From: a virus
Strand: one strand, 5' to 3'
IMG/VR virus record: IMGVR_UViG_3300009151_000043
Coordinates: 1 to 64,000 of that record
DNA: 64,000 nt
Shown here: positions 1-64,000 of the stretch, in pieces
How the letters are laid out: each line of letters begins with the position of its first letter
How positions within the stretch are numbered: the stretch's first letter is position 1
Made by a program: the position numbers and the translations under genes
Notes under the pieces: generated by a model
Databases searched by the model: none
The model's input: the letters and a program-made list of their open reading frames with translations, nothing else
Told to the model about the DNA's origin: nothing

Positions 1-595
1 ACAGACAACTGTCCATATAGCTTGAAGCTTCGCCTGGGCTAGTTGTCAACGCTTGATGATAAACAACACCCTTCCGAGGATGGTCTACTCCAAGCACGTC
101 AGTTATCTCACTGAGACTATCAGGATGGCTCAAGCTTCCGCAGGCCCATACCCTGGCTAGATCTAGATGTGTTCCCTCCCCCAGTGAAGCGGTGTGGAAC
201 ACGTCTTTGAAGAAGTTCATCTCACTGTATCGTGCAGCTCGCCTAGCTATAAAAGGGTACACAAACCGGCAGCCACGAAACGTGACTGTGCGTGCACCTT
301 CAATAGTTTTTAGCTTATTATACAGCCAGCGAAGTATAGTCTCCTCTACACAGGTAAGTGAAGTCTTTGTCTCTATCTTTCCAGTCTCTATATCTAGCAA
401 ACCTACCGCACATACGTATCCTGTAATTTCGCTATAGGCAGCATCTTCAAAATACTTATTTTTCTTTTTCTCTATATCCTCAGCAATCTTAACCGCATCT
501 TTGAGGTTTGCGGCGGCTCTGAATACAGGAGCTTTCAGCACCAACTCGGCTTTAGATAATGGTGCTGTCTCTATGTGTAATATGTATTGGTTCAT
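1..595 (-). CDS. PolB-related 3'-5' exonuclease-like protein with degenerate catalytic motifs (3' end runs off the window; not in the ORF track)
   Basis: Manual translation from ATG 595 (ATGA overlap with the upstream stop) is open to base 1: MNQYILHIETAP...ITGYVCAVG...EETILRWL...VTFRGCRFVYPFIARRA...HLDLARVW...SLSEITDVLGV. This matches the DEDD exonuclease layout (DIET / TFNGxxFDxPF / HxDL). Confidence 0.6.
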   Translation of the reverse strand, partial: MNQYILHIETAPLSKAELVLKAPVFRAAANLKDAVKIAEDIEKKKNKYFEDAAYSEITGYVCAVGLLDIETGKIETKTSLTCVEETILRWLYNKLKTIEGARTVTFRGCRFVYPFIARRAARYSEMNFFKDVFHTASLGEGTHLDLARVWACGSLSHPDSLSEITDVLGVDHPRKGVVYHQALTTSPGEASSYMDSCL

Positions 596-2697
596 ACTGT
601 TGTCAATGCATTGTCTACCAAGGCTGCGACCCCTTCAGCAGTGTTTTCTCGCTCTGGGTGATAATTGTGTGCATTTTCAGCGCCTGGTTGTCCTGTTGCG
701 CTTGCGAGCGTAGTGATGTTCTGTTGCATTACTCCGTCGTTTTTCAACGCAAGAAGTCTTGCTGCGATATCGTCATATCCTGCACCTGCGTAGTGCCGGT
801 CATTTACAATACAGCGATACTGCTTTGTTTCGAAATCGTACACTTTAGCAGTTTTAATAATTACCGCATACGTTCTGAGTGAGCCGTGGACTTTATAGGC
901 TTTTTCACCCATAAATTCAATTTGCTCAGCTTTCGTCAGCTTTACGGCTGTGGCGAGAAACTCTTTAGACTTCTCTACAGCCGCCTTCTTTGCTTCGTTG
1001 GCAGCAGACAATAGTTTAACAATATCTTCTTTAGTTAACAGTACCTGTTTGGTTTCTGTAGGCTTTCCCTCAGCATCCACACCTTTGACAGTAAACGTAG
1101 AGGCTTCAACAAGAAGTTTGGTCAACTCGTACTGACTCCACTCATATGACCTGTAGCCGAACGGACACGTCCAATCGCGCCTACGCATCCAACCGTTGTC
1201 TGTCTTTTTATTCAGTGTTTCTATACGCTTAACAAGTTTAGCCAGACTGACCTTGACTTTACGCTCTTTATCTATATGAATCTTTATGCATTTCTCTGCT
1301 TTATCAATACTGAACTGTAGCGCAGGCGCGTCCGGACCTGCTGTTTCATCGTTGTACTCGCGGTTTGTTATCGAGCTATGAATTTTTACTGGCAGTCCGT
1401 TAGCGATTACATCGTGCCACTTGATACTCATCCTACAAACGCTTTTCAGAAACAACTTATAGTCCTCCGCGTCGTGATAGCAAGAAGCTCTATGGATAGC
1501 TTTACTGATTTCTTCTCGATTAATCCTGACTTTGTTAAGATACCGTTGATATGTGTCAGAAACAGCAGGAGTGATGCTGATACCGTTCACACTGAAGGTA
1601 GGTAGCTCTTTTAATACCGCTGTGTCAACTTCCTCAGCTTCTGGTTGTGCGTTAGGCTCATCTAGATTTACAACCGCAACCAGAGCCTCGGGAGCGTTCT
1701 CTTTAACAAGCAGTCTTTCCACATGCTTCGCATACACATCCACGATAGTGTAGATATCAAACTCTAGGTTGAAGTTTAGACTTTTGAACAAAACATCCAG
1801 CAGATCTTCAGCTTCTAGCGATACCTGCGCGTAGGTGGCTGATGTTTTTGTCAAAACCACGTTATTAATAGTAGTTTTTTCTATTTCATCATTCATCAAT
1901 TTACTCACGACAAGAAGAGTTGTATTTTTCTTATAGTCGTCGTCGATGTGCTTGCTGAGAGTGTTATAGGCTGACTTCGTATCAGTATCCATTTTCTTGT
2001 GCATCTTCAAACGAAGAAGCTCGGCCTCGTAAACATTAATGAAGCAACCGTCACGCAGCATCTCAACAAGGCTTGGCTGCATGATACACATCATGAAGAT
2101 ATGTGCCGTGTTTACGTCATACTCATTAGCTACAACATAGTGTGTAGTGATTTCTCCTTTTTTATCTTTTTGTTCTATAGCTTTAAAATAGAACCCGGCA
2201 TCCAGGTAGTCATAGATAGGCTCGTCATTCCTAGCCATCAGAATGACGTGATTCATATGACGATTATCGTAATCTGTGATAATCCTATATGTGAAGTCTC
2301 CTTGCGTCGTTTCCGCAGGAGCATTTTTGATGACCTTTGGTCTGTACCCCGTACCGATACTTTCAGGCACAAGCTTCAAAGTCTTAAATAGCTTTGCCGT
2401 GTTGTGCTGGATATCGCTCAGTGTACGTTCCGGCTCATTACGTATTTTACACAGCTCGCTCCACCAGAATGGGGAATCTGTGAGCATGGTACTGTTCAAC
2501 GGAATTTGTTTAAACTTGGAAAAGCCATACAGGTCTTCCAAAGAAGAGAATCTGAGCTTGTGATAATTCGCAGTGTATACTGGCTGATATTGTGCGTCGT
2601 AGCCATAGCTTAGATCCATGTCGCCAGCTTCAGCAAACTTGAATAGCTGATTGATTTCTTTATTTAATTTTTTAAGTTCTGTGTAAGGAATATTCAT
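592..2697 (-). CDS. Large hypothetical protein (~701 aa) with C-terminal GxLRTY...CIV...D...LLALxND domain
   Basis: Long ORF. The track start at 2739 lies inside a terminator hairpin, so ATG 2697 (MNIPY) is preferred. The C-terminus resembles, from memory, the C-terminal domain of bacterial DUF4132 proteins. Confidence 0.75.
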   Translation of the reverse strand: MNIPYTELKKLNKEINQLFKFAEAGDMDLSYGYDAQYQPVYTANYHKLRFSSLEDLYGFSKFKQIPLNSTMLTDSPFWWSELCKIRNEPERTLSDIQHNTAKLFKTLKLVPESIGTGYRPKVIKNAPAETTQGDFTYRIITDYDNRHMNHVILMARNDEPIYDYLDAGFYFKAIEQKDKKGEITTHYVVANEYDVNTAHIFMMCIMQPSLVEMLRDGCFINVYEAELLRLKMHKKMDTDTKSAYNTLSKHIDDDYKKNTTLLVVSKLMNDEIEKTTINNVVLTKTSATYAQVSLEAEDLLDVLFKSLNFNLEFDIYTIVDVYAKHVERLLVKENAPEALVAVVNLDEPNAQPEAEEVDTAVLKELPTFSVNGISITPAVSDTYQRYLNKVRINREEISKAIHRASCYHDAEDYKLFLKSVCRMSIKWHDVIANGLPVKIHSSITNREYNDETAGPDAPALQFSIDKAEKCIKIHIDKERKVKVSLAKLVKRIETLNKKTDNGWMRRRDWTCPFGYRSYEWSQYELTKLLVEASTFTVKGVDAEGKPTETKQVLLTKEDIVKLLSAANEAKKAAVEKSKEFLATAVKLTKAEQIEFMGEKAYKVHGSLRTYAVIIKTAKVYDFETKQYRCIVNDRHYAGAGYDDIAARLLALKNDGVMQQNITTLASATGQPGAENAHNYHPERENTAEGVAALVDNALTTV

Positions 2698-2719
2698 TTT
2701 TAAATATATGTAGGTACGC

Positions 2720-2754
2720 AAAAAAGCCCCCTGGCACACTGTGTACCAGGGGGC
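2720..2754 (-). terminator. Rho-independent terminator downstream of the ubiquitin-like gene
   Basis: Minus strand GCCCCCTGG-TACACAGTGTG-CCAGGGGGC followed by TTTTTT. Confidence 0.85.
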
Positions 2755-2780
2755 ATGAACTGGGGCTGGAGAGGCTGCGC

Positions 2781-3098
2781 TTACTTCACACCGCCGACAA
2801 GAATACCGGTAAGAAGAACTGCAGGATCATCCATTGCCTGCAACTGTGCTTGCAGTTTCTGGATGTTGCTTTCTGTGCGATAGTCTGTGCCTTTGAACTC
2901 AAACTTTTCGCCGTTGATGAACACCCAGCGGGCGTTATTTTCAGCGTTTTCAAGAATGCACTCAGTTGCTGCTTCAAGGGTCAATCCTGCGCGGGTGTCG
3001 TGGCCCTTCGTGCTTGCGATGTCGATGTTGTATGTTTTCATGGTAGTTACTTCGTTGCTGACTTCTGCGTTAACTGCTGTGCTGTTGTTGTTTGACAT
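2781..3098 (-). CDS. Putative ThiS/MoaD/ubiquitin-like (beta-grasp) protein
   Basis: Strand-strand-helix pattern, WVFINGEKF (cf. ThiS VAVNGE), C-terminus VLLTGILVGG-VK. Confidence 0.6.
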   Translation of the reverse strand: MSNNNSTAVNAEVSNEVTTMKTYNIDIASTKGHDTRAGLTLEAATECILENAENNARWVFINGEKFEFKGTDYRTESNIQKLQAQLQAMDDPAVLLTGILVGGVK

Positions 3099-3123
3099 AA
3101 TATGATTTTTTGTTGTTACTGCA

Positions 3124-3152
3124 ATTATAACCGATTTTTAACCTACGGTCGA
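3124..3152 (-). promoter_or_regulatory. Putative sigma70-type promoter for the ubiquitin-like gene
   Basis: Minus strand TCGACC-17 nt-TATAAT, 25 nt upstream of ATG 3098, preceded by hairpin GGTTGTTC/GAACAGCC. Confidence 0.5.
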
Positions 3153-3183
3153 GGCTGTTCTGGGGGGAACAACCAAGACTTTA

Positions 3184-3978
3184 TTAGGCGTAGAGCTCCA
3201 CCGCTTTCTCTCTCAAAGCAGGAAGCAGTCCAGCGTTCTCGATGGCTGCTGTATATGTGACGTTGGAGCTTTTGCTGTAGTAGTTACACAGCCCCCAATC
3301 TTTAATCTGCTGCAACGGGAACTTTTTCTTCAATTCTTTATCAAATTCCTTGTAAAGGAAGCTGTAGGCCTCTCCTGTCAAAGGAGATACTAGGATTTCT
3401 TCGAAAGTCATGCCTTTCTCAAAACCGATTTTCTGTCCATTGCAGACGCACAGATTCCAGATTTCCGCTTTCAAAGATATCTGTTTAGCTTGCAATGGTT
3501 TATCTGCAGCCTTCTTGGGAGAAGCAGAGATTTCATAGCGTTTAACTTCTGGGAGGGCAGTTACCGGCTGCGGTGCTGCGCTCTCGGCATTAACAAAATC
3601 CATAGGGATGTCGTCAGTGGTGGGCTCGCTGAAAGGTAGATCCAGCTCCATTTGAGGCGCCTCCACATACGCAGCTGTAGCTTTTACTGCTACAGGCTTC
3701 CTTACAGGGTATGGCATACTGTTTCTCTTGAGCTTCTGGCTTTTTGTCAGCGCCTCTTTAAAATCTGCGCTACTCACAAGATAGCGATAGCGCACATCGT
3801 GACCTTCTCCTGTGCAAACGTGGATAGGGTTGCTGGGGAGGTTTTTCCTGAAGCCTCCACCATAAATTTTAATCAGGTCGTTTAAATAATAATATTTTTT
3901 CTTATTGATATCTACGCTACGGAGATCGACGCCGTCTACAGTGATTTTTTCAATTTTGTTTTGGATAACAGTGGTCAT
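3184..3978 (-). CDS. Putative DNA-binding protein with BRO-N-like N-terminus
   Basis: VDGVDLRSVDINKKKYYYLNDLIKIYG resembles BRO-N (iR.v.....wf...Dv...lg), followed by a Pro/Ala-rich linker. Confidence 0.45.
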   Translation of the reverse strand: MTTVIQNKIEKITVDGVDLRSVDINKKKYYYLNDLIKIYGGGFRKNLPSNPIHVCTGEGHDVRYRYLVSSADFKEALTKSQKLKRNSMPYPVRKPVAVKATAAYVEAPQMELDLPFSEPTTDDIPMDFVNAESAAPQPVTALPEVKRYEISASPKKAADKPLQAKQISLKAEIWNLCVCNGQKIGFEKGMTFEEILVSPLTGEAYSFLYKEFDKELKKKFPLQQIKDWGLCNYYSKSSNVTYTAAIENAGLLPALREKAVELYA

Positions 3979-4016
3979 TTGTATTGTTGTTTAGGTTTTT
4001 ACGTGCAGCCACCAGA

Positions 4017-4763
4017 TTATCTGTGGATGGGAAACTGCACATGACGGATTTTTCCACTCTTTAAAGGACGATCAACGCAAACTCTGCACCTAGCGCAGGC
4101 TCCCTTATCCTTTAGTTTTTTAGTTTTACCAGAGACTTCAGGGCAGATCAGCACTGGCCTGTCCTTGGGTATGTCAGCTGGCAGAGTATCACCCATCCAG
4201 GCTAGCGCCACGTTAGGGTAATTCTTGTACTCTTCATATATGGCAAATACTTTATCTCTGTTCACTGGGTCGCAGCTCAGCATCAGTGTGAGGTTTTTAA
4301 GCTCAGCCAGTATAGGTACAGCGAACATGGCTCGTGTATACGCCCAGAAATGCACAGCTGGGTGTTTCTCTATGGCTTTAGCCCAAGCGGCTGTGTAGGT
4401 GAGGTTGAAGAACTCTCCTCCAGTATGTATCCTGAAGAAGGGTTCCTGTCCACCACCATTTAACAACCATTTATCTATACTGTTCTCTATAATGCAGAGC
4501 TGCTCCTCAAAGCTCTTACTCCAAACTAGTGAAGTATTATAGTCTTCGTTAGCTGCATAATTCTTGCGCAGCTTACGAAGATTAACATCGTAGCACTTAC
4601 CAACACAGCCGCCCTCTCCCTCTGTAGCCGCCACACACGTTCCTCCGTGTGCTGGCAAGCCAGAAGCTAGGCTGAATGTGTTCCCGTGAGCTTTTTTAAA
4701 CCGTACTTTGCTATTGTCTGTCAGCTTAAAGCTACGGTAATCGTCTATTGTTTCCATTCCCAT
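4017..4763 (-). CDS. GP88-family (radical-SAM-like) phage protein
   Basis: TFSL...TC...C...CY, FRIHTGGEF, FWAYTR and C-terminal CP...CARCRVC, typical of gene-product-88 proteins. Confidence 0.75.
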   Translation of the reverse strand: MGMETIDDYRSFKLTDNSKVRFKKAHGNTFSLASGLPAHGGTCVAATEGEGGCVGKCYDVNLRKLRKNYAANEDYNTSLVWSKSFEEQLCIIENSIDKWLLNGGGQEPFFRIHTGGEFFNLTYTAAWAKAIEKHPAVHFWAYTRAMFAVPILAELKNLTLMLSCDPVNRDKVFAIYEEYKNYPNVALAWMGDTLPADIPKDRPVLICPEVSGKTKKLKDKGACARCRVCVDRPLKSGKIRHVQFPIHR

Positions 4764-7450
4764 AAGTTCTTTTCAAAATTCCATGCAGTTTCTTTCGCAA
4801 ACACTTTTTCTTTACCCTTCCATCTATCCATGATCTCCAGCTCACAGCCTACATTATCGCCTGTAGCAAGTTTTGTTTGGTGGCAAAACACATCTTTTAA
4901 TACTTCCTGGATATAGTTGTCCTTGCACAGATCTTTGTGTACAGCCCAGTAGCCTGCATCATGCACGGTATTTACAGGATATATGTACTTCATCCAAAGA
5001 CCTTCTTTCTTTAGCCTGTTCTTGAGGTTCACTGACGCTTCCCACATGAACCAGGCCAATTCACTAGCCACAGGGAACGCAAGACTCTCGTTCATCCATC
5101 CGGCAAGAATACCGAAGTTGTCTGTAGCTTCATACTGGAGTATGAGCCCTCGCGCATTAGTGATCCTTTTATAATCTTGTACTTCATTCGTGCAACGATC
5201 TCTGTAGGCCATATATTTTGTGTACCTTCTCCAGGTATCCAAAGCATACTCAAGTGTCTTCAAACCCACATGCAGCCCGTTCTCAGCATAGATGTCAGCT
5301 TGAATAGGTACTGCAGCGAACTTTAAGCCTGCAGTATACGACACACGGAATGTGATACTTTTAGCGATAACGTACTTACTCACATCTTTTTTTGTGAGTG
5401 TATGGTCATTAAAGTATTCACGCATCTTGGTCTGATGGAAATTACCAGATCTGATGTCATGGATGAAGTTTTCATCCTGACTCAGAAAGGCCATAATTGC
5501 CAAGTCAGCTCCGGCAACGTCAAGCTCACACCAGTAGTAGTCAGGGTCACCAGGATAAAATATATTACGTATATTTTTAGGCAATTGCTCACTGTACTCT
5601 TTCTGCTCATCACTGTTGAGATTACTGTAACCAGGCACAAAGATGTCCGGTATATACGCCAACACCTTTGATGCAGGATTTTGAACATTAGGGCTGCTGC
5701 TGGCCCTAAAATTCTTCAAGCACTCAAAGAAACTAGCGTGTATCTTTCCATCGCCACAGATAGCTGACCAGTAGCTTTGTTTGAGAGGCTCTTCATCATC
5801 CTCACTTTCAATTTCACCGTCCATCAATACGCCTTTCCTGGACAGAAACTTGTTGGCAAATACACTTATCCTCCCAACGCTGAGTAGCAGGGTTATAGCT
5901 TTGTGTGTGGCGTTCAGCTTTTCAAGATTCTCTTCCGTCTCTTCCAGTCCTTTAGCCTGCAACTCCTCAAGCTGAAATTTTATAGTAGACAGACTTTTGC
6001 CGTTCGTGCTTGGCTCGTAGAGCTTTTTTGTTTCAGGCTTCTGCTTGTCGTACCATACTTTGCTTTTGGGGCTCTTCCCTGACTTTGTGTAGTATGCTGG
6101 CTGAACTTTGAGTGTGTCGAACAAAAGCTCTTTTTTCTGAAGCGAACTGTTAGGATTGAATTCATCTATACCGAACCTTTCTTTTAAGAATTCTGTAAGT
6201 TCCTTTTTTAGTTCATCATATTTTCTACTGTATTTGTCAGATATGTCTTCTAGTACAGCCTTGTCTATACCTATACCAGTGAGTTCCATATCTGTGAAAT
6301 ATGTAGTCAAAGGAAGATAAATATCATAATAAGCAGATTTTAGCTCTTCAGGGAACAGGTGCATCATACGTAAACAAGCTTCACGATGACTCACAGCGTC
6401 CCCAGCACAATAATCGTAGTATATTTCTGGCTCAAGAAATTTCATCTTCGCCATTTCAGCCTTAGCTAGCTTGTGCTCTTTCATCTTGCGATTAAGTGCC
6501 GTGTAGTATGGCCGATACTTGGTGAACATCTTGATACCTGTCTCCAAGCCTTTAGGTAGTCTAGAGTCAAAGAACGCCACAGCTTTCATACCGTCAAACG
6601 CCAGGGTCTCATCAGGTAGATCAAACCCTCTATGGCGCAAACGTAGATCGTCAGCTCGTATATTCCAGCCAAGCCTTTTAGCTTCTGGATGCTCGAGCAT
6701 GATTTTCATCGTGTCCAAGAGTTCTCTATTCTCGGTTGCGCCATCGTTGCTAATATTCAACACTATGGCTATGTCTTTTTCACAAGAGTACTGGAACTCA
6801 TACATTACCTCGTCATCGGTAAATTTACTACCGAACCACTCAGCATCATAACCTATGGTGAACATACCTTTGCGTACGTACCTTTCAAGAATACGCCTAT
6901 TCTCTGCAGGGTCGTCAATCACGAAGTATGTGTAGTCTTGGTATTTAAGATTATCGTCAAGCGACCTTTTGGCCAGTTCGAATATCTCTTTGAACTCTGG
7001 ACGCTTTGTAGGGTCCATCATAACAATCATGCCTGGAGCATAATTGGCTAGAATTTTCCCATAAGCATTTTCAGTAATCTCCCCAATATAGTCCCCCATT
7101 TTAATGTTGGACTTCATGACGCGCTTGAATGCCTCGGCACCCAGCGGCATGATTAGCTTAGGCTTGATGGCCTCTATCTCTTTATCAAGGCTTTCTCGCC
7201 ACTCTTCAATATCCTCAGCACTAGGTTTACTTTTTACACCTATGCCGTGTTTTACCGTAGCTGTAAAATGTACTTTCTCTAAGGGAATATCTGCAGCACT
7301 CAAAGCAGCCAAAACTTCAGCTGCCGCATACCCTCGCTTACCGAAAGCTTCAGCCTCCAAGTCGTCTTTGTTTGGGTGAGAGAAGACAATCAGTAGCTCT
7401 GGAGCAGTACCTTCTGTTATTGTAGTATCTATCGTTATTCTGTCTGACAT
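4745..7450 (-). CDS. polA: Family A DNA polymerase with N-terminal uracil-DNA-glycosylase-like domain and 3'-5' exonuclease (SPO1-type architecture)
   Basis: UDG4-like N-terminus (EIEAIKPKLIMPLGAEA). Exo motifs YDAE, WNIRAD, YCAGDA. Pol motifs RASSSPNVQN, motif A Asp (ELDVAG), AKSITF...Y, VHD. Confidence 0.88.
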   Translation of the reverse strand: MSDRITIDTTITEGTAPELLIVFSHPNKDDLEAEAFGKRGYAAAEVLAALSAADIPLEKVHFTATVKHGIGVKSKPSAEDIEEWRESLDKEIEAIKPKLIMPLGAEAFKRVMKSNIKMGDYIGEITENAYGKILANYAPGMIVMMDPTKRPEFKEIFELAKRSLDDNLKYQDYTYFVIDDPAENRRILERYVRKGMFTIGYDAEWFGSKFTDDEVMYEFQYSCEKDIAIVLNISNDGATENRELLDTMKIMLEHPEAKRLGWNIRADDLRLRHRGFDLPDETLAFDGMKAVAFFDSRLPKGLETGIKMFTKYRPYYTALNRKMKEHKLAKAEMAKMKFLEPEIYYDYCAGDAVSHREACLRMMHLFPEELKSAYYDIYLPLTTYFTDMELTGIGIDKAVLEDISDKYSRKYDELKKELTEFLKERFGIDEFNPNSSLQKKELLFDTLKVQPAYYTKSGKSPKSKVWYDKQKPETKKLYEPSTNGKSLSTIKFQLEELQAKGLEETEENLEKLNATHKAITLLLSVGRISVFANKFLSRKGVLMDGEIESEDDEEPLKQSYWSAICGDGKIHASFFECLKNFRASSSPNVQNPASKVLAYIPDIFVPGYSNLNSDEQKEYSEQLPKNIRNIFYPGDPDYYWCELDVAGADLAIMAFLSQDENFIHDIRSGNFHQTKMREYFNDHTLTKKDVSKYVIAKSITFRVSYTAGLKFAAVPIQADIYAENGLHVGLKTLEYALDTWRRYTKYMAYRDRCTNEVQDYKRITNARGLILQYEATDNFGILAGWMNESLAFPVASELAWFMWEASVNLKNRLKKEGLWMKYIYPVNTVHDAGYWAVHKDLCKDNYIQEVLKDVFCHQTKLATGDNVGCELEIMDRWKGKEKVFAKETAWNFEKNLWEWKQ

Positions 7451-8010
7451 CTTATACTTAAGGTTACCGTGTTATAGTTTTTCCTGAGCTTCTTTTTGGC
7501 TACGTTTATCATGAACCCCACATTACCGGGTGTGGTGCGAAGCTTCTTGGCTATCTCGATATAACTCATGTCGCAGAAATATCTTAGGTACATTACAGCT
7601 TTTAACTTAACCGGAAGCATACTCATAACCTCTCCCACAAGAGACTCAACCCTCCCAGCTTCGTCTTTTTCTACTAACAGCTCTAAGGGCGAGTTGTCGC
7701 ACTCGCACGCCAGAGCCAAAGCACCTGACGGCATATCGGCTTCGTCAACAAAGCTATAGGCAAAGCATTCACCGAATAACAATCTTTTATCTTTTTTTAT
7801 TATTTTAAAAGATATGTTCCTACTCACTGCAAACAGCCAAGGAGCAGGATCTTCGCCGGTTGCAGTATATTTCGTCATCAGCCTGACAAAAGTCTCCTGC
7901 ACCACTTCATGAGATCTATCCAAGTCTTTTAATATGCTGTAGACAAATTTTCTCAAACTTGCGTAATTTTTTTCATATGCCTCTTCTACTTCCTTGGTGG
8001 TGAGTTTCAT
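7435..8010 (-). CDS. RNA polymerase sigma factor, ECF-like sigma-70 family
   Basis: Region 2 EVVQETFVRL...PWLFAVSRN. Region 4 LPVKLKAVMYLRYFCDMSYIEIAKKL...GNV. Confidence 0.88.
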   Translation of the reverse strand: MKLTTKEVEEAYEKNYASLRKFVYSILKDLDRSHEVVQETFVRLMTKYTATGEDPAPWLFAVSRNISFKIIKKDKRLLFGECFAYSFVDEADMPSGALALACECDNSPLELLVEKDEAGRVESLVGEVMSMLPVKLKAVMYLRYFCDMSYIEIAKKLRTTPGNVGFMINVAKKKLRKNYNTVTLSIRCQTE

Positions 8011-9422
8011 TATACAGGGGAATGAAAGCCGGTGTTGGCGGCAGGCAACATGGCTGTTCTGGGGGGTATATTTGTGAAATTACCTTTCTGTCGCTGCTTC
8101 TTTTTATCCTTATCCTCTTCTTTGGCTCTGTCTTCAGCTGCCCTGTCTTGCTGCTCAAAGTTCATGAATTCAAGCTCTGCCAAATAATCGAATTGGAAAT
8201 TTTTGGCGTGCCGAGATTTCAATGAGAATATACTGACAATACTGTCCTGAGAGCTGTCTCTACCTATAGCTAGCACCATATCTGCAGGTTTTAATATTCC
8301 TTTAAATCCGCTGATTTCTGCATTGCTAAACTTCCTTGTCATCTTGCCACCTGCCTGGTGCAATAGCCACACACTGAACATGTGTTCACCACCTATAAGG
8401 TGGTTTGATAGATCATCTATCTCGAACGCTACTTTCGAGTACTTCTGCCAGTCAGCATCGTATTTATCGTTGGTTGTGAGATAGTCCATCTGGTCTATAT
8501 ACACCAAGTCAGGATGATAGCCTGTCTGTTCGTATAGTTTATCCAGATAGTTCTGTATGTACTTGCCAGTCACTGGAGAAGCGTCACGCAGGTCATGTAT
8601 CTTTAGGTTGTTCATGGCTTCCTTGTCTCTGGAAGACATGCTGCGCCAGGCTTCGCGCAGATCATGTTGAGCAAATGTATTACCCTTGTGCAAGTCTGTG
8701 TAAGGTATTCTAAAAATATTACTATACACGCGGTTGCATATGTTTTCAGCAGGCTCCTCAAGACTCAGATATAAGACTTTCCTAAACTGCTTGGCGTTCT
8801 GCACCGCGCTATATGCAGCCATGGCTGTTTTACCTGAACCACTATGCCCAAGTATCAAGCCAAACTCTTGATAGTTTAACCCTTTGGCGGCCATGTCTAT
8901 TGCAGGGAAGCCCGTCATCAAGCTCTCCTTGTGCTCTACCAAGATAAGCTTTTTGAACGGATCAAATTCTCTGATGTTCCCGACACTGTTTTTGAGCTCA
9001 ATATCCCCCAGCAGCTTATGGGCTTCGTTTACAAGCTGCTCAGGAGTATTCATGCCTCCTATTTTAATTGCCTGGTATCTCCTGAATTTAATGAAGTCTG
9101 CTAAATGCTTCGTTATATGGTCAGCGTTAAGAGGGCCATCATTATACACAAACTCCCAGAACTCTAGCGCTGACGCTGCAGACGCTCCTTCTATATCACG
9201 AATCTTTAACTCACCTTTCAATTTGGCTAGGCAAAGCTGAGGATTAACAGGAGCCACACCAATACTCAATGCCGTGGCTACAAAAGCATGGTATATGTTT
9301 ATCGCCCCGAAATCTCCAGGAACAATCCTTAAATCTATAGCCTTTTGCAGTGTATTTTTATCTCTGAACAGACACTTGATGGTCAGCTCAATATAGTCCG
9401 AGTCGTTGTATATATCATTCAT
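8010..9422 (-). CDS. dnaB: DnaB-like replicative helicase
   Basis: TGFPAID, Walker A GHSGSGKT, YLSLEE, Walker B VYIDQMD, ADMVLAI, KSR. Confidence 0.88.
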   Translation of the reverse strand: MNDIYNDSDYIELTIKCLFRDKNTLQKAIDLRIVPGDFGAINIYHAFVATALSIGVAPVNPQLCLAKLKGELKIRDIEGASAASALEFWEFVYNDGPLNADHITKHLADFIKFRRYQAIKIGGMNTPEQLVNEAHKLLGDIELKNSVGNIREFDPFKKLILVEHKESLMTGFPAIDMAAKGLNYQEFGLILGHSGSGKTAMAAYSAVQNAKQFRKVLYLSLEEPAENICNRVYSNIFRIPYTDLHKGNTFAQHDLREAWRSMSSRDKEAMNNLKIHDLRDASPVTGKYIQNYLDKLYEQTGYHPDLVYIDQMDYLTTNDKYDADWQKYSKVAFEIDDLSNHLIGGEHMFSVWLLHQAGGKMTRKFSNAEISGFKGILKPADMVLAIGRDSSQDSIVSIFSLKSRHAKNFQFDYLAELEFMNFEQQDRAAEDRAKEEDKDKKKQRQKGNFTNIPPRTAMLPAANTGFHSPV

Positions 9423-9985
9423 AGTATTCTTTCAAGATCCAGGTTTTCGCTTTTACAAAAAGCGTTAAGTCTAGGGGTCATTTCTTTTTTTGCGATATGC
9501 TTATACTTGTCAATTATCTCGGGTACCCTGTTAGGGGTAGCGAGTATTCTATACCATGCAAAAAACTTCAAACTAGAATCCAACAGCACGCTCTCTACAG
9601 TATCTCCTCTACGGATATACATCATGGCTAGCTTGTGCTGGAAAGCCCACATATCTGCAGGGGCCAGGTTAGCGTTGTTAATCTCTACCTGTGTGCTGTT
9701 AGACTCTGAGGTTTCACGCTCAGCAAGCATGTGTTTAACTTTGGTTCCCTGCATGTGCTTCGGAGAGAACAAGGCTTTATGCTCACCCATACGATCATAC
9801 ATCATTTGGACGTAAGTGGAAGCATCTAGGTGATTAGCCACGCACAAGCTGCCTGCTTCTCGCAGATATGCGTCGTCTTTAACTGTCGAAATGTATCTAA
9901 AATTTTTATTCGTGAGTCTTTTCTTCTCAGTATAGTGATGTATCAAATCATCGACCAATCTTTGATCAACCTCTTTGTTTTGCAT
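9419..9985 (-). CDS. Hypothetical protein between primase and helicase
   Basis: 188-aa ORF overlapping both neighbours. Confidence 0.7.
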   Translation of the reverse strand: MQNKEVDQRLVDDLIHHYTEKKRLTNKNFRYISTVKDDAYLREAGSLCVANHLDASTYVQMMYDRMGEHKALFSPKHMQGTKVKHMLAERETSESNSTQVEINNANLAPADMWAFQHKLAMMYIRRGDTVESVLLDSSLKFFAWYRILATPNRVPEIIDKYKHIAKKEMTPRLNAFCKSENLDLERIL

Positions 9986-10883
9986 GTTCTTGTCTAATTA
10001 TATGTTGTAACTGCGCTGTCGTAGTGTCGTCAGGAGACTCGAAGCCATAAACACGTAAATCTATATTTACACACCTACGTCCATTCTGCCTGAACTCTGT
10101 CTGGATCTCCTTTGCCAGCTCTTGTGTAGAGTCTTCTCCGTCCAGTATGATCGTAATCGTCTTCCACTCTTGTATCAGCTGCTTTTGTTTAAGTGATATA
10201 CCTTTACCTAGTGTAGCCACAGCGTTAGCCAGCTTTAGAGCTTTTTTAACTCCTTCCACAACCACAACATCTTTGTATTGCTTTGCGAAATGGTAGTTAA
10301 ACAGATATTCTCCCTTTGGGAAAAGGTGCATGTATCTCATGAACTGGAATCTGTCTCCGTTCCATGTACCGGGCACAAATCTAAGCTGCCAGCCTACATA
10401 CTCGCCATTAGCTCCAAATACAGGGAAAAACAAGCTTTCCGCAGTATTAACTGTAAAGCCGCTATCGAAACTGAGGTTGCTTCCACAACCTGTAGGTATA
10501 TATCTTATACCCAAACTGTCGTAATAAGGCAAGTTAGCCAGATGATCTTTAAGTATGAACTGGATAACTGCAGAATTCTGTGGAAGCTCGCTAAGTTTTA
10601 CCGCATTAGCGTAGGGAAGTATTTTAGCATATTTATACTCTTCTTCTACACCCTCATTGTGCTCACGCTCAAAGACGGTGCCTTCCCCTAGTAGCTCGGC
10701 TATAGGTATTGTTTCCTCACATATAAAACATCTGCTGCCACTCCAGCCTGGGCTGATGTAGCGCTTCATTTTTTTACTGTTTTTGGGGTCACAGGTCGGG
10801 CAGGGGATTCTATAACCCCCACCCGACGCAGTTTTGACTTTGCCAAATTTATTCTTTAGCAGAGCTAGAACCTTCTGATTCAT
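9966..10883 (-). CDS. DNA primase (Zn finger + TOPRIM)
   Basis: CPTC...CFIC zinc finger, LFFPVF...VGWQLR, YLFNY, VVVVEG, VATLGK, IILDGED. Confidence 0.82.
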   Translation of the reverse strand: MNQKVLALLKNKFGKVKTASGGGYRIPCPTCDPKNSKKMKRYISPGWSGSRCFICEETIPIAELLGEGTVFEREHNEGVEEEYKYAKILPYANAVKLSELPQNSAVIQFILKDHLANLPYYDSLGIRYIPTGCGSNLSFDSGFTVNTAESLFFPVFGANGEYVGWQLRFVPGTWNGDRFQFMRYMHLFPKGEYLFNYHFAKQYKDVVVVEGVKKALKLANAVATLGKGISLKQKQLIQEWKTITIILDGEDSTQELAKEIQTEFRQNGRRCVNIDLRVYGFESPDDTTTAQLQHIIRQEHAKQRG

Positions 10884-11100
10884 TTTTAGCTGAGGCTTCT
10901 AAACTTTCCAAGAATTTACTATCTGTGAAATAGAATACGTCTTGGATATCTGGTTCAGGATTTTTCTTATAATCCGGGTGGCTGCGCCAAGCGTTACTCA
11001 CTATCTGTGCCAGTCTCAGATAAGGCCTAGCGTACCAGTATTCGCCAAGGGTATCAAGTAGCTTGGCTATGTATATTTGCCGCTCGTCATTATTTATCAT
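10849..11100 (-). CDS. Hypothetical protein
   Basis: 83-aa ORF in operon; W...PYLRLAQ motif typical of small phage proteins. Confidence 0.65.
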   Translation of the reverse strand: MINNDERQIYIAKLLDTLGEYWYARPYLRLAQIVSNAWRSHPDYKKNPEPDIQDVFYFTDSKFLESLEASAKNESEGSSSAKE

Positions 11101-12550
11101 AGCTTTGCCAGTCTATTTGTTGCGGGTTGTCCACCACCTTCACCGTCCAGCCTTGCTCTTCGTAGTACTTCATACGCTTTTTTGCCATACCTTCCAAAGT
11201 AGAGTCATGGTTATCCATGAAATCCACAAGCACAAAATGCGTTTTAGGTGTCAAATCGAAGCGTTTCATCTGCTCATCAGTGAGAATACGGCTCCCTCGA
11301 TAGGCTTCCTGAAGCACTTCTACTTTACTGCTGCCACCACTAGCTTGCACTACTACACGACAGTTAGGAATATCCACCCCAGCACGGAAAGCGTCAGAAG
11401 CTATGAGAATTTGAAATTCGTTGTTGCTGAATTCTTCAATAGTCTTTGTCTGCTGCTTGGGTGTTAGGGCAAAAGCTCCTACGTTTTTCTTGCTAGACTC
11501 TCGATGGAGGAATCTGGCGGTTTTTGGCATATACTTGTACATAGGCACCAGGTGATCTTTCACATGGTCAATGAACACAATCGTCTGCCACTCTTTCGGT
11601 ATCAAAGAACAGGCCTTGCCGATCAGCTCATTACGCTTATCACATTTTTTAATGCCGTGTTTAAACTTATTTTCAATATTAGTGTAGTTATCAATAATCA
11701 ACTCATCCGGTAGCCTTATCATGTATACCATGCCTGGTACTACTGCCCCGGCAGCTTCAGCATCTTCGTAGGGGAAGTATACCAGATCTTCCCCAAACAA
11801 ACCCTTCAAAAGCTTGTCTGTGTTATTGAAGATGCCTTCTGTGGTGGCTGAGTAACCAAACAACCTGTAAGGCTTCATCTGTTTCAAGCACTGCTGGAAA
11901 GTTTCCTGACCTGCAGACTGCATCTCATCCACCAAGAGCAGCTGGCATTTTTCTAATGCACAGCTCTTTAAGGATTTAAACGTAGTTATGGTGATGTCTG
12001 TACTTATGTCGTTCTTACCGTCACCCACCAAACCTATATGCTTGTCTGGGAAGAACTGCTTAAACTTCTCATATGTCTGTAACACCACCTGCTTTAATGG
12101 GATAGCTAGAATTGTGTTCAGCTTGTTCCATGCCGCGTAAGTGACTGCCTGTATGTGGGTTTTGCCGAATCCCCCCGTGGCATTGATTACGCCGCTATCA
12201 TCCATTCCTTTAAACAGCAAATCTATGACTGGTTGCTGCTGATAGTCGCGAAGCTTAATTTGTTTAACTGCAGCCCAGTCAGGTTCAGGCATTTTAGTGC
12301 GCACATCCTGCAAGTCTGCAACATCAAGGTTTTTATGCACAAGCTTCAGCACATCAGTATAAAACCCAGGAAGTGTATATATCGAGCCGTCAGTATCTGT
12401 GGCGTAGAGTAATCGCTCGGTAAATACACACTCTCTCCTGAATTGTATACTTTTCATCTCTCTGTGGTGGTATCTCAAAAACTTGCTCAAGTATACCGGA
12501 CACGGAGTTATTTTCAGCCCACCATCAAACCTGGTTATTTGTATTTTCAT
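11090..12550 (-). CDS. Superfamily 2 DNA helicase (UvsW-like)
   Basis: LRDYQ Q-motif, ATGGFGKT, DEMQ, SAT, GVDIP, QEAYRGSR. Confidence 0.88.
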   Translation of the reverse strand: MKIQITRFDGGLKITPCPVYLSKFLRYHHREMKSIQFRRECVFTERLLYATDTDGSIYTLPGFYTDVLKLVHKNLDVADLQDVRTKMPEPDWAAVKQIKLRDYQQQPVIDLLFKGMDDSGVINATGGFGKTHIQAVTYAAWNKLNTILAIPLKQVVLQTYEKFKQFFPDKHIGLVGDGKNDISTDITITTFKSLKSCALEKCQLLLVDEMQSAGQETFQQCLKQMKPYRLFGYSATTEGIFNNTDKLLKGLFGEDLVYFPYEDAEAAGAVVPGMVYMIRLPDELIIDNYTNIENKFKHGIKKCDKRNELIGKACSLIPKEWQTIVFIDHVKDHLVPMYKYMPKTARFLHRESSKKNVGAFALTPKQQTKTIEEFSNNEFQILIASDAFRAGVDIPNCRVVVQASGGSSKVEVLQEAYRGSRILTDEQMKRFDLTPKTHFVLVDFMDNHDSTLEGMAKKRMKYYEEQGWTVKVVDNPQQIDWQSYDK

Positions 12551-12800
12551 TATTTACCTTGAGAACTATTTGCCGAGGATGCCTACGGCGGTATCTGATT
12601 CTTTTTTTCTTAACATCGGTTAACTCCAATACAGTAGGCTTCTTTGCGTTTTTCTTGTTTGTCTGGTCATTAATGACCCTACCTACAGCTTCTTTTGCCA
12701 AATCGCCTATGGCTGTACCTTTCTTCTCAAAACTAAAATAGGCGGCTGCAGCAGCCAGCAGCGCCGGAATAACTAGGTTTGTACTTTTTTCTTCACCCAT
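12525..12800 (-). CDS. Hypothetical protein (N-terminal hydrophobic segment, basic C-terminus)
   Basis: 91-aa ORF, LVIPALLAAAAAYF. Confidence 0.55.
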   Translation of the reverse strand: MGEEKSTNLVIPALLAAAAAYFSFEKKGTAIGDLAKEAVGRVINDQTNKKNAKKPTVLELTDVKKKRIRYRRRHPRQIVLKVNNENTNNQV

Positions 12801-12801
12801 A

Positions 12802-13014
12802 CTAATAACCTCCTACTACTGACTTGGTTAAGACCTTTCCTTCACTGTCTTTTAAAATGAACATAGTGTAGTCATCTCCATCGTCTTTAAATGAAGAGTT
12901 CACTATATCCATTGTTGCAGCCTCATCAGCCTGGGCTTGAGTGAATCCAGGCCCTGACGGAGGCTGCGCCGTCATTTGCTTTTTGTCCGTGATGCCTTTA
13001 CTTGCGTAGTACAT
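12802..13014 (-). CDS. Hypothetical protein
   Basis: 70-aa ORF packed in operon. Confidence 0.6.
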   Translation of the reverse strand: MYYASKGITDKKQMTAQPPSGPGFTQAQADEAATMDIVNSSFKDDGDDYTMFILKDSEGKVLTKSVVGGY

Positions 13015-13190
13015 ACTTTTTTATTTTTTTTCTTTTTGAATGCCTCTGCTCGGAGTTCATCCATCTCATATTGAAGCTGCAGCGCCAGTTTAAAATCCTC
13101 TTCAGGAACGTCCACTTTGGGGTGCGCTGCAAAGTAATCATACCACTTAAGCAGTATGTAGAGCCTTTTCATCTTCTCCGGGGTTGTCAC
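12972..13190 (-). CDS. Hypothetical protein
   Basis: 72-aa ORF, start overlaps SbcC stop. Confidence 0.5.
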   Translation of the reverse strand: MTTPEKMKRLYILLKWYDYFAAHPKVDVPEEDFKLALQLQYEMDELRAEAFKKKKNKKVCTTQVKASRTKSK

Positions 13191-15238
13191 AGATTAATTG
13201 TATTATCTACATACTCACTTAGCTCACTATGATGGTCGATCACAATGACCTGTTTGAACTTGCTGCTCTTCCCGAGAGTTTTAATAATCTCGAAATACTT
13301 CTTACTATTTTCGTTGTTTAGCCCATAGCTTCCCTCGTCCACGATCATGAACGGGAAGGCCCCTACAAACATATTATGTAGCGCCAGACGTAAGCTAAAG
13401 CCGACCATAACCTGCTGACCGCCTGATATAGCAGGCAATTGCAGACCGTCTTCATTAAAGATGTCTATACCGAAGCTTTCATTCACCTGTGCTTTATAAG
13501 GGAAGTCAAAGCTGGTTAGCACCTCATTCATGTATTCTGACACTGTGCTGGCATAGGTATGAATCAAGGCCCTGGGAAACTTAGTTGTATGGAACAGCTC
13601 GTAAACACTGTTCAATACACCTGTATATTCCTTTCGCTTACTGTTCTTTTCCTTGTAGCTTTCGTTGTCTTGAAGCTCCTGCTTTGCACTCTTAAGCTCT
13701 TGCTTCTTTGTGGCTATGGAAACTTCCAGGGCTTTAGCGTTTTCTCTGCGCTGCTGGAACGCCTGCATGTTTGAATCTACCGCTATTTTTTCAGATGTGA
13801 GCTCTATAGGATCCTTATCGTATTTGGGTGCAGAAGCCAGCTTTAGCTTCATACCTGTTAACTCATTCTCAGCCTGTTTGAGGGAGGCCTCCACAGTATT
13901 CAGCTTACCTTCAAGCGCAGCGTATTTCTGTATAACTCCAGAACACAAGTCATATTCTTCCTGATCGAAAGAAGCATTCTTGTATAGGTCTAGAGCATAA
14001 TCAATATCAGCCAGCTGCCTCTTGTATTTTGTACTCAGGTCGTAGTCAAATTGCTTTTGACCTAGCTGCTTTGAAGCTTCTTCAAGACTTCTTAACTGCC
14101 CGTTATAAGCTACAATCAAAGGCTGTTGTTCAGTCTGCAGGTGCTCAATCATCTTTGCCACATCTGTGACTTCTGAGCCGCAAGTTGGGCAAGTTCCTCC
14201 CACCAGCCCGGAGGCTTTGTGTTCAGCAATCTTTTTATCTATAGCAGCTATCGACAAACCTGTGCTTGTCTTCAGTCCTTTAAGGTCATGATACTTGGTT
14301 TCCAGTCCCTTGAGCTGAAGCTCTTCATCATCTCCAAACACTACAGCAGGAGGCTGCAGAGAGGCTTTCTTGAGTTGATATTCCAGCTTCTTCTCGTAAT
14401 TAGGCTTCGCTGCCTTGAGCTCTGCTAGAGTTGTTCGATATTCGTCGATAGGGATAAACGCCACTTTGTTCAATAGTGGATTTTTCTCAAGCTCTAACTC
14501 GTTTACTCTAGCCTCTGCCTTATCAAGCGAGTCTAGCAACACCGCATTAGCTTTCTCGGCATCCTGTACAGACTTGAGGAAAGCCTGGCGGGCAACTAGC
14601 GCAGTGTACTCTTCCTCATCTACAGCCAGACTATTTAAATCCTCTGTCTCCATCTTGATCATCTGCTCTAGGCACTGCATGTTGCTTTCCAGCTCTACAG
14701 TGTCTTTTACAGGATACTCAGGAGGGGCAGTTTTAATATAACTATTCCAGATAGTATCTCTAAGTTTCGCGGTATTAGGAACCATGAAGATCTTCTGAAA
14801 TAGTTTCTCACGAGTAGCGTTATCACCGTTGAACAGTAGGGTGATCTCTCCCTGGCTGGAAACAATAACATTTTGTACAATGTTTTTATCTATCTGAAAG
14901 AGCCCGTCCCAGATTTCATTTACTTCAGAAGACTTTTTATAGGTCTTTCCGTCATACATGAAGTTTACCTTGGCTGTATCTACGTGCCTCTCAAGAATGG
15001 CTTCCTTGCCATTGATGATGAGGTGGCCGATGACATAACCACTCGCCTGCCCGACAGTAAGCATGTCAGCCTTTGTCTTGCCATAACCTTCTCCTGTAAG
15101 AAGAAAGATAATAGCCTCAACAATACTGCTTTTGCCGCTACCGTTCCCTCCAATGATGCCTGTGACACCTTCGGTAAATTCGAAGAGTGCGCTCCGGTGA
15201 GATCGGAAGTTTTTAAGGATTAGTTTTGTGATTTCCAT
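13187..15238 (-). CDS. sbcC: SbcC/Rad50 (gp46-like) recombination ATPase
   Basis: LKNFRSH, Walker A GGNGSGKSS, coiled coil with CPTC zinc hook, signature ISGGQ, Walker B IVDE, IDH. Confidence 0.92.
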   Translation of the reverse strand: MEITKLILKNFRSHRSALFEFTEGVTGIIGGNGSGKSSIVEAIIFLLTGEGYGKTKADMLTVGQASGYVIGHLIINGKEAILERHVDTAKVNFMYDGKTYKKSSEVNEIWDGLFQIDKNIVQNVIVSSQGEITLLFNGDNATREKLFQKIFMVPNTAKLRDTIWNSYIKTAPPEYPVKDTVELESNMQCLEQMIKMETEDLNSLAVDEEEYTALVARQAFLKSVQDAEKANAVLLDSLDKAEARVNELELEKNPLLNKVAFIPIDEYRTTLAELKAAKPNYEKKLEYQLKKASLQPPAVVFGDDEELQLKGLETKYHDLKGLKTSTGLSIAAIDKKIAEHKASGLVGGTCPTCGSEVTDVAKMIEHLQTEQQPLIVAYNGQLRSLEEASKQLGQKQFDYDLSTKYKRQLADIDYALDLYKNASFDQEEYDLCSGVIQKYAALEGKLNTVEASLKQAENELTGMKLKLASAPKYDKDPIELTSEKIAVDSNMQAFQQRRENAKALEVSIATKKQELKSAKQELQDNESYKEKNSKRKEYTGVLNSVYELFHTTKFPRALIHTYASTVSEYMNEVLTSFDFPYKAQVNESFGIDIFNEDGLQLPAISGGQQVMVGFSLRLALHNMFVGAFPFMIVDEGSYGLNNENSKKYFEIIKTLGKSSKFKQVIVIDHHSELSEYVDNTINL

Positions 15239-15524
15239 CTTCTAGGAGCTCTTTGATTGATTTGTTTACAAGATCTTCAGGAATGCTAATATAAGGATAG
15301 TTTGAATACGGCAAACAGCTAGGATCCCATCCTGGGGGCAGCGAATCTAGATCCTTAAGTTCTTCTGCAATCACATGCGTCAACCCATCGCTGCGCATAC
15401 TACTTTCGTGTATGCACATGATGTTCTCGACGCTCTTTTCTACAGCGTCCACAGTCATCTGTAGGGGCGCAGCCACCACGAATTCTTTTTCTACTCTTAC
15501 TGTATATAATTGATAATTTTTCAT
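15213..15524 (-). CDS. Hypothetical protein (paralog of 15521-15859)
   Basis: LPPGWDPSCLPY...KSIKELLE. Confidence 0.6.
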   Translation of the reverse strand: MKNYQLYTVRVEKEFVVAAPLQMTVDAVEKSVENIMCIHESSMRSDGLTHVIAEELKDLDSLPPGWDPSCLPYSNYPYISIPEDLVNKSIKELLEDGNHKTNP

Positions 15525-15859
15525 AGTTTCTCCTCAAGTTTCGCTAGCCTTTTCTCCAACTCCCTATATTTAAGCAGCATCTCTGTATGGGTCACAGTCT
15601 TAGCCACCTCATTCTCCAGTTCTTCGAGGATTTCTTCGATGGATAGGTCGTGCCATGGGTCTTTGAAGCTTTTTTCCGCGTCTAGTGGACACATCGCTTC
15701 TGACCAGCCCCAGGGAATCTCACCTCTGCAGGAGATTTCAGATATCGCCTGAAAAGCTAGGTGGTCGATCTTGTCGTTGTCGGCAATATACCTCTTAGCC
15801 TCGTACTCGTCTTCGGCGCAAACCACAGTAACTAACGCAAGTTTATATAATTTTTTCAT
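15521..15859 (-). CDS. Hypothetical protein (paralog of 15213-15524)
   Basis: IPWGWSEAMCPL...LSIEEILE. Confidence 0.6.
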   Translation of the reverse strand: MKKLYKLALVTVVCAEDEYEAKRYIADNDKIDHLAFQAISEISCRGEIPWGWSEAMCPLDAEKSFKDPWHDLSIEEILEELENEVAKTVTHTEMLLKYRELEKRLAKLEEKL

Positions 15860-16125
15860 ACGTCTTCGGTAATTTTAATTTCTCTAACTTTTACAATTTT
15901 GTATTCGACCTTGTGTTCCATAGCTAGATCGTCTTGTTCCTTCAGTAATTTGTTAATTCTTTTCTGCATTTGCGCGATTACAGGATCGAGGTTACCTTCC
16001 TCGTACTTGTAGGCTAGGTTGGGGCTGGCTGGATACCAGTTCCCCCATTCGCCAGGAGTATTCCAGCCTCGCCAATATCTATGGTGTATCTCGAGCCTGA
16101 CGTTCTCTATTATTTTTTGATTCAC
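15856..16125 (-). CDS. Small hypothetical protein
   Basis: 89 aa, 4-nt overlaps with both neighbours. Confidence 0.6.
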   Translation of the reverse strand: MNQKIIENVRLEIHHRYWRGWNTPGEWGNWYPASPNLAYKYEEGNLDPVIAQMQKRINKLLKEQDDLAMEHKVEYKIVKVREIKITEDV

Positions 16126-17036
16126 GGTAGGTGTTCAAATGATTTTTCTTTCATCTTGAACTCGAAGTCCAAGTCGATTGTTGTGTTGTATGTATTTGGC
16201 AGCCTGGAGGCATAATCTGCATGCTTTCGCGGGTTCTTGTCTCCAGGTATACTTTCGCTATAGTGAAATAGTGGCGTATACTTTCCCCAGGAATGTACAG
16301 CCATGTCAAACGCCTCTTCTTCATTTACACCACCATTGTTATGGCATTTGTGATGAAGATAGTCGAAAGTTACTGGAGTGTCGCCGTCGCCATAGAATCT
16401 AGTGTATAGATCCCATACTGACCACCCTGCTGCCTTGTCATCATTCTCGAGTACGAGCCTCTTTTTTACACCGTCGGTCAATTTATGAAAATTCTCATAA
16501 AAAAGATCTTTGATTTCAAAGTGATCTCCTCCTCTCAACGATCTATTAACATGTATGTTTATAGGAGCATTATAATCTTCAGGACAGCCGATCCTAGTCA
16601 TGAACCAGCCTTGAAAGTCTAGTTCACGTATTGTACGACGCACAGCATCTTCGTTTAAGCTAGCTAGTACATTGAATTGGTCAGGATGACTACTCAGCCT
16701 GACGTTGTATAGTTCCCTAACCAATTTGACCTTGTCGAGCTGACCCATGATATCGTCGATCTGTGGGAAGTCTTCGAAAACGATCCTGGCCTTATCATAG
16801 GTCATCAATGGAAATATATTGCTGCTTAACCTATAGTTATGCTTTCTAAATCCGCAATATGCTATAGCCTTCTCTGTGACCAGGAGATTGTTTAAAATGA
16901 CATCTCCTAGCTTGACCAAAGCTTCAGCCCTATCCAAAGAGCTGAAGCGTTTGTAGGTCATTGTCTTGAACTTGAGTGGAGGGTCATTGTCCTCGAGCCC
17001 TAGTACAATACAGCAGACACCTTTGTTTCTAATCAT
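16122..17036 (-). CDS. uvsE: UV damage endonuclease (UVDE)
   Basis: YRLSS, HPDQF, INIH, RLVLENDD, FDYLHH, HYSES, RKHADY, EFKMKE. Confidence 0.92.
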   Translation of the reverse strand: MIRNKGVCCIVLGLEDNDPPLKFKTMTYKRFSSLDRAEALVKLGDVILNNLLVTEKAIAYCGFRKHNYRLSSNIFPLMTYDKARIVFEDFPQIDDIMGQLDKVKLVRELYNVRLSSHPDQFNVLASLNEDAVRRTIRELDFQGWFMTRIGCPEDYNAPINIHVNRSLRGGDHFEIKDLFYENFHKLTDGVKKRLVLENDDKAAGWSVWDLYTRFYGDGDTPVTFDYLHHKCHNNGGVNEEEAFDMAVHSWGKYTPLFHYSESIPGDKNPRKHADYASRLPNTYNTTIDLDFEFKMKEKSFEHLP

Positions 17037-17047
17037 ATTATTAACAG

Positions 17048-17341
17048 CTAATCATGAAAACTCGGTATGTCTAGCTGTTGCCCAATAAAATCCATATCAT
17101 CCTCGTGTATATCCAAAGTCTGTTCAACTACAAGCCTACTAATTAGTCGTGTACTATAACCTCGCAATTCAGGAGGTTCTCCTTGATAAATTTGATCGGT
17201 GAGCTGTACAGCCTCCAGCACACTGCGACATTTTATGTAATCTACCCACTTATATCTACGACGCGGCGTATCTATTTTATTTATTTTACGCTGTATGATA
17301 AAAGTTGCTTTTTTAGTTATTTTTTCAAGCATATCAATCAT
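17048..17341 (-). CDS. Small hypothetical protein
   Basis: 97-aa ORF in a run of small genes. Confidence 0.55.
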   Translation of the reverse strand: MIDMLEKITKKATFIIQRKINKIDTPRRRYKWVDYIKCRSVLEAVQLTDQIYQGEPPELRGYSTRLISRLVVEQTLDIHEDDMDFIGQQLDIPSFHD

Positions 17342-17531
17342 CTTCGCTATATCTGACTTCTTCGCCTTCTTCTAGCTTTCTACAAATGTAGATCTTCTTA
17401 AGCTTCTTGGCTCGGTCGCTCCAGGGCTTTGGACCTAGCGCATCAAGCCATGCCGCTTCCTCTGTGCTTCCTGATCCTATGGTGCAACGTTTAAACTGAT
17501 TTATTCCTGATTGTCCGTCAATTACGTACAT
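17334..17531 (-). CDS. Small hypothetical protein
   Basis: 65-aa ORF overlapping neighbours. Confidence 0.55.
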   Translation of the reverse strand: MYVIDGQSGINQFKRCTIGSGSTEEAAWLDALGPKPWSDRAKKLKKIYICRKLEEGEEVRYSEDD

Positions 17532-17788
17532 ATATTTTCGTCAGTAAATGTGTGCGTTCTTTTAACTAATTTAAAATCACCGTATGGTTTATTTTTTTTT
17601 GCATCTGCTAGATGAGCTTCTGCGTCCTTTCGATATCTGAACTCTACGCTGAAAACACTATCTCCGTAGTCTAGCCAATAGTCTTGCACTCGTATTTGTA
17701 CGACGTATTTGTACGATGTATTCAATTCTGGATCCATGCATATTATTCTACTACATACTCGATTGTTTCTCTGAATATCACCCGCCAC
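17522..17788 (-). CDS. Small hypothetical protein (true start may be the internal MDPEL)
   Basis: YVVQIR...WLDY...FKLVKR. Confidence 0.55.
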   Translation of the reverse strand: MAGDIQRNNRVCSRIICMDPELNTSYKYVVQIRVQDYWLDYGDSVFSVEFRYRKDAEAHLADAKKNKPYGDFKLVKRTHTFTDENICT

Positions 17789-17964
17789 TCTCTTTTATTG
17801 TTATAGTCTATGTCTGCATGGGCTCCGCCAGGCTTTCTTTTAATCAACTCCCAGCGAGCACTATCTAGTGCAGTTATTTCATTTATTTGTGCACTATAAC
17901 GCATAAAATCTTTCCAGGGACAGCCCATCCTCTTGCGTCTTTCTTGAAGTACGATTTGTCTCAT
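17743..17964 (-). CDS. Small hypothetical protein
   Basis: IVLQER...WKDF...WRVIFRE; ATGA overlap. Confidence 0.55.
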   Translation of the reverse strand: MRQIVLQERRKRMGCPWKDFMRYSAQINEITALDSARWELIKRKPGGAHADIDYNNKREWRVIFRETIEYVVE

Positions 17965-18227
17965 CGGTGTTTTAATATATCTTGAATAGAGTTCTCGGGG
18001 GACTTTTTGGATATTACTATATCGAAATCAGCATTTTCAATATAGCTATAGCCGTGGAGCTTACAGGCTTTTTCAATGTTTACCTGACAAAGGCAGCTTT
18101 CAGGTATAAGCTGCCCAAGAGCATTATCCACAGGAAGATCTTTTGCAGATATCCCCAGCATATCTGCAAACCCTGTAGGGGTGTCAGTATCTTCCTTTGT
18201 GTCTTTGTTGTATACACGTACACACAT
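17961..18227 (-). CDS. Small hypothetical protein
   Basis: 88-aa ORF abutting neighbours. Confidence 0.55.
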   Translation of the reverse strand: MCVRVYNKDTKEDTDTPTGFADMLGISAKDLPVDNALGQLIPESCLCQVNIEKACKLHGYSYIENADFDIVISKKSPENSIQDILKHR

Positions 18228-18428
18228 TTACTCTTCGTAAGTTTTGTCGTTGTGATCATCTTGACAGAGTTCGCACCGCCAGACTGACTTTGTTGGATCT
18301 GTGGGGTACTCTTTAACTACATACAGGTACTCGCCATCGAGCACCTGTTGTCCTGTAATTACATCATTGCAGTCTCCGCATGTGAACTGCATTTCAGGGG
18401 TTACACCTTTTTTGCCTAGTATGCTCAT
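18228..18428 (-). CDS. Small zinc-ribbon protein
   Basis: CGDC...CELC. Confidence 0.6.
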   Translation of the reverse strand: MSILGKKGVTPEMQFTCGDCNDVITGQQVLDGEYLYVVKEYPTDPTKSVWRCELCQDDHNDKTYEE

Positions 18429-18435
18429 AGTATGT

Positions 18436-19527
18436 TTATGCTGAGTATATGCTTTCTTTGAACTGGTCTAATGTTGTTTTAGGATCACCTTCAGTCAGTA
18501 ACTTATACGCTAGATTGTATACTGCCTCGCTATTTTCAACTCCTCTTGTAAGCTCGCGAAGAACACCACAGAACCTGTCGGCTGTTTTGATCTCTGAGCG
18601 AATATTAACCAACTCTTCTTTACCGTCTTTGTCTTGCTTTACCTTACTGGTCTTCACGAAACCAATCTCATGCAAGAAATCTAATTTGTTTCCAACATCC
18701 ACACCGTCGTGTAGTTTAACAAGGAATACAGGACGCTTTGGACCTAGCTTGTAGGTGGCGTACTGGGTATCTTTTGTCTGAGCTTCAAGGTTATCAGGTG
18801 TGACGTCTAGTGTGACATACTGCCTAGGAAGGGCATATTTAATATTCTTCAGCTTCTCGCCGTCGAAGAAATATAAGCCTTCTTTAACAGTCTCATTGGC
18901 TGCAGTCACACCTAGGCTGCCGCAATACCCGCAGAACAACTCTTTATCGCAGGAGATATCATGAAAGCGCATCTGCCTTCTGATATGAATATCGCCCAGG
19001 AATACTCCACGAATACTTTCGCACTGATTGGAGAGATCCAGATCCTTGAGACTGATCTTTTTCTTCTCTTCGCAGAACGGCCACAACTCAGGTACCTGTT
19101 GATGTAGGAATATACTCACTACAGTATTCGGAGCTTTTCTATTAAGTTCAATATTCAAGAGCTCGATAACGTCACTAGGATTATCACTATAGTCTACGCC
19201 GGCGAACTCAGGAACACTGTTAATAGGTTTAAACCCACATACACTCTCCCATGTACTTCCGTTGATAGGTTTGCTGTGATCTCCTGCAATAGCTACAGGA
19301 ATTACCTTTCCTTCTAGTCTTCTTAGCTCTGCTGTAACGAATCTGATGGTGTCGCTACTAGGTTTATTATTATCGAATAAATCACCAACGCTGACGAGGT
19401 AATCCACCTCATACTCAAGAGCCTTATCGATAACCATAGAGAATAATTCTCGGTTATCTTGCTCTAGTTCTGGAATGTTATAAAGTTTGCTTTCTAGATG
19501 TTGGTCGCTAAATGCTATGAACTTCAT
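18436..19527 (-). CDS. sbcD: SbcD/Mre11 (gp47-like) nuclease
   Basis: Start at MKFIAFSDQHL (ATG 19527, ATGA overlap). Metallophosphoesterase motifs DxH, GDLFD, GDH, LHQ, LGDIH, YCGS. Confidence 0.88.
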   Translation of the reverse strand: MKFIAFSDQHLESKLYNIPELEQDNRELFSMVIDKALEYEVDYLVSVGDLFDNNKPSSDTIRFVTAELRRLEGKVIPVAIAGDHSKPINGSTWESVCGFKPINSVPEFAGVDYSDNPSDVIELLNIELNRKAPNTVVSIFLHQQVPELWPFCEEKKKISLKDLDLSNQCESIRGVFLGDIHIRRQMRFHDISCDKELFCGYCGSLGVTAANETVKEGLYFFDGEKLKNIKYALPRQYVTLDVTPDNLEAQTKDTQYATYKLGPKRPVFLVKLHDGVDVGNKLDFLHEIGFVKTSKVKQDKDGKEELVNIRSEIKTADRFCGVLRELTRGVENSEAVYNLAYKLLTEGDPKTTLDQFKESIYSA

Positions 19528-20063
19528 GTTGTGTGGAATCTGTTGATAGGTTCTGATTTCCATTTTTTCATAGGTGTAAAGATATCCACACCTAGCCGCT
19601 TGCTGGCGAATCCGAGCATTCTCAGATTCGGCCAGGCTTGTGGACGAACATCGAGAGTAAGTCTCAATGCTTCTTCCGGAGTCTTTCCCTGCATTACCCA
19701 AGCAATGATACCCACTGCCGTACTGCGCGATATGCCTGCAAAGCAATTAACCCCCAGATTATAAACGGCAGGGCTATCGACAAAAGGATCCAAAAAACTG
19801 ATGATGTTGTTGACGTGTTGCTCTTGAGGTCCTTGTTCATTTAGGTTTTGTTGAATAAATGGTTCTGTGTCTTCGTCACTCCAGTCTCTGAAATATTGAC
19901 TGAAATGTGCTATTCCTTTCCTGGATAGCCTATTCTTTAATTTTAAAACTTTATCTCTATCTTCAGGATCTACTGTGGTGATCCATACGTTTTGCTCTAA
20001 ATTTTCCTTGTATGGGATATCCAAGGCTTTGTTCAGCGCGGTAATAATTACACTGTTTATCAT
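19524..20063 (-). CDS. Predicted protein-tyrosine/dual-specificity phosphatase-like protein
   Basis: Intact CX5R loop VNCFAGISRS, plus FRD and RPQAWPN. Confidence 0.8.
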   Translation of the reverse strand: MINSVIITALNKALDIPYKENLEQNVWITTVDPEDRDKVLKLKNRLSRKGIAHFSQYFRDWSDEDTEPFIQQNLNEQGPQEQHVNNIISFLDPFVDSPAVYNLGVNCFAGISRSTAVGIIAWVMQGKTPEEALRLTLDVRPQAWPNLRMLGFASKRLGVDIFTPMKKWKSEPINRFHTT

Positions 20064-20446
20064 AATTGTAGTTTTCTGTGCTCAATTTGTTTTGGGGTTT
20101 TAACAGCGACAACTTTAGTAGCCGGTTTGGGCTTAAGCACACTTAGAATAGCTCTAGAGGTCAGCCCTTCGCCATTTTTGAGAAGTCTGAATTTTTTTTC
20201 GCTTAGCTTCTCCTTGAGTTTAGATTTAAAGGCTACCAAAGCAATATCTATGTGCTCTGTAGATAAATCTAGCTTTTTTGTAAGCTCGGCATCACCATTG
20301 TAACCATAATACCTATAAAGCCTATAAATTCCGGCGTCGTCCTCCACCAACTCAATCAACCACAGTCGATAATCATACAAGACACTTTCCTCGTCACAGA
20401 CATATATACAAAAGGATTTGAGTATCTCAAGGGTTATTCTTTGCAT
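20060..20446 (-). CDS. WGR-like domain protein
   Basis: LWLIEL...YRLYRYYGYNG...AFKSKLKEKLSEKKF follows the WGR pattern with YG in place of WG; ATG 20446 preferred over the track start. Confidence 0.5.
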   Translation of the reverse strand: MQRITLEILKSFCIYVCDEESVLYDYRLWLIELVEDDAGIYRLYRYYGYNGDAELTKKLDLSTEHIDIALVAFKSKLKEKLSEKKFRLLKNGEGLTSRAILSVLKPKPATKVVAVKTPKQIEHRKLQL

Positions 20447-20451
20447 TTTGT

Positions 20452-20763
20452 TCAAGGTTTATTCTTTGCATTTTGCTCTTGGCGGCCTTTAAGCGCAGCC
20501 AGCTTCTGTTCGAGTTCGTTTATTTCGTCCTCCAAAGGGTCATATTCTTCAAAAAGCGCGGAAATGTTGTCTATACACTCGTTGTGATAGTCCGCTATTC
20601 CTTCTGAACCTGCTTCTCTCACCATACGATTTATACCTCGCAACTGCTCAAAAATGAGTGTTTTTATTATTTCGAAATGTACGAACGCTCCTGTGGGAGA
20701 AGAGCGTAGATTTCTTGAGGATCCGTCGGGCGTATGATATCTTATTAAATCTCGTCTATGCAT
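20452..20763 (-). CDS. Hypothetical protein with C-terminal coiled coil
   Basis: 103-aa ORF. Confidence 0.55.
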   Translation of the reverse strand: MHRRDLIRYHTPDGSSRNLRSSPTGAFVHFEIIKTLIFEQLRGINRMVREAGSEGIADYHNECIDNISALFEEYDPLEDEINELEQKLAALKGRQEQNAKNKP

Positions 20764-20770
20764 ATATGGT

Positions 20771-20805
20771 AAAAGTAGTCCTTGCAGAGGATCGGACTCT
20801 GCAAG
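20771..20805 (-). terminator. Probable terminator closing the Ycf46/DUF1257/DUF2997 module
   Basis: 9-bp stem CTTGCAGAG/CTCTGCAAG with a 7-nt loop, then GACTACTTTT (short, displaced U-tract). Confidence 0.55.
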
Positions 20806-20814
20806 TATATTATA

Positions 20815-21081
20815 CTACAAATTTACCGCAGCATCAAAGGCATCTTCAATAGATTTATTGAGATACTTTCTTTCTGCAGCTATAACTTCGCTGCGTACTG
20901 GGTGCTCAGCTATGACTGCTCCCTGTAGGTCTGTAGCCACCCAACACTGCTGCGTGTGGTTAAACTCTACATTTGATACCCTGGCTACCTTCTTTTCGCC
21001 AAGGGAGCATAGTCTGTCGATTACATCATCTGCCAAGCCACTAACGTTACCCTCTTTATCTATATAGAGCTGGGTAGTCAT
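20815..21081 (-). CDS. Conserved small protein of AAA/DUF1257/DUF2997 clusters
   Basis: LG...RVSNVEF...W...RSEVIAAE pattern, recalled from proteins accompanying such clusters. Confidence 0.6.
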   Translation of the reverse strand: MTTQLYIDKEGNVSGLADDVIDRLCSLGEKKVARVSNVEFNHTQQCWVATDLQGAVIAEHPVRSEVIAAERKYLNKSIEDAFDAAVNL

Positions 21082-21281
21082 TAATGCTGTATCTTTTCAG
21101 ACTGAGCTAGGCACTGAGGTTCGTTATACTCGTCAGTCATCATTCTGGAAGACTCGTCAGCCTTACCCAAGGACTTCTCCAGGAATTTAGTGACATCCAG
21201 GCAGCCTTCACCGTAGCCTTCTAGCTTATCTAGGCTAACATTACCGTCTTTACTGATCTTGAACTGAATTTTCTTAGACAT
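21081..21281 (-). CDS. DUF2997-family protein
   Basis: IQFKISKDGNV...EGY.GEGCLDVTKFLEKSLG...TDEY. Confidence 0.8.
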   Translation of the reverse strand: MSKKIQFKISKDGNVSLDKLEGYGEGCLDVTKFLEKSLGKADESSRMMTDEYNEPQCLAQSEKIQH

Positions 21282-21561
21282 AGCTCAATGAGTCGTTTAC
21301 GATTTTACCTAGCTTATTGTATTTGAACTTGACCATGACAGTGTGCTTCTTTTCTGTAGGGCAATGTACAGTGTATGTCACAACTGCTTTGGCAGTGTTT
21401 TCCTCGTCGTCATCCATATGCATAGCATGCGCAGGCACACAGATATCATAGTCAACAGGCCGCTCGCCAGGAGGGGTGGCTTCCTTTAGCAATACTTCCT
21501 TAACAGCTTTTAAGAGCGTTGGTTTGACTGCCTCGAACTGCTCGTATTTCGCGTTTGACAT
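21274..21561 (-). CDS. Hypothetical protein
   Basis: 95-aa ORF inside the module. Confidence 0.6.
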   Translation of the reverse strand: MSNAKYEQFEAVKPTLLKAVKEVLLKEATPPGERPVDYDICVPAHAMHMDDDEENTAKAVVTYTVHCPTEKKHTVMVKFKYNKLGKIVNDSLSYV

Positions 21562-21562
21562 A

Positions 21563-21952
21563 TTATTTCTCAGCTGTAACTACAAGCTCGCCAGTAGCAA
21601 GCTCTTCGACTTTATACTCAAGATCTTCCTCCTGCATGAATTTCTTGATTTCGTCCAGAGCGTACCCCTGCTTGATATCTTTGAGATTGCTTCCCAGCTG
21701 CTTCTCGATACTGCGGTCAAAGAAGTCGCATACGAAATAAGCGTTTCCTTCAGCATCAATGTTGATACCTATGTCGTAACCACTCGGTGAGGGGTTCCTA
21801 GCCACATACTTGTGGATTTCATCCCTGCGAGGATCACTAGGATAGGTATTGCATTTCATACCGCTAGCGATGCTCCAGCCTTTTTTCTTAAACTGACCTA
21901 ATAGGTTCTCTATGCTTTTGAACTGTGTTTTGATATTTACGCTGTGGCTCAT
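21563..21952 (-). CDS. DUF1257 / Ycf35-like protein
   Basis: MSHSVNIKTQF...YDIG...VCDFF...IKQGYA...GELVV. Confidence 0.8.
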   Translation of the reverse strand: MSHSVNIKTQFKSIENLLGQFKKKGWSIASGMKCNTYPSDPRRDEIHKYVARNPSPSGYDIGINIDAEGNAYFVCDFFDRSIEKQLGSNLKDIKQGYALDEIKKFMQEEDLEYKVEELATGELVVTAEK

Positions 21953-22257
21953 AGTATTGATATGTTGTCGTAACTGTCCGCCATTTGCAACGAAAGTTGC
22001 ACTATTTCTTTAATATCGAAGGTTTGCTCGATAAGTTTTACAAAATCCGCAAATAACATTTCTACAGCTTGCGGGTGTTCGTTTTCGTTTGCAGGGATGG
22101 CAATATTTACTTTACCGTCAGCTATGGAGGAGATATCTCCATTCGCAACTTCACAATATGGTAGCGCGATGGTGTAATTATCCCCGCGAAACTTGACAGT
22201 TAACATGTCAAATCTTGGCGGCTCCAATACTCCTTGGTCGTCTTCGTCTTCGTACAT
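21949..22257 (-). CDS. Hypothetical acidic protein
   Basis: 102-aa ORF, coupled to both neighbours. Confidence 0.6.
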   Translation of the reverse strand: MYEDEDDQGVLEPPRFDMLTVKFRGDNYTIALPYCEVANGDISSIADGKVNIAIPANENEHPQAVEMLFADFVKLIEQTFDIKEIVQLSLQMADSYDNISIL

Positions 22258-23261
22258 TAGATGCTTAGTTTACGGAAGTACTCGCCAGAAATATTTGCAA
22301 CGTCTGAAAGAGACTTTGCTTCTGCGACTACACTGTTCAAATGCTGCTGGAGAAGACCCATAGCGTCCTTATCTTTGGAGAAATCATGGTCTCCTACCAA
22401 CAATTTTTCAACTTTAGCTAGCTCAGCTTCAACATTTCGATCATCTACAAAATTCATATCCCGGAATTCCTGGATATGCTTCAATAGCGTTCTGACGCTT
22501 GCGTCACTTACCACTTCCTTCTTATTGATCTTGCTTAGTGCGACTGTGCAGTGCTCTACAATCTTGGAGCGTAATGTAGCTGTCACATCACTCACAAAAT
22601 CATTAATTTTGCTCATATGTGTATTCAGCTGGCGGTTGTACTCTTCTCGATACTTGCTTTTTGCTCCCTGCCTTTCCTCAGACTCAACAACTTCGCGTTG
22701 AATCTCGTCCTGTAGATTAAGCTCAGAAAAGGCTGCAGGCAGGGCAATTTCAAACGATACGATATCTAGATAGAATTTGTTTCGTACGTTCGCTACTGCA
22801 GGGTAATAAGACTCAAGGTTATCTACGTCTACAGTAGCTTTATGCTCCTGGTAGTATTCGATGGCCTCTTTCTTGTAATCTTCGTACTTTTCCAGGAACT
22901 CTGCTGTGAGCGCCAGGTATTCGTCGCGCATCTCGTCAAGTTTCTTGTATACCTCAAGATACTTTGTCTTCGGTACAAAGTGCGCCTGAGATACGAGAGG
23001 GAAGTCAAATGAGTTGGTATAAAGATATTTACGGATCTTTTGCTCCAGGCTCTTGAATTTATTGTATACTGCGGGTTTGATAAGCATCTTCTTGCCGAGC
23101 TTGATGGTGTCTGGAAGTTTGTTGTCCAGCTTGATATCCTCCTCTACAAGATTGTAGCTCATCCCCCACATACCGATGTGTATGTTGACAAGCTTTCCGT
23201 CTTGGAAAACTTTGTCATAGTACTTCTGAAGTGTGTCTGTGATTTTGTATTCTTGGCTCAT
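22257..23261 (-). CDS. DUF3150-like helical protein
   Basis: LVNIHIGMWG...LGKKMLI...RKYL..SF.FP...FVP...F...Y...YP pattern. Confidence 0.6.
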   Translation of the reverse strand: MSQEYKITDTLQKYYDKVFQDGKLVNIHIGMWGMSYNLVEEDIKLDNKLPDTIKLGKKMLIKPAVYNKFKSLEQKIRKYLYTNSFDFPLVSQAHFVPKTKYLEVYKKLDEMRDEYLALTAEFLEKYEDYKKEAIEYYQEHKATVDVDNLESYYPAVANVRNKFYLDIVSFEIALPAAFSELNLQDEIQREVVESEERQGAKSKYREEYNRQLNTHMSKINDFVSDVTATLRSKIVEHCTVALSKINKKEVVSDASVRTLLKHIQEFRDMNFVDDRNVEAELAKVEKLLVGDHDFSKDKDAMGLLQQHLNSVVAEAKSLSDVANISGEYFRKLSI

Positions 23262-23280
23262 GATATTTTAGTGTTTTTAA

Positions 23281-25705
23281 TTATTCTTCGTCGTTACCGA
23301 TGGCTATACTGAGTTTACGCATGTTCTTTTGTACATCTGCGACAGGGTCGCCTTTACTAGTCACCATGACCAATTTACCCTGTGCTTGTCTACGCATACC
23401 CTTCAAGTCGTCTTCATGACTTACTGCGAATGGAATGAACTCTGCCAATACTTCCATCACATGACTGTCGCTGACTTCTTCTCCCTGGTCAAATGCCTTG
23501 TATAGTGCATCTTTGAACACCTCCTCAATTTCCGCACCTGTGAAGTTCTCTGCTCCGGTCACAAGTGTTTTGAGACTGAAGTCCTTCGGATCTCTTTTGT
23601 ACTTCTTGATAACCACGGTGAAGATTTCTTTTCTTTCTTCTGCTGTGGGCAAATCTACCCAGAACAGCTGGTCAAACCTACCCTTACGGATAAGTGCGGC
23701 TGGGAGGAGAGTGTGATTGTTTGTGGTAGCTACAATAAACGCAGGGTTTTTGCGGTCGTTGAGCCAGCTGAGAAATGTTCCGAAAATGCGGCTACTGACA
23801 CCGCTATCTCCTGACCCGCTAACCGCACTGTTACTGAGTGCTTTTTCAATTTCCAATAATGTTACGAATATACCGCTTCCGTATATCCTCTGCATGTCTC
23901 CATACAGTTCAGATCATATCTTAGCTTCTCTTCTAATTTTTGCAACGCACCTAGCGCAACGACCTGCCGAATTATGCTTGCTATCAGCCTTGTTACATAA
24001 CACACAGACAGTATGATTTTTAGCCCAGCCGTCTCTGCCGGGTTTAAACCTACTGGAAAGTAGCTGCGCCCTGTGTTCGGTGGAGTGACAAGACCTACAT
24101 AAAGTTATAAGATTATCCAGTCGATTATTCGGTGTTTTGCTGTTGCGCCCATTACCATCAATATGATGTATAATATTTCCTGAGTTAAAACAGCGCTGAC
24201 ACTTATTATCGTCACGGACAAGCACAGCTTGCCTATTGCCTGAAAAATAACGTTGTTCACGTTTTTCTTTGGCGCTAGGCTTCTGCTTCGTTATGTAGTG
24301 CTTATTCTTTTGAGCTTTTACTTTAGCTATATTAGCTACATCACTGTGATGCCGCTTGAGATAGCAGTAATTACATAGCCCTTTGGCTATATGTCTGCGC
24401 TCTGTGGTGTTGCATTCGATGCACTTATCTGCCTTTTTACTCCAAGGTTTCATAGTTATAATCTACCTAGAGTTGAAAAGTTTTTCAAGAGAAACTTTCA
24501 GTTTTTCGAAGTTGCTAACTTCTACGTCTTACGACTGATCGTTGAACCTTCCTCCGCTGGAGGCTCGGCTGCTGATTGCCCAATCCTGTATGTTTTCAAA
24601 CATTCACGCTTACAATTACTTGTTACGTTGTAGTCATGCAGGCTCTAAGGGTATCCCAGCAATTAACTGAATTTTAGATCAACCAAATTTAATCGATCAA
24701 AATTACGCATTTACCAATACTCTCCACAGTCTTGATCATCTCGCGCATATTCTTTTCAGAATTACCCACCAGCGAGTCAAAAATACTGCCAATATCCAGG
24801 GCGAATAAAGGGCAGTCAAACTCTTTAGCGATAGCTTTACAAATCAAAGACTTACCTGTACCTGGAACACTCGCCAGCAACATACCTTTAGGCATCGGTA
24901 AATTATAATCTCGGGCATCTTTACTGTAGGCCTTTTTGCGGGCAGTAAGCCAGTTTTTAAGCCCCTGCATGCCGCCAACATTCTCAAAAGAGATGTTAGG
25001 CTCCATGTAAGTCAGCAACCCGTTTTTCCTGAGCTGGGCAATTTTTTCCTGAAAAACTGCCTCCACAAAGGCTGTGTTAAATTTACGTACGGCTACCAGA
25101 GCTACAGAGAAGGCGTTCTCGACCTCCACGTTAGTCATGCCCTTGGCTGCCTCAACTGCACCATCAAGGATATACTCATCGATCTGCATCAACGGCTTGT
25201 TATTAGCTTCCCTATCTTTGTTTACTGAGCTCTGTACAAAGAGCAACCTTTCTTTGATCGCTGCGGAATCTGGCAGATCATAATCAACAAGCTGAATTTC
25301 TTTCTGAAGCTCGGCAGGCACTGCAAACTTCTGCCCTACCATGATAATCATGTTCGCGCGGCTCTTTAGCATATTCCAAGCATTACGCAGCATGCGGATA
25401 TTCAACACCTTGTCGAAGTGCAAATGGAAGTCTTTAAGAATAAAGATATTTTGCTCCTGCTTGTAGCTTTGAATATAACGAAGCAACTCCGTAGTTACCT
25501 TGGTGTCGTCAGGATGATTTACATCTATTTCAGCACTTCTGCAAATAAGCCCGTTCTGCGCATCCCATTCATGGATAGCTACAGCTGGGTTATTTTTACG
25601 GATTTCCAGTAGCTCTTTAGCTAGCCGTCCTTCCTCGTGGGTGAGGACGAAAAGACCTGAGTAACCTGCTTTGTGATAATTTTCGATTTTAGTAATGAAG
25701 TTCAT
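23281..25705 (-). CDS. Ycf46-like AAA+ ATPase, spliced: exon 1 25705-24692 and exon 2 23853-23281 (528 aa)
   Basis: Exon 1 has THEEGR, ILKDFH, VGGMQGLKNWL, Walker A VPGTGKS and ends VILID. Exon 2 starts EIEKAL and has VATTN, RKGRFD, FTGAEIE. Joining restores Walker B VILIDEIEK. Confidence 0.9.
23854..24691 (-). mobile_element. Group I self-splicing intron (838 nt) with HNH ORF
   Basis: 5' exon ends in U. P1 GAUCGAU/GUUGAUC gives a U-G pair at the splice site. P/Q elements AAUUGCUGGGA and AAUCAGCAGCC. R GUUCAACGAUCA and S AAGAUAUGAUC form P7 GAUCA/UGAUC. Terminal G at 23854. Splicing restores the reading frame. Confidence 0.92.
23914..24453 (-). CDS. Intron-encoded HNH homing endonuclease
   Basis: RDDNKCQRC...HHIDGN...NN...NLITLCRSCHSTEH, flanked by two CxxC...H...G.CxxC modules. 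Confidence 0.88.
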   Translation of the reverse strand: MKPWSKKADKCIECNTTERRHIAKGLCNYCYLKRHHSDVANIAKVKAQKNKHYITKQKPSAKEKREQRYFSGNRQAVLVRDDNKCQRCFNSGNIIHHIDGNGRNSKTPNNRLDNLITLCRSCHSTEHRAQLLSSRFKPGRDGWAKNHTVCVLCNKADSKHNSAGRCARCVAKIRREAKI

Positions 25706-26375
25706 TTGATATGTTGGCTATGAAGTTGTTTTTCTTGATATGCTTTAACTCTTCGGTTTCTTTTATGTTGAAGAAGCCTAATATGTCTGCGGCTATTGCT
25801 TGCTGCATGGTTGTTTCGTTACGACTTGCTCTACTTCTGTAATATTGCACCTGCATAGGATGCATATTTTTTTCTATCCATTCCAATAATGAAAATATTG
25901 GATGCTCTTTTTTCTCCTGAGTAGGTGTTGACTCCTCAGGTTTTTCTTTAGGCTTCCTGCCTCTTTTCTTCGGCTCTTGCGCCACGATCTGCGGTGTGGG
26001 AGCGCTGAGCTTGTTTTTATTTTTAGCTCCTTTTGGGCGACCTCTGCGTCTGGGTGCAGCGTCAGCGGGATGTTCAACCTTTATGGGTTTGGCTTTGTTC
26101 TTTGCTCCCTTAGGTCTTCCTCTACGTTTAACTGGCTCCGCAGCTATGAAAACTACGTTATCCTCTTTTGGCTTATTTTTAGCTCCCTTAGGTCGGCCTC
26201 TTCTTGGTTTATCTAGGTCTTGAATAACGGGACCTGCCACCAAACTTCTTGGTTTGTTCTTTGCCCCTTTGGGGCGGCCTCTTTTCTTTACAATATCCGG
26301 AGATATATTACTCGTAAGACTCTTCGTCAGGGTCTCTTTCCTCTCGCAATCCTTTTTTTCTGATTTTTCGCTCAT
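25689..26375 (-). CDS. AT-hook repeat DNA-binding protein
   Basis: Four copies of RGRPKGAKNK plus KKRGRKPK. Confidence 0.85.
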   Translation of the reverse strand: MSEKSEKKDCERKETLTKSLTSNISPDIVKKRGRPKGAKNKPRSLVAGPVIQDLDKPRRGRPKGAKNKPKEDNVVFIAAEPVKRRGRPKGAKNKAKPIKVEHPADAAPRRRGRPKGAKNKNKLSAPTPQIVAQEPKKRGRKPKEKPEESTPTQEKKEHPIFSLLEWIEKNMHPMQVQYYRSRASRNETTMQQAIAADILGFFNIKETEELKHIKKNNFIANISNELHY

Positions 26376-26665
26376 GCGATTTTGATACGTCCGTATAATA
26401 CTTACCTTGAAGCTCCTGCTTCTCGGCGCGCTTATACTGGTTGCGCTTATCCCTTATCTGGTATTTACGTATAGTTCTACTCATATCAGCTATGATTATA
26501 TCATGGCTGTTTTCTTTTGTAGACTCTATAGTGTTTTTTTCTCTTGTTTGAATTACTGCTATCGAAGATACTGAATAGTGCGCTAGCTGCTCCGTCAAAG
26601 AAGCTGAACAGTCCCTCTATAGGTGATTCTTGCGTGGGTTTTTGGCTAAATTTTTTTCGCTTATT

Positions 26666-28393
26666 ATGATGGGTCATGACAAAATTAAGGACACCGTGGA
26701 GAAACTACTTCGGAAGAAAAATCCGAGGTCGATGTTTCTCGCACGCCAACTTATGTTTTCGGTACTACCTCCCTCTTATTTTGTCGAAAATTACTTATAC
26801 GACAATGAAGGAAGGCTGCAAAAATTAGATGCGTTCCCGATGCTGAAGCATATCTATGATAATATGCCTCAGAAACTGATTCTTAAATGCAGTCGTAAAA
26901 CATTAAAGTCTACACTGCTGAGTAATTTTATATGTCTTAATTTAATTCGCTGGAACTACTTTAAAATGATGTATGTGGGCCCCCAGGAGTCGACTACGAA
27001 GTATTTTTCAAGCAACTACATCCCCCCTAGGTTTGAAAGTCCAAAAATAAAAGAGCTCCTTGTGAAAGGTTGGTTTAAAAATGATGTGTTTGAAAAGATA
27101 TTGGATGATACGCGTAGTAGTGTGTTATTTAGATATGTTAGTGATGATGCAACCAGAACTCGTGGGCCTGCTATAGACTGTGTGGTGTACGATGAGGTAC
27201 AGGATATTCAGCACGACCAGCTTCCTATTATTCAGGAAACTATGGCTATGTCTCCGTATAAAAGAGAGATATTTGCAGGTACACCGTTAGACTCAACCAA
27301 CACCATACAAAGGATATGGCAAACATCCAATCAGCTAGAATGGATGATGAAGTGCCCTGGTTGCAACCATTGGAATTCACTTACAGAAGGTAATGAGCCT
27401 CTCAAGATGATTATGCCTCACGGGTTGAGCTGTAGTAGGTGTAGCAAAAAGCTAGACTCCAGGTTTGGAGAATGGGTTAGTACAAATCCTACAGAAGCTC
27501 TACTGACAGGCTATCATCTTGCGCAGCCCATTCTACCACACTTCAATAGTGACCCCAAAGAATGGAAAGAAATTCACGAAAAGGTACATAGTGGTAAGAA
27601 TGAGTTAAGAGTAGTGATGAATGAGACGTTTGGTTTGACCTATGACATAGGCTCAAAACCGATTACTAGAGAAGAGTTGATAAAGTTGTGTATTTTAGGT
27701 AAGCAGTTTACTGGTGATGATGAGAAGCACATGGCTATTTATGCCAAGAATAAGGGTAATTATTGTGTGTATACAATGGGAGTTGATTGGGGTGTTAGTA
27801 TGGCTCAGTCTAGGACTGTAGCCACTTTGGGCGCTATGCGCAAAGATGGAATATTCGAAGTATTCTTTGCAAAAATATATCGAGGCTTAGACCACGAGGC
27901 GCATATCAAGGATATCGCTGCCAGAGCTAACGCTGTGGGAGCTTTTTGTGTATCTGACTCAGGACCTGACCCTATACGAGGTATCAAGCTCTGTGAACTT
28001 ACAAGCACAGCTAGATCACAGCTAGCAGCCTATCGCAGAACCAAAATGATTCAACATTTTGAGCCTGGTGTGTACGACTGGCGGCAGAACAGATGGGTGC
28101 TTCATCGTTCTGATGTCATCAGTTTGGTTATACGTCAACTTAAAGCAGGTAAAATACTTTTTCCTGAATGGGGAGATGTATCTGAGTATATGCAGGACAT
28201 ACTAAACGTCTTTATTGAAGTTAAGGACGGCTTGTATGGACAAGAACTCATGTACGGCCACCACCCCAAACAGCCAGATGACGCACTACACAGTCTGGTA
28301 TTCTGTGTGTGCGCCGCCTATATGGCTATCGGGGATGCTTCTTTGGCTGGACCCAGCTCATCATCAGCTGACGAATCAGGTACAAGCTACTAA
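26666..28393 (+). CDS. terL: Terminase large subunit (GpA-like)
   Basis: ILKCSRKTLKST (Walker A variant), RGPAID...YDEVQ, GTP, CPGC...CSRC, NETFG, nuclease GVDWG and PDDALH. ATG 26666 preferred over TTG 26630. Confidence 0.85.
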   Translation: MMGHDKIKDTVEKLLRKKNPRSMFLARQLMFSVLPPSYFVENYLYDNEGRLQKLDAFPMLKHIYDNMPQKLILKCSRKTLKSTLLSNFICLNLIRWNYFKMMYVGPQESTTKYFSSNYIPPRFESPKIKELLVKGWFKNDVFEKILDDTRSSVLFRYVSDDATRTRGPAIDCVVYDEVQDIQHDQLPIIQETMAMSPYKREIFAGTPLDSTNTIQRIWQTSNQLEWMMKCPGCNHWNSLTEGNEPLKMIMPHGLSCSRCSKKLDSRFGEWVSTNPTEALLTGYHLAQPILPHFNSDPKEWKEIHEKVHSGKNELRVVMNETFGLTYDIGSKPITREELIKLCILGKQFTGDDEKHMAIYAKNKGNYCVYTMGVDWGVSMAQSRTVATLGAMRKDGIFEVFFAKIYRGLDHEAHIKDIAARANAVGAFCVSDSGPDPIRGIKLCELTSTARSQLAAYRRTKMIQHFEPGVYDWRQNRWVLHRSDVISLVIRQLKAGKILFPEWGDVSEYMQDILNVFIEVKDGLYGQELMYGHHPKQPDDALHSLVFCVCAAYMAIGDASLAGPSSSSADESGTSY

Positions 28394-29535
28394 CGGAAGC
28401 CTACACGCTTCTGCTCAGGCTCCTCGTAACCTGTGTTATCTTCGAAATTGTAGATATCTGCTAGAGACATCTCTTCACGTATTTTAGTCGGGTCGACACC
28501 CAAGGATGACGCTAAGGCTTTACTGTCTTTAAGGTTCAGCTTGTTAAACTCGTAACTCATACGTAATCTGCCTTTGCGCAGCAAAGCTTCATCGATCTTT
28601 TCTTTAGCTGTATTAAACGTAGCGATGATCGTTATATTTAATGCTTGTCCAATGAATCCGTCGGTAAGATTTAGTATGGTAGAAACGATTGCTGAATTCT
28701 CTGCAATGTCTCTAGACACTAAAGCTTTCTCAGCATCTTCCAAAACAAGAACGATATTTTTATTTTCTGTCAGCAAAGGAAGCATTTCAGGAGCTACGAG
28801 CTGATTAATCATACTCACAGGGATATAGGCAATTTTTCTTTTTATCTCTCCTGTCAGCAAATGCTTGATGTAAGATGATTTGCCTGTTCCTGGAGGGCCA
28901 TAGAACAGATAGAGCCCTGACTGCTTGTCGTTGATGCTGGTGACGAGCTCCTCATGAAATTTGGGGAAATCAGCTCCGTAGTTCAAGGACAGGTTTGTAT
29001 TTAAATCTGGCAGAGGCATCGCATTGAAAGTTAGCTCGCCATAGCTACTAGCCAGCATGTAGATTTTACCTTTCTTCTCAATTTTATGTGGGCGAAGGAG
29101 ATCAATAATAACCTGAGCCTTTTCGCGTTCACCAAAAACAGCGTACGTTGAAATCTGCATGTCTAGTTTTTGCTTTTCGTGTATAACTGCTTCTCTAAGT
29201 GTTGCTAGCTCTCCTCCTGAATAGATATACTGCCCGTCAGAACCGCTTTGACTCAACGATAGGAATATTCCTTCGTACTGGGTACCTGTTTTGCCTGTCC
29301 ATACCCCTTCCTGGAGCAGCTTGTCATCCACACTCGTCAACTGAGTACAGAGCGCATCAAAGTTTGCGTGTATATCGTCTACGCAAGACACACTAAACGG
29401 AGCGGCCCATTTTAATGTGACAGGAATTACTCCATAAATCTTATTATACAATGCATCTAATCTAATCTGACTTACACTGGCTGGCCTACCGAACAAATCG
29501 TGTGTTATTGTTGTTGGGTTGTTTAGTGGGTGCAT
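28390..29535 (-). CDS. AAA+ ATPase
   Basis: GLYLFYGPPGTGKS, LVLEDAE, ILNLTDG, ATFN, IDEALLRKGRL. Confidence 0.88.
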   Translation of the reverse strand: MHPLNNPTTITHDLFGRPASVSQIRLDALYNKIYGVIPVTLKWAAPFSVSCVDDIHANFDALCTQLTSVDDKLLQEGVWTGKTGTQYEGIFLSLSQSGSDGQYIYSGGELATLREAVIHEKQKLDMQISTYAVFGEREKAQVIIDLLRPHKIEKKGKIYMLASSYGELTFNAMPLPDLNTNLSLNYGADFPKFHEELVTSINDKQSGLYLFYGPPGTGKSSYIKHLLTGEIKRKIAYIPVSMINQLVAPEMLPLLTENKNIVLVLEDAEKALVSRDIAENSAIVSTILNLTDGFIGQALNITIIATFNTAKEKIDEALLRKGRLRMSYEFNKLNLKDSKALASSLGVDPTKIREEMSLADIYNFEDNTGYEEPEQKRVGFR

Positions 29536-30104
29536 TCTTTTAAATATTCTACAGTTATTTTAATTTTCTCGTTAAAGATCTCCTGCAGGGCCTCGTTCTT
29601 TTCATCGTCATTACCTTCTTTCTCCCGCATCAAAGCCTGAGGAAATAGTGTTGGAGGTTTATGCATACCATAATCATAGAATATCTGGCCAGCGTATGTT
29701 CGTACCTCTGGAGAAAAATGCAGAGGTTCGCTTCTGATTATGTACGCTTCTGTTAAACCACAAATCAGCTCCTCAGCTTCTAGAGGGTTGAGTTCTTCAA
29801 GGCTATCTGGCTGATGGTTTAACAAGTAGTTTAACGTCTCAAACACAACAATATTATTCTCATACATGTCTGTAGTAAGAATTGTTATTGCTGCTTGCAG
29901 CTTATCGGACTGTAGATCAGATAGCTCACAATCAAAATCTTCCTGCAACTGCGCTTTAAGTACGGTAGGATCCCACTCATAACACTCGTTACCGTATTTT
30001 TTAGTGACTAGCCACAATAGCGCTGTGGCCGGAGCTTTATCGTCTGTAAGTATTTGTTTAGCTGCTTTCATACATAGATACAAAGAACCTCCCTTGGTGC
30101 GCAT
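29523..30104 (-). CDS. Hypothetical protein (possible head-associated)
   Basis: Acidic 193-aa ORF near terminase; true start may be the internal MKAAK. Confidence 0.7.
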   Translation of the reverse strand: MRTKGGSLYLCMKAAKQILTDDKAPATALLWLVTKKYGNECYEWDPTVLKAQLQEDFDCELSDLQSDKLQAAITILTTDMYENNIVVFETLNYLLNHQPDSLEELNPLEAEELICGLTEAYIIRSEPLHFSPEVRTYAGQIFYDYGMHKPPTLFPQALMREKEGNDDEKNEALQEIFNEKIKITVEYLKECTH

Positions 30105-30160
30105 CGTGGAGAGGCGTGGGAGGTGTTGTTTGATTGGTTTGAGTTTGGTTTGAGTTTGGT

Positions 30161-30901
30161 TTAGCCTTGCACCATTCTGTTTCCTGCTTCAAATTTTTTA
30201 TTTGCTTCTGTGCGTAAATTCATGGCCCGCACTTGTTGCCTAACCTGATCGGCGCCATCCACGACTACGGCACCCAGAGGACCTACCACTGGGATAGTAC
30301 CTATGGCTCCACCTATAGCCTTGAGCCGCGCTCCACCCCAATCACCTTCCGCAGCGTAATTACCTGCAGAAGCCAGATCGTCCATAAGGTATCCTCCGGG
30401 TATGATTCTTCTTGCTTGCTCCTTGACGAAAGACTTGGCAGCACCTAAAACATTGCCTTGCATAAGTTTGCCTAGAGGGCTGTAATATTTCCCCATGGTT
30501 CTTCCCCCCATAAGGCTAAAACCTGCCGGCGTTCTGAGGTTGGGTGGAGCGTTTTCTTCTGGTAATGGCTGATAGCTTGGTGTGCTGTTTCGCTGGGTTG
30601 GTGCACCCGCCTGAAAGTCTACAATACCTGCGTGCCCAGTACTGGTAGGCCCAATTGACCTGGGTTGGGTTGCAGGGTTGGCTCTAGTTACGTTAAGCTC
30701 AGCGTTTATGGTTGGGTTGCTCCTAGGTGTTATGGTTGGGTTGCTCCTGGGTGTTATGGTTGGGTTGCTCCTAGGTGGCGTGATTGGTGTGATTGGTGCC
30801 GCAGCCTGTTTAAGTAAGCGTATAGCTGAGTCGCTATCGATACCGTGCTCCGAGGCCCTTTTTAAGTAGCCTCCCAAAAAAGAATGTTCGTAAGGCGTCA
30901 T
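30161..30901 (-). CDS. Hypothetical, possibly virion-internal protein with N-terminal leader and Gly/Ala-rich hydrophobic C-terminus
   Basis: FLGGYLKRASEHG...LLKQAAA leader, Pro/Thr repeats, GGAIGTIPVVGPLGAVVV. Confidence 0.65.
   Translation of the reverse strand: MTPYEHSFLGGYLKRASEHGIDSDSAIRLLKQAAAPITPITPPRSNPTITPRSNPTITPRSNPTINAELNVTRANPATQPRSIGPTSTGHAGIVDFQAGAPTQRNSTPSYQPLPEENAPPNLRTPAGFSLMGGRTMGKYYSPLGKLMQGNVLGAAKSFVKEQARRIIPGGYLMDDLASAGNYAAEGDWGGARLKAIGGAIGTIPVVGPLGAVVVDGADQVRQQVRAMNLRTEANKKFEAGNRMVQG
30706..30777. repeat. 3 x 24-nt in-frame tandem repeat (encodes PRSNPTI-T)
   Basis: ttatggttgggttgctcct(a/g)ggtg x3. Confidence 0.9.
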
Positions 30902-30912
30902 AGTAAATTAGA

Positions 30913-31968
30913 TTACATGGGGCGAAGTCCAGTGATTTCTTCAAGAAGTTTCACATCGCTTCTAGGCATTGTAGGTAGAATTTCTGCAATTTTCTCAGGA
31001 TCGGCTGGGTCAATTCCGCTGTCACCGAAGGCTTCTTCGTAGTGGTCTTTGCTGATCTTTGTCAGATCAGTCAGCTTGTATTTGTCTCCATGCACTTCCA
31101 CATAGTTAAGGTCGCTAGCGATCTTTTCAATCTGTTCTGTGAAAATACAGTCTACAGGATCACCGAGGATCTGAGCGATTTTAGGCTTATCATACAAGCC
31201 TTCCATGTTCTCGATGTTAAAGCAGACTTCCGCCACTTTTAAGACTTCTTCCACAGAGGTCATATTTTCGAGATCGTTGGCGATCTTATTGTAGCTTTCT
31301 TTGTGTTCTTCGCTGGCGAGCTTGGTACTTCTTCTCCAAAGCTCGTGCTTGAGATTGGCTAGGTCAGGGTAATACATGCCTGCATACTTCATCAGCAGGT
31401 CAGGCAGTTCATCCACACCGAGGTCTTCTGCAGCTTTTACAAAATTCTCAGCAGAGTCTACCCGCACATTGAATGGAAAGTTGTTGATATTCCTTGTGAA
31501 GCTTTCAGCGGAAGAAACTAGGTCTGCTGCAGTTTTAACAGGGTATAGCTGCACAGAAGCCATTCCATCAACATGAAAGTCGACCATGTGCTGCTCTTCG
31601 TAATCCGATGCTTGCTTGATGTTCAAGCTACTATTGTAATCCCGGATATCTTCCGTGATTTCAAAAATATCTGCAGCCTTCTCGATAGCTGATTCAAGTT
31701 GACTAGAGTAGCTTTCTCCGTATAGTTTGGAGATATCAGCCTTTTTATTTATAAAGTAGGCATTAGATGTATAAACACGCGCAGGAGTATTAATGGGATA
31801 TATCATCCGATCAGGATCAGCAAAAGCAGCCTTGGGCAACTTGCGTAATTCGCTAGAGTCGTCCACCTCAGCTGTTTTAACATATTCAGGAAGTTCCACA
31901 TCCCTGAACATACGGTGCATTTCCTTGCCTGAATAGTCTGTACTGGCGTCAAAGTTATAAATACTCAT
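30913..31968 (-). CDS. Acidic K-x-A-rich protein, probable head scaffold/core component
   Basis: 14 K-x-A tripeptides; duplicated YP(I/V)xT motif; ATG 31968 preferred. Confidence 0.7.
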   Translation of the reverse strand: MSIYNFDASTDYSGKEMHRMFRDVELPEYVKTAEVDDSSELRKLPKAAFADPDRMIYPINTPARVYTSNAYFINKKADISKLYGESYSSQLESAIEKAADIFEITEDIRDYNSSLNIKQASDYEEQHMVDFHVDGMASVQLYPVKTAADLVSSAESFTRNINNFPFNVRVDSAENFVKAAEDLGVDELPDLLMKYAGMYYPDLANLKHELWRRSTKLASEEHKESYNKIANDLENMTSVEEVLKVAEVCFNIENMEGLYDKPKIAQILGDPVDCIFTEQIEKIASDLNYVEVHGDKYKLTDLTKISKDHYEEAFGDSGIDPADPEKIAEILPTMPRSDVKLLEEITGLRPM

Positions 31969-31984
31969 ATTTTTCAATTATACT

Positions 31985-33265
31985 ATGTTATTAAACAGCT
32001 TCAACAGTAAAATCAATCTACCTAGTGTAGTATCCAAACTCGGAGTTAACACTTCTGAATATGACTTTGTGAGGCTGCCTATTTTTGGTTGGTATGCCCG
32101 CTCAAAATCAAATGACTTTGTAGGCAACATATTCGACTTCTTCCATATAAACGACTGGCGCAGGCTGTATGGCACAATTTGCAGAGATTTTAGTGACTGC
32201 TTTGATTTTAAGCTACCATACAGTGAGCATGCTGAAAAGAACCTTTTTAAGGATCAAACTAAAATCATGCAATGGCAGTCTGTATGGCTACTCAGTCAGC
32301 AAGAAGCTGAGAGTGCACGGGCCAGGTATCAAGACAAGATTGTGTACTTTACAGATATACTGAATGACGCCGGTATGCCTGAGCTTGTCACTAACGGTTT
32401 TGGCTACCTTACCGACAAGGTACTCAAAAGCTTTCCTAAGCTAGAGTTGGACAATAAATACAAATATAAGAAGACTGTGGTTATTCCCTCGTTCTGCTCA
32501 CCCAAGCATATCTGCTCACTAGAGGTGGCCAGGCTGACAGATATCACTCAAAGAGAGACTGTTTTTCTTAATAGCGAGTATGGCTGGTATGGAAAACAGG
32601 GCGTGGAAGTTGTCAGAGATATCAGTGAGCTAAAAATAAAGGTAGGCAATACTTGGAACTATAAAAACGATTATTGGAACAAGACCACTATCAAGTTGTC
32701 TGAGGCGCTAGGCGCTAGTCAGCTTATCAAGATATGGAGCGAGTCCCGTAACACGACGTTTTCTGAAAAGATAATGGAAAGTATCATCGGTAAGCAGGGG
32801 AATGATGATCTTAAGAACCATGTACCTATGCTCAAGTATGCGCAGGTGCAGGAGCTTGAGAAAGTCAGTGGGCAGCCCCTGTTAGAGTACTGGATGAAGA
32901 GCCGAGAAGAACAATTCAATGTACACGGCAAAACCTACGTCAAAAAAGATAAATCTTATTTCCTGGTTAAAAAGAATGAAGAAGAGCAACTAACCAACTT
33001 CACACTAGATATAAAGGAGATACGTAAAAAAAATGAAGACGAGTTTATTTGGTGCGGAATGATCTACTTTGAAGAGCACGCTGTTCCTTTTGAGATGGAG
33101 GACAGATACTTCATGTCCTGTCACCTGTTTACAAAAGGCATACGTAAAATGTTCCTCAATCTAGGGCTAGGTATCCCGTTCATTAACGAGAAGTATGTAA
33201 GGCAGCTTATCACCATGATTCAGCTCACCTGCAGCAACATCAAGGTTGTTTCTGACAATAGCTAA
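31985..33265 (+). CDS. Hypothetical protein, weakly primase-like
   Basis: 426-aa ORF. INLPSVV...GNIFDF and VVIPSF recall DnaG-type segments, but there are no Zn-finger Cys or TOPRIM acidic motifs. Confidence 0.65.
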   Translation: MLLNSFNSKINLPSVVSKLGVNTSEYDFVRLPIFGWYARSKSNDFVGNIFDFFHINDWRRLYGTICRDFSDCFDFKLPYSEHAEKNLFKDQTKIMQWQSVWLLSQQEAESARARYQDKIVYFTDILNDAGMPELVTNGFGYLTDKVLKSFPKLELDNKYKYKKTVVIPSFCSPKHICSLEVARLTDITQRETVFLNSEYGWYGKQGVEVVRDISELKIKVGNTWNYKNDYWNKTTIKLSEALGASQLIKIWSESRNTTFSEKIMESIIGKQGNDDLKNHVPMLKYAQVQELEKVSGQPLLEYWMKSREEQFNVHGKTYVKKDKSYFLVKKNEEEQLTNFTLDIKEIRKKNEDEFIWCGMIYFEEHAVPFEMEDRYFMSCHLFTKGIRKMFLNLGLGIPFINEKYVRQLITMIQLTCSNIKVVSDNS

Positions 33266-33266
33266 A

Positions 33267-33612
33267 AGAAAGATCGCTGGGTAAACCTTCTCGCCGTGCA
33301 TGCAAACACAGCGAGAAGGCAACCTTTACCCCAACCCGAAAGGGTCCAGGGTATTTATAGACGCCTGGCCGTCTTAGGGCGCAAATTTCTTTGCACCTCC
33401 ACCAGTCCTTGCGGACAATTTATACCTACGGACAAAGCCACCGCAATTCCAGTTTTGGTTTCTTGTTTACTGTAGGTATAAAAGTAAAAAGTGTTCTCCT
33501 TCGTGGTTAGGCGGGCTGCTGGAGAATACAGCCTATGACACAGGATGCCAACAAACCTGTGCACCAAGACACTCACGACTTGTCTTTTTCTTTGCAAAAA
33601 CCAACAAAGAAA
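33267..33612 (-). ncRNA. Candidate structured ncRNA of unknown family, immediately downstream of tmRNA
   Basis: At least 8 helices, two GNRA-capped hairpins, G-U pairs favouring the - strand, complementary ends. Confidence 0.55.
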
Positions 33613-33615
33613 GGG

Positions 33616-34051
33616 GGTGGACCCGAGGGGAGTTGAACCCCTGTCTCTAATACTTTTACAATCAATCACTTACAGCTTATCCGGTTGTTATATATTTCCT
33701 TCTACGGTAAACGGAAAACCTAGAGAAGAATCAAGTAAGCTTTAACTCTGCCTACTACAGCGAGTGGTCTATATCCCACCATTTTTTACAGGAGCTTGCA
33801 GTGTTTTGCAACTGCCCAGTTACCTGAGTCTGGGGTCCGGTACCTGCGAGCAAAGCTCGCTGCGGTTAGGCAGCGAGTGCTTCAGCGTCTTCAAACTCAA
33901 AAGAGTTCAAGATCGCGTCTGCTTCTGCAACGCTAGGCGCATACATGTTAGTGTTTGCGTTTAGGGTTTGTCCAGATTTTTAACGAGGCCAACCAGACTT
34001 CCTCGGCTGAGACTAATTACAACTATACTAGATCGAAACCAGTACGGGCCC
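33616..34051 (-). ncRNA. ssrA: tmRNA
   Basis: 5' GGGCCCGTACTGGTTTCGA. 3' GACAGGGGTTCAACTCCCCTCGGGTCCACC. Acceptor stem GGGCCCG/CGGGTCC with G3-U. pk1 CCGAGG...GGTTGGCCTCGTTAAAAA. Tag frame 33958-33866 ending ALAA-stop. Confidence 0.95.
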
Positions 34052-34083
34052 GAAAGCTACAGAATAGTATTTCTATTCAAATT

Positions 34084-34113
34084 ATTATACCATTAAAACA
34101 GAGGAATATTCAA
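34084..34113 (-). promoter_or_regulatory. sigma70-type promoter for tmRNA
   Basis: TTGAAT-18 nt-(TGg)TATAAT, 32 nt upstream of the mature 5' end. Confidence 0.65.
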
Positions 34114-34167
34114 CTAGGTGCGAAAAACTCCATAGCAAAGAATTATACCAGGAACAGCCAATATAAG

Positions 34168-34863
34168 CTAGGATGAGAAAAACACAGCGTCGTTAGTTGC
34201 TGGTGTCTTGCCTACTGTGTTCGGCTTATTGGGCCACGTCTCTTCCACAGTTGACCTGTTGGGAGAAGTACCAATCTGTGAAACCGACTCAGGGTTAGGT
34301 GAAAAGTTGCCATATTCTATATTAAAGCATTGGTTCAACACTACATATTTTCTATCAAACCTACCCTTGCCTTCTCCTACGCGCTCTTGAATAAGGACGG
34401 TGATATAGTAGGTGCCGGCAAAGAAAGTGCTTGTAGCTGCTGAGGGAATCCACACCTCATAATAGCCTGCATCTCCAGACATCTTGTATATGCCAGTCTC
34501 CAGACGCCCTTCCCACAATACTGTAGCTGCCCTGGGGCTGGTCTTTACAAAGACTTTAACTTCGTAATGTGTGGAATCTACAGGAGCACCGTCATGAAAC
34601 AGAAAAACATCATAAACGATATCTTCGCCCTGATAGAACATGTCTGGGTTCGTATTGCTTCCCTGCTCAAAGGGTATTCCTGGGATACCGTCCAAAATAA
34701 TGGTGTAGGGCTCAGGAGGACTGTTCTGCTCTTTCCTGGCACGCATTTGAGACGACTGTAATGCTGCAAGATTGTCTATAGCGGCCTTATAGACACTTTG
34801 TGAATCTCCCCCAGCATCCTGGGTAAAAAACTGAGGTATTACATCGTCCTGCATATTATACAC
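34168..34863 (-). CDS. Hypothetical structural protein (beta-rich, Ig-like core)
   Basis: FYQGEDIVYD...GYYEVWIP..T..F.AGTYY; last gene of the structural cluster. Confidence 0.6.
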   Translation of the reverse strand: MYNMQDDVIPQFFTQDAGGDSQSVYKAAIDNLAALQSSQMRARKEQNSPPEPYTIILDGIPGIPFEQGSNTNPDMFYQGEDIVYDVFLFHDGAPVDSTHYEVKVFVKTSPRAATVLWEGRLETGIYKMSGDAGYYEVWIPSAATSTFFAGTYYITVLIQERVGEGKGRFDRKYVVLNQCFNIEYGNFSPNPESVSQIGTSPNRSTVEETWPNKPNTVGKTPATNDAVFFSS

Positions 34864-35179
34864 AAACTAGAGCCAACCTATTATCTTCTCTTTTATAATA
34901 GCACAATTCGTCCAAGTTTAAAACGCTTTTAATCTTTTTAAACTCTTCGTCTGTAAGTGACGATAAAATATTTTCTGCAGTCTGCTTGTTAGCATCAGGT
35001 GTAGTGATATTTTGCTTAGCCCCACAATTGCATGATTTTTTGGGCGTACTGCTCATAGGTGCGTCCAGTAAGCTTGAAAACTTTGGCAGGCTGGTCGCCA
35101 ATTCTGGGTTTTGCTTAAGAAGGATTAGGAACTGATTAACACTAGTCAAAATTAGTTTTTTTTGATTGGGTGGAAGCAT
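34856..35179 (-). CDS. Hypothetical protein
   Basis: 107 aa, KKSCNCG motif. Confidence 0.6.
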   Translation of the reverse strand: MLPPNQKKLILTSVNQFLILLKQNPELATSLPKFSSLLDAPMSSTPKKSCNCGAKQNITTPDANKQTAENILSSLTDEEFKKIKSVLNLDELCYYKREDNRLALVCV

Positions 35180-35182
35180 AAC

Positions 35183-36115
35183 TTATACTGTTGGGGTTAA
35201 ATTAACTGGCGCACACAAGTCTGTTGATTGGAAGGATAATCCCACAAACAAAGAGTGTGTATTTGCAGACTCTACATAGTTGTCATCGAACGAGGCTAGC
35301 GTCTTTCCTGAAGATATAACTATATTGGATCCCGCATTCAACTTAAAATTTCCTGAAGCATCTGGAGCTATCCCGTTGATGTACGATACCAATTCGTCAC
35401 AGTCCAGATATCTGGAGGGTATGAACGAGGCGGTACAATTCATCTTTAAACCATAAGAAGTACTGATCTCCAAGTCAATAAGTTCATTGTAAATATTTAC
35501 TCTAAAGTTATATCCCTCAAGGAAAGTTACATCTCCGCTCAGAACACTCACCATAGGCGCATCCTCCAAAGGGAGCAGCGGCTCTTGCGTTACGTTTTCC
35601 TGCTGTTTGCTTATTTTTTCGGGAGAGGCGCTTACGGTATGTACACCTAGCCAAGCATCACTAAACTGAGTAACAGTGGATGGCTCTACAGGTATATTCA
35701 GCGAAACCACTTGATCTTGCGTGTAGTTGTTTAAGAAGTCTTTGACTCCTTCTCCAAAGACAGCTAGGCAGCCTTGAGAATTACGCACATACGCTGGGTA
35801 GCTCGCAGCATCAGCATGACTTAGACTGAATATGGCTAGTGTCTGCGTGGCTGTACCGAAGGTGACAGTGACTGTGTTGGTTGAATTGCTCGTGGCTGAG
35901 AGTAATTTCACTGGCACACTCACCTGTAGGGTGTGTCCGCTAGGGGCTGTTATTTCAGCCATGAGAGGCTCCACGGTCACTAGCTGCAGGTCCAGTAAAA
36001 AATTATCTGGTAACGTCCAGGATGAACCGTAAGCGGTTACAGTCTTGTTTGCGCTATCCAATAAAGGGTAGGCTCGTAGCTCATTCTCGTTAAGCCAGTC
36101 TAGTACCTGTTCCAT
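35183..36115 (-). CDS. Tail/baseplate-associated protein, N..YP paralog family
   Basis: WLNENELRAYPL...FLLDL; VSYINGIAPDASGNF. Confidence 0.7.
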   Translation of the reverse strand: MEQVLDWLNENELRAYPLLDSANKTVTAYGSSWTLPDNFLLDLQLVTVEPLMAEITAPSGHTLQVSVPVKLLSATSNSTNTVTVTFGTATQTLAIFSLSHADAASYPAYVRNSQGCLAVFGEGVKDFLNNYTQDQVVSLNIPVEPSTVTQFSDAWLGVHTVSASPEKISKQQENVTQEPLLPLEDAPMVSVLSGDVTFLEGYNFRVNIYNELIDLEISTSYGLKMNCTASFIPSRYLDCDELVSYINGIAPDASGNFKLNAGSNIVISSGKTLASFDDNYVESANTHSLFVGLSFQSTDLCAPVNLTPTV

Positions 36116-36118
36116 AAG

Positions 36119-36856
36119 TTAAGATATAAGTGTTGGTAGCAAAAAGCTTGTGCTTGGTGTACCCGCCACGAGGTCTACATATAGTGACGCCGCGTTACGT
36201 GAAGTTATCTTTATCACGTCGTTTGAGGCTAGATTAATATTATTATTGATAGGTCTCACCAAATTTATCTGCCGCAACCCATTAACTGGAGGACCATCAC
36301 CACCAGGGGAGCTTGTTGAGATTGCATGACCATAGACAGCATTAAAGGTCAGTGCGTTTAGTTCTGTGGAAACATTATAGAATATTGCTTTGTCCTCTAG
36401 GGTTCTGCTTAATTGTACGTCTCCGTAATTTGAGTCTAGTGTGTAGACGGCGTCCTTGGATGGAATGGAGCTCGTGGTGTTGGCTGCAAAGGGAGCATTA
36501 TAGATTAACTCGCGACCTACATAGTTATCCCACAAAATATTAACCCCCGAACCGAAAGTCACAACACCCATATATCGGCTAGCGTCATCATTATAGAGTC
36601 TGAGACTACGATACTCGTCACCAAGCTCGTAGACTTCTTTATAGAGTGTGGCTGGCAGGCTTGCACCATAGTCAAATGTGAGTGTGATGATTATATTGTC
36701 AGCGTTAACTTTCACTTTGTTCAGTACTGGAGTAAACCCGTCAAACTGTACGAACTTGGCATCGACCAGAAAGTCTTGAACGTCTAGATCAAATGCGAAT
36801 GGATAGCTTGTTAGCCCGTTTTCATTTTGCCAGCTTAATGGGTTGTATAATGCCAT
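36119..36856 (-). CDS. Tail/baseplate-associated protein, N..YP paralog family
   Basis: WQNENGLTSYPF...FLVDA; LRQINLVRP. Confidence 0.7.
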   Translation of the reverse strand: MALYNPLSWQNENGLTSYPFAFDLDVQDFLVDAKFVQFDGFTPVLNKVKVNADNIIITLTFDYGASLPATLYKEVYELGDEYRSLRLYNDDASRYMGVVTFGSGVNILWDNYVGRELIYNAPFAANTTSSIPSKDAVYTLDSNYGDVQLSRTLEDKAIFYNVSTELNALTFNAVYGHAISTSSPGGDGPPVNGLRQINLVRPINNNINLASNDVIKITSRNAASLYVDLVAGTPSTSFLLPTLIS

Positions 36857-36862
36857 AGTATA

Positions 36863-38182
36863 TTAGGTTACGCTGTAGTACATTATTACTGTCTCCGCCC
36901 CTGCCTGCCCTGCCGAGTTAACTGCCCTTATTTTTATACCGTAGACGCCGCTAGGCACATGCCTGAGGATGATTGGGCTTTTATCTGTCCCTGAGCTTAG
37001 AAACGCAGTGAACTCTTCCCCAGGAGGGCTGATAGCATACTCATAGTCAGTGATAGTGTGCGCACCATCATTCACAGGAGGAACAAAAGAAATGACTAGC
37101 TCTCCGGGTGCAGGAGCTCCGGCGTTTGTCGAAGGTAAAACTGTAGGTACTGAAGGTGCCGTGAGCCGCCAATAAGCATAATACTCACTTTTTACAAATT
37201 GCGGCCAGTAATAAAACTCAGGTTTTTCTGTGGTATTAAAGTTGCCTGATAGTCTTGGAGGTATTGCGTAAGGGTAGCTACTCAACTCCTGGGTGGTTAG
37301 AAGCTCAGGTTTGCTATAGTACAGGTCCTGTGTTCCTGTGGAAGCTACGGTAAACCCTCGAATATCTTGAGGCGGAATCAATTTATGTTTCTGCGTACAC
37401 AAGCTAGCCAAGGATATCCCCTCAGTAGCTAGCGCTACCACTCCGGCTTGCCCAGGTATGCCGTAAAACACTACAGGTTTTACCCCCACTAAATATATGT
37501 TTGCATCATTTGCGTCATGGGCGTCTTCTGCGCTAGATGACGGATATACGCCATTGATATTAGTGATGGTGGGTGTGCTGCAATTACTCAGATACGTGGA
37601 CTTATCTACCAGGTTTTTAACTGCAGACGGAGTCAAAGCGTAAAGACGCGTACTACCTATTTGCGTTGTTTTTGCTACATTTGTAAGTATTCCAAAGTTT
37701 ACTCGCCCTCTCAGCTCGCTACCTTTCTTGTCACGTATGCTTGTTACGGCAGGATGGGTATAGCAAAATATTGTAGACTCTTCAAACTCTGTACTTTCTT
37801 TAGGGAAGTTGAGTACCCTACTCACTGAACTCAGCGATTCTAGTGTGCCTAGTGTTAGACTGCCTGACACAAAACGTATGAAGGGTGTGAGCTGCAGTGT
37901 GCTGTATGCTGTGGCCGCCTTGGTAGCAAAAATACCAACGACCTGATCATCCTGTTGAGGGTCTGAGGATATAGTAGCTACAGCTATTCTAAGTACTGGA
38001 GCACTATAAAATATCTGCTTTATATACAGTCTGTGTTTTCCTAGCTGCGAGGTTAACGAGCAGTCTACTATCAACTCATCAGAGAGTAAGTATCCGTCGT
38101 CAGATAGTGATGCTGCCCCCTGCTTAAAGGGATACTTCCTAAACTGATTTTTATTTAATCTTTGAAGACTGAGGATACTCAT
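36863..38182 (-). CDS. Tail/baseplate-associated protein, N..YP paralog with C-terminal FN3 domain
   Basis: LNKNQFRKYPF...LIVDC; ITNINGVYP; FN3 FVPPVNDG..ITDYEY...YGIKIRAVNSAG. Confidence 0.72.
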   Translation of the reverse strand: MSILSLQRLNKNQFRKYPFKQGAASLSDDGYLLSDELIVDCSLTSQLGKHRLYIKQIFYSAPVLRIAVATISSDPQQDDQVVGIFATKAATAYSTLQLTPFIRFVSGSLTLGTLESLSSVSRVLNFPKESTEFEESTIFCYTHPAVTSIRDKKGSELRGRVNFGILTNVAKTTQIGSTRLYALTPSAVKNLVDKSTYLSNCSTPTITNINGVYPSSSAEDAHDANDANIYLVGVKPVVFYGIPGQAGVVALATEGISLASLCTQKHKLIPPQDIRGFTVASTGTQDLYYSKPELLTTQELSSYPYAIPPRLSGNFNTTEKPEFYYWPQFVKSEYYAYWRLTAPSVPTVLPSTNAGAPAPGELVISFVPPVNDGAHTITDYEYAISPPGEEFTAFLSSGTDKSPIILRHVPSGVYGIKIRAVNSAGQAGAETVIMYYSVT

Positions 38183-38197
38183 TATATTATTGCGCTA

Positions 38198-41100
38198 CTA
38201 CACGCTAAAATAGCCTACTAAGTTTTGTACACCCATTACAAGCCCTTTTGAAAGGTAGAAATCTGTATAGTATTGTAGAGAGCTGCTCGCAGTTACTCCG
38301 TAAACAGTCATAGATGTGTTGGGTCCCCAAACACTATAGTAGTCGTTGAAATTCTCTGTGTCTGTCTTGTCTACAAAGCTGATAGGGGTGTACTGGTTGA
38401 GTGCGGCGCCGTCCCACGTCCAGAATTTAGGTCTGTCGCCAGGTAAATCAAGTTTGTAGAGCGAAGAGGCCCCGTACAAATAGTCATACTTATCGTATGA
38501 CATGTCAGGACCAGGTATATTTATGCGCTTCGTGAGCGCTGGTCCCTCGTCACAGGTGGCAACCATTATAAACTCAGGTGACGCCGGATCATTCCATAAC
38601 CAAATGTACTCGTTACGACAACGTATATTGGTTGGGCGGCGCAGCAATTGGACAATACCTACTTTGTTAATATCCGAATTAACGTTGTGTATGGATAGTA
38701 CGTGGTCGTCATGGTCCGGGACTGACTGTTTGGTTGGTCCCCAGGAACACCAAGGGTCAAGTGGATACTTATCACAACCACCCAGAACCATTGTGTAATT
38801 GGGGTCCATCATGTTCCCTCTTGAAGCTTGCATATAACTATAACGACCTATCTTATAAGTATAAAGAGGTACGTTATACCTCGCGTACGGACTACTCAGA
38901 TTAATGCCGCTTGCAATTGATGAGTGATACGTTAACAATCCGTAAGTGGTAGGCCCTGACAAGTAACCCACGGAGTACGATGTGGCTGTAGCGAGAGCTA
39001 GTCTAAGCTCAATACTTATGCTTGAATAATTATCGGCATTTGCTATCGGGATGGTATAGCTGTCTACTGCAGTAGCTGTGACAACATACTTTTTAGCGTT
39101 GTCTGTAGCATTTCTGTCCCATTCGGGGCTGCTGGGCGATCTAAACTCATTTCTGTAGTTTTCTATTGCTGGCCACGGTACAAACGACAGGTCAGCTTCA
39201 GCTGAAACAGAGTGTGTGCCTGCTTTATCCCAAAAGTGCAACCTATAATAATACTTGGAGTTATAAGAGTCCCAGTCGGGGCTTTCTTTGAAAAAATTCA
39301 TGTTGAGCCGGGACAGCTGGAATTTAATACTTGCTCTGTCATCCCCTAGGCCTAGTGCTCGCACAAATGGCGGTGCAGGTATTGGCGGAGCAAGCAATTT
39401 GATGGCGCTAGTCGCAGTTATGGTTCTTCCAACATATGTAATCTGTCCGTTATATATCTGCCCTCCATACATCGTCCTTATCTCCTTGGATGGAAGAATG
39501 CCTGGAGTACGGTGCGCCTTATAAGATGCTGCGTATACCTCACGGTAAGAACGATTACTTAATACTGTCTCAGGTTGTAATTGCGCTTTGGTGAACACGC
39601 CTGTAGATATTTCCCCAAAAAGATATAGTGTTATATCCTCCCCAGACTCATAAACTCCAGGCAATACGTAATTGTTGAGGTTAGTTGCAACTACCGTTGT
39701 AAAACTACCTGCTGGTGCCTTAGCGTTTACTATTTTTACTTTTGTACCTGCAGGGTCATTCACAGCCAGCCATATAGCGGTATCCTCGTAATATGTAATA
39801 TGTAAGTTTACAGTGATTGTCATTTTACACCCTTGCGGATGGTAAATAAACGATGGGCTGCCTGCTGATGTAACACCTGCACTTACGGCAACGATAGTGG
39901 CCTCGCAAAGCGGTATTGCGTTAGGGTTTTTGATATAAGCTGCCTGAGAATTTCCTACTGAGCTGGTCGTGTACACCTTATATATGCTCGGGAACGCATA
40001 ACCTAGAGTTGAGTCTACCTCTAGCCTGTTAGGCTGCAGATAATCGTAATCGCTTCTGTCTGCGTATTTTCTCACAAGGTAAGTCGTGGTTACCGGCGGA
40101 GACACGCTATTATCGGTTTTCGTCGCAGTGTCTATCGAAAAAGTGTAATCCGAATACACGAAGGTATAGCTGTAGCGCAATTCATAAGTATCGGTGTTTA
40201 AAAGCGAAGGCACATACGTGGAGGGTCCGGTGCCCCCAGTTATATAGTTTATTTGTATACTGCAACCGGCGTCAATCGTTAGAGCTCCCTTTGACCCAGG
40301 CAAAGAGACATACCCCTCTATCACATGGCTGTAGTCTTCGCCTTCGCCTATAGCGTAACCTGTCTTACCCACCACTTCTCCCTTTTTCCATACTCCCCAT
40401 CCAGTATCTTTGGCTCCATTGTCGAGGCCTGGAATTATGCTTATGTGTGCGGGGCTATTTGTGAAACTGTCGAACGCCGGATTATTGGTGAATGATAGGC
40501 TTGGTGCGCTGGGAGGAAGAGGTATCCTTACGTTGTTAAATGATGGTGTATGTGTGAAGTCGCCTCCGCTAGCAAGCAAGTCTATTTTATGATTAGTGTG
40601 ATCAGAAGTAGGCAAATTAATCACACCAACTAGCTTAAATAACTCTGCTCCTGGAGGATTGGCTCCTACGCTGGCCGGTTTATTTACAGTAGGCAGATTA
40701 CTGACGAGAGTTATCGAGCTGTCTTGAGTTAACGGTAAAAATGGTCCGTTATCTATGCTGTAGCTTCTAGATGAAATTTGCGTAATCAGCGCGGCTTCCT
40801 CGTTATATGAAAAATATTTGTAAGAGTAGGCATACACACCAAGCTTGCCAGGTGCGACAGGAATTATACGGTAGCTCTCTATTGCAAGAGAGCGTAGAGC
40901 TAAAGGACTCTTTGGTGATGCTGCAGACTTGCCTACTGAGTTATAGGCTTGAATACTCACTCCAGCTGTTTTTGAATTATTATATAGCCCGTGGGACCCT
41001 GCGTCATCGAAGGGTAAGACATATACTGTTTGATTTGGGTCAGTTATATTTACATCGAAACCAGGGAAGTTAATAGTGTACCCGGTAGCTCCCCGTACTT

Positions 41101-44100
41101 TGCTCCAGGATACAGTTAGTATACTTACAAAACTTCCTGGCAAACCGTACCATTTCCACTCATCAAAAACGTTTACTGGTCCTGGGTTACCTGGAGCGTA
41201 TGTGAGTGTCGGGGCTGTTGGTTGGGCTGGGATTACTGATAGCATTATGCTTTTAACGCCAGACGATAATGACCCTGTAGTATTTTCTGCAAAAACCTGT
41301 ATGTCGTAGTTTCCAGAGTAGAATGGTTCTCCGTTATTGTCTTTTATAACACAGGATAAAGAGGTAACAGGACTACCCTCGTACGAGGACGGTATCATGA
41401 ATCTGTTCGGGGCGCTGTCGCTGGGTGTTATGTAGACACCATATGGCTTCGCTATGGTCTGTATAGAGACTGCGCTAGCATGATTTGCGAGACTTTGCGG
41501 AGGGCCGCCATTAATTGTGTAGTAGTGTAGTGCTGGGGTGTTTCCGCCAGCGGAACTAGGAGGAACCAAGCGTAAGACTACCCCTATAAACCCCCATACA
41601 TTATTCTGCCAGTCAATCCACCCATCTAGCTGGTACACAGACCCTCTCCACCAGGTGGTGTCAAAAAATTGTGTAGCTAAATTTCCGTAGGGCCTTACTG
41701 CATTAGATATTACTGAGCGCCCTGAAGTGTGGTCAATAAATGGGTACTCGGCTGTGGGGTTACCTGCTGTAGCTAGCTGTACAGTCACCACGTAATCTTC
41801 GCTCTCGGATAGCTGTGTAGAGTTATCATAAACCGGGAAAGCTGGATTGACGCTGTATATAAACGCTCGTGTAGTGATGGGTGCGCCAGAATACGTAGCG
41901 TCAGCCACAACAGCGCTCGGACCAAACCCGTGAGCGTCTCCGTCGTAACTAAATGGGTACTCTGAATTGCTGTATGTGCCAGGGGCGTAGCTAGCGCGAT
42001 AAACTTTATAATTGATTGCGAGATTGCCTGCCCCTCCATCACTCCCAGGGCCACTAAGTGTGAGGCATAGTGCGCCATGTCCTGCAGGAGTAGCGCATCT
42101 AGCTATTATGGGTACGGTGGATGGAGGGTTAACTACATATTTAAATTTCCTTAAAGGTAGCCCGTGATCTGGTAATGGTCTGGAATATTTTGGGTCATTG
42201 AGATTAAATGCGTATGTCCAGTCTCCCCAGCCATTTAAGCTATTTTCAGCTCTGCAATAAGTCTGTAGGTTAGAACCTGCAGGGGGTAGCGCTGCCGTGA
42301 AATCCAAATATTTATCGTGTCCTCCTGCCGCAGGAGGTATTACGCTGCTAGCAGGAAAGGTTTGCACATACTCATCAAATGTTTGTGAGGAGTAATTTAC
42401 CAGCTTGACAGCATAATTGATTACTGAGGATCCTCCTGAAGAGAGGGCGGTCCCTATAGTTCCAGGTTCAAATGGGATGCGGATGCCGTCACTGCCTACA
42501 GAAATCGGTAGTGTTTGTGCGGATAGTTGCGGCGGAACAGGCTTACTGTTGGCTGTTATGGCTGCGGCGGATGCTGTGGCTGTAGGTCCGGACCCAGAAA
42601 GATTGGTAGCTCTGGCTTTTATGGCGTAGGTTTTCCCTGCCACTAGTGAACCAGAAGCAGGAAATTTAAAGCTTACATGTTTTGCAGTATACTCACCTGC
42701 CTGCAAACTTGTAAGGAATACGTAGCCCTGCTCAATAAATATGTTATCTTCAGTCAGCCAACCAGTATTAAAATCTTCAAAACTGAATGCTATTGCAGAG
42801 TCATCACTAGAGTTGTAGGTTATATCGACTTGCAGAGCCCCTGGTAGCGGTGTGAGTAAGAGTGTTGGTGCTCCAGGTAGCGGTTCTTTGGGTGTTGCAT
42901 ATAGGGTTGGACCTACTGAGCTTTGACCATACTTATTGGTCATGTAAACATTCACAGAATAGTTTATGGTGTTATTCCAAAGTGGATCGCTAGTGTAATT
43001 GATGTCGAATAACCCATCAACATGTAAAAGGTCGTCAGGTACTCTTATACGGTTTGCAGCTATGGCTGAAGGTTTCACAGGTCGGGGCCCCCAGTCGTCG
43101 ACTTCTACATAATAATTAAGTACAGGAATCAGAGAATCTGTGGGATTTGGAGCTATACACAAATCAAAGTTATGGTCACCTTCCGCGCAGACCCTGTATA
43201 CTGGAGGCTGAGGTGGTGCGTGCATCTCTACAGTAATAGCCTTTGGTGTGGCTGGACCATCCCCAGCTGCTGTACTTGCTCTAAATTTAAGCAGAATCAC
43301 CCCTAGCGGTAACCCGCTAACGGTGAAGGTCCGCTGTGTGCTTTGGGCCACGTAGGCTCCGCCGTTAATAGACATCTTGTATGTTACTCCCACTCCTGTT
43401 GGGTGAGATGCTGGGGGAGCGACTGTAACAGTTATCGTTCCTGCCCCAGTGACCTCTGCTGTCACACTAGGTAGTGACGTCGGTAGGGTGTCCTGTGCCC
43501 TTACCACTAAAGCTAGCGGCTTCCCTTTACCTTCAGCGCATTCTGCCACAATGTCTATAGGGTAGTCCACAGCTTCAGCTAGGTTGATTAACACAACTGG
43601 TGCTGTGGCGGAAATAATTCTTGTGTATGTGTCTCCTCCGTTCCTGGTGTAATAATACCCTGTTACTGGCGAACTTCTGGATGTAGCATCGCGGTTAAAA
43701 GAAATCGTTACCTTCTTAATCCCGCGTAATATAGATATAAGTGATGGGGCACCTGGGAGCTCCTTAGCAGTAAATGTCAGGCTTTCGGAGGCGGGGCTCA
43801 CAAACCCATACTCGTTCACAGCTTTTAGTTGAATTGTGTACTGCTCACCTATAGTGAGCGCGTAAAGATAGGTACCTATTCTGAAATGCATTAATGGGTT
43901 ACCAGCAAGCAAGGCACCTATAAAAGTGTTCACATAGTTGATACTCTCTCCTTCGAAGACGCTCGTTATACCTACCACATCGTTGCGTACAGAAACCCAG
44001 TCATCAGATATGGGGGGATTGTACGGGTTGGTACTGGTCAGTAGCATTTCAAAGTCTATTAAACGTCCTCCTCCGTCGTTCAGAGGTTTATGTAGCTGTA

Positions 44101-47100
44101 TCATTGGTCGGCTACCGTTCGGAGCTATCGATACTCCTGGAGCTATGAAGTCTTCCCAATCCCAGTTAGCTAGGTCTGTGGGTGTGATATATGGTGCTGT
44201 TGGCGCACCTATCACTTTGGTGGTTAATTGCGCTGAAGTGGCGGAACGCCCTCCAGGGTTGACTGCCCGTAATACAACACTATATGTGACACCGTTTGTT
44301 AAACCGGATAGTGTTAATGGGCTAGCTGTGCTATTTATCCTTAGGAATTCTGTGGGTGCGGTTCCGTCTGTGGTGTATGCCCACTCATAATACGTAGGAG
44401 CCTCGAGAGCTAACCCTCCTGGAGGTAACATAAAGTAGGCTTTTAGCGAAGATTCTGCACTCAGTAAGTTAGGCATTACCACATCTCGTGGAGGGCGTAT
44501 GGTTCTGCAGGTGTAGGGAGCTGTTGCAAGACCGAATCCGTGGAGGCTGTTCGCTGCCTTCAATCTTACGTTATATAGGGTATCTCCGTTCAGACCTGTC
44601 ACGGAGATATGCCACCCAGGAAAACCTGACGCACTCCAATGCAGTCCTGAAGACACGTATACAGGTGTAGCGTCACCTATCGAGACAGCGTATTGTACGT
44701 CTGAAATGTTTGTTTCTCCACTACTTATGCCGTCGCCATCTAGGAATGCGAAGAATATGTCTAATGCCCCTGTATCAGCTACATAATTGTTGCCTCCTGC
44801 ACCGTCGGGTTGTGCATAACCTTGCACATAATTTATTGTTGGTGCTGCAGGAGCGCCTACAGGAGTAGCTGTAGCCACTAGGGACTCGTCACCATCGCTT
44901 ACAGCTCCTACCGCTTTAAGCTTTACGGCGTATTTTATACCATTGCTTAGGTTACTGACGACTATAGGGCTAGCTATCGAATTAACTAGCACGTACTCAG
45001 CGGACAAAGGGGGCGTGTCAGTATACGCAGAAAATCTATATATTATATATTTGTATGCCGTGATAGCTGCTGCCGCACTATTTGCTGGCGGTGTGAAATT
45101 GATGCTTACACTTTCCGGTGTGGCCTCTACCGACGTAATGGTTGGTGCGGTTGGTTTAGCTAATAGTCCGCCAGTTACAGCTGATGATGCGAGGCCGGCA
45201 CCCTTAGAATTAATTGCTCTAATACGTATCGGATACGCTGTACCTCTAGTTAATCCTGAGGAAATAACTATAGGTGATGCTGTTGATGGTGGGGAAACGT
45301 TGGTGTAACTAGCTCCATCATTAATGCTGTAAGCATAATTTGTAACAGCATTAATTCCTTCCGTATCGGGAGGTGTGAAATTCACCGCAACAGATGATAA
45401 CGCTGGGGTAATGCTAGTTATTGTGGGCTCTTGCGGTACACTCCCATAGCCTACAGATACAGCAGCTGATTCTTGTCCTCTGCCTAGCGCGTTGATAGCT
45501 GCCACCCGGACAACATACGTGGTTCCATAGGTTAAATTAGATACGACTATGGGTATTGTTGTAGTTGGTGGGTAGAGCGTCACATACGTCGCTCCGTCAT
45601 CTAAACTAAAAGCGTAATTTATTACTGGGCTGCCGTTGTTGTTTTCAGGTGGGGAAAAGTTGAGTGTTAGTGTTGAGACTGTAGGTGTGACTGTCAGTCG
45701 CAATGGTGCGCTAGGAGTTCCTGCAGGTGCGGCAGACACTGAGGCGGAGGGCTCGCTCTCTCCATTCACATTAACAGCTTTGAGTTTTATACTATATGTT
45801 ACTCCTGAGGCCAAGGGAGTCACACCGTCAGCTAATGTGGATACATATATAGGAGTGTCTATTTTACCTGCATAAACATAGACTCCATTATTTATAGAAT
45901 ATTTGTAGTTTGTTATGCTGGACCCTCCGTTATTCGTTGGTGGAATAAAACGAACGATGAGCTTTTCTCTAGCACTATCTACAGAGGTGATTGTGGGCGC
46001 GGTAGGTACAGATGCAGGCGTAGCAAAAACTGCTGAAGATTGCGGGCCCGAACCTACACCATTAACTGCACGTAATCTTACTTTGTATGTGACCCCATTA
46101 ATTAAATCTGATAAGTCTGCAGGTGATTGTGTGATGTCAATACCGTCCACGTAGTCTGTTACTGTCTCACTCCATGCGGTGCCGCCATCTACGCTATATT
46201 GATAGCCTACTATAGTGTCTCCTCCGTCGCTAGCTGGTGGTGTGAATGCCACAGTTAACTTCTCACTGTACGGGAGAATGCTGGTTATTTTGGGGGAATC
46301 TGGTGCGCTAGAGTATTTTCCTACAAAATTGACGTCAGTCAAATTTGCTGTATCTGTGGTGAGTATTATATTTTGAGGTGTGAAGGCATATCTCGTAGAC
46401 GATGGTGTCAGCAGCACAGAGCTGTGTTGATAGACAAATATAGAATAAAAGCCAAAAATGTCTGTCGTAGCTGTGTGTCCTTTACCATCAGTCAGCACTA
46501 TGTCTGCCAGCGGAGCATTGTCTGTGTCCGCTATTGTACCACTAGCTAGCACTAAGGGTCCTTCTGTCTTAAAGTTTGCGGCAGCTACGGAAGCATTGGA
46601 TATAACTACTGCTTTAAACCTCGGGGTTATACTATAACCTGCCTTATGGGCGACAAGGTTGTATACCCCTTTTCCGAAGCCGTTAAAAATAAAGTTGCCC
46701 TGATCATCTGTCGTGGTCTTGTATATGCTTCCATTCACGTCGATAGTTACACCTGCGGTAGGGAAGCCTGTTGCCTGGTCGGTTATTTGTCCTGCCAAGG
46801 AATACACGTTTTCCAATACTTGAACTATAATGGTTAGCGTGTCATAACCGTGATGCAGCGTCGTTGCGACGATTTTTACAGTATATGTTCCTAGCGTTGT
46901 ACCTGTCCCACTAAGCACGTTATCAACTAAAGATAATCCTGCTGGTAAAGCCGTAGCGGAAAAACTGATGGTGTCTCCAGCCTCCACGTCACACACGACA
47001 ATTGCGAGAGAGCTGCTGGCTGTAGTGAGAAACGAGGTTGTGCTATTGATTTCTGGGGACAATATACTGACAGGTACAGCTACAACGCAATTAACCGGAG

Positions 47101-50100
47101 AAGATACACCTACAGTATTAACAGCAGTTAGTGTGACTGCGTAATTTTTTGCTAAACTTTCCGCAGGTACCGTACCTATTATCTCTCCTGTTGCTGTAAT
47201 AGATAACCCGTCTGGCAACCCTTCTGCGTTAAAGTCAGCCGGTGAGTTTAACGCAGCTACCTTAAACAAAGGAGTATCTTGGGTGTAAACTCTGTCCTTC
47301 ACCAGATACAGTACTCTGGAATCATTTATGTTGTTTATGGTTGGTACTCCTGGGCGGTACGCAACTAGAGATATTGCTTTAGAGTCACTTCCTGCAGGGT
47401 TTGTCGCAGTTATAACTACAGGGTAGCTGCGTAGGTTTACTCCGAAAGGCAGCAATACGCCTCCGTACAATTTTCCAGAATATAGGTCGAGAGTAATCCC
47501 GGGTGGTAGGCCAGCAGCATTGTAGCTGTTTCTGGAAAAGTCTGTTAATCCTGGGGCATAATTATCTGTGTCTCCGTAACCTTGTGAGGCTACAACCGTT
47601 AGGCTAGGTTCTGCAAGGGTGGATGCTTCTGACGAGTTGATGTTTAACTCTAACCCGTCTGTCGGATAACTTATAGCTGGAGCAAAATACGCTGTGTAAT
47701 TTAACGTAAAGTTCAAAACAGCAGACTCGCCATAGCTATTGATGGCGCGGATACCTAGACTAACCAGCATGTCTGCTGTTTCAGTTATCTTACCTGTTAT
47801 TTGTCCTGTGGCTGGAGAAAAAGTTAGCCCTCTAGGCAGAGTACCAGTTAGAGCGTACCCTCGTATCGGAGGATTTGTGGTCAGTAAGGAGTACAGTGCG
47901 TATTGCTCAGAAAAAGTTGTGAAGTTATCCACACCAAATAAATTATCTTCGGGAGGGGAGATGAAAGATATTTCAGGAGCATCCTCCGAGGCCACGACTA
48001 GATTAATAGTTTGTGGATTAGTCGCGTTTCCTGCTGGGTTTGTGGCACCAAAGATTAACTGCAGTGTTTGTCCTGCAGAAAAATTCTCTAACGAACCGTA
48101 AAGCTGTCCAGTTTTCTCGTCAAAATGCAGCCCATTAGGTAACCCTCCTGCAACCTCTATGCTATAAGTAAAAGAACTAGCGTCTTCTGGGAAGTCACTG
48201 GACAAGCTATTCATGTTTGTTGCAACCACATCTAGAATAGGATTATCCTGGGTGTAGGTCGCATTACTAACCACCTGTAGCGGAGAACCTAGAGTATACT
48301 TTGAACCTAGCGGAGACGTGATGACAGGTTTCGCTACATAGTCTAGCGTCAGTTGCGCTACGGCGCCAGGTATTGTTCCTCCCTGGCTACACACATACAT
48401 AGAGTAGCGTTTGCTTGTGTCAGGATAAACTCCAAAGGCACTTGCAGTGAAGCTGATGTCGTGCGCTGTGTAGTTCGGTGTGAAAACCAACCAGCTTGGT
48501 ATGTCTCCCTGTAGCTGTGTCGAGGTTATTTGAGAGTCTAACGTTACAGTTTGACTAAAAGCTGCTCCCAGTGTCTCTGTCTGTCTAAATATTAATCCTG
48601 AAGCTATGACGGTGCCGGGGCATTCTGCTGCATCTATATTAAGCAGGTTAAACACATCCCCTATCTGTGTGCTTACCTCTCCCTCAACCAGCAATACAGA
48701 AATGTCTACACTCCCTCCTTTTTCTCCACAACCTATATAATACACACTTTCAATAAAAGCGTACTCTCTGCAGCCGAGGTGTACTAGTGGAGAGTCTACT
48801 TCAGTTATTCCTGAAGTCTTCCTTATCTTGTAGTGCCCCTGATGCGTTAATTTTGTGGGCGAAAACAACGCACGTATATCTACCGTTTGCGGAGAGGGAT
48901 TAAATATAGCTATGACAACAGAAAGGTAAGTAACATACTTGCCCAGAGAGTTGTACGACTCGGAAGTGGTGTACTTTACTTTAAAGTATGGCTGGGTATA
49001 TGCTGCCGCATCCAGATTATAGCCTGAAGCTGCGCAATTCATGTTACTGATTACGCCGGTATCCTCTACCTTAAACCAGAGTGTTCCTTCACTAGCTGTA
49101 GGCGGAATATCCAGCCTTACACGGTTATCATCAAAAACCTCCAGTATGGTATAGCTTCTTATTGTAAGGGGATCGTAGTATATCTTAAGCGTGCGCCCTT
49201 CATGATAATACTTGGTGAATGTGCTTCCACAAACTATGTATCCAGCTGCCGCAGGATCACTGCAGCGAATAAATGGATTTTTTTCCTGGTTGTGTGTTTC
49301 TTCGCAAAAAGCAAGGACATTGAATACTGATGGGTCTTGCTCGTCAGGCTCGCCTCTACCTCTGGTCTCAACGCCGCGTGTAGCGATACTACTTAATTCC
49401 TTAACACCATCAGTCACCCTATTTAAATAATGAGCAAAAGCGTTCATGCTCTCTGGAGGGCATTTTGGGCTGCAAAAATTTTCTATAAATAACGTGTTAC
49501 CTACGAGCACAGGAGCGTCAAGCAGAGGAACTGTAGGATCTGTTGCCTGGTGCGTCAGAACATCGAAGAGAGGCTTGTCTACTCTGTTGGTGCTGAACGA
49601 GCGGTACTTGTAAAGATACCCGCTAGTAATGTTACTGCCGTAGACGGTTGCGTCGTTTGATGTGAGCGTATTGAGTGCATAGCAGCCTGAGGTCTTTAAA
49701 AAAAGCGCTCCACTAGTGTTTGGTGTTACAGTGGCTACACTATAGACATCTGTGATTTTATCTCCTGGCTTGTAACATGGGTCGTAAAGCCCTGCACCTA
49801 TCCCTGGAAAAACATCTAATATCCCGGCCTGTGTGTTAGTTTGATAAAAATCAGTATTGTGGTTAGTTTTAACCGAAGGTACTTCTGGGAAAGAATAATC
49901 TTTAATCACAGAGAGCTCTGGAGAATAGGCCTGGAAAATAAGATGGTCTATCCTTGGCGAAGACATGACGATCGCTGCGGAAGCTAGCTCAGCTTCTCCT
50001 GCTATGTATGTCTGTGTGAAAGGGGGTTTGCTTACTAGTCCTGGGCCAAAAACTATTTTAACACTGAAAAACGGGGTAGAGACTCCGGCAAAGCTTTTAG

Positions 50101-50386
50101 CGAGGTTATTGCGGTGATCTACTAGCTCAGATGCAGCTATGTTTACAGGAATAAAAATTACATCACCTGTCTCAAAATTATTGAACCAGACGTTAAGCTC
50201 TCCCTGACCAGTTTTCTCTATCTTTGATATGTATACGCTGCGTATCTCCGGAGTGATAGATACAAACAGAATATCATAAAACCAATCGTCCTGAATAGGG
50301 TTGGGATTATTGGAGTATATAGCCTTCCACGTTTTAAACGGATACGCGGTCAGACTATTCTGCGTTAAATACTCCAAAGCTAACAT
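38198..50386 (-). CDS. Giant (4062 aa) tail fibre/adhesin-like protein with Ig-like and fibronectin type III repeats
   Basis: N..YP N-terminus. Several LPxGL...TG.I.G putative-Ig repeats. Carboxypeptidase-regulatory-like repeats. About ten FN3 repeats (F.PP..DGG..I..Y.YS...Y.V..RAVN..G). Confidence 0.85.
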   Translation of the reverse strand: MLALEYLTQNSLTAYPFKTWKAIYSNNPNPIQDDWFYDILFVSITPEIRSVYISKIEKTGQGELNVWFNNFETGDVIFIPVNIAASELVDHRNNLAKSFAGVSTPFFSVKIVFGPGLVSKPPFTQTYIAGEAELASAAIVMSSPRIDHLIFQAYSPELSVIKDYSFPEVPSVKTNHNTDFYQTNTQAGILDVFPGIGAGLYDPCYKPGDKITDVYSVATVTPNTSGALFLKTSGCYALNTLTSNDATVYGSNITSGYLYKYRSFSTNRVDKPLFDVLTHQATDPTVPLLDAPVLVGNTLFIENFCSPKCPPESMNAFAHYLNRVTDGVKELSSIATRGVETRGRGEPDEQDPSVFNVLAFCEETHNQEKNPFIRCSDPAAAGYIVCGSTFTKYYHEGRTLKIYYDPLTIRSYTILEVFDDNRVRLDIPPTASEGTLWFKVEDTGVISNMNCAASGYNLDAAAYTQPYFKVKYTTSESYNSLGKYVTYLSVVIAIFNPSPQTVDIRALFSPTKLTHQGHYKIRKTSGITEVDSPLVHLGCREYAFIESVYYIGCGEKGGSVDISVLLVEGEVSTQIGDVFNLLNIDAAECPGTVIASGLIFRQTETLGAAFSQTVTLDSQITSTQLQGDIPSWLVFTPNYTAHDISFTASAFGVYPDTSKRYSMYVCSQGGTIPGAVAQLTLDYVAKPVITSPLGSKYTLGSPLQVVSNATYTQDNPILDVVATNMNSLSSDFPEDASSFTYSIEVAGGLPNGLHFDEKTGQLYGSLENFSAGQTLQLIFGATNPAGNATNPQTINLVVASEDAPEISFISPPEDNLFGVDNFTTFSEQYALYSLLTTNPPIRGYALTGTLPRGLTFSPATGQITGKITETADMLVSLGIRAINSYGESAVLNFTLNYTAYFAPAISYPTDGLELNINSSEASTLAEPSLTVVASQGYGDTDNYAPGLTDFSRNSYNAAGLPPGITLDLYSGKLYGGVLLPFGVNLRSYPVVITATNPAGSDSKAISLVAYRPGVPTINNINDSRVLYLVKDRVYTQDTPLFKVAALNSPADFNAEGLPDGLSITATGEIIGTVPAESLAKNYAVTLTAVNTVGVSSPVNCVVAVPVSILSPEINSTTSFLTTASSSLAIVVCDVEAGDTISFSATALPAGLSLVDNVLSGTGTTLGTYTVKIVATTLHHGYDTLTIIVQVLENVYSLAGQITDQATGFPTAGVTIDVNGSIYKTTTDDQGNFIFNGFGKGVYNLVAHKAGYSITPRFKAVVISNASVAAANFKTEGPLVLASGTIADTDNAPLADIVLTDGKGHTATTDIFGFYSIFVYQHSSVLLTPSSTRYAFTPQNIILTTDTANLTDVNFVGKYSSAPDSPKITSILPYSEKLTVAFTPPASDGGDTIVGYQYSVDGGTAWSETVTDYVDGIDITQSPADLSDLINGVTYKVRLRAVNGVGSGPQSSAVFATPASVPTAPTITSVDSAREKLIVRFIPPTNNGGSSITNYKYSINNGVYVYAGKIDTPIYVSTLADGVTPLASGVTYSIKLKAVNVNGESEPSASVSAAPAGTPSAPLRLTVTPTVSTLTLNFSPPENNNGSPVINYAFSLDDGATYVTLYPPTTTIPIVVSNLTYGTTYVVRVAAINALGRGQESAAVSVGYGSVPQEPTITSITPALSSVAVNFTPPDTEGINAVTNYAYSINDGASYTNVSPPSTASPIVISSGLTRGTAYPIRIRAINSKGAGLASSAVTGGLLAKPTAPTITSVEATPESVSINFTPPANSAAAAITAYKYIIYRFSAYTDTPPLSAEYVLVNSIASPIVVSNLSNGIKYAVKLKAVGAVSDGDESLVATATPVGAPAAPTINYVQGYAQPDGAGGNNYVADTGALDIFFAFLDGDGISSGETNISDVQYAVSIGDATPVYVSSGLHWSASGFPGWHISVTGLNGDTLYNVRLKAANSLHGFGLATAPYTCRTIRPPRDVVMPNLLSAESSLKAYFMLPPGGLALEAPTYYEWAYTTDGTAPTEFLRINSTASPLTLSGLTNGVTYSVVLRAVNPGGRSATSAQLTTKVIGAPTAPYITPTDLANWDWEDFIAPGVSIAPNGSRPMIQLHKPLNDGGGRLIDFEMLLTSTNPYNPPISDDWVSVRNDVVGITSVFEGESINYVNTFIGALLAGNPLMHFRIGTYLYALTIGEQYTIQLKAVNEYGFVSPASESLTFTAKELPGAPSLISILRGIKKVTISFNRDATSRSSPVTGYYYTRNGGDTYTRIISATAPVVLINLAEAVDYPIDIVAECAEGKGKPLALVVRAQDTLPTSLPSVTAEVTGAGTITVTVAPPASHPTGVGVTYKMSINGGAYVAQSTQRTFTVSGLPLGVILLKFRASTAAGDGPATPKAITVEMHAPPQPPVYRVCAEGDHNFDLCIAPNPTDSLIPVLNYYVEVDDWGPRPVKPSAIAANRIRVPDDLLHVDGLFDINYTSDPLWNNTINYSVNVYMTNKYGQSSVGPTLYATPKEPLPGAPTLLLTPLPGALQVDITYNSSDDSAIAFSFEDFNTGWLTEDNIFIEQGYVFLTSLQAGEYTAKHVSFKFPASGSLVAGKTYAIKARATNLSGSGPTATASAAAITANSKPVPPQLSAQTLPISVGSDGIRIPFEPGTIGTALSSGGSSVINYAVKLVNYSSQTFDEYVQTFPASSVIPPAAGGHDKYLDFTAALPPAGSNLQTYCRAENSLNGWGDWTYAFNLNDPKYSRPLPDHGLPLRKFKYVVNPPSTVPIIARCATPAGHGALCLTLSGPGSDGGAGNLAINYKVYRASYAPGTYSNSEYPFSYDGDAHGFGPSAVVADATYSGAPITTRAFIYSVNPAFPVYDNSTQLSESEDYVVTVQLATAGNPTAEYPFIDHTSGRSVISNAVRPYGNLATQFFDTTWWRGSVYQLDGWIDWQNNVWGFIGVVLRLVPPSSAGGNTPALHYYTINGGPPQSLANHASAVSIQTIAKPYGVYITPSDSAPNRFMIPSSYEGSPVTSLSCVIKDNNGEPFYSGNYDIQVFAENTTGSLSSGVKSIMLSVIPAQPTAPTLTYAPGNPGPVNVFDEWKWYGLPGSFVSILTVSWSKVRGATGYTINFPGFDVNITDPNQTVYVLPFDDAGSHGLYNNSKTAGVSIQAYNSVGKSAASPKSPLALRSLAIESYRIIPVAPGKLGVYAYSYKYFSYNEEAALITQISSRSYSIDNGPFLPLTQDSSITLVSNLPTVNKPASVGANPPGAELFKLVGVINLPTSDHTNHKIDLLASGGDFTHTPSFNNVRIPLPPSAPSLSFTNNPAFDSFTNSPAHISIIPGLDNGAKDTGWGVWKKGEVVGKTGYAIGEGEDYSHVIEGYVSLPGSKGALTIDAGCSIQINYITGGTGPSTYVPSLLNTDTYELRYSYTFVYSDYTFSIDTATKTDNSVSPPVTTTYLVRKYADRSDYDYLQPNRLEVDSTLGYAFPSIYKVYTTSSVGNSQAAYIKNPNAIPLCEATIVAVSAGVTSAGSPSFIYHPQGCKMTITVNLHITYYEDTAIWLAVNDPAGTKVKIVNAKAPAGSFTTVVATNLNNYVLPGVYESGEDITLYLFGEISTGVFTKAQLQPETVLSNRSYREVYAASYKAHRTPGILPSKEIRTMYGGQIYNGQITYVGRTITATSAIKLLAPPIPAPPFVRALGLGDDRASIKFQLSRLNMNFFKESPDWDSYNSKYYYRLHFWDKAGTHSVSAEADLSFVPWPAIENYRNEFRSPSSPEWDRNATDNAKKYVVTATAVDSYTIPIANADNYSSISIELRLALATATSYSVGYLSGPTTYGLLTYHSSIASGINLSSPYARYNVPLYTYKIGRYSYMQASRGNMMDPNYTMVLGGCDKYPLDPWCSWGPTKQSVPDHDDHVLSIHNVNSDINKVGIVQLLRRPTNIRCRNEYIWLWNDPASPEFIMVATCDEGPALTKRINIPGPDMSYDKYDYLYGASSLYKLDLPGDRPKFWTWDGAALNQYTPISFVDKTDTENFNDYYSVWGPNTSMTVYGVTASSSLQYYTDFYLSKGLVMGVQNLVGYFSV

Positions 50387-50404
50387 ATTGACCTATTGTA
50401 GCAA

Positions 50405-51292
50405 CTACGCAGGGCATGCGCAATTGGAGTTTATTGTAGATAAATAATTATTTAGCTGGCTGTTGACACTGTTATAATTATCTTTTAAATTTAAAAAGTT
50501 ATTTTCTAGTGAGGTTAATCGCGCTGTCAGGGCCTCCAAGTCGTTGCATCCAGAACAGGGGGTACAGCATGTGTCTTCTAAATTCAATGTGTAGGCTTCT
50601 GTACTTGATACCTGCAAACAACTGATGCCTAGCAAGCCTATGTCTCCAGACGCTGGGTCTGGAACAACACCATTGATACTCTTGACGCAATTCGTCACTG
50701 CACAAATTTTGCTTAAGCCTAGGTTATCTCCAGCATCAAATAAGACATTATCCCCAGCGTAAGAAAATCTTAAGTTGTTCCTGGAGGTGAGTCGCACATT
50801 CCCTGATAGTGTACGTATACCGTGAGCTGAGTCCTCGAAAGCTATACGATCTATTCCTTGCAGCCCTGGAACTATGGTCCTAGGCTCGAATTCTGTGGCT
50901 GCCAGATTAAACTGAAATGTTCCTGCAGGCTGATAGGCTAGATCTTGGAATTTGCCTATGGTGATTTTACCGTTTGTTCCGGTGTAGTTATCTGTAACAC
51001 TCAAATAATAGTCTGAGTCCTCAATATGGTCTGCTTGGGTTATCTCAAAAGTACCTACAGTAACACCGTGGGTATCACTAATCTCTATAGTTAGAGATGT
51101 AATCTTATTAAAGATTTTAGATATAAAAAACCTATCTGTTACGTTTGAGGATGCGCATAGGGTGAAGTCTACTATGAATGTGTCAGGTATACTGAAGTTA
51201 TTGTCGGTGCTTGTGACACTGGCTCCCTCTCTGATCGGATATCTCCGGAGAGCATTCAAAGACAACCAATCTAGACTATCTATCCATGGCAT
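50405..51292 (-). CDS. Tail/baseplate-associated protein, N..YP paralog with C-terminal coiled coil
   Basis: WLSLNALRRYPI...FIVDF; VKSINGVVPD; CCTPCSGC then heptads. Confidence 0.72.
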   Translation of the reverse strand: MPWIDSLDWLSLNALRRYPIREGASVTSTDNNFSIPDTFIVDFTLCASSNVTDRFFISKIFNKITSLTIEISDTHGVTVGTFEITQADHIEDSDYYLSVTDNYTGTNGKITIGKFQDLAYQPAGTFQFNLAATEFEPRTIVPGLQGIDRIAFEDSAHGIRTLSGNVRLTSRNNLRFSYAGDNVLFDAGDNLGLSKICAVTNCVKSINGVVPDPASGDIGLLGISCLQVSSTEAYTLNLEDTCCTPCSGCNDLEALTARLTSLENNFLNLKDNYNSVNSQLNNYLSTINSNCACPA

Positions 51293-51304
51293 ATATTTAT
51301 AGCG

Positions 51305-53707
51305 TTATGTTGTCATTTCCCAATAGGTGGCCAATAAGCCTATATTTCCAGCATAGCTATTATTCAGGTTGGCTGTACCTACGCGCAGTATTTTAAAATT
51401 AACAACGCAGTCTGCACTTATAAACTCTGCAGGTATTGATAGCATTGGGTGAGTTAATTTTATAGCTGTGTACCCAGCGTATGTTGCCCCGGAGGGTTGT
51501 AGCGCAAATTCTACAGGGTTAACTGCCGGGGTACGTTTTGTTAAATCAACCAGGTTATAATTCGTAGGCAGCTCCCCGTTAACGGCAGATACTGCAGAGT
51601 ATTGAAATTGGAATGCTACATTTCTTCGCGCTGTTGCATTATCCAAGGAACTGTCACCAAATAAATGAAATACTATATTCATCTTTTTGTTGTTCGCGTA
51701 ACCTCTAGGTAAAACAATTTTACCTATGATCCCGTAAGGGGTCGCTGAAGGTGCAGGCAGCTTAATGAATGACGTTAATTCTCTAAACTCTAGTCTGGCG
51801 TTGATAGGCTCGATCGAGTCTAGCTGACCTGTTAGTCCCTGAGACAAGTAACCGATTTCCCATACTCCAGGGTTGTCCTGCTGCTCAGTTGCAGAAATGC
51901 CTCCTACCCCCAGAACTTTCGCAACCACAGGAGTGACCACGGCTTTAAATGCACCATCAGGCTTAGAATAGGTTAGCGCAGCTATGGCCCTGTTAGCTGT
52001 ATATGTTGAGGTGAGCTCTGCAGGATACTCAAAAGGTATAGCTGTGTAGCCAGACGCAATGAACTGCGGATCAACATCTACAAAGACATCTCCAGTATGT
52101 CCTGGCGTGTAGGTGGACCCATCTATGTTATAAAATTTTATAAAGTTTGCTGCTCGGTTACTCTGCAGGTTAAGTGCAGACAATGAGCTCACTAACTGCG
52201 TCCTTAACGCTGGATTGAATTTTGCAAAAGAGGCGAATATACGCTTACGACTCCCAGCTGTCGTGGTGGGTTTGATTGTTGTTCTCCAGGAGTCCAATGC
52301 TGCGGGAGAAGCGGGGTCGTGAGGATAGTCTGGTGACCAGGGCTGTTCTCCGTCAGCGTCCGCGTGCCACCATAAGCCATACTCATTGAGTGAGTAGGTA
52401 CCGGTACCGTCGTAAACGTCATTGTATCTAACTAGCGCACCATTGAGATACAGCTGAATGAAGTTTGCCGGCACTGGAGGCAGGTATTTCCTTAGCTCAT
52501 TAGCTTCATCAAGCTCAAAATTTACTCGACGAGCCGCTGCTCCAGGGACAGGTACAAGAGTATAGTCTAGTCCTGTGTCCTCCACCAAGATAGATGGGTT
52601 TGGAATATTATAATAAAATACTGCTCCTGCGGGTGCGGCTACACCTGCGTCAGCAGCCTGTATCCACCCTAGTCTTACAGTATGGTTGTAAACACTCAAT
52701 GTCGCGGTGTCTCCTATGGAAAACGATGTGGACCCTGTAAGGTCCAGCTTGACTAGATTGTCGTCAGCAAGATCTAGATTCAGTATATTTCCAGAAGATA
52801 ACGGGACAGCTGTTCTCAGGCTAAACGCGCTTGCGGCAGACTGTACTGAAAATCTTACATCAGCTAATGTGCCTCCCGTAGTGACTGTAGCTGTGTATGT
52901 GTCTTTATCTATTCTGACGCGAGAATCTGTAGCCGGATGACCAACGTACCTGGTGGTGATGTTAGAGGCTGTTACAGTTTGCGAAGAAGAGACGGGGCTA
53001 GCGTCTCCAGCCAGGTACTTTTGAGACGATATTGTCCAAGTACCGTCAGATAACCTAGGGTAGCCTGCCACACGATCAAGAATATGATAGCGGTAATTTA
53101 TAAAAAACTGCGAGAATTCATCTACGTTAGTGTGTAGCAAAAATTGTCTCTTACTTATAGCGTACCCAACATAAACAGGTATTCCTGAAGGGTCTTTGGT
53201 AATCTTTCCAGGAGACTTATTTGAGAGATAGTACGGACCTACCTCAAAAGTCTCGGCTTGGTTTGCTGAGTTTTTTTGTAGCAGCCCTCGGATCGGGTCG
53301 TCTATGTTTACTGACAGCTCGCATAAGCCTTCAGTATACACGTCTGCTGTCATGGTCTGCGTATATATTCTTTTCAACAACCCGAACGTGTAGTTTGAGT
53401 TGTTTGGTGTGAACATCGAAGATGTGGTGCTGGATGAAAACCCTGTGACACCTCTTGCCAGCCCCACGCCATCTGTGTCGCTTTTAAAATACACCAGATT
53501 TAATTCATCACTAACAAGCGCCTCTTTTGGATGTATGGGCTGGTTGAAGCTGGTCAGGACAGATTTGCCTAAGAGCTCTTCAAATTTCTCATATAGATGC
53601 TGCTCACGTTGAGTCAGCTGCTCGATAGGTACATTAACGGTAGCCTGCTCAACAGTTTCACCATCTCTTATTTTTCTAACCGTAGGTAGCCAAGGAGTGA
53701 TACTCAT
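51305..53707 (-). CDS. Virion structural protein (baseplate/tail-fibre region)
   Basis: 800 aa. IRDGETV...VNVPIEQLTQR N-terminus typical of tail-fibre anchor segments; location in the cluster. Confidence 0.6.
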   Translation of the reverse strand: MSITPWLPTVRKIRDGETVEQATVNVPIEQLTQREQHLYEKFEELLGKSVLTSFNQPIHPKEALVSDELNLVYFKSDTDGVGLARGVTGFSSSTTSSMFTPNNSNYTFGLLKRIYTQTMTADVYTEGLCELSVNIDDPIRGLLQKNSANQAETFEVGPYYLSNKSPGKITKDPSGIPVYVGYAISKRQFLLHTNVDEFSQFFINYRYHILDRVAGYPRLSDGTWTISSQKYLAGDASPVSSSQTVTASNITTRYVGHPATDSRVRIDKDTYTATVTTGGTLADVRFSVQSAASAFSLRTAVPLSSGNILNLDLADDNLVKLDLTGSTSFSIGDTATLSVYNHTVRLGWIQAADAGVAAPAGAVFYYNIPNPSILVEDTGLDYTLVPVPGAAARRVNFELDEANELRKYLPPVPANFIQLYLNGALVRYNDVYDGTGTYSLNEYGLWWHADADGEQPWSPDYPHDPASPAALDSWRTTIKPTTTAGSRKRIFASFAKFNPALRTQLVSSLSALNLQSNRAANFIKFYNIDGSTYTPGHTGDVFVDVDPQFIASGYTAIPFEYPAELTSTYTANRAIAALTYSKPDGAFKAVVTPVVAKVLGVGGISATEQQDNPGVWEIGYLSQGLTGQLDSIEPINARLEFRELTSFIKLPAPSATPYGIIGKIVLPRGYANNKKMNIVFHLFGDSSLDNATARRNVAFQFQYSAVSAVNGELPTNYNLVDLTKRTPAVNPVEFALQPSGATYAGYTAIKLTHPMLSIPAEFISADCVVNFKILRVGTANLNNSYAGNIGLLATYWEMTT

Positions 53708-53711
53708 AACA

Positions 53712-54296
53712 TTATGCGGATGGCACTAAAATTCTAACTCCCCAAGTAATGGTGAAATTATAGTTCGAGTTATACAACACAGGATTAAAGTTAGTTCTAG
53801 AAAACACCGTGTCTTTGCCTGGGTTGGCTAAGTCCGGCACTGAGACCAGCGCTACCTCGTAGATTTGGCTGCTCTCATTGAAATCTGCTCCTCCTGCTTT
53901 GGTGGCTGTGGTGACCATTGTGGAAAAAAGCACCGTGTTCTCGCTGTTCTCGTAGCCTGCAGAATACAGATAGTTGGGATTAAAGGTTAGAGGTTCTCTC
54001 AAATAACCAAAGTCCCCGACGTAATTAATGAATGGCGAGCTGTAGTCTATGTCTATGCTAGGTTTTTGAAAATCTCCTGGCGCATTACAATAACCTATAT
54101 ACATTCCCCAGATTTTAGCTAGTGGGTCGCCTCCCAAGGCTCTGGCGATTATATTTGCTCCTCCTTTGAGGATCATGTTGGGTTTATCTACAAGCAACGT
54201 ACTTTCTCCCGAAATCGAGTCTGTCTTCCATACTTTAATGAAGCCTGATAGTGCCTTGTCTGTTGCTAAAGTTTCTAATGTAGCCATAGAGTACAT
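53712..54296 (-). CDS. Putative baseplate/tail structural protein
   Basis: N.I...G, IYEVAL, VFSRTNF, ITW pattern; context. Confidence 0.55.
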   Translation of the reverse strand: MYSMATLETLATDKALSGFIKVWKTDSISGESTLLVDKPNMILKGGANIIARALGGDPLAKIWGMYIGYCNAPGDFQKPSIDIDYSSPFINYVGDFGYLREPLTFNPNYLYSAGYENSENTVLFSTMVTTATKAGGADFNESSQIYEVALVSVPDLANPGKDTVFSRTNFNPVLYNSNYNFTITWGVRILVPSA

Positions 54297-54311
54297 TATA
54301 TTGATTTTTGA

Positions 54312-56177
54312 TTAAAAGTCTATTAATAAGATACTCGGAACCTCTCTGGTGGTGGGCCTCCTGTACACGTCTTCGCCAGGAGATAATACGCTCTCCGGTA
54401 TCTCGGTACGCATGACTCCGCATTTAATACCTGGAGAGGAGTCTTTACCTGAGGAGTTGTTGGCAGAGAGCTCCGCGAGGTTACCAGCTACATGCAGAGG
54501 AGCTTTTGTACTAGTGTCTCCTTCGGTCAATTCTTTATATGGTCCTACAGATATGCAAAATATTCTGTTTCTGTAGTCCTTATAATATTCAGGGTCACTA
54601 ACAACATCTCCAGGGCGTGCTCCAGTAGCTGGAGATGATCCGTCACAGCTAAACGCTAGCGGGTAATAACCAGGGATCGTTAAGCTGTTATTCAAGTTAT
54701 CTAGACTATCAATAGCTAGTTTGAAATTAACGTACACAAGCACATACACATGAGGAGGCAAATACTTGTCTAGTGTCGGGAAAACTTCCAAAAAGGTAAG
54801 CATTTGCTCCTCACTCGTGAAAGACATCTTCAACAACAAAGTGTTGTTTTTTAAGAAATTGCTAAGTATGAAGTTCAGTGGGTTTACTGGAGCCCTAGAG
54901 CTTGCATCTTTTAAAAGCCCTAAAGCATATAACAGTTTATCCTTTGTAGTATTCTCTTTATTGATGTATGCGTGAAACGCGTCCACATCTTCTCGTCTAC
55001 CTGTAACAGGGAAGGTTATGGTTCTTTTCAAGCTGCCTGCAGAACCTGTGATATCACATGTCACAAAAGTGTCGGTATTTTCAAAGAATAATTGTGCTTT
55101 AATCTCTGCATTAAATACATAAGAAGCAAACGCCAGCTTGCGAGTCTCTATCTTGCTTAGCCACCACACAGGGTCAATCACACTATCAATAAGAAGAACG
55201 TCGTTGGTTAATATGTCTCCGGCTTGCAGCACAGCGTTCACCTGTACAAAATCAGCAATTTCTTGAGCTAGGTTTATCCTGTATACATTTTTATCTGTAA
55301 TCACATATTTAAACCGGGTGTCCTCGTAGATGTCTTCGACCGTCTCAGTAACTCCCAAGATAGTTGGACATCCTGCCAATACAGCGAAAATCTTGTTTAG
55401 TGCAGAAATCGTGGGACCCTCTACATAAAGGTTCATTAAAGAAATTAAGATATCTTTATATGCTTGCGACGAATCCATCTTTACATCAAGCAGTGTGCCG
55501 AAGTTCGTATATAACGCGTCCTCGTCCAGCTCGGCATTATACAACCACAAAATTACAAACTCGTCCTCTACCAATGCACCATTGTCGTCTTTGAAAAAAG
55601 ATGGAGCACCTTCTGAAGTAATGATCTTGGTTCGCGCAAGTGACGGATCGTTGAAGATATCTTTGTTAAAGAATAGTACGTTATTTTTGAGAATAACATC
55701 AACACCACTAATCAGCATTACCTGGGGAGCAATAATTCTGTCAGCGATCACATTAAATTTCTTAACTTTATTGGTTAGAGAAAAGCTGTAGACTGTGGAA
55801 CCATCCGTATGTTTAGCCTCACCAAATCGAAATAATTGTCCTCCGTAAAACAAGTCGGTTACGGGCTGACTACCAAAGACTGCTCCATCCTTCTCAAAAA
55901 CAAAAGGAGCCTTGTTATATTCTGACTTTTTAATCACCAAAGGAAGCCACTTTTCCTTGTGCAGTACACCTATATCTTTAATAGAGTATTTTTGAATATT
56001 CTCTACCAGATTATAGTACGCTTGTATGGCTTCCTCGGCCATACCGGTAGTGTATCCCTTCAGCTCGTTTTTGCTTGTGAATAGCTGAGTCCAAAACGAA
56101 CCTAGTGAGCGGTAAAGATATTGACCATCAGTGATATCCTCTGCCGGGAATTTAGCTGACAGGAAATCGATATTCAT
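54312..56177 (-). CDS. Putative baseplate wedge protein
   Basis: LGSFW; YK.....L...Y..GPT...L; LPPHV; immediately downstream of the J-like gene. Confidence 0.6.
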   Translation of the reverse strand: MNIDFLSAKFPAEDITDGQYLYRSLGSFWTQLFTSKNELKGYTTGMAEEAIQAYYNLVENIQKYSIKDIGVLHKEKWLPLVIKKSEYNKAPFVFEKDGAVFGSQPVTDLFYGGQLFRFGEAKHTDGSTVYSFSLTNKVKKFNVIADRIIAPQVMLISGVDVILKNNVLFFNKDIFNDPSLARTKIITSEGAPSFFKDDNGALVEDEFVILWLYNAELDEDALYTNFGTLLDVKMDSSQAYKDILISLMNLYVEGPTISALNKIFAVLAGCPTILGVTETVEDIYEDTRFKYVITDKNVYRINLAQEIADFVQVNAVLQAGDILTNDVLLIDSVIDPVWWLSKIETRKLAFASYVFNAEIKAQLFFENTDTFVTCDITGSAGSLKRTITFPVTGRREDVDAFHAYINKENTTKDKLLYALGLLKDASSRAPVNPLNFILSNFLKNNTLLLKMSFTSEEQMLTFLEVFPTLDKYLPPHVYVLVYVNFKLAIDSLDNLNNSLTIPGYYPLAFSCDGSSPATGARPGDVVSDPEYYKDYRNRIFCISVGPYKELTEGDTSTKAPLHVAGNLAELSANNSSGKDSSPGIKCGVMRTEIPESVLSPGEDVYRRPTTREVPSILLIDF

Positions 56178-56179
56178 AA

Positions 56180-57784
56180 TTAAGCGATACTCAAAGCTAT
56201 GTTGTCGATAGGCTGCACCACGCCAGCTTCAAACCTATAATAATCTATGAAATAGAGCGTTGTTTTCTTGGTCACCCCTTTAGCTAGATTCTCAGGTATA
56301 GTTAACACAGCTGAGTCAGCTAGTGGGATTATTGTTCCATCGGAACAGAAAACATTACCACTCATCTTTATTGGTAGGTCTACGCGCTTGATGTCATAGT
56401 TATGACATATATCGATTATCGACGAAGCCTGCAATTCCTCGCCAAAAGGTATGGAATTCACATAAGAGAATATGTCTTTTTTAAGCTTCTGCAAGTTAAG
56501 CGAAGTGTAAGTGTCGCTTGTTCTTTTTTTGATTAAATTGATTTCTAAAGAAACAAAACAAGGTACCACGGCTTTGACCAAATAGTCTGCGCAAGCTAAT
56601 CTCTGACTGTCCAGCAGCAGCATGTCCTGCATCTCGAGAATATTCGGCTGCACAACAAGCTGCAGCACAAAGTCCATTTTATCTAGTGAGTTGTTGGTGT
56701 ATTTAAACCTTAGTCTAGCTGTTTGGTATTTTGTGAAACGTGCTTCGTCGTCGTTGTTCAGCTCGTTATGCCTCTGAAATGGGTAGTATCCAGTGCCGTA
56801 ATGTGTGTCTACCACCACCAGGGTACCTGTTAAATCTGCCTCCGTGGTTAGAGGTATTATAGACTTCACGTAATAGAAGCCTGGCGCGTCATCATTGGCT
56901 ATATCTAGCTCCCACAAGCCATCAGCTACTCGCTTACCTGTCTTGGTTATTGTTACTGTCTCTGGTCCTAGACTGCTACGCACATAAACATCCGCCTTCC
57001 CAAAAGTCGATATGCCTAGGGCGTTTTGCTTAGCCCTTGTCAGCTCTGGGTCATTCGCACCACAAATGGATAGCGTTTTAAACCCTGAGAATGTACTGCT
57101 GAACTGTTTAAATATTCCTGCCTCTGACTCAAAGCGTGAGTTACCTAGGTTGTTTTTTATTTTAGCTACTAGCTGCTTATCATTTTCTTTAGCTGCTCCA
57201 GATGAAAAATTACCGTACGCTTCAATAGATACCAGGTTAGTTATGAAAAACTTTGGTGGAAGTGTGAATCTAGTGCCTGAAGCAACCTGATATTCTGGGC
57301 CCTCTGCGGAAGCTTCCACATCGAGTAAAAAATAATAGCCTGCAGTATCTGCGTACATCTGCTTCTCAGTAGTTACTCTGGAGGGGTTCATACTGAATCT
57401 GATGTTTGCAGGGATCGTATATGTTAGGTTCAGTAAAGGCTGCACAAACTGATAGCCTTTCCTGAACAAATAGTCATCCGCAGCAGACACAGTTACTTTC
57501 AGCTTTCCTCGTACTTTTACTCCTGAGCTTCTTTCAGTGTTGTAGTTTGAAGCAATCAGATCCATTAGCGGCGAATATGTGGTCTCTGCGGAGTCAGTGA
57601 TTTGCTTTATTGTACTGCCCTGGTTTAAGGTCTGTATTGTATTGTACTGCTCGTTCTGGATAGCTGCAGCCAACTTGATCAGAAGCTCGCTGATAACTGA
57701 CCCTGGACCAGTCTCAATATCTGTGTAGTTCTGGGCTATAAAAGCGGTTAATCTCTCTGCGGTATTGTAGGTTGTTTCAGCCAT
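56180..57784 (-). CDS. Baseplate J-like (gp6-like) wedge protein
   Basis: GSVISELLIK, IASNYNTER..G..V.G, VEA...G.EY, G...END..L, GKADVY. Confidence 0.75.
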   Translation of the reverse strand: MAETTYNTAERLTAFIAQNYTDIETGPGSVISELLIKLAAAIQNEQYNTIQTLNQGSTIKQITDSAETTYSPLMDLIASNYNTERSSGVKVRGKLKVTVSAADDYLFRKGYQFVQPLLNLTYTIPANIRFSMNPSRVTTEKQMYADTAGYYFLLDVEASAEGPEYQVASGTRFTLPPKFFITNLVSIEAYGNFSSGAAKENDKQLVAKIKNNLGNSRFESEAGIFKQFSSTFSGFKTLSICGANDPELTRAKQNALGISTFGKADVYVRSSLGPETVTITKTGKRVADGLWELDIANDDAPGFYYVKSIIPLTTEADLTGTLVVVDTHYGTGYYPFQRHNELNNDDEARFTKYQTARLRFKYTNNSLDKMDFVLQLVVQPNILEMQDMLLLDSQRLACADYLVKAVVPCFVSLEINLIKKRTSDTYTSLNLQKLKKDIFSYVNSIPFGEELQASSIIDICHNYDIKRVDLPIKMSGNVFCSDGTIIPLADSAVLTIPENLAKGVTKKTTLYFIDYYRFEAGVVQPIDNIALSIA

Positions 57785-57787
57785 AAA

Positions 57788-58267
57788 TTATTTAGGTAAT
57801 GGAACCAAGAAGTCTAGAACACTTTCAGCTTCTGTTTTAATACTTACACTAAAACTTACTGCTCCCCCTTGCAAAACAATATCTATCAGGTCTGCAGAAA
57901 CAATTCTCTCGTCGGGAGGAGTAACTGCGACTCTTTGTGCTTTTTTAAATTCAACAACTACATCAAAGCTAGCCAAACGAAAAAGTTGCGCTGCAGCCAG
58001 CTTGTCGGTCGGTGAGACTCCTGTTTGTAAGCTGAAAAGCAAGGAAGTCCCGAAGTCGCTGTAGAAGGGTTGCGACCCTATGTTGGTCATCAGCATAATC
58101 GCGTAGCGCTGCACTAGCTTTTGTACACCTGAACAAAATCGTGGGCGCGCCCCAAAAGAAACATCCACGTTCTGCGGTCCTTCGAGCGTAGCGTCAGGAT
58201 ATTGGAATATACTGATATCTTTCTGGCGTCCCGAATAATCTGTGGAGGCTGTGTTAGCTATACCCAT
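57788..58267 (-). CDS. gp25/GPW-like baseplate protein
   Basis: GVQKLVQR....LMT..GS......FGT, PPDERI. Confidence 0.7.
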   Translation of the reverse strand: MGIANTASTDYSGRQKDISIFQYPDATLEGPQNVDVSFGARPRFCSGVQKLVQRYAIMLMTNIGSQPFYSDFGTSLLFSLQTGVSPTDKLAAAQLFRLASFDVVVEFKKAQRVAVTPPDERIVSADLIDIVLQGGAVSFSVSIKTEAESVLDFLVPLPK

Positions 58268-58270
58268 AGG

Positions 58271-58693
58271 TTAATCTAGATTGCTTTTGAATGTTGAGAA
58301 AAGCCCTAGGCCTGTACCTACCGAGGCGGAATTACGCGAGCCTTTCTGGATGAGATCATCTCTGTAAAAATGCATCCTTCCCTTGTAGCGTTGCACAAAG
58401 CATTTATTAAAACTATACAGAGCAGATATCTCTACCTTCAGGGCACTGACTCCTTTTCTGCTTTTGGGTGACGTATTTTTATATCTCTCAACGTACTCAC
58501 TGTTAAGCTCTCCCCTGTCGGTAACTGCTCGTAGATCTTTGAGTTTAAATGTTCCGGTGTACTCTATACCTTGCGTGAACCATACACGCCCAGGTCTATC
58601 ATTGGATAACCTCGCATAAGGAATATACGACGTTAGCCATCCAGATATGGATCCTAACAAATCTGATAATTTTTTAAAAGGAGGCTTTGCCAT
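58271..58693 (-). CDS. Hypothetical protein
   Basis: 140-aa ORF in operon. Confidence 0.6.
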   Translation of the reverse strand: MAKPPFKKLSDLLGSISGWLTSYIPYARLSNDRPGRVWFTQGIEYTGTFKLKDLRAVTDRGELNSEYVERYKNTSPKSRKGVSALKVEISALYSFNKCFVQRYKGRMHFYRDDLIQKGSRNSASVGTGLGLFSTFKSNLD

Positions 58694-59326
58694 CTATTTC
58701 CATCCTTTGGCTAGTGTTGTGTTCATTAGCTTTATTCTATTATTTAATGTGCTATTAGACAAATTCAATTTACTAGCAATTTCAGCATTACCTAATATCT
58801 TTTTACCGCCAAACCCTGTTTTGTGTTCAAAGATAAGTTTATCTTTGTCCGAAAGATCATGATATACAAAATGTACCCACTCGTCATTCGTACTATCGAA
58901 TAGCGCCGGGGACTCGAACAAAGAAGACATGCCTGTACTTATTTTTTTGCTGTTAAGCATATTGTTTGTAGCTTTCAGACTAAATCCTGAGTGATGAGCT
59001 ATTTCTTCAACTGTAGGAGATCTTCCTAGGGTGTGCTCAAGATCTTTTTCCACTTTCTGTATTTTGTTTATACCAAACTGTGTGTTTTCAGGTATGCGTA
59101 CAACGCCGCCATATTGCGTAGACATTCTGGATAATTTTTTAAGGCTATTTACCAGGTGTGTGCTGAACTTATATCCAGAGCCGGCGTCGTAGGTTCTTGC
59201 TGCCTCTCGAGCCAACCTATAGGCCTCTATCTGTACAGAGATCAACGGAAGATTTGTCGCGTGACGCGCAGCCTCCAGCTCGATCAGCTTTTTATTATCT
59301 TTAATGAGTTTCTCGATGTCGTTCAT
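58694..59326 (-). CDS. Sigma-70 family sigma factor (FliA/SigF-like regions 2-4), probable late sigma
   Basis: AARTYD...YKFSTHL, VVRIPE, LGRSPTVEEIA, LSDKDKLIF, EIASKLNLS. Confidence 0.85.
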   Translation of the reverse strand: MNDIEKLIKDNKKLIELEAARHATNLPLISVQIEAYRLAREAARTYDAGSGYKFSTHLVNSLKKLSRMSTQYGGVVRIPENTQFGINKIQKVEKDLEHTLGRSPTVEEIAHHSGFSLKATNNMLNSKKISTGMSSLFESPALFDSTNDEWVHFVYHDLSDKDKLIFEHKTGFGGKKILGNAEIASKLNLSNSTLNNRIKLMNTTLAKGWK

Positions 59327-59332
59327 ATGTTG

Positions 59333-60934
59333 TTATGAGCAATCGTTTACAAATGCGCTGGCTACCTTCGCGTCTGTTCCTCCGTCTGCTCCTAAAAATT
59401 TATCTCCCTCCACACCTGAGGGACCGCTACTTATTCTTCCTGAAGTATAAGTTATTGTGGTCATAGCTTGGCCTGAAGACGGGGCAACAAGGTCCACTTT
59501 ATGTGTTACTGATGTAACAAAAAAAGAAATACATACTCCTGTCTCTGTGTACAAAACGCCTCCCACCCCAGGAGCCCAGTTAGGGTTAAAATCAGTTGTT
59601 AATGATCCTTGTCTATCGAAGTATTTAAATTGATGATACTTGCACTCAGCGTAACTATTTGCCACCTCTTTCAACGTGCTCTTATAGGCATTGCGCGCGG
59701 TATCTGCAGCTTCCTTGTGCCCTTGTGAGGCCTTTTTAGCGGCGTCTCCCAACGACTCTTTCTCGCTATACATGGATTCGCTTTCTTTATCATACTTGTC
59801 TGACCCTTCAGGAGAGTCAGAGGCGCTAGCGCCGAACGGGTTGACGCCCATCCATGGGTGTATGTTGAGGACTAGCACTCCTGAGGCGTTAGTTTGTTCA
59901 GCTGAATAGCATCCTATCACCGAGGTATCAAAAGTTTCATCTCCCAGATTCCCTCCTCCTCCTTCTCCTCCATCGGAGCATACAACCACATGTCCCAAGT
60001 CTTTAAACCCTCCATCATTGTATGAATAACTTACAATGTCTATAGGTTTTGCTATATTGACCTCTGAGGCTTGAGGTTTAAACACAGAGTTGGCTGGCAC
60101 TACCCAAGCTTTTGAATTTCCAAAAAGCATAGAGCACCCTATGGAACTCAGGAACTGCATGTAGTTTTCTAAAAGCCCTGGAGGACCGTGTTTAAATACA
60201 TATTCCATCCCTGTCAACACATCCTCACTTTCCGCTGTGAGGTTCGCTAATGCTCCTTTAGTCACTGAAGAGAGATCCAAGTTTTCAAAAATATCTCTAG
60301 CTATACCTAAGTTTTTTTTATAGGGACCACTCGAGTATACATTTTCAAAAGGAAAGGCTCCGTCCACACAAGTCTCGTCCTGGAGGTATTCGCGCCAACC
60401 GCCTTCTTGTTTTTTCAAAATTACTTTCATTAATTCTGTATAGAATTCCACAGGGTTGAGTTCTGTGGCTACCTCTTGCTCAAGGTTTGTCCAGGCTTCT
60501 ACTTTTGCGTCCTCGCCCTGGGCAGAGGTTACTGTGTCATAATTAGACGGCTTAAATATGTTTATACTTCCTGGATACAGCCCAGGCGTGAGGGTTGTCA
60601 GCTCTAACGCAGCTTGCGCCTTATTTTTGATTACAGCCTGATAGGATACGTTACCTGCGACGTTTGAAATGGACATGCCGTCCAGCAGCCCTGTGAAGTG
60701 TACCTTTCGTGTTACCTTTTCACCATTAATAGCTATCTTTACACTAATACTGACACTGGCTTCGCTGCGTTTACTTCCTTCTATATCTCCAAAACTTGCT
60801 TTTTTACTGATCTTCTCTCCGTTTCCTGGGCACAGATCCACATAAGCGGTAGGTATGCTTCCCGCCTGATGAACAATCGTAGCACCTATTGGTGTACCTG
60901 GAACACCCTGGGCTTCTATTGATACATCTCCCAT
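59333..60934 (-). CDS. Putative baseplate hub / tail protein
   Basis: 533 aa. FTGLLDG, GSLTTDFNPNWAPG...VTSVTH resemble gp27/GpD-like hub C-termini; context. Confidence 0.5.
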   Translation of the reverse strand: MGDVSIEAQGVPGTPIGATIVHQAGSIPTAYVDLCPGNGEKISKKASFGDIEGSKRSEASVSISVKIAINGEKVTRKVHFTGLLDGMSISNVAGNVSYQAVIKNKAQAALELTTLTPGLYPGSINIFKPSNYDTVTSAQGEDAKVEAWTNLEQEVATELNPVEFYTELMKVILKKQEGGWREYLQDETCVDGAFPFENVYSSGPYKKNLGIARDIFENLDLSSVTKGALANLTAESEDVLTGMEYVFKHGPPGLLENYMQFLSSIGCSMLFGNSKAWVVPANSVFKPQASEVNIAKPIDIVSYSYNDGGFKDLGHVVVCSDGGEGGGGNLGDETFDTSVIGCYSAEQTNASGVLVLNIHPWMGVNPFGASASDSPEGSDKYDKESESMYSEKESLGDAAKKASQGHKEAADTARNAYKSTLKEVANSYAECKYHQFKYFDRQGSLTTDFNPNWAPGVGGVLYTETGVCISFFVTSVTHKVDLVAPSSGQAMTTITYTSGRISSGPSGVEGDKFLGADGGTDAKVASAFVNDCS

Positions 60935-61866
60935 ACAATATTCACCCTTTCTACGTAAGCATGCAAAAGTCCAGCCAACTTATGTATAGTGTTATAATGC
61001 ATATGCCAGAGGTGCTCGTAGGACAAGTTGCACTCATCCTGGTGGTAATGAAGCATATCTTCAACAATTGCGTAGCGGGACTCTAATTCTTTAACTTTAG
61101 CAAAAGTATCCAATATAAAAGGAGCCTCAACATTAAAAGTCCATAACTTACCTGCGGTATTTGTCAACTGACTCATATCGCCCTCTATAAAAAAATACAA
61201 GCCTAGATCGCCTATAGCTATCTTAGTTGAAGACTTCCCAGAAGGTGCGGTGGTTATGGGTATAACGTTACTCTTGTACTCTTTTGAGGCTTGCCCTGCA
61301 GGCCTATAATACAATCCTTGAGTCACGTTCTTAACTGTTACCGCAGAAGAGCTACCCATCTGTGCTATCAAGAAAAAATTGCTACTGTCGAGCATTTCTT
61401 CGTAAGACTTCATTTCCCCATATACGTACAATCGGAAGCCTGGATCAGAACTATAGACTGAAGTAATTCTAGAGAACTTAAAATAATCCTGCAGGCTGTC
61501 CAACTCGTAGGTAATTCTACTATCATACTTTTTAATGTCTTCAGCTCTATCTGTAGACGCTACGAGCCGCAAGTAGCAATATAACAGAAACTCTTTATAG
61601 AAAGCTGAAGTATTTGGCGGAAACAGCAAATCATAAAATTTTTGCAGCTCTTGAGGTAGCGCTATTTGAGAAAAATCTTTATTTATCAGCGGACTGAGCC
61701 CTCTTGCCTTGGTGTAACTAGTGCTATATGTGCCAGACCAAAACAAGTCACTGTCTTGTGTTGCTAGTATCTCGCCAAATGTATCTCCGATAACGTCTTT
61801 GCCTCGCACATAATCCATCTCCCAGAGATTCAAATTACCAAGCAGAGATGCAAAATGATTTAACAT
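60916..61866 (-). CDS. Hypothetical structural-region protein
   Basis: 316-aa ORF in operon. Confidence 0.6.
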   Translation of the reverse strand: MLNHFASLLGNLNLWEMDYVRGKDVIGDTFGEILATQDSDLFWSGTYSTSYTKARGLSPLINKDFSQIALPQELQKFYDLLFPPNTSAFYKEFLLYCYLRLVASTDRAEDIKKYDSRITYELDSLQDYFKFSRITSVYSSDPGFRLYVYGEMKSYEEMLDSSNFFLIAQMGSSSAVTVKNVTQGLYYRPAGQASKEYKSNVIPITTAPSGKSSTKIAIGDLGLYFFIEGDMSQLTNTAGKLWTFNVEAPFILDTFAKVKELESRYAIVEDMLHYHQDECNLSYEHLWHMHYNTIHKLAGLLHAYVERVNIVWEMYQ

Positions 61867-61889
61867 AAAATAATTTAACTCTGTGTTGT

Positions 61890-62327
61890 TTAGCCGTTAT
61901 GGATCACGGCAAATGTGAATGTAAAATGTCCCATAATATCCATCTCACTAACTATACTCAGCTGAGCACTGGTAATCACAGCTCTAACTGTGGCGCCACC
62001 CACACTTATTTTTGTAGCCTTCCCTACAAGCCCCTTATAAACACCACCGAATTTTCCTGCACCGGGCATATCTCCACGACTTGAGCAGTACGCTGTTCCC
62101 TGTACTTGTACCGAACCTATTGCCTGCCCGAAATGGATAAATTTCGTGGCGTCATCAAACGTAAGAAAAAACTGCATAGTCTCCCCCATTTGAACACTGA
62201 CGCTGTCGTAGATGGTGATGCCTTGAACCATAGAGTCTATACCGCTAATACTAACCAGCCCAGAGCCACCTCCGGTACCGTTTTGGAATATGTCTTTTCC
62301 TCCTGATGTGATTAATGCTGCACCCAT
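61890..62327 (-). CDS. Putative tail tube-like/initiator protein
   Basis: beta-rich 145 aa, FIHFGQAIGSVQVQG, directly after the tape-measure-like gene. Confidence 0.45.
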   Translation of the reverse strand: MGAALITSGGKDIFQNGTGGGSGLVSISGIDSMVQGITIYDSVSVQMGETMQFFLTFDDATKFIHFGQAIGSVQVQGTAYCSSRGDMPGAGKFGGVYKGLVGKATKISVGGATVRAVITSAQLSIVSEMDIMGHFTFTFAVIHNG

Positions 62328-62336
62328 AATATATTT

Positions 62337-64000
62337 TTAATTTAATGCGGTAGCTAAGTCGCTTAAAGCTCGTGTTAATGCTCCTGTGTTTAATGCCTGA
62401 ATCAGACCCTCAAAAAGTTTGGATATATCTCCACCACCGCCACTAGTCAGAAGACCTGTGCTCCCTCCGGAGGATACGGACTGCCCTTTGGCTGCAGCCT
62501 TTTCTTTGTCGCTGTTGATATAGTCTTTCGTTCTGCTCATTTCCTTGTCCAGCCTGCTGAACTTCTCTGATTTCGCTTTTGAGTCCATGCCTTCAAAACG
62601 ACTGAAATAGTTATTTTCTTTGTTTTTAGACGGGTCCGCGCGGTCTTTCATCATCTGCTTAACGCCGCCTTTATCTTTATAGAAGTCTAGAGCTTCTTTT
62701 ATAGTTTCTCCTCCTGACTGCTTGGCATGAGTCTGCAGCCGCTTGTCTAACCCAACCATTCTTTTTTCTTCCAGCGCTGAACGCTTGGCTTCTATGTTCG
62801 AGGTTGCTTGCGCTTGTACCGTGCTTGCCGCCTGCGAGCGTACGGTACCTTCCTTGGCCAGAGCCCAGGATTTTTCATCTGCCATGGCTCCGGTGCTTTC
62901 GTTTAGTTCAAGCCCTTCCATCTCTTCTTTTTCGTCAGCTTTCAAATCTTTAGTATCTCTCAAGGTCTCTAGTCTTTGTCTAGCCTCTAACGCTGTTCCT
63001 CCTTTGATCTTGGCTGCTTTGCGCGCTTTCTCATACTGTTCATCGGTAAGTCCCTTTTTAGATAAAGTGGCTAGGGTCTTTGTTGCTGCAGCCTTGTCTC
63101 CCTCTGAGGCTGAGTCGCTCTTGAGTGTCTCTTCTGCGCTCGTTCGACGATCAGCTATGATCTTATTCATCTCCTTACCCATACCTTTTTCCATGAGCTT
63201 TTTGTCACCATGTTCTGTGCCGCTAAGCTCAGCTATCTTGCCCCCTGCCTCTCTCGCGTCCTGCATAGCTTTCTTGCTCTCGGTAGACATTTTGTCGTCT
63301 GTCGAGAAGACCTTTGCGAGATTCTCGGCAGCCCCTTCTACCCCTTTACCAGACGCTATCGCGCTAGTCATCTGTGTAATTAAAGGAGAATTCGCGGAGT
63401 CAAATTCTTTTGCTGTTACGGCCTCGTCTTTAGCTTGTTCCTGTACGGTGGTTTTAAACTCATTTTTTTCCGCCTCGGTTTTGCCGGACATGAGCAAATG
63501 GTTTTGAATCATCCTCCTCGACTGTCTATACTCTTGCTGCTGCCGTGGTGTGCGGAGCTTTGTCATAATTTCTCTTTTTTCAAAGTCAGCATAGCTTTCT
63601 CCCTTTGCTTCAGACTCTTTATACTTTTTAGTCAATGCCTCGTCACTAAGTCCCTTAACCCTTCTGTTATGTGCGAAGAAACTTTTAACTACTGAGTTCT
63701 CTGCCGCCTCACCAGTTGTTGAGCTGGCTATATCCTCATCTTCAAACCCCTCTTGCTGCAGCATCTTGTTGTTTCCTATGTTCAAGACTTCCATAGCTGT
63801 CTTGCCTCCCATCAATTTACCTATCTCCGAGGCTCCGCCAGTACTAAATTCGTGGGCAGTCATTCCTTGAGCAAACCTTTTTTTAATACCTTCATAACCC
63901 TCTGTTCCTTTAGATGCAGCTAATATTGCTGACTGGAAGCCGCCCATACCTGTCTGCGCGAAATTTAGAGATTCTTTGACGTGCTCTGCTGCCAGCCCTT
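62337..64000 (-). CDS. Tape-measure-like protein, C-terminal part (5' end outside window)
   Basis: Helical Ala/Lys/Glu-rich sequence; frame stays open from 63947 to the window edge; upstream of hub/baseplate genes. Confidence 0.55.
   Translation of the reverse strand, partial: GLAAEHVKESLNFAQTGMGGFQSAILAASKGTEGYEGIKKRFAQGMTAHEFSTGGASEIGKLMGGKTAMEVLNIGNNKMLQQEGFEDEDIASSTTGEAAENSVVKSFFAHNRRVKGLSDEALTKKYKESEAKGESYADFEKREIMTKLRTPRQQQEYRQSRRMIQNHLLMSGKTEAEKNEFKTTVQEQAKDEAVTAKEFDSANSPLITQMTSAIASGKGVEGAAENLAKVFSTDDKMSTESKKAMQDAREAGGKIAELSGTEHGDKKLMEKGMGKEMNKIIADRRTSAEETLKSDSASEGDKAAATKTLATLSKKGLTDEQYEKARKAAKIKGGTALEARQRLETLRDTKDLKADEKEEMEGLELNESTGAMADEKSWALAKEGTVRSQAASTVQAQATSNIEAKRSALEEKRMVGLDKRLQTHAKQSGGETIKEALDFYKDKGGVKQMMKDRADPSKNKENNYFSRFEGMDSKAKSEKFSRLDKEMSRTKDYINSDKEKAAAKGQSVSSGGSTGLLTSGGGGDISKLFEGLIQALNTGALTRALSDLATALN

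What the first reader, a model, noticed from the sequence alone, without database searches (positions are those of the whole stretch)
2720..3152. Phage ubiquitin/ThiS-like gene ending LVGG-VK with its own promoter and terminator
Seen: a 105-aa ORF with a beta-beta-alpha-beta pattern, WVFINGE, and a hydrophobic last strand ending in GG plus two residues (VK). It sits between a TCGACC-17-TATAAT promoter and a strong terminator, so it looks like a separately and highly expressed unit in a replication arm. Known: ThiS/MoaD/Ubl proteins are activated at a C-terminal Gly, and pro-forms need a protease (e.g. JAB) to expose it; bacterial Ubl conjugation is used in antiphage defence. Inference: this may be the modifier of a phage-encoded protein conjugation system, or a decoy for host E1/E2/DUB defence enzymes. 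No E1, canonical E2 or JAB gene is visible in this window.
Basis: partly seen in the sequence, partly recalled or inferred. Interest (0 to 1): 0.8.

Follow-up and report, generated by a model that had tools for sequence, protein, structure and literature searches.

The report
Phage-encoded ubiquitin-like tag with partners
This small gene of an uncultured freshwater giant phage encodes a ubiquitin-shaped protein with an invariant Gly-Gly end that, in all related phages, sits with its own activating enzyme, trimming protease and a probable carrier protein, so the virus appears to run its own protein-tagging system, something so far studied in bacteria only as an anti-phage defence.

Summary
Window 2781-3098 (-) is a real 105-aa gene with a promoter-like site upstream and a strong terminator downstream. 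The terminator recurs in all 12 related loci.

The predicted fold is beta-grasp, with modest scores. Gly-Gly is invariant in about 70 homologs. What follows it varies: nothing, tails of 1-32 residues, a second tag repeat, or another domain.

The "missing" partners exist. In every related phage contig long enough to show them, the gene is linked to three others: a ~700-aa protein (window 592-2697), a JAB/JAMM protease and a minimal ThiF-type E1. The window's contig ends about 40 nt before the expected JAB gene.

The ~700-aa protein has a C-terminal domain that weakly but repeatedly matches E2/UEV/RWD folds. It carries a cysteine that is invariant in 140 diverse representatives.

No sulfur-transfer enzymes were found in the complete relatives. 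None of 185,579 species genomes scanned with short conserved patterns, and none of the deposited phage genomes searched, held the tag or the big protein.

Best reading: a precursor modifier of a phage-encoded Ubl conjugation cascade, trimmed by JAB, activated by E1 and passed to an E2-like cysteine. Targets are unknown.

Earlier notes of this scan report the same four-gene module on other DNA. I found no paper describing it.

The parts
2781..3098 (-). Ubl precursor gene, 105 aa (P0001). It has a disordered Asn-rich N-terminus (residues 1-19) and a beta-grasp core (20-103). The invariant Gly102-Gly103 codons are at 2790-2795, followed by a 2-residue tail (VK) and the stop codon.
3124..3152 (-). 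Promoter-like site TCGACC-17-TATAAT, about 25 nt upstream of the first ATG. It is kept in 5 of the 13 closest loci.
3153..3167 (-). Conserved upstream element CCCCCCAGAACAGCC. CCCAGAAC is kept upstream of the tag gene in 10 of the 13 closest loci. The same 15-mer recurs before the sigma-factor gene at 8050-8064 (-).
2716..2754 (-). Intrinsic terminator: a 13-bp GC-rich stem, 3-nt loop and T-run between the tag gene and the ~700-aa gene. An equivalent hairpin plus T-run is present in all 12 related loci.
592..2697 (-). The ~700-aa partner protein (P0049, 701 aa; true start is the ATG at 2697). It always neighbours the tag gene. The N-terminal ~550 residues have no recognised fold.
688..1044 (-). 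C-terminal domain of the ~700-aa protein (residues 552-670): helix, 4-strand meander, Cys loop, helix. It gives weak E2/UEV/RWD fold matches and a weak DUF7737 match. The invariant Cys629 codon is at 811-813.
2..595 (-). RNase H-fold exonuclease-like gene, cut by the contig end about 14 codons before its expected stop. In relatives L005, L006 and L010 the same gene lies between the ~700-aa gene and JAB-E1, so JAB and E1 are expected just beyond window base 1.

Best explanation
The ORF encodes the precursor of a ubiquitin-like modifier that belongs to a phage-encoded four-gene conjugation module: the tag, a ~700-aa protein with an E2-like C-terminal cysteine domain, a JAB/JAMM metalloprotease, and a minimal ThiF-type E1.

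Proposed cycle:
1. The tag gene is transcribed as its own short unit, bounded by a promoter and a terminator. This would give more tag than enzymes.
2. The JAB protease removes whatever follows Gly-Gly (here Val-Lys) and probably also reverses conjugates.
3. The E1 adenylates the exposed Gly103, perhaps forming a thioester on its one conserved cysteine (Cys156 in the relatives' numbering).
4. The tag passes to Cys629 of the ~700-aa protein. Its large N-terminal part would select the target, like an E2/E3 hybrid.
5. The tag ends up on lysines of unknown phage or host proteins.

Shown here: gene reality, predicted beta-grasp fold, invariant Gly-Gly with variable or absent extensions, strict linkage of the four genes, an intact JAMM motif, E1 nucleotide-binding motifs, and the invariant cysteine.

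Inferred: every chemical step, the E2 role, and the targets. For this particular phage the JAB and E1 genes are also inferred, because its contig stops just short of where they lie in relatives.
For: Fold:
- The AF2 model has mean pLDDT 74.5 (core about 85) and topology b-b-a-b-b-a-b.
- The 50 listed Foldseek PDB rows are almost all Ubl proteins, as are most viral-library hits.
- VIA Z is 4.2-5.1, and model residues 101-103 align to the C-terminal residues of Fubi, ISG15, SUMO1 and ubiquitin.

Gly-Gly:
- Invariant in 48 of 48 homologs, with unconserved tails of 1-32 aa.
- Across both clades only Gly-His (32-33) and Gly-Gly (102-103) are invariant.
- In clade B most tags end exactly in ...LVGG.
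- L051 carries a tandem di-tag, and L050 and L053 carry tag-domain fusions, all with GG at the junction.

Linkage:
- 12 of 12 tag-anchored loci have the tag, the ~700-aa gene and JAB. E1 is present in 11, and the twelfth is cut by its contig end.
- Of the 49 E1-anchored loci with E1 identity of 32% or more, 46 show all four genes in one of two orders, and 3 are cut by contig ends.
- The ~700-aa, JAB and E1 genes abut or overlap.

Enzymes:
- JAB has the EEEGG and H-x-H-x7-S-x2-D motifs and scores 28-33 bits against Prok-JAB, above the cut-off.
- E1 scores 60-72 bits against ThiF and has GAGGIG, DDD..V and CVD motifs. Its Cys156 is kept between clades.

E2-like domain:
- About 13 of 50 VIA rows for residues 568-670 are E2, UEV, RWD, the Cap2 E2 domain or BubCD (Z 3.5-4.4).
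- The cysteine is 100% conserved in 140 representatives that are 50% identical or less, and it is invariant in a 61-sequence full-length alignment.

Terminator: conserved in 13 of 13 loci.

Sulfur pathway: no rhodanese or cysteine desulfurase in the window's record or in 4 relatives, 2 of them complete.
Against: - No biochemical data exist.
- All fold matches are weak: Z of 5.1 or less for the tag and 4.4 or less for the E2-like domain. The Cys loop (residues 621-630) and the helices after residue 641 of the ~700-aa model have pLDDT of only 50-62.
- No sequence profile links the tag to ThiS, MoaD or ubiquitin, or the big protein to UQ_con or any PDB chain.
- There is no HPN motif before the cysteine.
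- The E1 has His or Tyr where E1s have the Arg of NLxRQ.
- By sequence the E1 is closest to sulfur-carrier ThiF and PRTRC ThiF models, though below their cut-offs.
- E1 and JAB are not in this window or its record.
- Expression could not be checked: one lake metatranscriptome gave only three small contigs, all on the polymerase gene.
Confidence: 0.68

Rival explanations
1. The tag is a sulfur carrier of the ThiS/MoaD/TtuB type. JAB exposes Gly-Gly, E1 adenylates it, and host sulfur donors turn it into a thiocarboxylate. That sulfur is then used to thiolate a nucleotide, tRNA or DNA base, or a cofactor, during replication. The ~700-aa protein would be the sulfur-using enzyme rather than an E2.
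For: - The E1 is minimal (198 aa) and scores best against ThiF and PRTRC-ThiF models.
- The C-terminal pattern D-x-x-V-L-L-T-G-x-L-V-G-G resembles ThiS/MoaD ends (my own knowledge). Iyer et al. 2006 describe ThiS/MoaD + JAB + E1 clusters used for sulfur assimilation.
- MoaD is among the fold matches.
- The module sits among DNA-metabolism genes.
- No E2 is detectable by sequence.
Against: - No rhodanese, cysteine desulfurase or other recognisable sulfur-transfer gene was found in two complete and two partial relatives.
- No ThiS/MoaD profile match.
- The partner's invariant-Cys domain matches E2/UEV/RWD folds, not a known sulfurtransferase.
- Tandem di-tag and tag-fusion precursors are typical of conjugated modifiers, though ThiS/MoaD fusions also exist.
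- Urm1, SAMP and TtuB do both jobs, so the two readings do not exclude each other.
Confidence: 0.15
2. Conjugation runs without an E2, as with archaeal SAMPs, Thermus TtuB or Urm1. E1 alone activates the tag. The ~700-aa protein is the main substrate or an adaptor, and its conserved cysteine serves another purpose such as metal binding, redox chemistry or structure.
For: - The E2-like fold matches are weak (Z 3.5-4.4), and the model is least confident around the cysteine.
- There is no HPN motif, no UQ_con or other sequence link, and nothing from the protein atlas.
- E2-less Ubl systems are established in archaea and Thermus (papers listed).
Against: - The cysteine is invariant across 140 diverse representatives.
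- It sits in the loop between a 4-strand meander and a helix, about 13 residues before that helix, as in UBC folds.
- E2, UEV and RWD chains fill about a quarter of the VIA rows although they are a small part of the PDB.
- The gene order tag, big protein, JAB, E1 parallels the component set of Bil operons.
Confidence: 0.12
3. The tag is a stand-alone decoy or inhibitor. It would soak up host Ubl-based defence enzymes such as Bil or type II CBASS E1/E2/DUB, without being conjugated by phage enzymes.
For: - The tag has its own promoter and terminator, which suggests high expression.
- Host Ubl conjugation is a known anti-phage defence.
Against: - The tag is never found without its own E1, JAB and partner protein.
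- In clade B it lies inside the enzyme operon.
- Precursor tails, di-tags and fusions require a dedicated protease.
- There is no sequence similarity to Bil or CBASS components beyond generic JAB and E1 hits.
Confidence: 0.05

Closest known systems
Bil systems (BilABCD) of bacteria: Ubl, E2, JAB deubiquitinase, E1 (Hor et al. preprint 10.1101/2023.09.04.556158; Chambers et al. PMC10557695)
   Same: It has the same four kinds of component: a small beta-grasp tag with a C-terminal Gly, an E1 of the ThiF superfamily, a JAB/JAMM peptidase, and a Cys-bearing E2-type carrier (here only predicted). A bacterial Ubl from an E1-E2-Ubl complex (8tyz_B) is among the fold matches (Z 4.3).
   Different: - It is encoded by the phage, not the host.
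- It sits in the replication/transcription module, not in a defence island.
- The tag, E1 and carrier have no detectable sequence membership in the defence families. PADLOC gives only generic CBASS JAB and E1-E2 hits.
- The E1 is only 198 aa.
- The presumed E2 is the tail of a ~700-aa protein.
- The target and biological role are unknown.
Type II CBASS Cap2 (E2-E1 fusion) and Cap3 (JAB)
   Same: The JAB is most like Cap3-type JABs (NCBIfam Cap3 E 0.006; PADLOC JAB models down to 9e-6). The Cap2 E2 domain (7to3_A residues 9-153) appears among the fold matches of the partner's C-terminal domain.
   Different: There is no CD-NTase, no E2-E1 fusion, and a separate small Ubl is the thing conjugated. 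All matches are far below the family cut-offs.
ThiS/MoaD-ThiF/MoeB sulfur-carrier pairs with JAMM processing (ThiS/MoaD + JAB + E1 clusters of Iyer et al. 2006, PMC1779556)
   Same: It shares the Gly-Gly end, extra residues after GG that a JAB must remove, and a minimal ThiF-like adenylating enzyme.
   Different: There is no ThiS/MoaD profile match and no sulfur donor or acceptor genes in the phage genomes. The extra invariant-Cys E2-like partner has no counterpart in those pathways.
Lambda/T1 tail-assembly Ubl (TAPI) with JAB-NlpC/P60 TAPK (Iyer et al. 2006, PMC1779556)
   Same: It is a phage-encoded beta-grasp Ubl with a conserved C-terminal Gly, paired with a JAB peptidase.
   Different: The lambda system has no E1 and lies among tail genes. 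This module has an E1 and lies among replication genes.
PRTRC cassette (ParB-related, ThiF-related) of plasmids and ICEs
   Same: The E1's best curated-model hit is PRTRC_ThiF (50 bits), and both are carried by mobile elements.
   Different: The score is far below the cut-off (144.75 bits), and no other PRTRC protein model matched the tag, partner or JAB.
Bub (6E/DUF6527) operons (Ye et al., PMC11601596)
   Same: It is a diverged Ubl-E1-E2-peptidase set, and a BubCD complex chain (9eav_D) is among the weak fold matches of the partner's C-terminal domain.
   Different: Bub works through Ser/Tyr oxyesters and lacks catalytic cysteines, whereas this module keeps invariant cysteines. Bub uses a Ser-His protease (BubE), whereas this module has a JAMM protease.

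Membership tests
Beta-grasp ubiquitin-like modifiers (Ub/ThiS/MoaD superfamily, functional sense) | Beta-grasp fold (b-b-a-b-b-(a)-b) | tested here: met
   The AF2 topology fits. The 50 listed Foldseek PDB rows are almost all Ubls at weak E-values. VIA gives Z 4.2-5.1, rmsd about 3 A over 60-72 residues, to PB1, UBL, Fubi, ISG15, SUMO and MoaD. Scores are modest and rest on a predicted model only.
Beta-grasp ubiquitin-like modifiers (Ub/ThiS/MoaD superfamily, functional sense) | Conserved C-terminal Gly(-Gly) at the end of the last strand, terminal or exposed by processing | tested here: met
   GG is invariant in 48 of 48 close homologs and in the 25-sequence cross-clade alignment. It is terminal in most clade-B members. 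What follows it is variable or absent.
Beta-grasp ubiquitin-like modifiers (Ub/ThiS/MoaD superfamily, functional sense) | Cognate E1-type adenylating enzyme | tested here: met
   ThiF scores above the cut-off in 5 of 5 related records and lies next to the tag in 11 of 12 tag-anchored loci. For the window's own phage this is not testable, because the contig ends first.
Beta-grasp ubiquitin-like modifiers (Ub/ThiS/MoaD superfamily, functional sense) | Sequence-profile membership (Pfam ubiquitin, ThiS, Urm1 and similar) | tested here: not met
   No such Pfam, NCBIfam, PHROG or PDB-sequence hit, either for single sequences or for profiles.
Beta-grasp ubiquitin-like modifiers (Ub/ThiS/MoaD superfamily, functional sense) | Covalent attachment to targets or thiocarboxylate formation | not testable with these tools
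   This needs biochemistry.
Bil (BilABCD) anti-phage system | Four components: Ubl, E2, JAB and E1 in one operon | tested here: inconclusive
   The tag, JAB and E1 are clear. The E2 is only a weak structural prediction.
Bil (BilABCD) anti-phage system | Host-encoded defence system that tags a phage tail protein | tested here: not met
   The module lies on phage contigs of up to 204 kb, among replication genes. It was not found in 185,579 species genomes by pattern scan.
Bil (BilABCD) anti-phage system | Sequence membership in defence-system models | tested here: inconclusive
   PADLOC gives only generic CBASS JAB and E1-E2 hits. I did not verify whether that release holds Bil models.
ThiS/MoaD sulfur-carrier pathway | Linked sulfur donor or acceptor enzymes (rhodanese, cysteine desulfurase, ThiG/MoaE-type user) | tested here: not met
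   Rhodanese and Aminotran_5 are absent from 5 records, including 2 complete genomes, while the controls gave positives. Host enzymes could still supply them.
E2/UBC fold carriers (for the C-terminal domain of the adjacent ~700-aa protein) | UBC/UEV/RWD-type fold: helix, 4-strand meander, active-site loop, helix | tested here: inconclusive
   The secondary structure fits. About 13 of 50 VIA rows are E2, UEV, RWD, Cap2 or BubCD, at Z 3.5-4.4. Foldseek on the whole model found nothing.
E2/UBC fold carriers (for the C-terminal domain of the adjacent ~700-aa protein) | Invariant catalytic cysteine in the loop before helix 2 | tested here: met
   Cys629 is 100% conserved in 140 representatives and in the 61-sequence alignment A6.
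E2/UBC fold carriers (for the C-terminal domain of the adjacent ~700-aa protein) | HPN motif and UQ_con profile match | tested here: not met
   The sequence around the cysteine is KVYDYETKQYRCIVND, with no HPN. UQ_con found nothing, but its controls were also silent.
PRTRC cassette | PRTRC_ThiF above the curated cut-off, plus the other PRTRC proteins | tested here: not met
   50.4 bits against a cut-off of 144.75, and no other PRTRC model hit.
JAMM/MPN+ metalloproteases (partner in relatives) | Glu plus the H-x-H-x7-S-x2-D zinc site | tested here: met
   EEEGG and HTHPSFSPxPSxLD are invariant in 8 of 8 sequences.

The most novel reading that the evidence does not exclude
Giant phages of freshwater bacteria run their own complete ubiquitin-like conjugation cascade: a new tag family, a minimal E1, a JAMM protease, and a new ~700-aa E2/E3-hybrid whose carrier domain is related to DUF7737. 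They would use it offensively during early or middle infection, for example to tag and redirect or disarm host proteins, or to regulate their own replication and transcription machinery. That would be the bacterial-virus counterpart of ubiquitin hijacking by eukaryotic viruses. As a corollary, the DUF7737 domain, which from my recollection sits at the end of bacterial DUF4132 proteins, would be an unrecognised E2-like fold.
Probability: 0.45. Interest if true: 0.85.

Novelty: new variant of a known kind. Interest (0 to 1): 0.76.

Why it matters
In bacteria, ubiquitin-like conjugation has been characterised as host immunity against phages (Bil, type II CBASS, probably Bub). A self-contained cascade carried by the phages themselves would reverse the roles. 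It recurs all-or-none in at least two gene orders across dozens of uncultured giant-phage contigs, and the pattern-based scans found it in no cellular genome.

If confirmed, it would add a post-translational takeover tool to phage biology. It offers a very small E1 (198 aa) and a sequence-orphan tag family for mechanistic and biotechnological study. It also gives a concrete, testable function to a large orphan protein family: 267 representatives at the 50% identity level.

It is also a practical reminder that an "absent partner" can be an artefact of a contig end.

Tried and rejected
- **Sequence searches with the tag.** Pfam, PHROGs, NCBIfam, PADLOC and PDB-sequence searches, with single sequences and with profiles A1 and A8, gave only chance-level hits.
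- **Deposited phage genomes.** tblastn of the tag and of two ~700-aa proteins against 50,697 deposited phage records gave no match.
- **Extending the contig past window base 1.** Exact 31-mer scans of viral and metagenome contigs found nothing.
- **Cellular counterparts.** Pattern scans of 185,579 species genomes with the partner's C-terminal domain and with the tag found none. These scans rely on short conserved peptides, so distant relatives could be missed.
- **Fold of the whole ~700-aa protein.** Foldseek gave no meaningful match. Profile searches against PDB sequences found nothing. The protein atlas returned nothing.
- **Expression.** The only RNA run offered, a lake-water metatranscriptome, gave three short contigs on the polymerase gene and none on the tag. 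That says nothing about tag expression.
- **Double-glycine leader peptide of a RiPP or bacteriocin (NHLP/Nif11-like).** Rejected: many family members end exactly at GG or have tails of 1-2 residues, so there is no core peptide. The module also contains no C39 peptidase or modification enzyme.
- **Cultured Flavobacterium phage FpV4.** It has a distant ThiF plus a weak JAB-like neighbour, but no detectable tag or ~700-aa homolog, so it is not a usable model for this module.
- **Other.** A single distant representative (P0201) had no viral-contig relatives.
Full report
**1. The observation**

The ORF is at window 2781-3098 on the minus strand. It encodes 105 residues ending LLTGILVGG-VK.

A sigma-70-like site, TCGACC-17-TATAAT, lies at 3152-3124. 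A 13-bp GC-rich hairpin with a T-run lies at 2754-2726. The terminator stretch folds at -33.1 kcal/mol, z = -3.7 against shuffles.

One promoter-like and one terminator-like hit in 1.1 kb is what shuffled sequence gives. The weight therefore comes from conservation:
- A hairpin plus T-run follows the stop codon in the window and in all 12 related loci, with different stem sequences.
- TCGAC-N17/18-TAnAAT is kept in 5 of the 13 closest loci.
- An upstream CCCAGAAC element is kept in 10 of the 13.

The first ATG lies about 25 nt after the -10 box, so the 105-aa form is the likely product. Residues 1-19 are Asn-rich, variable in length among homologs, and modelled as disordered.

**2. Fold**

AlphaFold2 on a 48-sequence alignment gave mean pLDDT 74.5, about 85 in the core. 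The topology is strand-strand-helix-strand-strand-helix-strand.
- The 50 listed Foldseek PDB rows are almost all ubiquitin, SUMO, ISG15, FAT10 or other Ubl domains, each weak (E 0.02-0.1, TM 0.36-0.48).
- The viral library gave mostly viral ubiquitins and some uncharacterised phage proteins.
- VIA-align against 48,161 representative chains gave Z 5.1 to a PB1 domain and Z 3.7-4.8 to the Ddi1 UBL, Fubi, ISG15, SUMO1, a bacterial E1-E2-Ubl complex tag (8tyz_B) and MoaD.
- A second look at Foldseek's top 1000 chains gave Z 4.2-4.8 to Ubls and to protein G/L B1 domains.

In these alignments model residues 101-103 fall on the last residues of Fubi, ISG15, SUMO1 and ubiquitin. The fold class is beta-grasp, on modest scores and a predicted model.

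No sequence profile places the protein in ThiS, MoaD, ubiquitin or any other family.

**3. The Gly-Gly end**

In 48 of 48 close homologs GG is invariant within L-L-T-G-x-L-V-G-G. It is followed by 1 to 32 unconserved residues, and the commonest tail is 2 residues.

Wider sampling found a second clade in which the 74-88-aa tag mostly ends exactly at ...LTNALVGG.

Across both clades the only invariant positions are Gly32-His33, in the first hairpin, and Gly102-Gly103.

One locus encodes a head-to-tail di-tag with GG at each repeat end (L051). Two encode a tag fused after GG to a further 75-155 residues (L050, L053).

This is the pattern of modifier precursors that a peptidase must open at GG. 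It rules out a double-glycine leader peptide.

**4. The partners**

The window's record is a 95,418-nt linear IMG/VR fragment, 49% complete by CheckV's estimate, and it begins at window base 1. It holds no ThiF or Prok-JAB match.

Related records do. ThiF is above the Pfam cut-off in 5 of 5, and Prok-JAB in 4 of 4. Two of these genomes are complete, at 198 and 204 kb.

With HMMs built from the session's alignments:
- 12 of 12 tag-anchored loci carry the tag, the ~700-aa gene and JAB.
- E1 is present in 11. The twelfth contig ends 360 nt after JAB.

The gene order is PolA/UDG, GP88, a variable gene, the tag, the ~700-aa gene, then in some an RNase H-fold exonuclease gene, then JAB, E1, a 350-aa gene and RecA.

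The window has the exonuclease version. Its copy (2-595, minus strand) is 58% identical to that of L005 and is cut about 14 codons short by the contig end. JAB and E1 are therefore expected within a few dozen bases beyond base 1. I could not extend the contig.

Anchoring on the E1 instead gave 62 viral loci.
- Of the 49 with E1 identity of 32% or more, 46 show all four genes; 3 are cut by contig ends.
- Two gene orders occur: tag-partner-(exo)-JAB-E1, as in the window, or partner-tag-JAB-E1.
- Three loci at 30% identity have a shorter partner-like gene and no detected tag.
- The most distant E1s (26-31%) follow larger JAMM-motif proteins, without a detectable tag or partner.

**5. The enzymes in relatives**

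The JAB (~145 aa) keeps EEEGG and H-T-H-P-x5-P-S-x2-D, the full JAMM zinc site.

The E1 is only ~198 aa.
- It has GAGGIGS, D-D-D-x-V and C/A-V-D motifs, and aligns to the ATP-binding part of UBA2, UBA3 and ThiF.
- Of its cysteines only Cys156 (E-x-G-G/S-C) is kept between clades.
- The Arg of the usual NLxRQ motif is His or Tyr.
- Its best curated-model hits are PRTRC-ThiF and ThiF, both far below cut-off.

**6. The neighbouring ~700-aa protein (window 592-2697)**

Close homologs occur only in this phage group.

The AlphaFold2 model has pLDDT 82. It shows a C-terminal unit: a long helix (556-588), four strands (591-621), a loop with Cys629, and helices from residue 642.
- Foldseek on the whole model found nothing.
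- VIA-align placed residues ~568-670 on E2S, UBE2F, UBE2E1, Ubc9, UbcH10, Ube2W, Ubc8, three UEV domains, the GCN2 RWD domain, the E2 domain of Cap2, and a BubCD complex chain. That is about 13 of 50 rows, at Z 3.5-4.4.
- The same stretch weakly matches Pfam DUF7737 in 31 of 38 members.

A profile of this domain found 267 representatives among 1.84 billion proteins. Most of the 150 listed are 600-790-aa proteins, apart from shorter fragments, and nearly all carry the domain at their C-terminus.
- In 140 of them the cysteine is 100% conserved, together with Tyr610, Asp654 and Gly605.
- It remains invariant in a 61-sequence full-length alignment with 17-50% identity.

There is no HPN motif and no sequence link to known E2s. 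Model confidence drops to 50-62 around and after the cysteine. I therefore rate the E2 assignment as probable, not established. A sibling first-reader note on this window had proposed the same role for this cysteine motif.

**7. Sulfur carrier or conjugation?**

No rhodanese or cysteine desulfurase was found in the window's record or in four relatives, while the control genomes gave positives.

Together with the E2-like partner and the poly-tag and fusion precursors, this favours protein conjugation. A dual role, as in Urm1, SAMP or TtuB, cannot be excluded.

**8. Distribution and literature**

The tag and the partner have no match in 50,697 deposited phage genomes. Pattern-based scans found neither in 185,579 prokaryotic species genomes.

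Cultured Flavobacterium psychrophilum phages (FpV4 group) have a distant minimal ThiF, annotated as thiamine biosynthesis, behind a protein with a weak JAB match. This pair also lies among replication genes, but without a detectable tag or partner.

Full-text searches found the host systems Bil, CBASS and Bub, the lambda TAPI/TAPK tail pair, and E1 homologs in Asgard-archaeal viruses. They found no description of a bacteriophage-encoded tag-E1-JAB-E2-like module.

Earlier AI notes of this scan describe the same four-gene module on other DNA, including the 198-kb relative. I consulted them after my own analysis, and they agree with it.

**9. Verdict**

Its main interpretation, a modifier of a phage-encoded conjugation system, is supported.

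The separate promoter and terminator are real and conserved in this clade. They are clade-specific: in the other clade the tag sits inside the enzyme operon.

The chemistry, the E2 role and the targets remain to be shown.

Noticed in passing
L051:1727-2350 (+); L050:1644-2375 (+); L053:1922-2407 (+): In related phages the tag gene encodes a tandem di-tag, with two repeats each ending ...TGDL[VA]GG. In two others it encodes a tag followed after GG by a 75-155-residue extension. These resemble polyubiquitin and ubiquitin-fusion precursors.
   Followed up: partly
window 3153-3167 (-) and 8050-8064 (-): The same 15-mer, CCCCCCAGAACAGCC, lies just upstream of the tag promoter and just upstream of the phage sigma-factor gene (7435-8010). 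CCCAGAAC is kept upstream of the tag gene in 10 of the 13 closest loci. It may be a shared regulatory site or part of a phage promoter class.
   Followed up: partly
L022 (Flavobacterium phage FpV4, NC_041872.1) 4686-6618: Cultured F. psychrophilum phages carry a distant minimal ThiF, annotated 'thiamine biosynthesis protein'. Directly before it lies a 423-aa protein with a weak Prok-JAB match. The pair sits between the primase/UDG and exonuclease/helicase genes. It may be a distant cousin of the module.
   Followed up: partly
window 4745-7450 (-): This is a family A DNA polymerase fused to an N-terminal uracil-DNA-glycosylase-superfamily domain (Pfam UDG 1.4e-08). It is 74-82% identical across relatives. 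A sibling note flags unusual polymerase motifs.
   Followed up: no
window 4017-4763 (-): This 248-aa protein of the GP88 family (PF17338, 9e-26; phrog_1392) has several Cys motifs. It is always found between the polymerase gene and the tag region. Its function is unknown.
   Followed up: no
L005:14251-15342 (+) and equivalents: A conserved ~350-aa protein with no family match (starts MAIIKPS.KFEGSELNL) always follows the E1 gene and precedes RecA in the window-type clade. It is absent from that position in the other clade.
   Followed up: no
window 38198-50386 (-): A single 4062-aa ORF lies in the structural region of this giant phage.
   Followed up: no
window 4671-6159: A lake-water metatranscriptome (run X1) holds three short contigs, at least 99% identical, on the polymerase gene only. 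This is a weak hint of habitat and is not evidence about the tag gene.
   Followed up: yes

What the first reader, a model, noticed from the sequence alone, without database searches (positions are those of the whole stretch)
23854..24691. Group I intron inserted between Asp and Glu of the Walker B motif of an AAA+ ATPase
Seen: exact boundaries can be derived (…ATC GAT | intron | GAA ATT GAA AAA…). P1 has the U-G pair, a P10-like AAUUU/AAAUU pairing and terminal G are present, and P7 is the variant GAUCA/UGAUC rather than GACUA/UAGUC (compensatory change). Known: phage group I introns mostly interrupt nucleotide-metabolism, polymerase, terminase or lysin genes. A Ycf46-type host gene is unusual to my knowledge, and automated annotation would call two broken ATPases.
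Basis: partly seen in the sequence, partly recalled or inferred. Interest (0 to 1): 0.7.

Follow-up and report, generated by a model that had tools for sequence, protein, structure and literature searches.

The report
Self-splicing intron splitting a phage ATPase
An 838-base mobile group I intron carrying its own HNH endonuclease gene sits exactly between the Asp and Glu of the Walker B motif of an AAA+ ATPase gene in an uncultured freshwater jumbo phage; it is a well-supported but ordinary kind of phage intron in a host gene not reported before as far as I could find.

Summary
On the minus strand, window 23854-24691 is an 838-nt insertion between ...ATC GAT and GAA ATT... of an AAA+ ATPase gene. 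A 99%-identical phage (L002) and a DNA contig from another freshwater sample lack exactly these 838 nt. Thirteen related phage contigs encode the ATPase uninterrupted, reading ILID|EIEK.

The insert has the full group I core: P1 with a U.G pair, P10, P3-P9, P7.1/P7.2 and a terminal G. A 179-aa HNH gene lies in the P8 loop. The 5' core is 72-80% identical to known phage introns that pass Rfam's threshold. The window's own Rfam score is only 26 bits against a cut-off of 50, probably because of the 551-nt P8 loop.

Two further copies sit at the same site in diverged phages (L106, L269). Their ribozyme parts are 90-97% identical, against 70-78% for the HNH gene and the exons. They show 7 compensatory and 13 one-sided pair-preserving changes, and 1 break.

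The GAUCA/UGAUC form of P7 is a true covariation but a common one. Splicing itself is untested, because no RNA data exist.

Verdict: a real IA-type mobile intron, a new member of a known kind. Relatives carry a different LAGLIDADG-bearing insertion at Walker A.

The parts
24692..25705 (-). Exon 1 of the AAA+ ATPase (338 aa). It holds the N-terminal domain, Walker A (GTGKS) and Walker B up to the Asp (...CVILID).
   Evidence: ORF list. Pfam AAA profile positions 1-64. PHROG 8638 positions 24-371. Alignment A1.
23854..24691 (-). Group I intron, 838 nt. It starts UAAAUUUGG (the UAA is an in-frame stop) and ends ...CAUUAUUG (terminal G).
   Evidence: Exact 838-nt presence/absence against L002 and against a contig in DNA run X2. 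RF00028 alignment over the whole model. Same element at the same site in L106 and L269.
24486..24691 (-). 5' ribozyme part (intron positions 1-206). Elements: P1 loop and P10 strand (3-7); internal guide (8-15); P3 5' strand (21-26); P4-P6 domain (31-146); P7 5' strand (151-156); P7.1 (157-166); P7.2 (170-184); P3 3' strand (190-195); P8 5' strand (197-205).
   Evidence: blastn to 272 phage records. Relatives pass Rfam's cut-off. The minimum-energy fold reproduces P4-P6, P7.1 and P7.2. Family covariation. Three-copy comparison.
24677..24684 (-). Internal guide sequence GGUUGAUC. It pairs with exon 1 GAUCGAU and with intron U1, placing U(-1).G9 at the 5' splice site.
   Evidence: Sequence. In L106, G8 to A keeps the pair with U1. 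In L269, U11 to C turns G(-3).U11 into G-C. Both changes fit this register and not the register used in the Rfam alignment.
23914..24453 (-). HNH homing endonuclease gene (179 aa plus stop) in the P8 loop. Its last codons run through the P8 3' strand and J8/7, and its UGA stop lies inside the P7 3' strand.
   Evidence: Pfam HNH 25.1 bits against a cut-off of 21.4. PHROG HNH families. Intact in L106 and L269 at 77% and 75% aa identity. dN 0.17 against dS 1.9.
23854..23933 (-). 3' ribozyme part (intron positions 759-838). Elements: P8 3' strand (760-768); J8/7 UAAGAUA; P7 3' strand UGAUC(U)G (776-782); P9 with GAGA loop (785-802); P9.1 (804-826); 3' tail ending in G838.
   Evidence: RF00028 alignment. 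Minimum-energy fold z = -4.7. blastn to Staphylococcus, Lactobacillus and Vibrio phage introns. Three-copy comparison.
23281..23853 (-). Exon 2 of the ATPase (190 aa plus stop). It starts with the Walker B Glu (EIEKALSNS...) and holds the rest of the AAA domain and the lid.
   Evidence: Pfam AAA profile positions 65-130 and AAA_lid_3. Alignment A1.

Best explanation
This is a mobile, self-splicing group I intron of the phage IA type: it has P7.1 and P7.2 and lacks P2. An HNH homing endonuclease gene sits in its P8 loop.

Splicing (inferred).
- The ATPase gene is transcribed through the intron, and the UAA at the intron's first codon stops ribosomes at the exon 1 end.
- The RNA folds into the group I core.
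- Exogenous guanosine bound at the G-C/A-U site of P7 attacks after U(-1), which is held in the U.G pair of P1.
- P10 then aligns exon 2, the terminal G838 enters the guanosine site, and the exons are joined to give ...AUC GAU GAA AUU...
- This restores the Walker B motif ILIDE and a 528-aa ATPase.

Spread (inferred). In mixed infections the HNH enzyme nicks or cuts intron-less alleles near the Walker B coding sequence. Repair from the intron-bearing copy then copies the intron in (homing).

What is shown and what is not. Shown: the exact insertion polymorphism, the core structure with covariation, homology to known introns, and purifying selection on both the ribozyme and the endonuclease. 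Not shown: catalysis, the ligated mRNA, and endonuclease cleavage.
For: 1. Exact 838-nt presence/absence. It is seen against L002, whose ATPase is 99% aa-identical and whose flanks are identical for 262 nt upstream and 348 nt downstream. It is seen again in a contig from an independent DNA run.

2. The exons abut perfectly in protein profiles and in 13 uninterrupted viral-contig loci. Ninety of the 120 listed homologues have a contiguous Walker B.

3. RF00028 aligns over its full length at E = 2.5e-4, with P1, P3-P9 and the J8/7 sequence AAGAUAU in place.

4. The 5' core is 72-80% identical to introns in Staphylococcus, Streptococcus and Serratia phage genes for lysin, recombinase, tape measure and RNA polymerase. 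Those introns score 42-86 bits on RF00028.

5. Family alignment A3, of 28 ORF-less relatives: 94.5% of cells form standard pairs, against 69.9% when shuffled and 32-39% when slid. Thirty-four pairs have changes on both sides. The window forms standard pairs at 48 of these 49 positions.

6. Three copies of this intron sit at the same site (window, L106, L269). They show 7 compensatory and 13 one-sided pair-preserving changes, and 1 break. In L269, 21 of the 28 core differences lie in helices.

7. The ribozyme parts are 90-97% identical, against 70-74% for the ORF and 71-78% for the exons. HNH dN/dS is about 0.09.

8. All three intron-bearing alleles read AUCGAU|GAAAUU, as P1 and P10 need. Only 2 of the 13 intron-less alleles do.
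Against: The Rfam model stays below its gathering score: 26.2 and 21.5 bits against 50. No RNA run holds this sequence, so there is no spliced read. No clear co-conversion tract separates the intron-bearing and intron-less near-identical alleles. P2 is absent. The 9-bp P8 has to close a 551-nt loop. Endonuclease activity is inferred from motifs only.
Confidence: 0.92

Rival explanations
1. It is a decayed intron. The element was once a group I intron but no longer splices, so the phage makes a truncated 338-aa ATPase, perhaps with a separate C-terminal piece, or the gene is dead.
For: The Rfam score is below the cut-off. There is no RNA evidence. Exon 2 does have an in-frame ATG just upstream, inside the intron (ORF 23281-23895).
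Against: Every core helix is intact. The ribozyme parts are far better conserved than the ORF or the exons across three diverged phages, and compensatory changes keep the helices. Both exons keep open frames and strong protein conservation, with dN about 0.08. The codons at the junction stay compatible with P1 and P10.
Confidence: 0.05
2. It is a free-standing HNH gene cassette inserted into the ATPase gene, with no ribozyme function. The resemblance to introns would come only from shared flanking DNA.
For: The HNH protein's nearest relatives in cultured phages are free-standing, terminase-associated HNH genes.
Against: About 290 nt of non-coding flanks reproduce the whole group I core and are homologous to introns that pass Rfam's cut-off. 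A bare cassette would not need a U.G pair at its 5' end, a terminal G, or guide pairings to both exons. It would also destroy an otherwise strongly conserved gene.
Confidence: 0.02
3. It is an assembly artefact or chimera that joins an unrelated intron into the ATPase gene.
For: The window comes from a metagenome assembly.
Against: The same junctions occur in independent contigs: L106, L260 and L265, and L269. Logan contigs of runs X1 and X3 also cover them.
Confidence: 0.01

Closest known systems
Phage IA-type group I introns of Staphylococcus Twort-like/K-like and Sextaecvirus phages (lysin and recombinase genes), Streptococcus phage Str-PAP-1 (tape measure gene) and Serratia jumbo phage 2050HW (RpoBC gene)
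   Same: The P3-P7 sequence is 72-80% identical. All share this layout: internal guide directly followed by UAAAA and P3 with no P2; the extended P5 arm with ACUACAACGUAA...UAAGCGUGAA; P7.1 and P7.2; J8/7 AAGAUAU; and a 7-bp P9 with a GNRA loop.
   Different: The host gene and insertion site differ. Here P7 is GAUCA/UGAUC, whereas those four have GACUA/UAGUC. Here the ORF lies in the P8 loop, while the Staphylococcus PT1-4 intron has its HNH gene downstream of the core.
Intron-encoded HNH endonucleases of phage IA2 introns, for example I-PfoP3I in the cyanophage Pf-WMP3 DNA polymerase gene (PMC3428280) and the PhiPA3 RNA polymerase intron HNH (as described in PMC11878797)
   Same: An HNH enzyme is encoded inside a phage group I intron that interrupts a conserved essential gene. 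Homing, or interference with intron-less relatives, is the expected role.
   Different: This HNH matches Pfam PF01844 and has CxxC pairs on both sides. Its nearest solved relatives are the IscB HNH domain and a terminase-associated phage HNH (5h0m), both at weak E-values. Its cleavage site and chemistry are unknown.
Group I introns found in bulk in jumbo and crAss-like phage genomes (2513 in 136 Jug phage genomes, PMC12880540; Bastillevirinae, PMC11878797)
   Same: A large phage has an essential gene fragmented by a group I intron with a homing endonuclease. Gene callers report fragments. ORF-bearing introns are often only partly detected by covariance models.
   Different: Those papers name terminase, ribonucleotide reductase, DNA polymerase and similar genes as targets. 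I found no mention of a Ycf46-like AAA+ ATPase.

Membership tests
Group I intron (Rfam RF00028) | Score at or above the family's gathering cut-off (50 bits) | tested here: not met
   26.2 bits (E = 2.5e-4) in a local scan and 21.5 bits in the genome scan; no hit at the gathering threshold. Relatives without an ORF in the core score 58-86 bits. The shortfall goes with the 551-nt insertion in P8.
Group I intron | Conserved core helices P3-P9, including the P3/P7 pseudoknot, supported by covariation | tested here: met
   The window forms standard pairs at 48 of the 49 pairs of the family structure. In the family, 94.5% of cells pair, against 69.9% when shuffled. Three copies of this intron show 7 compensatory changes.
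Group I intron | P1 formed by the 5' exon end and an internal guide, with a U.G wobble at the splice site; P10 with the 3' exon | tested here: met
   AUCGAU pairs with GUUGAU, with U(-1).G9. AAUUU pairs with AAAUU. Changes at intron positions 8 and 11 in L106 and L269 keep this register. Exon codons are constrained in intron-bearing alleles.
Group I intron | Terminal G, and a guanosine-binding G-C pair followed by A-U in P7 | tested here: met
   G838 ends the intron. G152-C780 and A153-U779 are invariant in all 28 relatives.
Group I intron | Precise absence from otherwise homologous alleles | tested here: met
   L002 and 12 other loci lack it, and a contig in run X2 skips exactly 838 nt.
Group I intron | Guanosine-dependent self-splicing that gives ligated exons | not testable with these tools
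   No RNA run holds the sequence. This needs an in vitro assay.
Subgroup IA (IA2-like phage introns) | P7.1 and P7.2 hairpins between the P7 5' strand and the P3 3' strand | tested here: met
   GUC-GUAA-GAC (positions 157-166) and GAAGUU-AGC-AACUUC (170-184) are reproduced by the minimum-energy fold. P7.2 has two compensatory changes in L269. P2 is absent in this intron and its close relatives.
HNH homing endonuclease (Pfam PF01844) | Match above the curated cut-off, with the HH...N...N...H motif and two CxxC pairs | tested here: met
   25.1 bits against a cut-off of 21.4. The motifs CQRC...HHID...NNRLDN...CRSCH are in the translation. dN/dS is about 0.09 between copies. Cleavage was not tested.
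Classic-clade AAA+ ATPase (host gene) | Walker A GxxGxGK[ST] and Walker B hhhhDE aligned with solved AAA+ proteins | tested here: met
   GTGKS and VILIDE align with GSGKT/GCGKT and FIDE/FFDE of Cdc48 domains D1 and D2. Pfam AAA and AAA_lid_3 also match. The 'Ycf46' label rests on JGI names only and was not tested.

The most novel reading that the evidence does not exclude
The ribozyme parts of this intron are 90-97% identical in three phage lineages, while their ATPase exons and the intron's own HNH gene have diverged to saturation at silent sites. This could mean the ribozyme is being exchanged repeatedly among co-infecting freshwater jumbo phages. In that reading the intron and its HNH act as an interference weapon that cuts the Walker B coding DNA of intron-less competitors, as reported for PhiPA3 against PhiKZ, and are not just a passive parasite. 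A different LAGLIDADG-bearing insertion at Walker A of the same gene family would then mark this ATPase as a hotspot of such conflicts.
Probability: 0.2. Interest if true: 0.5.

Novelty: new member of a known kind. Interest (0 to 1): 0.3.

Why it matters
It shows that a 338-aa and a 190-aa 'AAA ATPase fragment' in this phage and its relatives are one 528-aa gene. That corrects the annotation of the 11 of 120 listed homologues that are cut off at the Walker B Asp.

It adds a host gene and insertion site to the catalogue of phage group I introns. It is also a clean natural example of the rule that homing elements settle in codons for catalytic residues. Here both ATPase motifs are occupied in different relatives: Walker B by an intron with an HNH gene, and Walker A by an insertion with a LAGLIDADG gene.

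It is also a worked case of how a long ORF in P8 pushes a true intron below Rfam's cut-off.

Tried and rejected
- No RNA holder was listed for the stretch, so splicing could not be checked with reads.
- Co-conversion tract: the flanks are identical to L002 for 262 nt upstream and 348 nt downstream. Most 250-nt bins of the 7-kb comparison also have 0-2 differences, so this is not a signal. A naive Poisson figure was discarded.
- Adding the window's core to alignment A3 with MAFFT put the P3 3' strand and P9 one register off. By the family's layout (P7.2, then GAA, then P3', then P8) the P3 3' strand is intron 190-195, not 203-208.
- The P1 register in the Rfam alignment, with U(-1) paired to A13, was rejected. 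Changes at positions 8 and 11 in L106 and L269 fit the U.G register instead.
- An intein was excluded: there is a stop codon at the first intron codon, and the ORF has its own start.
- Three literature searches found no report of an intron in a Ycf46-like phage ATPase. This is absence of a hit in a partial library, not proof of novelty.

Full report
**Where it is.** The window is the first 64 kb of a 95,418-base IMG/VR virus record that CheckV rates about 49% complete. It comes from a freshwater metagenome. Its large terminase is at most 30% identical to that of any cultured phage; the nearest are 180-187-kb Salmonella and Vibrio phages. The host is therefore an uncultured large phage.

**The gene and the insertion.**
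- The gene is on the minus strand.
- Exon 1 (24692-25705, 338 aa) ends ...CVILID.
- The next codon, TAA (24691-24689), is the first three bases of the intron.
- Exon 2 begins at 23853 with EIEKALSNS and runs to the stop at 23281-23283.
- Between the exons lie 838 nt (23854-24691) holding a 179-aa ORF (23914-24453).

**The boundaries are exact.**
- Pfam's AAA profile is matched at positions 1-64 by exon 1 and 65-130 by exon 2. PHROG 8638 is matched at 24-371 and 372-541.
- Six full-length homologues (525-530 aa, 68-79% identical to exon 1) read CVILID|EIEKALSNS with no gap.
- Of 15 viral contigs encoding the ATPase, 13 have exon 2 directly after exon 1.
- One of these, L002, is 99% identical in protein. 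Its DNA is identical to the window for 262 nt before and 348 nt after the junction. The alignment breaks at the junction, and the window's surplus is exactly 838 nt.
- Independently, a contig in DNA run X2 (another sample and study) joins 23853 to 24692, 'skips 838', with no other differences. Run X1 covers the intron throughout. A 2025 run (X3) covers the 3' junction.
- ILIDE aligns with the Walker B motifs FIDE and FFDE of Cdc48 domains D1 and D2. The break is therefore between the Walker B Asp and Glu.

**It is a group I intron: Rfam and homology.**
- Rfam's RF00028 finds nothing at its gathering score.
- In a local scan it aligns over the whole model at 26.2 bits, E = 2.5e-4. P1, P3, P4-P6, both P7 strands, P8, J8/7 AAGAUAU and P9 are in place, and a long insertion sits in the P8 loop.
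- The intron's 5' core (window about 24523-24680) matches 272 phage records by blastn at 72-80% identity.
- Four of these were fetched. All lie in split genes: Staphylococcus phage lysin and recombinase, Streptococcus phage tape measure, and Serratia jumbo phage RpoBC.
- They score 85.9, 42.4, 82.1 and 58 bits on RF00028. The one with an ORF inside the core also falls below 50.
- The 3' part (P7 3' strand to P9.1) matches introns of Staphylococcus, Lactobacillus and Vibrio phages.

**The structure** (intron numbering; window coordinate = 24692 minus position).

| Element | Positions | Note |
|---|---|---|
| P1 | exon -7 to -1 with 9-15, plus U1.G8 | U(-1).G9 at the splice site |
| P10 | 3-7 with exon 2 +2 to +6 | AAUUU / AAAUU |
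| P2 | none | |
| P3 | 21-26 / 190-195 | |
| P4 | 31-36 / 117-122 | |
| P5 | 41-43 / 111-113 | |
| P5a, P5b arm | 50-107 | ends in a GUAA loop |
| P6, P6a | 123-146 | |
| P7 | 151-156 / 776-782 | U781 bulged |
| P7.1 | 157-166 | GUAA loop |
| P7.2 | 170-184 | |
| P8 | 197-205 / 760-768 | |
| P9 | 785-802 | GAGA loop |
| P9.1 | 804-826 | |
| Terminal G | 838 | |

- Minimum-energy folds of the separate domains reproduce P4-P6, P7.1, P7.2, P9 and P9.1. The fold of P9 plus P9.1 has z = -4.7.
- P7.1 and P7.2 place the intron in subgroup IA, the usual phage type.

**Covariation in the family.**
- I aligned 28 ORF-less relatives from IMG/VR (A3).
- RNAalifold recovered P3, P4, P5, the P5 arm, P6a and P9. 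Thirty-two of its 47 pairs had changes on both sides.
- I then removed one spurious helix and added P7 as a pseudoknot. With that structure, 94.5% of cells form standard pairs, against 69.9% in shuffles and 32-39% when partners are slid. The covariation score is 0.642 against 0.187.
- The window forms standard pairs at 48 of these 49 positions. This holds once its P3 3' strand and P9 are read in the register that the family layout dictates.

**P7.**
- In A3 the two middle pairs are U-A/C-G in 15 rows and C-G/U-A in 13, with no mixed case. The G-C and A-U pairs nearest J6/7 are invariant.
- In wider scans, contigs with 5' GATCA have TGATC downstream 74 times and TAGTC once. Contigs with 5' GACTA have TAGTC 98 times and TGATC once.

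**Three copies of this very intron.**
- L106 (82% identical over 838 nt; L260 and L265 are the same type) and L269 (79%) carry the element at the same site.
- Their ATPases are only 75% and 71% identical to the window's in exon 1 protein.
- On my helix model the two other copies give 137 unchanged cells, 13 one-sided changes that keep the pair, and 7 compensatory double changes. The compensatory changes lie in P5, P5a (two), P5b, P7.2 (two) and P9. One pair is broken.
- In L269, 21 of the 28 core differences lie in helices.
- The ribozyme parts are 96-97% (L106) and 90-91% (L269) identical. The middle of the ORF is 70-71% identical and, for L106, the exons are 71-78% identical in DNA.
- Position 8 (G to A in L106) and position 11 (U to C in L269) keep P1 in the U.G register. 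They would break the register used in the Rfam alignment.
- All three intron-bearing alleles read AUCGAU|GAAAUU. Only 2 of the 13 intron-less alleles have both halves, and nine use GAC for the Asp. This fits selection, or co-conversion, for P1 and P10.

**The ORF.**
- It matches Pfam HNH above the cut-off and 12 PHROG HNH families.
- It has the motifs CQRC...HHID...NNRLDN...CRSCH, plus extra CxxC pairs on both sides.
- The nearest solved relatives are an IscB HNH domain and a phage terminase-associated HNH, both weak matches.
- It is intact in all three copies, with dN 0.17 and dS 1.9 between the window and L106. It is therefore under purifying selection.
- It starts in the P8 loop and ends inside the core: its last codons form the P8 3' strand and J8/7, and its UGA stop is part of the P7 3' strand.

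**What is not shown.**
- No RNA run holds the sequence, so splicing and the ligated mRNA are inferred.
- The endonuclease's target and chemistry are inferred.
- There is no clear co-conversion tract against L002.
- It is unresolved why the ribozyme parts are so much better conserved than silent sites of the ORF and exons. Strong constraint or more recent exchange could each explain it.

**Comparison with the literature.**
- Phage group I introns sit in conserved protein genes, and homing-endonuclease sites often encode critical residues (PMC3984707).
- Most Bastillevirinae introns are IA2/IA3-like. In 32 of 45 the ribozyme is interrupted by a nuclease-encoding loop, and covariance models sometimes miss one side (PMC11878797).
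- 2513 group I introns were reported in 136 gut jumbo phage genomes, splitting terminase, nrdD and polymerase genes (PMC12880540).
- I found no report of one in a Ycf46-like AAA+ ATPase.
- The kind is therefore ordinary, and the host gene and site appear to be new.

**Verdict.** This is a new member of a known kind, with interest about 0.3.

Noticed in passing
L015:4363-5456 (also L016); compare L013: The same ATPase family carries a different insertion of about 1094 nt at Walker A...CCT GGT ACC GGT | AATATTTTG...CAATACTG | AAA AGC, that is P-G-T-G | K-S. It holds a 283-aa ORF with two LAGLIDADG-like motifs. Its 3' end looks like J8/7-P7'-P9 (AAGATATAGAAC followed by a hairpin). RF00028 finds nothing there at E up to 5. 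L013 is a 97% identical allele without the insertion. Six homologues end at ...SVPGTG plus a few residues.
   Followed up: partly
window 23854-24691 compared with L106:12027-12865 and L269:1644-2483: The non-coding parts of the intron, including the 32-nt leader of the HNH ORF and its first ~30 coding bases, are 90-97% identical between copies. The ORF and the host exons are saturated at silent sites. Constraint alone may not explain this; recent exchange of the ribozyme parts is possible.
   Followed up: partly
window 33615-34051 (-): A phage-encoded tmRNA: RF00023, 118 bits against a cut-off of 47, full length, with a long insertion in the region of the tag reading frame.
   Followed up: no
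window 30087-30123 (-): A match to the abiF RNA motif: RF03085, 47.2 bits against a cut-off of 37, full length, 37 nt.
   Followed up: no
window 25689-26375 (-): The gene just upstream of the ATPase encodes a 228-aa protein with four near-identical RRGRPKGAKNK (AT-hook-like) repeats.
   Followed up: no
L031 (IMGVR_UViG_3300037249_000367), L208, L170, L191, L198, L202: Several viral contigs carry two or three copies of the intron core motif AAGGTTCAACGA(TC/CT)A within a few kb. These are phage regions densely packed with related group I introns.
   Followed up: no

What the first reader, a model, noticed from the sequence alone, without database searches (positions are those of the whole stretch)
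33267..33612. Unassigned ~340-nt highly structured RNA directly downstream of the phage tmRNA
Seen on the - strand: GCACAGG/CCUGUGU; GGCUG/CAGCC whose loop UUCUCC can pair with downstream GGAGAA (H-type pseudoknot); an 11-bp UUUAUACCUAC/GUAGGUAUAAA stem; GUCC-GCAA-GGAC and GUGCAAA-GAAA-UUUGCGC GNRA hairpins; CCAGG/CCUGG; ACCC/GGGU; and a long GGGUAAA..CCUUCUCGC/GCGAGAAGG..UUUACCC arm. Possible long-range pairs are GUCUUGG/CUAAGAC and 5' AAAGAAA..GUCG with 3' CGAU..UUUCUUU. G-U pairs favour the tmRNA strand. It is the only long non-coding tract here besides the tmRNA, the intron and the divergent promoter region. Inference: a co-transcribed ncRNA released by tmRNA 3' processing, possibly a new class.
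Basis: partly seen in the sequence, partly recalled or inferred. Interest (0 to 1): 0.75.

Follow-up and report, generated by a model that had tools for sequence, protein, structure and literature searches.

The report
Knotted RNA cassettes behind phage tmRNA
The 346-base gap behind this giant phage's tmRNA gene is real folded non-coding RNA, but it is a string of separate swappable RNA modules rather than one molecule, and one module belongs to an undescribed double-pseudoknot RNA family shared by many uncultured phages.

Summary
The tract (33267-33612, minus strand) is non-coding and folds far better than shuffles. It is not one ~340-nt RNA. It has four parts:
- Module A (33612-33494) is a double-pseudoknot RNA with the conserved words AAGUCGUGAGUG and UAACCACGA. 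I found 24 distinct copies in unrelated uncultured phages. All five helices covary. About a third of the copies touch tRNA or tmRNA genes, and others lie between packaging genes.
- Hairpin B (33482-33419) is unique to this phage.
- Module C (33416-33346) is two hairpins plus an H-type pseudoknot. It is confined to this jumbo-phage group, and in two relatives it looks like a stand-alone gene with a consensus promoter and a terminator.
- The operon's terminal hairpin arm (33331-33279).

The nearest relative has a 91% identical tmRNA, but an odd tRNA-like gene sits where A and B are. No Rfam family matches; Pistol is a partial look-alike only. Function is unknown. My best guess is that these are small stable RNAs cut from the tmRNA precursor, like T4 species 1 and 2 RNAs. 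The scan noted another pseudoknotted RNA beside a phage tmRNA before (e1-5703573); I did not test whether it is the same family.

The parts
33615..34051 (-). phage tmRNA gene, the upstream neighbour and probable source of the transcript; it ends ..GGGUCCACC followed by C
   Evidence: Rfam RF00023, 118.2 bits, E 1.4e-45, full model 1-374. ARAGORN did not call it.
34084..34113 (-). promoter-like site TTGAAT-18-TATAAT with TG, about 30 nt upstream of the tmRNA 5' end
   Evidence: Consensus scan, 10 of 12 matches. The same TGGTATAAT type precedes the tmRNA in relatives. Function is inferred.
33587..33612 (-). hairpin P0 (UUUCUUUG / CAAAGAAA), directly after the tmRNA 3' end and directly before module A
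   Evidence: Sequence. By eye, a variable hairpin sits in this position in most module A copies; I did not count this formally.
33494..33586 (-). module A core, a double-pseudoknot RNA. P1 is 33586-82 / 33570-66 and encloses the loop AAGUCGUGAGU (33581-71). P2 is 33565-62 / 33513-10. Variable hairpin X is 33561-34. Hairpin Y is 33533-28 / 33519-14. PK1 pairs loop UCGUG(A)GU with ACCACGA inside UAACCACGA (33509-01). PK2 pairs the Y loop UUCUCC (33526-21) with GGAGAA (33499-94).
   Evidence: 24 distinct homologues. On 18 aligned sequences, 92.9% of cells are paired against 76.9% in shuffles, 20 of 28 pairs change on both sides, and the covariation score is 0.314 against 0.132 (0 of 500 shuffles reach it; slid controls give 0.073 or less). 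PK2 complementarity of each copy's own loop and tail is 5-7 nt in 15 of 15, against a cross-pair mean of 2.5. Model R1 finds a single copy in the virus record.
33419..33482 (-). hairpin B, an 11-bp perfect stem UUUAUACCUAC / GUAGGUAUAAA with a weakly paired interior, filling the space between modules A and C
   Evidence: Present in the sequence. It is unique in the window and no homologue was found in any relative. L007 and L150 have only 9-14 nt at this place.
33346..33416 (-). module C. H1 is GUCC-GCAA-GGAC (33416-05). A single-stranded UGGUGGAG follows (33404-397). H2 has a GAAA loop (33396-79). Then comes an H-type pseudoknot: S1 AGACG/CGUCU (33374-70 / 33363-59), loop CCAGG (33368-64), A-rich linker AUAAAUAC (33358-51), and CCUGG (33350-46), followed by ACC.
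   Evidence: Homologues are L013, L010, L003/L005, L014, L007/L154, L150 and L224. In S1, 4 of 5 pairs change on both sides. S2 has compensatory changes in L014 (CCGAG/CUCGG) and L224 (GCCAGA/UCUGGC). The covariation score is 0.317 against 0.160 (0 of 500). A weak partial Pistol match covers 33329-33374 (19.9 bits).
33279..33341 (-). trailer UUUCGGGUUGG plus a long terminal hairpin arm (GGGUAAAGGUUGCCUUCUCGC ... GCGAGAAGGUUUACCC). This is the probable operon terminator, shared with convergent ORF426.
   Evidence: The strongest local fold (-36.3 kcal/mol, z -5.5). A comparable strong hairpin ends the RNA array next to the ORF426 stop in every relative, with a U-run in several (L003, L006, L011). 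In the window it fails the U-run criterion.
31985..33265 (+). convergent 426-aa ORF of unknown function that bounds the tract; it is the conserved anchor used to find relatives
   Evidence: No Pfam or PHROG match. 119 homologues, all named hypothetical. The fold prediction has low confidence, and the best fold match has E 0.04.

Best explanation
The tract is the variable cassette region of a phage tmRNA/tRNA operon, not a single RNA. Transcription most likely starts at the TGnTATAAT promoter upstream of the tmRNA. It would run through the tmRNA, module A, hairpin B and module C, and end at the long terminal hairpin beside the stop codon of the convergent ORF (inferred from sequence signals and synteny). 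Each module folds on its own; this is shown by covariation and by each module occurring alone elsewhere. Module A is a member of an undescribed, virome-wide double-pseudoknot family. Module C is a lineage-restricted RNA of two hairpins plus an H-type pseudoknot. In two relatives module C sits behind a consensus promoter sequence and ahead of a U-run terminator hairpin, which I read as a stand-alone small-RNA gene. My best guess for how they work is inferred, not shown. The precursor is cut by the enzymes that mature the tmRNA and tRNAs, and the knotted domains survive as small stable RNAs, as T4 species 1 and 2 RNAs do in the T4 tRNA cluster. In both modules the 3' end is a stacked pseudoknot helix followed by A, often ACC, like the ends of this phage group's tmRNA and tRNAs. 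They may therefore be handled as tRNA-like ends. Module C also exposes UGGUGGA(G), the complement of the universal tmRNA / tRNA-Ala 3' end UCCACCA, so it could bind that end.
For: The tract is non-coding and strongly folded. The tmRNA and a promoter-like site lie upstream, and no terminator-like site occurs inside. Modules occur separately in relatives: nhmmer matches split the tract into pieces, as do the spacer maps. The nearest relative, L224, has a 90.9% identical tmRNA, no similarity across window 33233-33604, and a tRNA-like gene in place of A+B. In other relatives the same slot holds a tRNA(CAU), an intron-bearing tRNA, or nothing. Module A has 24 distinct copies, with covariation in P1, P2, Y, PK1 and PK2. 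The PK1 types are UCGUG/CACGA x14, CCGUG/CACGG x7, UCGUG/CGCGA x2 and UUGCG/CGCAA x1. Module A sits next to tRNA or tmRNA genes in the window, L007/L154, L150, L019, L197 and L203/L215. Module C covaries. In L003/L005 it follows a TGGTATAAT promoter and precedes a U-run terminator, and no tmRNA is found there at Rfam gathering score. After PK2 the next base is A in 16 of 20 module A copies, and ACC follows in 6-7 of 20. After S2 of module C, A follows in 8 of 8 and ACC in 3 of 8. UGGUGGAG(G) is present in the six tmRNA-linked module C variants and absent from the tmRNA-less L003/L005. T4 has the same layout of tRNA-Arg, rnaD, rnaC.
Against: There is no expression or end-mapping data. Metatranscriptome contigs cover only parts of the tmRNA, not the tract. 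The terminal hairpin in the window lacks a U-run. Two thirds of module A copies are not next to tRNA genes; they sit between protein genes such as terS/terL, terL/portal, or after pnkp. That fits a cis-acting mRNA element or a ribozyme at least as well as a tRNA-like passenger RNA. ACC follows the knot in only about a third of copies. There is no T-loop or tRNA-model signal in the tract. The UGGUGGAG word does not track the phage's own tmRNA end, which is GUCCACC in the window. T4 rnaC and rnaD are not homologous to module A.
Confidence: 0.6

Rival explanations
1. Module A is a new class of self-cleaving ribozyme. It would cut polycistronic phage transcripts, and here it would free the tmRNA 3' trailer and separate the downstream RNAs. 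This concerns function and is compatible with the mosaic architecture.
For: It is about 95-160 nt long, with two pseudoknots and a nearly invariant core of some 20 nt, while the other helices vary freely. It is sporadic and confined to viromes. It sits co-directionally in intergenic spacers of operons and next to tRNAs, which is the pattern known for hammerhead, twister, pistol and the tRNA-linked theta ribozymes (PMC10879173). A true Pistol ribozyme (40.9 bits) and group I introns occur in relatives.
Against: No Rfam ribozyme model matches even at E up to 10. The order of strands fits neither the HDV-like nor the pistol topology. Most of the conserved core is a helix (PK1), not junction nucleotides. 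There is no cleavage evidence.
Confidence: 0.2
2. Module A is a cis-acting mechanical knot that stops exoribonucleases or sets processing points, so protecting the neighbouring RNA. This would be a phage counterpart of viral xrRNAs.
For: The topology resembles xrRNAs. There is a three-way junction (P2, X, Y), the apical loop of one arm pairs with the 3' tail (PK2), and the strand 5' of the junction is pinned to the linker inside that ring (PK1). All of this is backed by covariation. The 3' end usually lies 10-60 nt upstream of the next start codon or tRNA.
Against: The resemblance is topological only. No sequence or model match was found and no nuclease assay exists. xrRNAs are known from eukaryotic RNA viruses, not phages. 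The hosts, and whether they have RNase J, are unknown.
Confidence: 0.1
3. One reading: one ~340-nt structured ncRNA of a new class, closed by long-range pairs and released as a unit.
For: The whole tract folds with z -5.26, and the MFE model closes it with 5'/3' pairs. All the parts lie on one strand with no internal terminator-like site.
Against: The parts occur separately in relatives, and A+B is swapped for a tRNA-like gene in the closest relative. The proposed long-range partners have better local partners that covary. One proposed partner lies in the coding end of ORF426. Hairpin B has no homologue.
Confidence: 0.06
4. There is nothing functional here: just spacer and terminator hairpins between two convergent transcription units, or the 3' UTR of ORF426 on the plus strand.
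For: The plus strand also folds well (z -4.96). Several relatives have only a 72-83 nt spacer with a single terminator hairpin. The last arm is terminator-like.
Against: Modules A and C are conserved with compensatory changes across phages that share nothing else. G-U pairs, above all the closing U.G of P1, would be A-C mismatches on the plus strand. The modules share the strand of adjacent tRNA genes in unrelated phages.
Confidence: 0.04

Closest known systems
T4 species 1 and species 2 RNAs (rnaC, rnaD), small stable RNAs of the T4 tRNA cluster
   Same: They are small structured RNAs of unknown function encoded directly downstream of phage tRNA genes, on the same strand, with no ORF (T4 layout: tRNA-Arg, rnaD, rnaC). 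Their ends resemble tRNA ends: in the T4 sequence, rnaD ends ..GCACC with A next.
   Different: There is no sequence or model similarity: nhmmer and model R1 find nothing in the T4 region. The T4 RNAs are not reported to have the double-pseudoknot core (from my own knowledge). The function of the T4 RNAs is itself unknown, so the comparison is by context only.
Pistol self-cleaving ribozyme (Rfam RF02679)
   Same: The pseudoknot of module C has a 5-bp hairpin whose 6-nt loop pairs with a strand that follows an AUAAAUA-type linker, as in pistol P1, linker and pseudoknot. cmscan aligns 33329-33374 to it. A true pistol is present in relative L015.
   Different: The score is 19.9 bits against a gathering score of 34.5. 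The linker runs straight into the pseudoknot strand, so P2 and the conserved internal loop are missing, and no G-U cleavage-site context is seen.
Theta (minimal HDV-like) ribozymes next to phage tRNAs (PMC10879173)
   Same: These are phage RNA elements placed directly 3' of tRNA genes and proposed to mature the tRNA 3' trailer. They set a precedent for structured RNAs that punctuate phage tRNA arrays.
   Different: Theta ribozymes have the nested HDV fold and lie within 5 nt of the tRNA end. Module A has a different strand order (P1a, PK1a, P1b, P2a, X, Y with PK2a, P2b, PK1b, PK2b). It is separated from the tRNA or tmRNA by a hairpin, and two thirds of its copies are not near a tRNA.
Exoribonuclease-resistant RNAs (xrRNAs) of flaviviruses and plant viruses
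   Same: They have a three-way junction plus a loop-to-3'-tail pseudoknot plus a second pseudoknot that holds the 5' strand, and they are compact, about 70-100 nt.
   Different: They are known only in eukaryotic RNA viruses. No homology was detected, and resistance has not been tested here.
tRNA-like structures with a pseudoknotted acceptor arm (TYMV type)
   Same: A 3'-proximal pseudoknot forms a stacked helix that is followed by A or ACC. The elements sit among tRNA and tmRNA genes and can be swapped for them.
   Different: No T-loop, D-loop or anticodon-arm equivalents were recognised. ACC is present in only about a third of copies. No tRNA model matches.

Membership tests
Any Rfam 15 family (whole tract) | Covariance-model score at or above the family's gathering score | tested here: not met
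   In the window, only tmRNA and abiF reach gathering score. A permissive scan of 32900-34200 (E up to 10) gives only a weak Pistol hit inside the tract. Three more module A copies in L259 and L256 gave nothing.
Pistol ribozyme (RF02679) | Score at or above 34.5 bits | tested here: not met
   19.9 bits, E 0.64, at 33329-33374.
Pistol ribozyme (RF02679) | P1 hairpin whose loop forms a pseudoknot with a downstream strand, after an A-rich linker | tested here: met
   AGACG-GCCAGG-CGUCU, then AUAAAUAC, then CCUGG. S1 and S2 covary in relatives.
Pistol ribozyme (RF02679) | P2 and P3 helices framing the conserved internal loop and the G-U cleavage site | tested here: not met
   The linker is followed at once by the pseudoknot strand, so there is no P2 5' strand. 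The cmscan alignment deletes these model positions.
HDV-like / theta ribozymes | Nested double pseudoknot (P1, P2, P3, P1.1, P4) that starts within about 5 nt of the tRNA 3' end | tested here: not met
   The strand order of module A, derived from covariation, differs. Hairpin P0 (26 nt) lies between the tmRNA end and module A. No HDV-family hit appears in the permissive Rfam scan. Criteria are from PMC10879173.
tRNA-like structure with pseudoknotted acceptor arm | Terminal stacked pseudoknot helix followed by a discriminator base and CC(A) | tested here: inconclusive
   In module A, A follows in 16 of 20 and ACC in 6-7 of 20. In module C, A follows in 8 of 8 and ACC in 3 of 8.
tRNA-like structure with pseudoknotted acceptor arm | T-arm/elbow or overall tRNA-model similarity | tested here: not met
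   ARAGORN finds nothing in the window. No tRNA-clan hit falls inside the tract.
tRNA-like structure with pseudoknotted acceptor arm | Processing by RNase P or Z, CCA addition or aminoacylation | not testable with these tools
   This needs enzymology or end-mapping. RNA runs held only contigs and none covered the tract.
T4 rnaC / rnaD type stable RNAs | Encoded in a phage tRNA or tmRNA operon, downstream and co-oriented, with no ORF | tested here: met
T4 rnaC / rnaD type stable RNAs | Sequence or structure homology to rnaC or rnaD | tested here: not met
   nhmmer with the module A profile, and model R1, find nothing in T4 68000-76000.
Riboswitch | Consistent downstream gene class and an expression platform (alternative pairing with a terminator or RBS) | tested here: not met
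   The flanking genes are unrelated: terS, terL, portal, pnkp, RecT-like, methyltransferase, tRNAs. Tail-to-body complementarity is no better than for mismatched partners (own mean 6.3, cross mean 6.7).
Intrinsic terminator (last arm, 33279-33331) | G+C-rich hairpin followed by a U-run | tested here: inconclusive
   The hairpin is strong (z -5.5), but the scan finds no U-run. The positional equivalents in L003, L006 and L011 have U-runs.
xrRNA-like knot | Three-way junction with a loop-to-3'-tail pseudoknot and a 5'-strand pseudoknot | tested here: met
   P2, X and Y plus PK2 and PK1 are all supported by covariation. This is a topological resemblance only.
xrRNA-like knot | Blocks an exoribonuclease | not testable with these tools
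   This needs nuclease assays.

The most novel reading that the evidence does not exclude
Module A, the AAGUCGUGAGUG / UAACCACGA double-pseudoknot RNA, is a new functional RNA class that phages use to punctuate tRNA, tmRNA and late-gene transcripts. It would be either a new self-cleaving ribozyme or the first xrRNA-like nuclease-stopping knot in DNA phages. Separately, module C would be a small RNA that grips the UCCACCA 3' end of tmRNA or tRNA-Ala.
Probability: 0.25. Interest if true: 0.85.

Novelty: new variant of a known kind. Interest (0 to 1): 0.6.

Why it matters
Phage tRNA clusters have been known for fifty years to carry extra stable RNAs of unknown function (T4 species 1 and 2). This locus shows that the slot behind a phage tmRNA is a swap site. 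tRNAs, an intron-bearing tRNA and at least two kinds of knotted RNA replace one another there.

One of these, module A, is a compact double pseudoknot with a nearly invariant 20-nt core. It has 24 distinct copies in otherwise unrelated uncultured phages and almost none in 185,579 bacterial and archaeal species genomes. That is a well-defined, testable candidate for a new ribozyme, a nuclease-resistant element or a tRNA-end mimic.

Module C carries an exposed complement of the universal tmRNA 3' end, which suggests a direct RNA-RNA link to trans-translation. Each idea can be tested with short in vitro transcripts.

Tried and rejected
- **tRNA and Rfam scans.** ARAGORN finds no tRNA or tmRNA in the window. 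Rfam gives no family for the tract.
- **BLAST against 50,697 GenBank phages.** Neither the tract nor module A from two other phages gives a meaningful hit.
- **Pattern for module C in viral contigs.** It returned more than 120 hits, almost all glycine-rich coding sequence. Only the window and L013 pass the stem test.
- **Module A pattern in bacterial and archaeal genomes.** Of 20 hits, nearly all are chance, lacking GAGUG, P1 and PK2. One weak candidate remains, the Rubritalea MAG L176 (22.6 bits).
- **RNA-seq.** Three lake metatranscriptomes hold contigs for parts of the tmRNA only. The tract is uncovered, which is no evidence either way.
- **Y-RNA or RNA-repair link.** The held half of the genome has no TROVE, RtcB, PNKP or RNA ligase.
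- **T4 rnaC and rnaD.** They are not homologous to module A.
- **Theta / HDV-like fold.** The topology differs.
- **Riboswitch platform.** Tail-to-body pairing is no better than chance.
- **Hairpin B as a repeated regulatory motif.** There is a single copy only. Its GGTATAAAT is a poor match to the phage's TGGTATAAT promoters.
- **ORF426 as an RNA enzyme.** It has no domains, the model has pLDDT 57, and the best fold hit has E 0.04 (helicase/Rep), which is uninformative.
- **ORFs inside the tract.** None has a family match.
- **Literature.** Searches for the conserved words found nothing relevant. The 10,006-candidate phage RNA catalogue (PMC10690425) may contain module A, but its supplements are not held.

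Full report
**What is at the coordinates**

The window is the first 64 kb of a 95-kb IMG/VR virus record judged about 49% complete, which points to a jumbo phage. Rfam places a complete tmRNA at 33615-34051 on the minus strand (118 bits). A convergent 426-aa ORF ends at 33265. The flagged 346 nt fill the gap between them.

The minus strand folds to -131.5 kcal/mol (z -5.26) and the plus strand to -114.5 (z -4.96). ORFs that cross the tract have no family match. A promoter-like TTGAAT-18-TATAAT with TG lies about 30 nt upstream of the tmRNA. No terminator-like site is found inside the tract.

**Relatives show a mosaic**

I used the convergent ORF as an anchor and collected 15, then 19, then 31 syntenic loci from viral and metagenome contigs. 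Gene order around the locus is conserved, but the RNA content between the ORF stop and the tmRNA is not.
- Some relatives have only a 72-83 nt spacer holding one strong hairpin.
- Others carry a tRNA(CAU), the same tRNA split by a group I intron, or other structured segments.

Profile searches break the window's tract into pieces that occur separately.
- Bases 22-122 of the tract match L004.
- Bases 207-327 match L013.
- Bases 239-337 match L003/L005.
- L007, L154 and L150 have the first and third pieces with only 9-14 nt between them.

The closest relative is L224. Its tmRNA is 90.9% identical over 452 nt, yet it has no detectable similarity across window 33233-33604. There the tmRNA is followed by an unusual 99-nt tRNA-like gene, a variant of the third piece, and the terminal hairpin. 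The tract is therefore a series of cassettes, not one RNA.

**Module A (33612-33494 including the leading hairpin P0)**

Three jumbo-phage copies shared the words AAGUCGUGAGU and UAACCACGA. A pattern scan of viral contigs with these words returned 13 stretches, and all showed the same architecture. Relaxed scans added further lineages. One more copy turned up by synteny alone (L236). The tally is 24 distinct sequences.

The fold has these elements:
- P1 is a 4-5 bp stem that encloses the 11-nt loop AAGUCGUGAGU.
- P2 continues directly from P1.
- X is a variable hairpin.
- Y is a hairpin of 5-8 bp with a loop of 7-10 nt.
- PK1 pairs loop UCGUG(A)GU with ACCACGA.
- PK2 pairs nearly the whole Y loop with the 5-7 nt that begin one or two bases after PK1.

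On an 18-sequence alignment I counted the full structure, including both pseudoknots, which were not part of the search model.
- 92.9% of cells are paired, against 76.9% in shuffles.
- 20 of 28 pairs change on both sides.
- The covariation score is 0.314 against 0.132 (0 of 500 shuffles reach it).
- Sliding the partners drops the score to 0.073 or less.

PK2 is complementary in every copy (5-7 nt), while loops and tails from different copies match by only 2.5 nt on average. PK1 is almost invariant in sequence but still covaries: UCGUG/CACGA in 14 copies, CCGUG/CACGG in 7, UCGUG/CGCGA in 2 and UUGCG/CGCAA in 1. Pattern hits with mismatched partners lack P1 and PK2 and are chance. The closing U.G of P1 in most copies fixes the strand as that of the tmRNA.

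**Where module A occurs**

It follows a tmRNA here. It follows tRNA-Met in L007, L154 and L150, tRNA-Arg(UCU) in L019, and tRNA-Met plus tRNA-Thr in L197. It precedes tRNA-Arg(UCU) by a few bases in L203 and L215. Elsewhere it lies in co-directional intergenic spacers:
- between the small and large terminase genes (L026, L027, L029),
- between the large terminase and portal genes (L265),
- after pnkp (L019, L021, L025),
- after a RecT-like gene (L017),
- upstream of a methyltransferase (L255).

Its 3' end is usually 10-60 nt from the next start codon or tRNA. It is single-copy in this virus record. It is essentially absent from one genome for each of 185,579 bacterial and archaeal species, and BLAST does not find it in GenBank phages. 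Tail-to-body pairing is no better than chance, and there is no common downstream gene, so a riboswitch is unlikely.

**Module C (33416-33346)**

The order is H1, then single-stranded UGGUGGAG, then H2 (with a GAAA loop in the window, L013, L224 and the L007 group), then an H-type pseudoknot: a 5-bp stem, a loop (G/A)CCAGG, an 8-10 nt A-rich linker and CCUGG. Homologues exist only in this phage group.

S1 changes on both sides in 4 of 5 pairs. S2 has compensatory changes in L014 (CCGAG/CUCGG) and L224 (GCCAGA/UCUGGC). The covariation score is 0.317 against 0.160 (0 of 500).

In L003/L005 no tmRNA is found at Rfam gathering score. There module C sits directly behind a perfect TGGTATAAT promoter of the phage's usual type and ahead of a U-run terminator. 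I read that as a free-standing small-RNA gene.

The weak Pistol hit (19.9 bits) reflects only the shared hairpin, linker and pseudoknot geometry. P2, the internal loop and the cleavage context are absent.

UGGUGGA is the exact complement of UCCACCA, the 3' end that all tmRNAs and tRNA-Ala share (from established knowledge of the G3.U70 identity element). The word is present in the six tmRNA-linked variants and absent from L003/L005. However, it does not co-vary with the phage's own acceptor end, so this stays a hypothesis.

**Hairpin B and the terminal arm**

B (33482-33419) has no homologue anywhere, and only one copy exists in the window. It may be a spacer or a processing hairpin; that is inference only.

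The last arm (33331-33279) is the strongest local fold (z -5.5). It corresponds in position to the strong hairpin that ends the array in every relative, several with U-runs. In the window it lacks the U-run, so calling it a terminator is an inference.

**How it most likely works**

Shown: the modules fold independently, occur independently, and can stand in for tRNA genes at this slot.

Inferred: they are transcribed with the tmRNA and cut out as small stable RNAs by the machinery that matures the tmRNA and tRNAs, as in the T4 cluster of tRNA-Arg, rnaD and rnaC.

Both modules end in a stacked pseudoknot helix followed by A, and by ACC in about a third of copies. These resemble the ACC-plus-non-A ends of this group's tmRNA and tRNAs. 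That fits a tRNA-like end, but it is not diagnostic.

For module A I hold three functional readings open, with rough odds: a tRNA-like or protein-binding stable RNA (about 0.35), a self-cleaving ribozyme (about 0.2), and a nuclease-stopping knot with xrRNA-like topology (about 0.1).

No expression data could be obtained. Metatranscriptome contigs cover only parts of the tmRNA.

**Novelty**

No Rfam family, no literature hit for the conserved words and no named motif corresponds to module A or module C. A catalogue of 10,006 unnamed phage RNA candidates (PMC10690425) may include them, but I could not check it.

The kind of thing, extra structured RNAs riding in phage tRNA operons, is known from T4. 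The folds are new.

I did not test whether it is related.

Noticed in passing
window 30087-30123 (-): An abiF RNA motif (Rfam RF03085, 47.2 bits, above its gathering score) lies at the start of a 193-aa ORF with no family match. The same motif is kept at the syntenic place in relatives L002, L160, L161 and L162.
   Followed up: no
L006/L016 5930-6139, L157 4406-4615 (-): In several relatives the tmRNA is followed by a tRNA(CAU) whose anticodon loop is split by a group I intron (Rfam RF00028, 68.7 bits). L010 and L153 have the intron-less tRNA at the same place. A 184-aa ORF on the opposite strand sits next to the intron-bearing copy in L006.
   Followed up: partly
L015 8517-8584 (-): A bona fide Pistol ribozyme (40.9 bits against a gathering score of 34.5) occurs in a relative of this phage, about 3 kb from the RNA island.
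   Followed up: no
L007 5270-5720, L150, L151, L154 (- strand, between module C and the terminal hairpin): Four relatives share a further conserved non-coding stretch of about 450 nt with many hairpins, which I called module D. Nothing in it reaches an Rfam gathering score.
   Followed up: no
L224 (about 99 nt, directly after its tmRNA) and L150 4499-4597 (-): These are unusual tRNA-like genes of about 99 nt. The acceptor, D and T arms look normal, but a long extra helix replaces a normal anticodon loop. Rfam tRNA gives only 31.4 bits in L150 and ARAGORN misses both. They could be tRNAs with a small intron, or tRNA mimics.
   Followed up: no
window 33615-34051 (-): The tmRNA scores 118 bits in Rfam but ARAGORN does not call it. 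It encodes ACC followed by C rather than CCA. Near-identical pieces of it appear in lake metatranscriptome contigs at low depth.
   Followed up: partly
L256 272-337 and 857-927 (+): Two matches to the CCGUG-subtype core words of module A lie 585 nt apart in one 90-kb viral contig, with small ORFs between them. Only the first passed my structural filter, and its PK2 is weak. If both are real, this would be the only case of more than one copy in a locus.
   Followed up: no
L240 (- strand, between its tmRNA and the terminal hairpin): This relative carries yet another, unrelated set of stems (CAGUACC/GGUACUG, UUGUUUUAC/GUAAAACAA) in the same slot, which underlines how plastic the slot is.
   Followed up: no
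L163, L164 (distant relatives, - strand next to the ORF426 homologue): The neighbouring gene encodes a von Willebrand A-type motif (LDDSGSMM), which recalls Ro60/Rsr-like proteins. No TROVE domain was found in the window's own record.
   Followed up: partly
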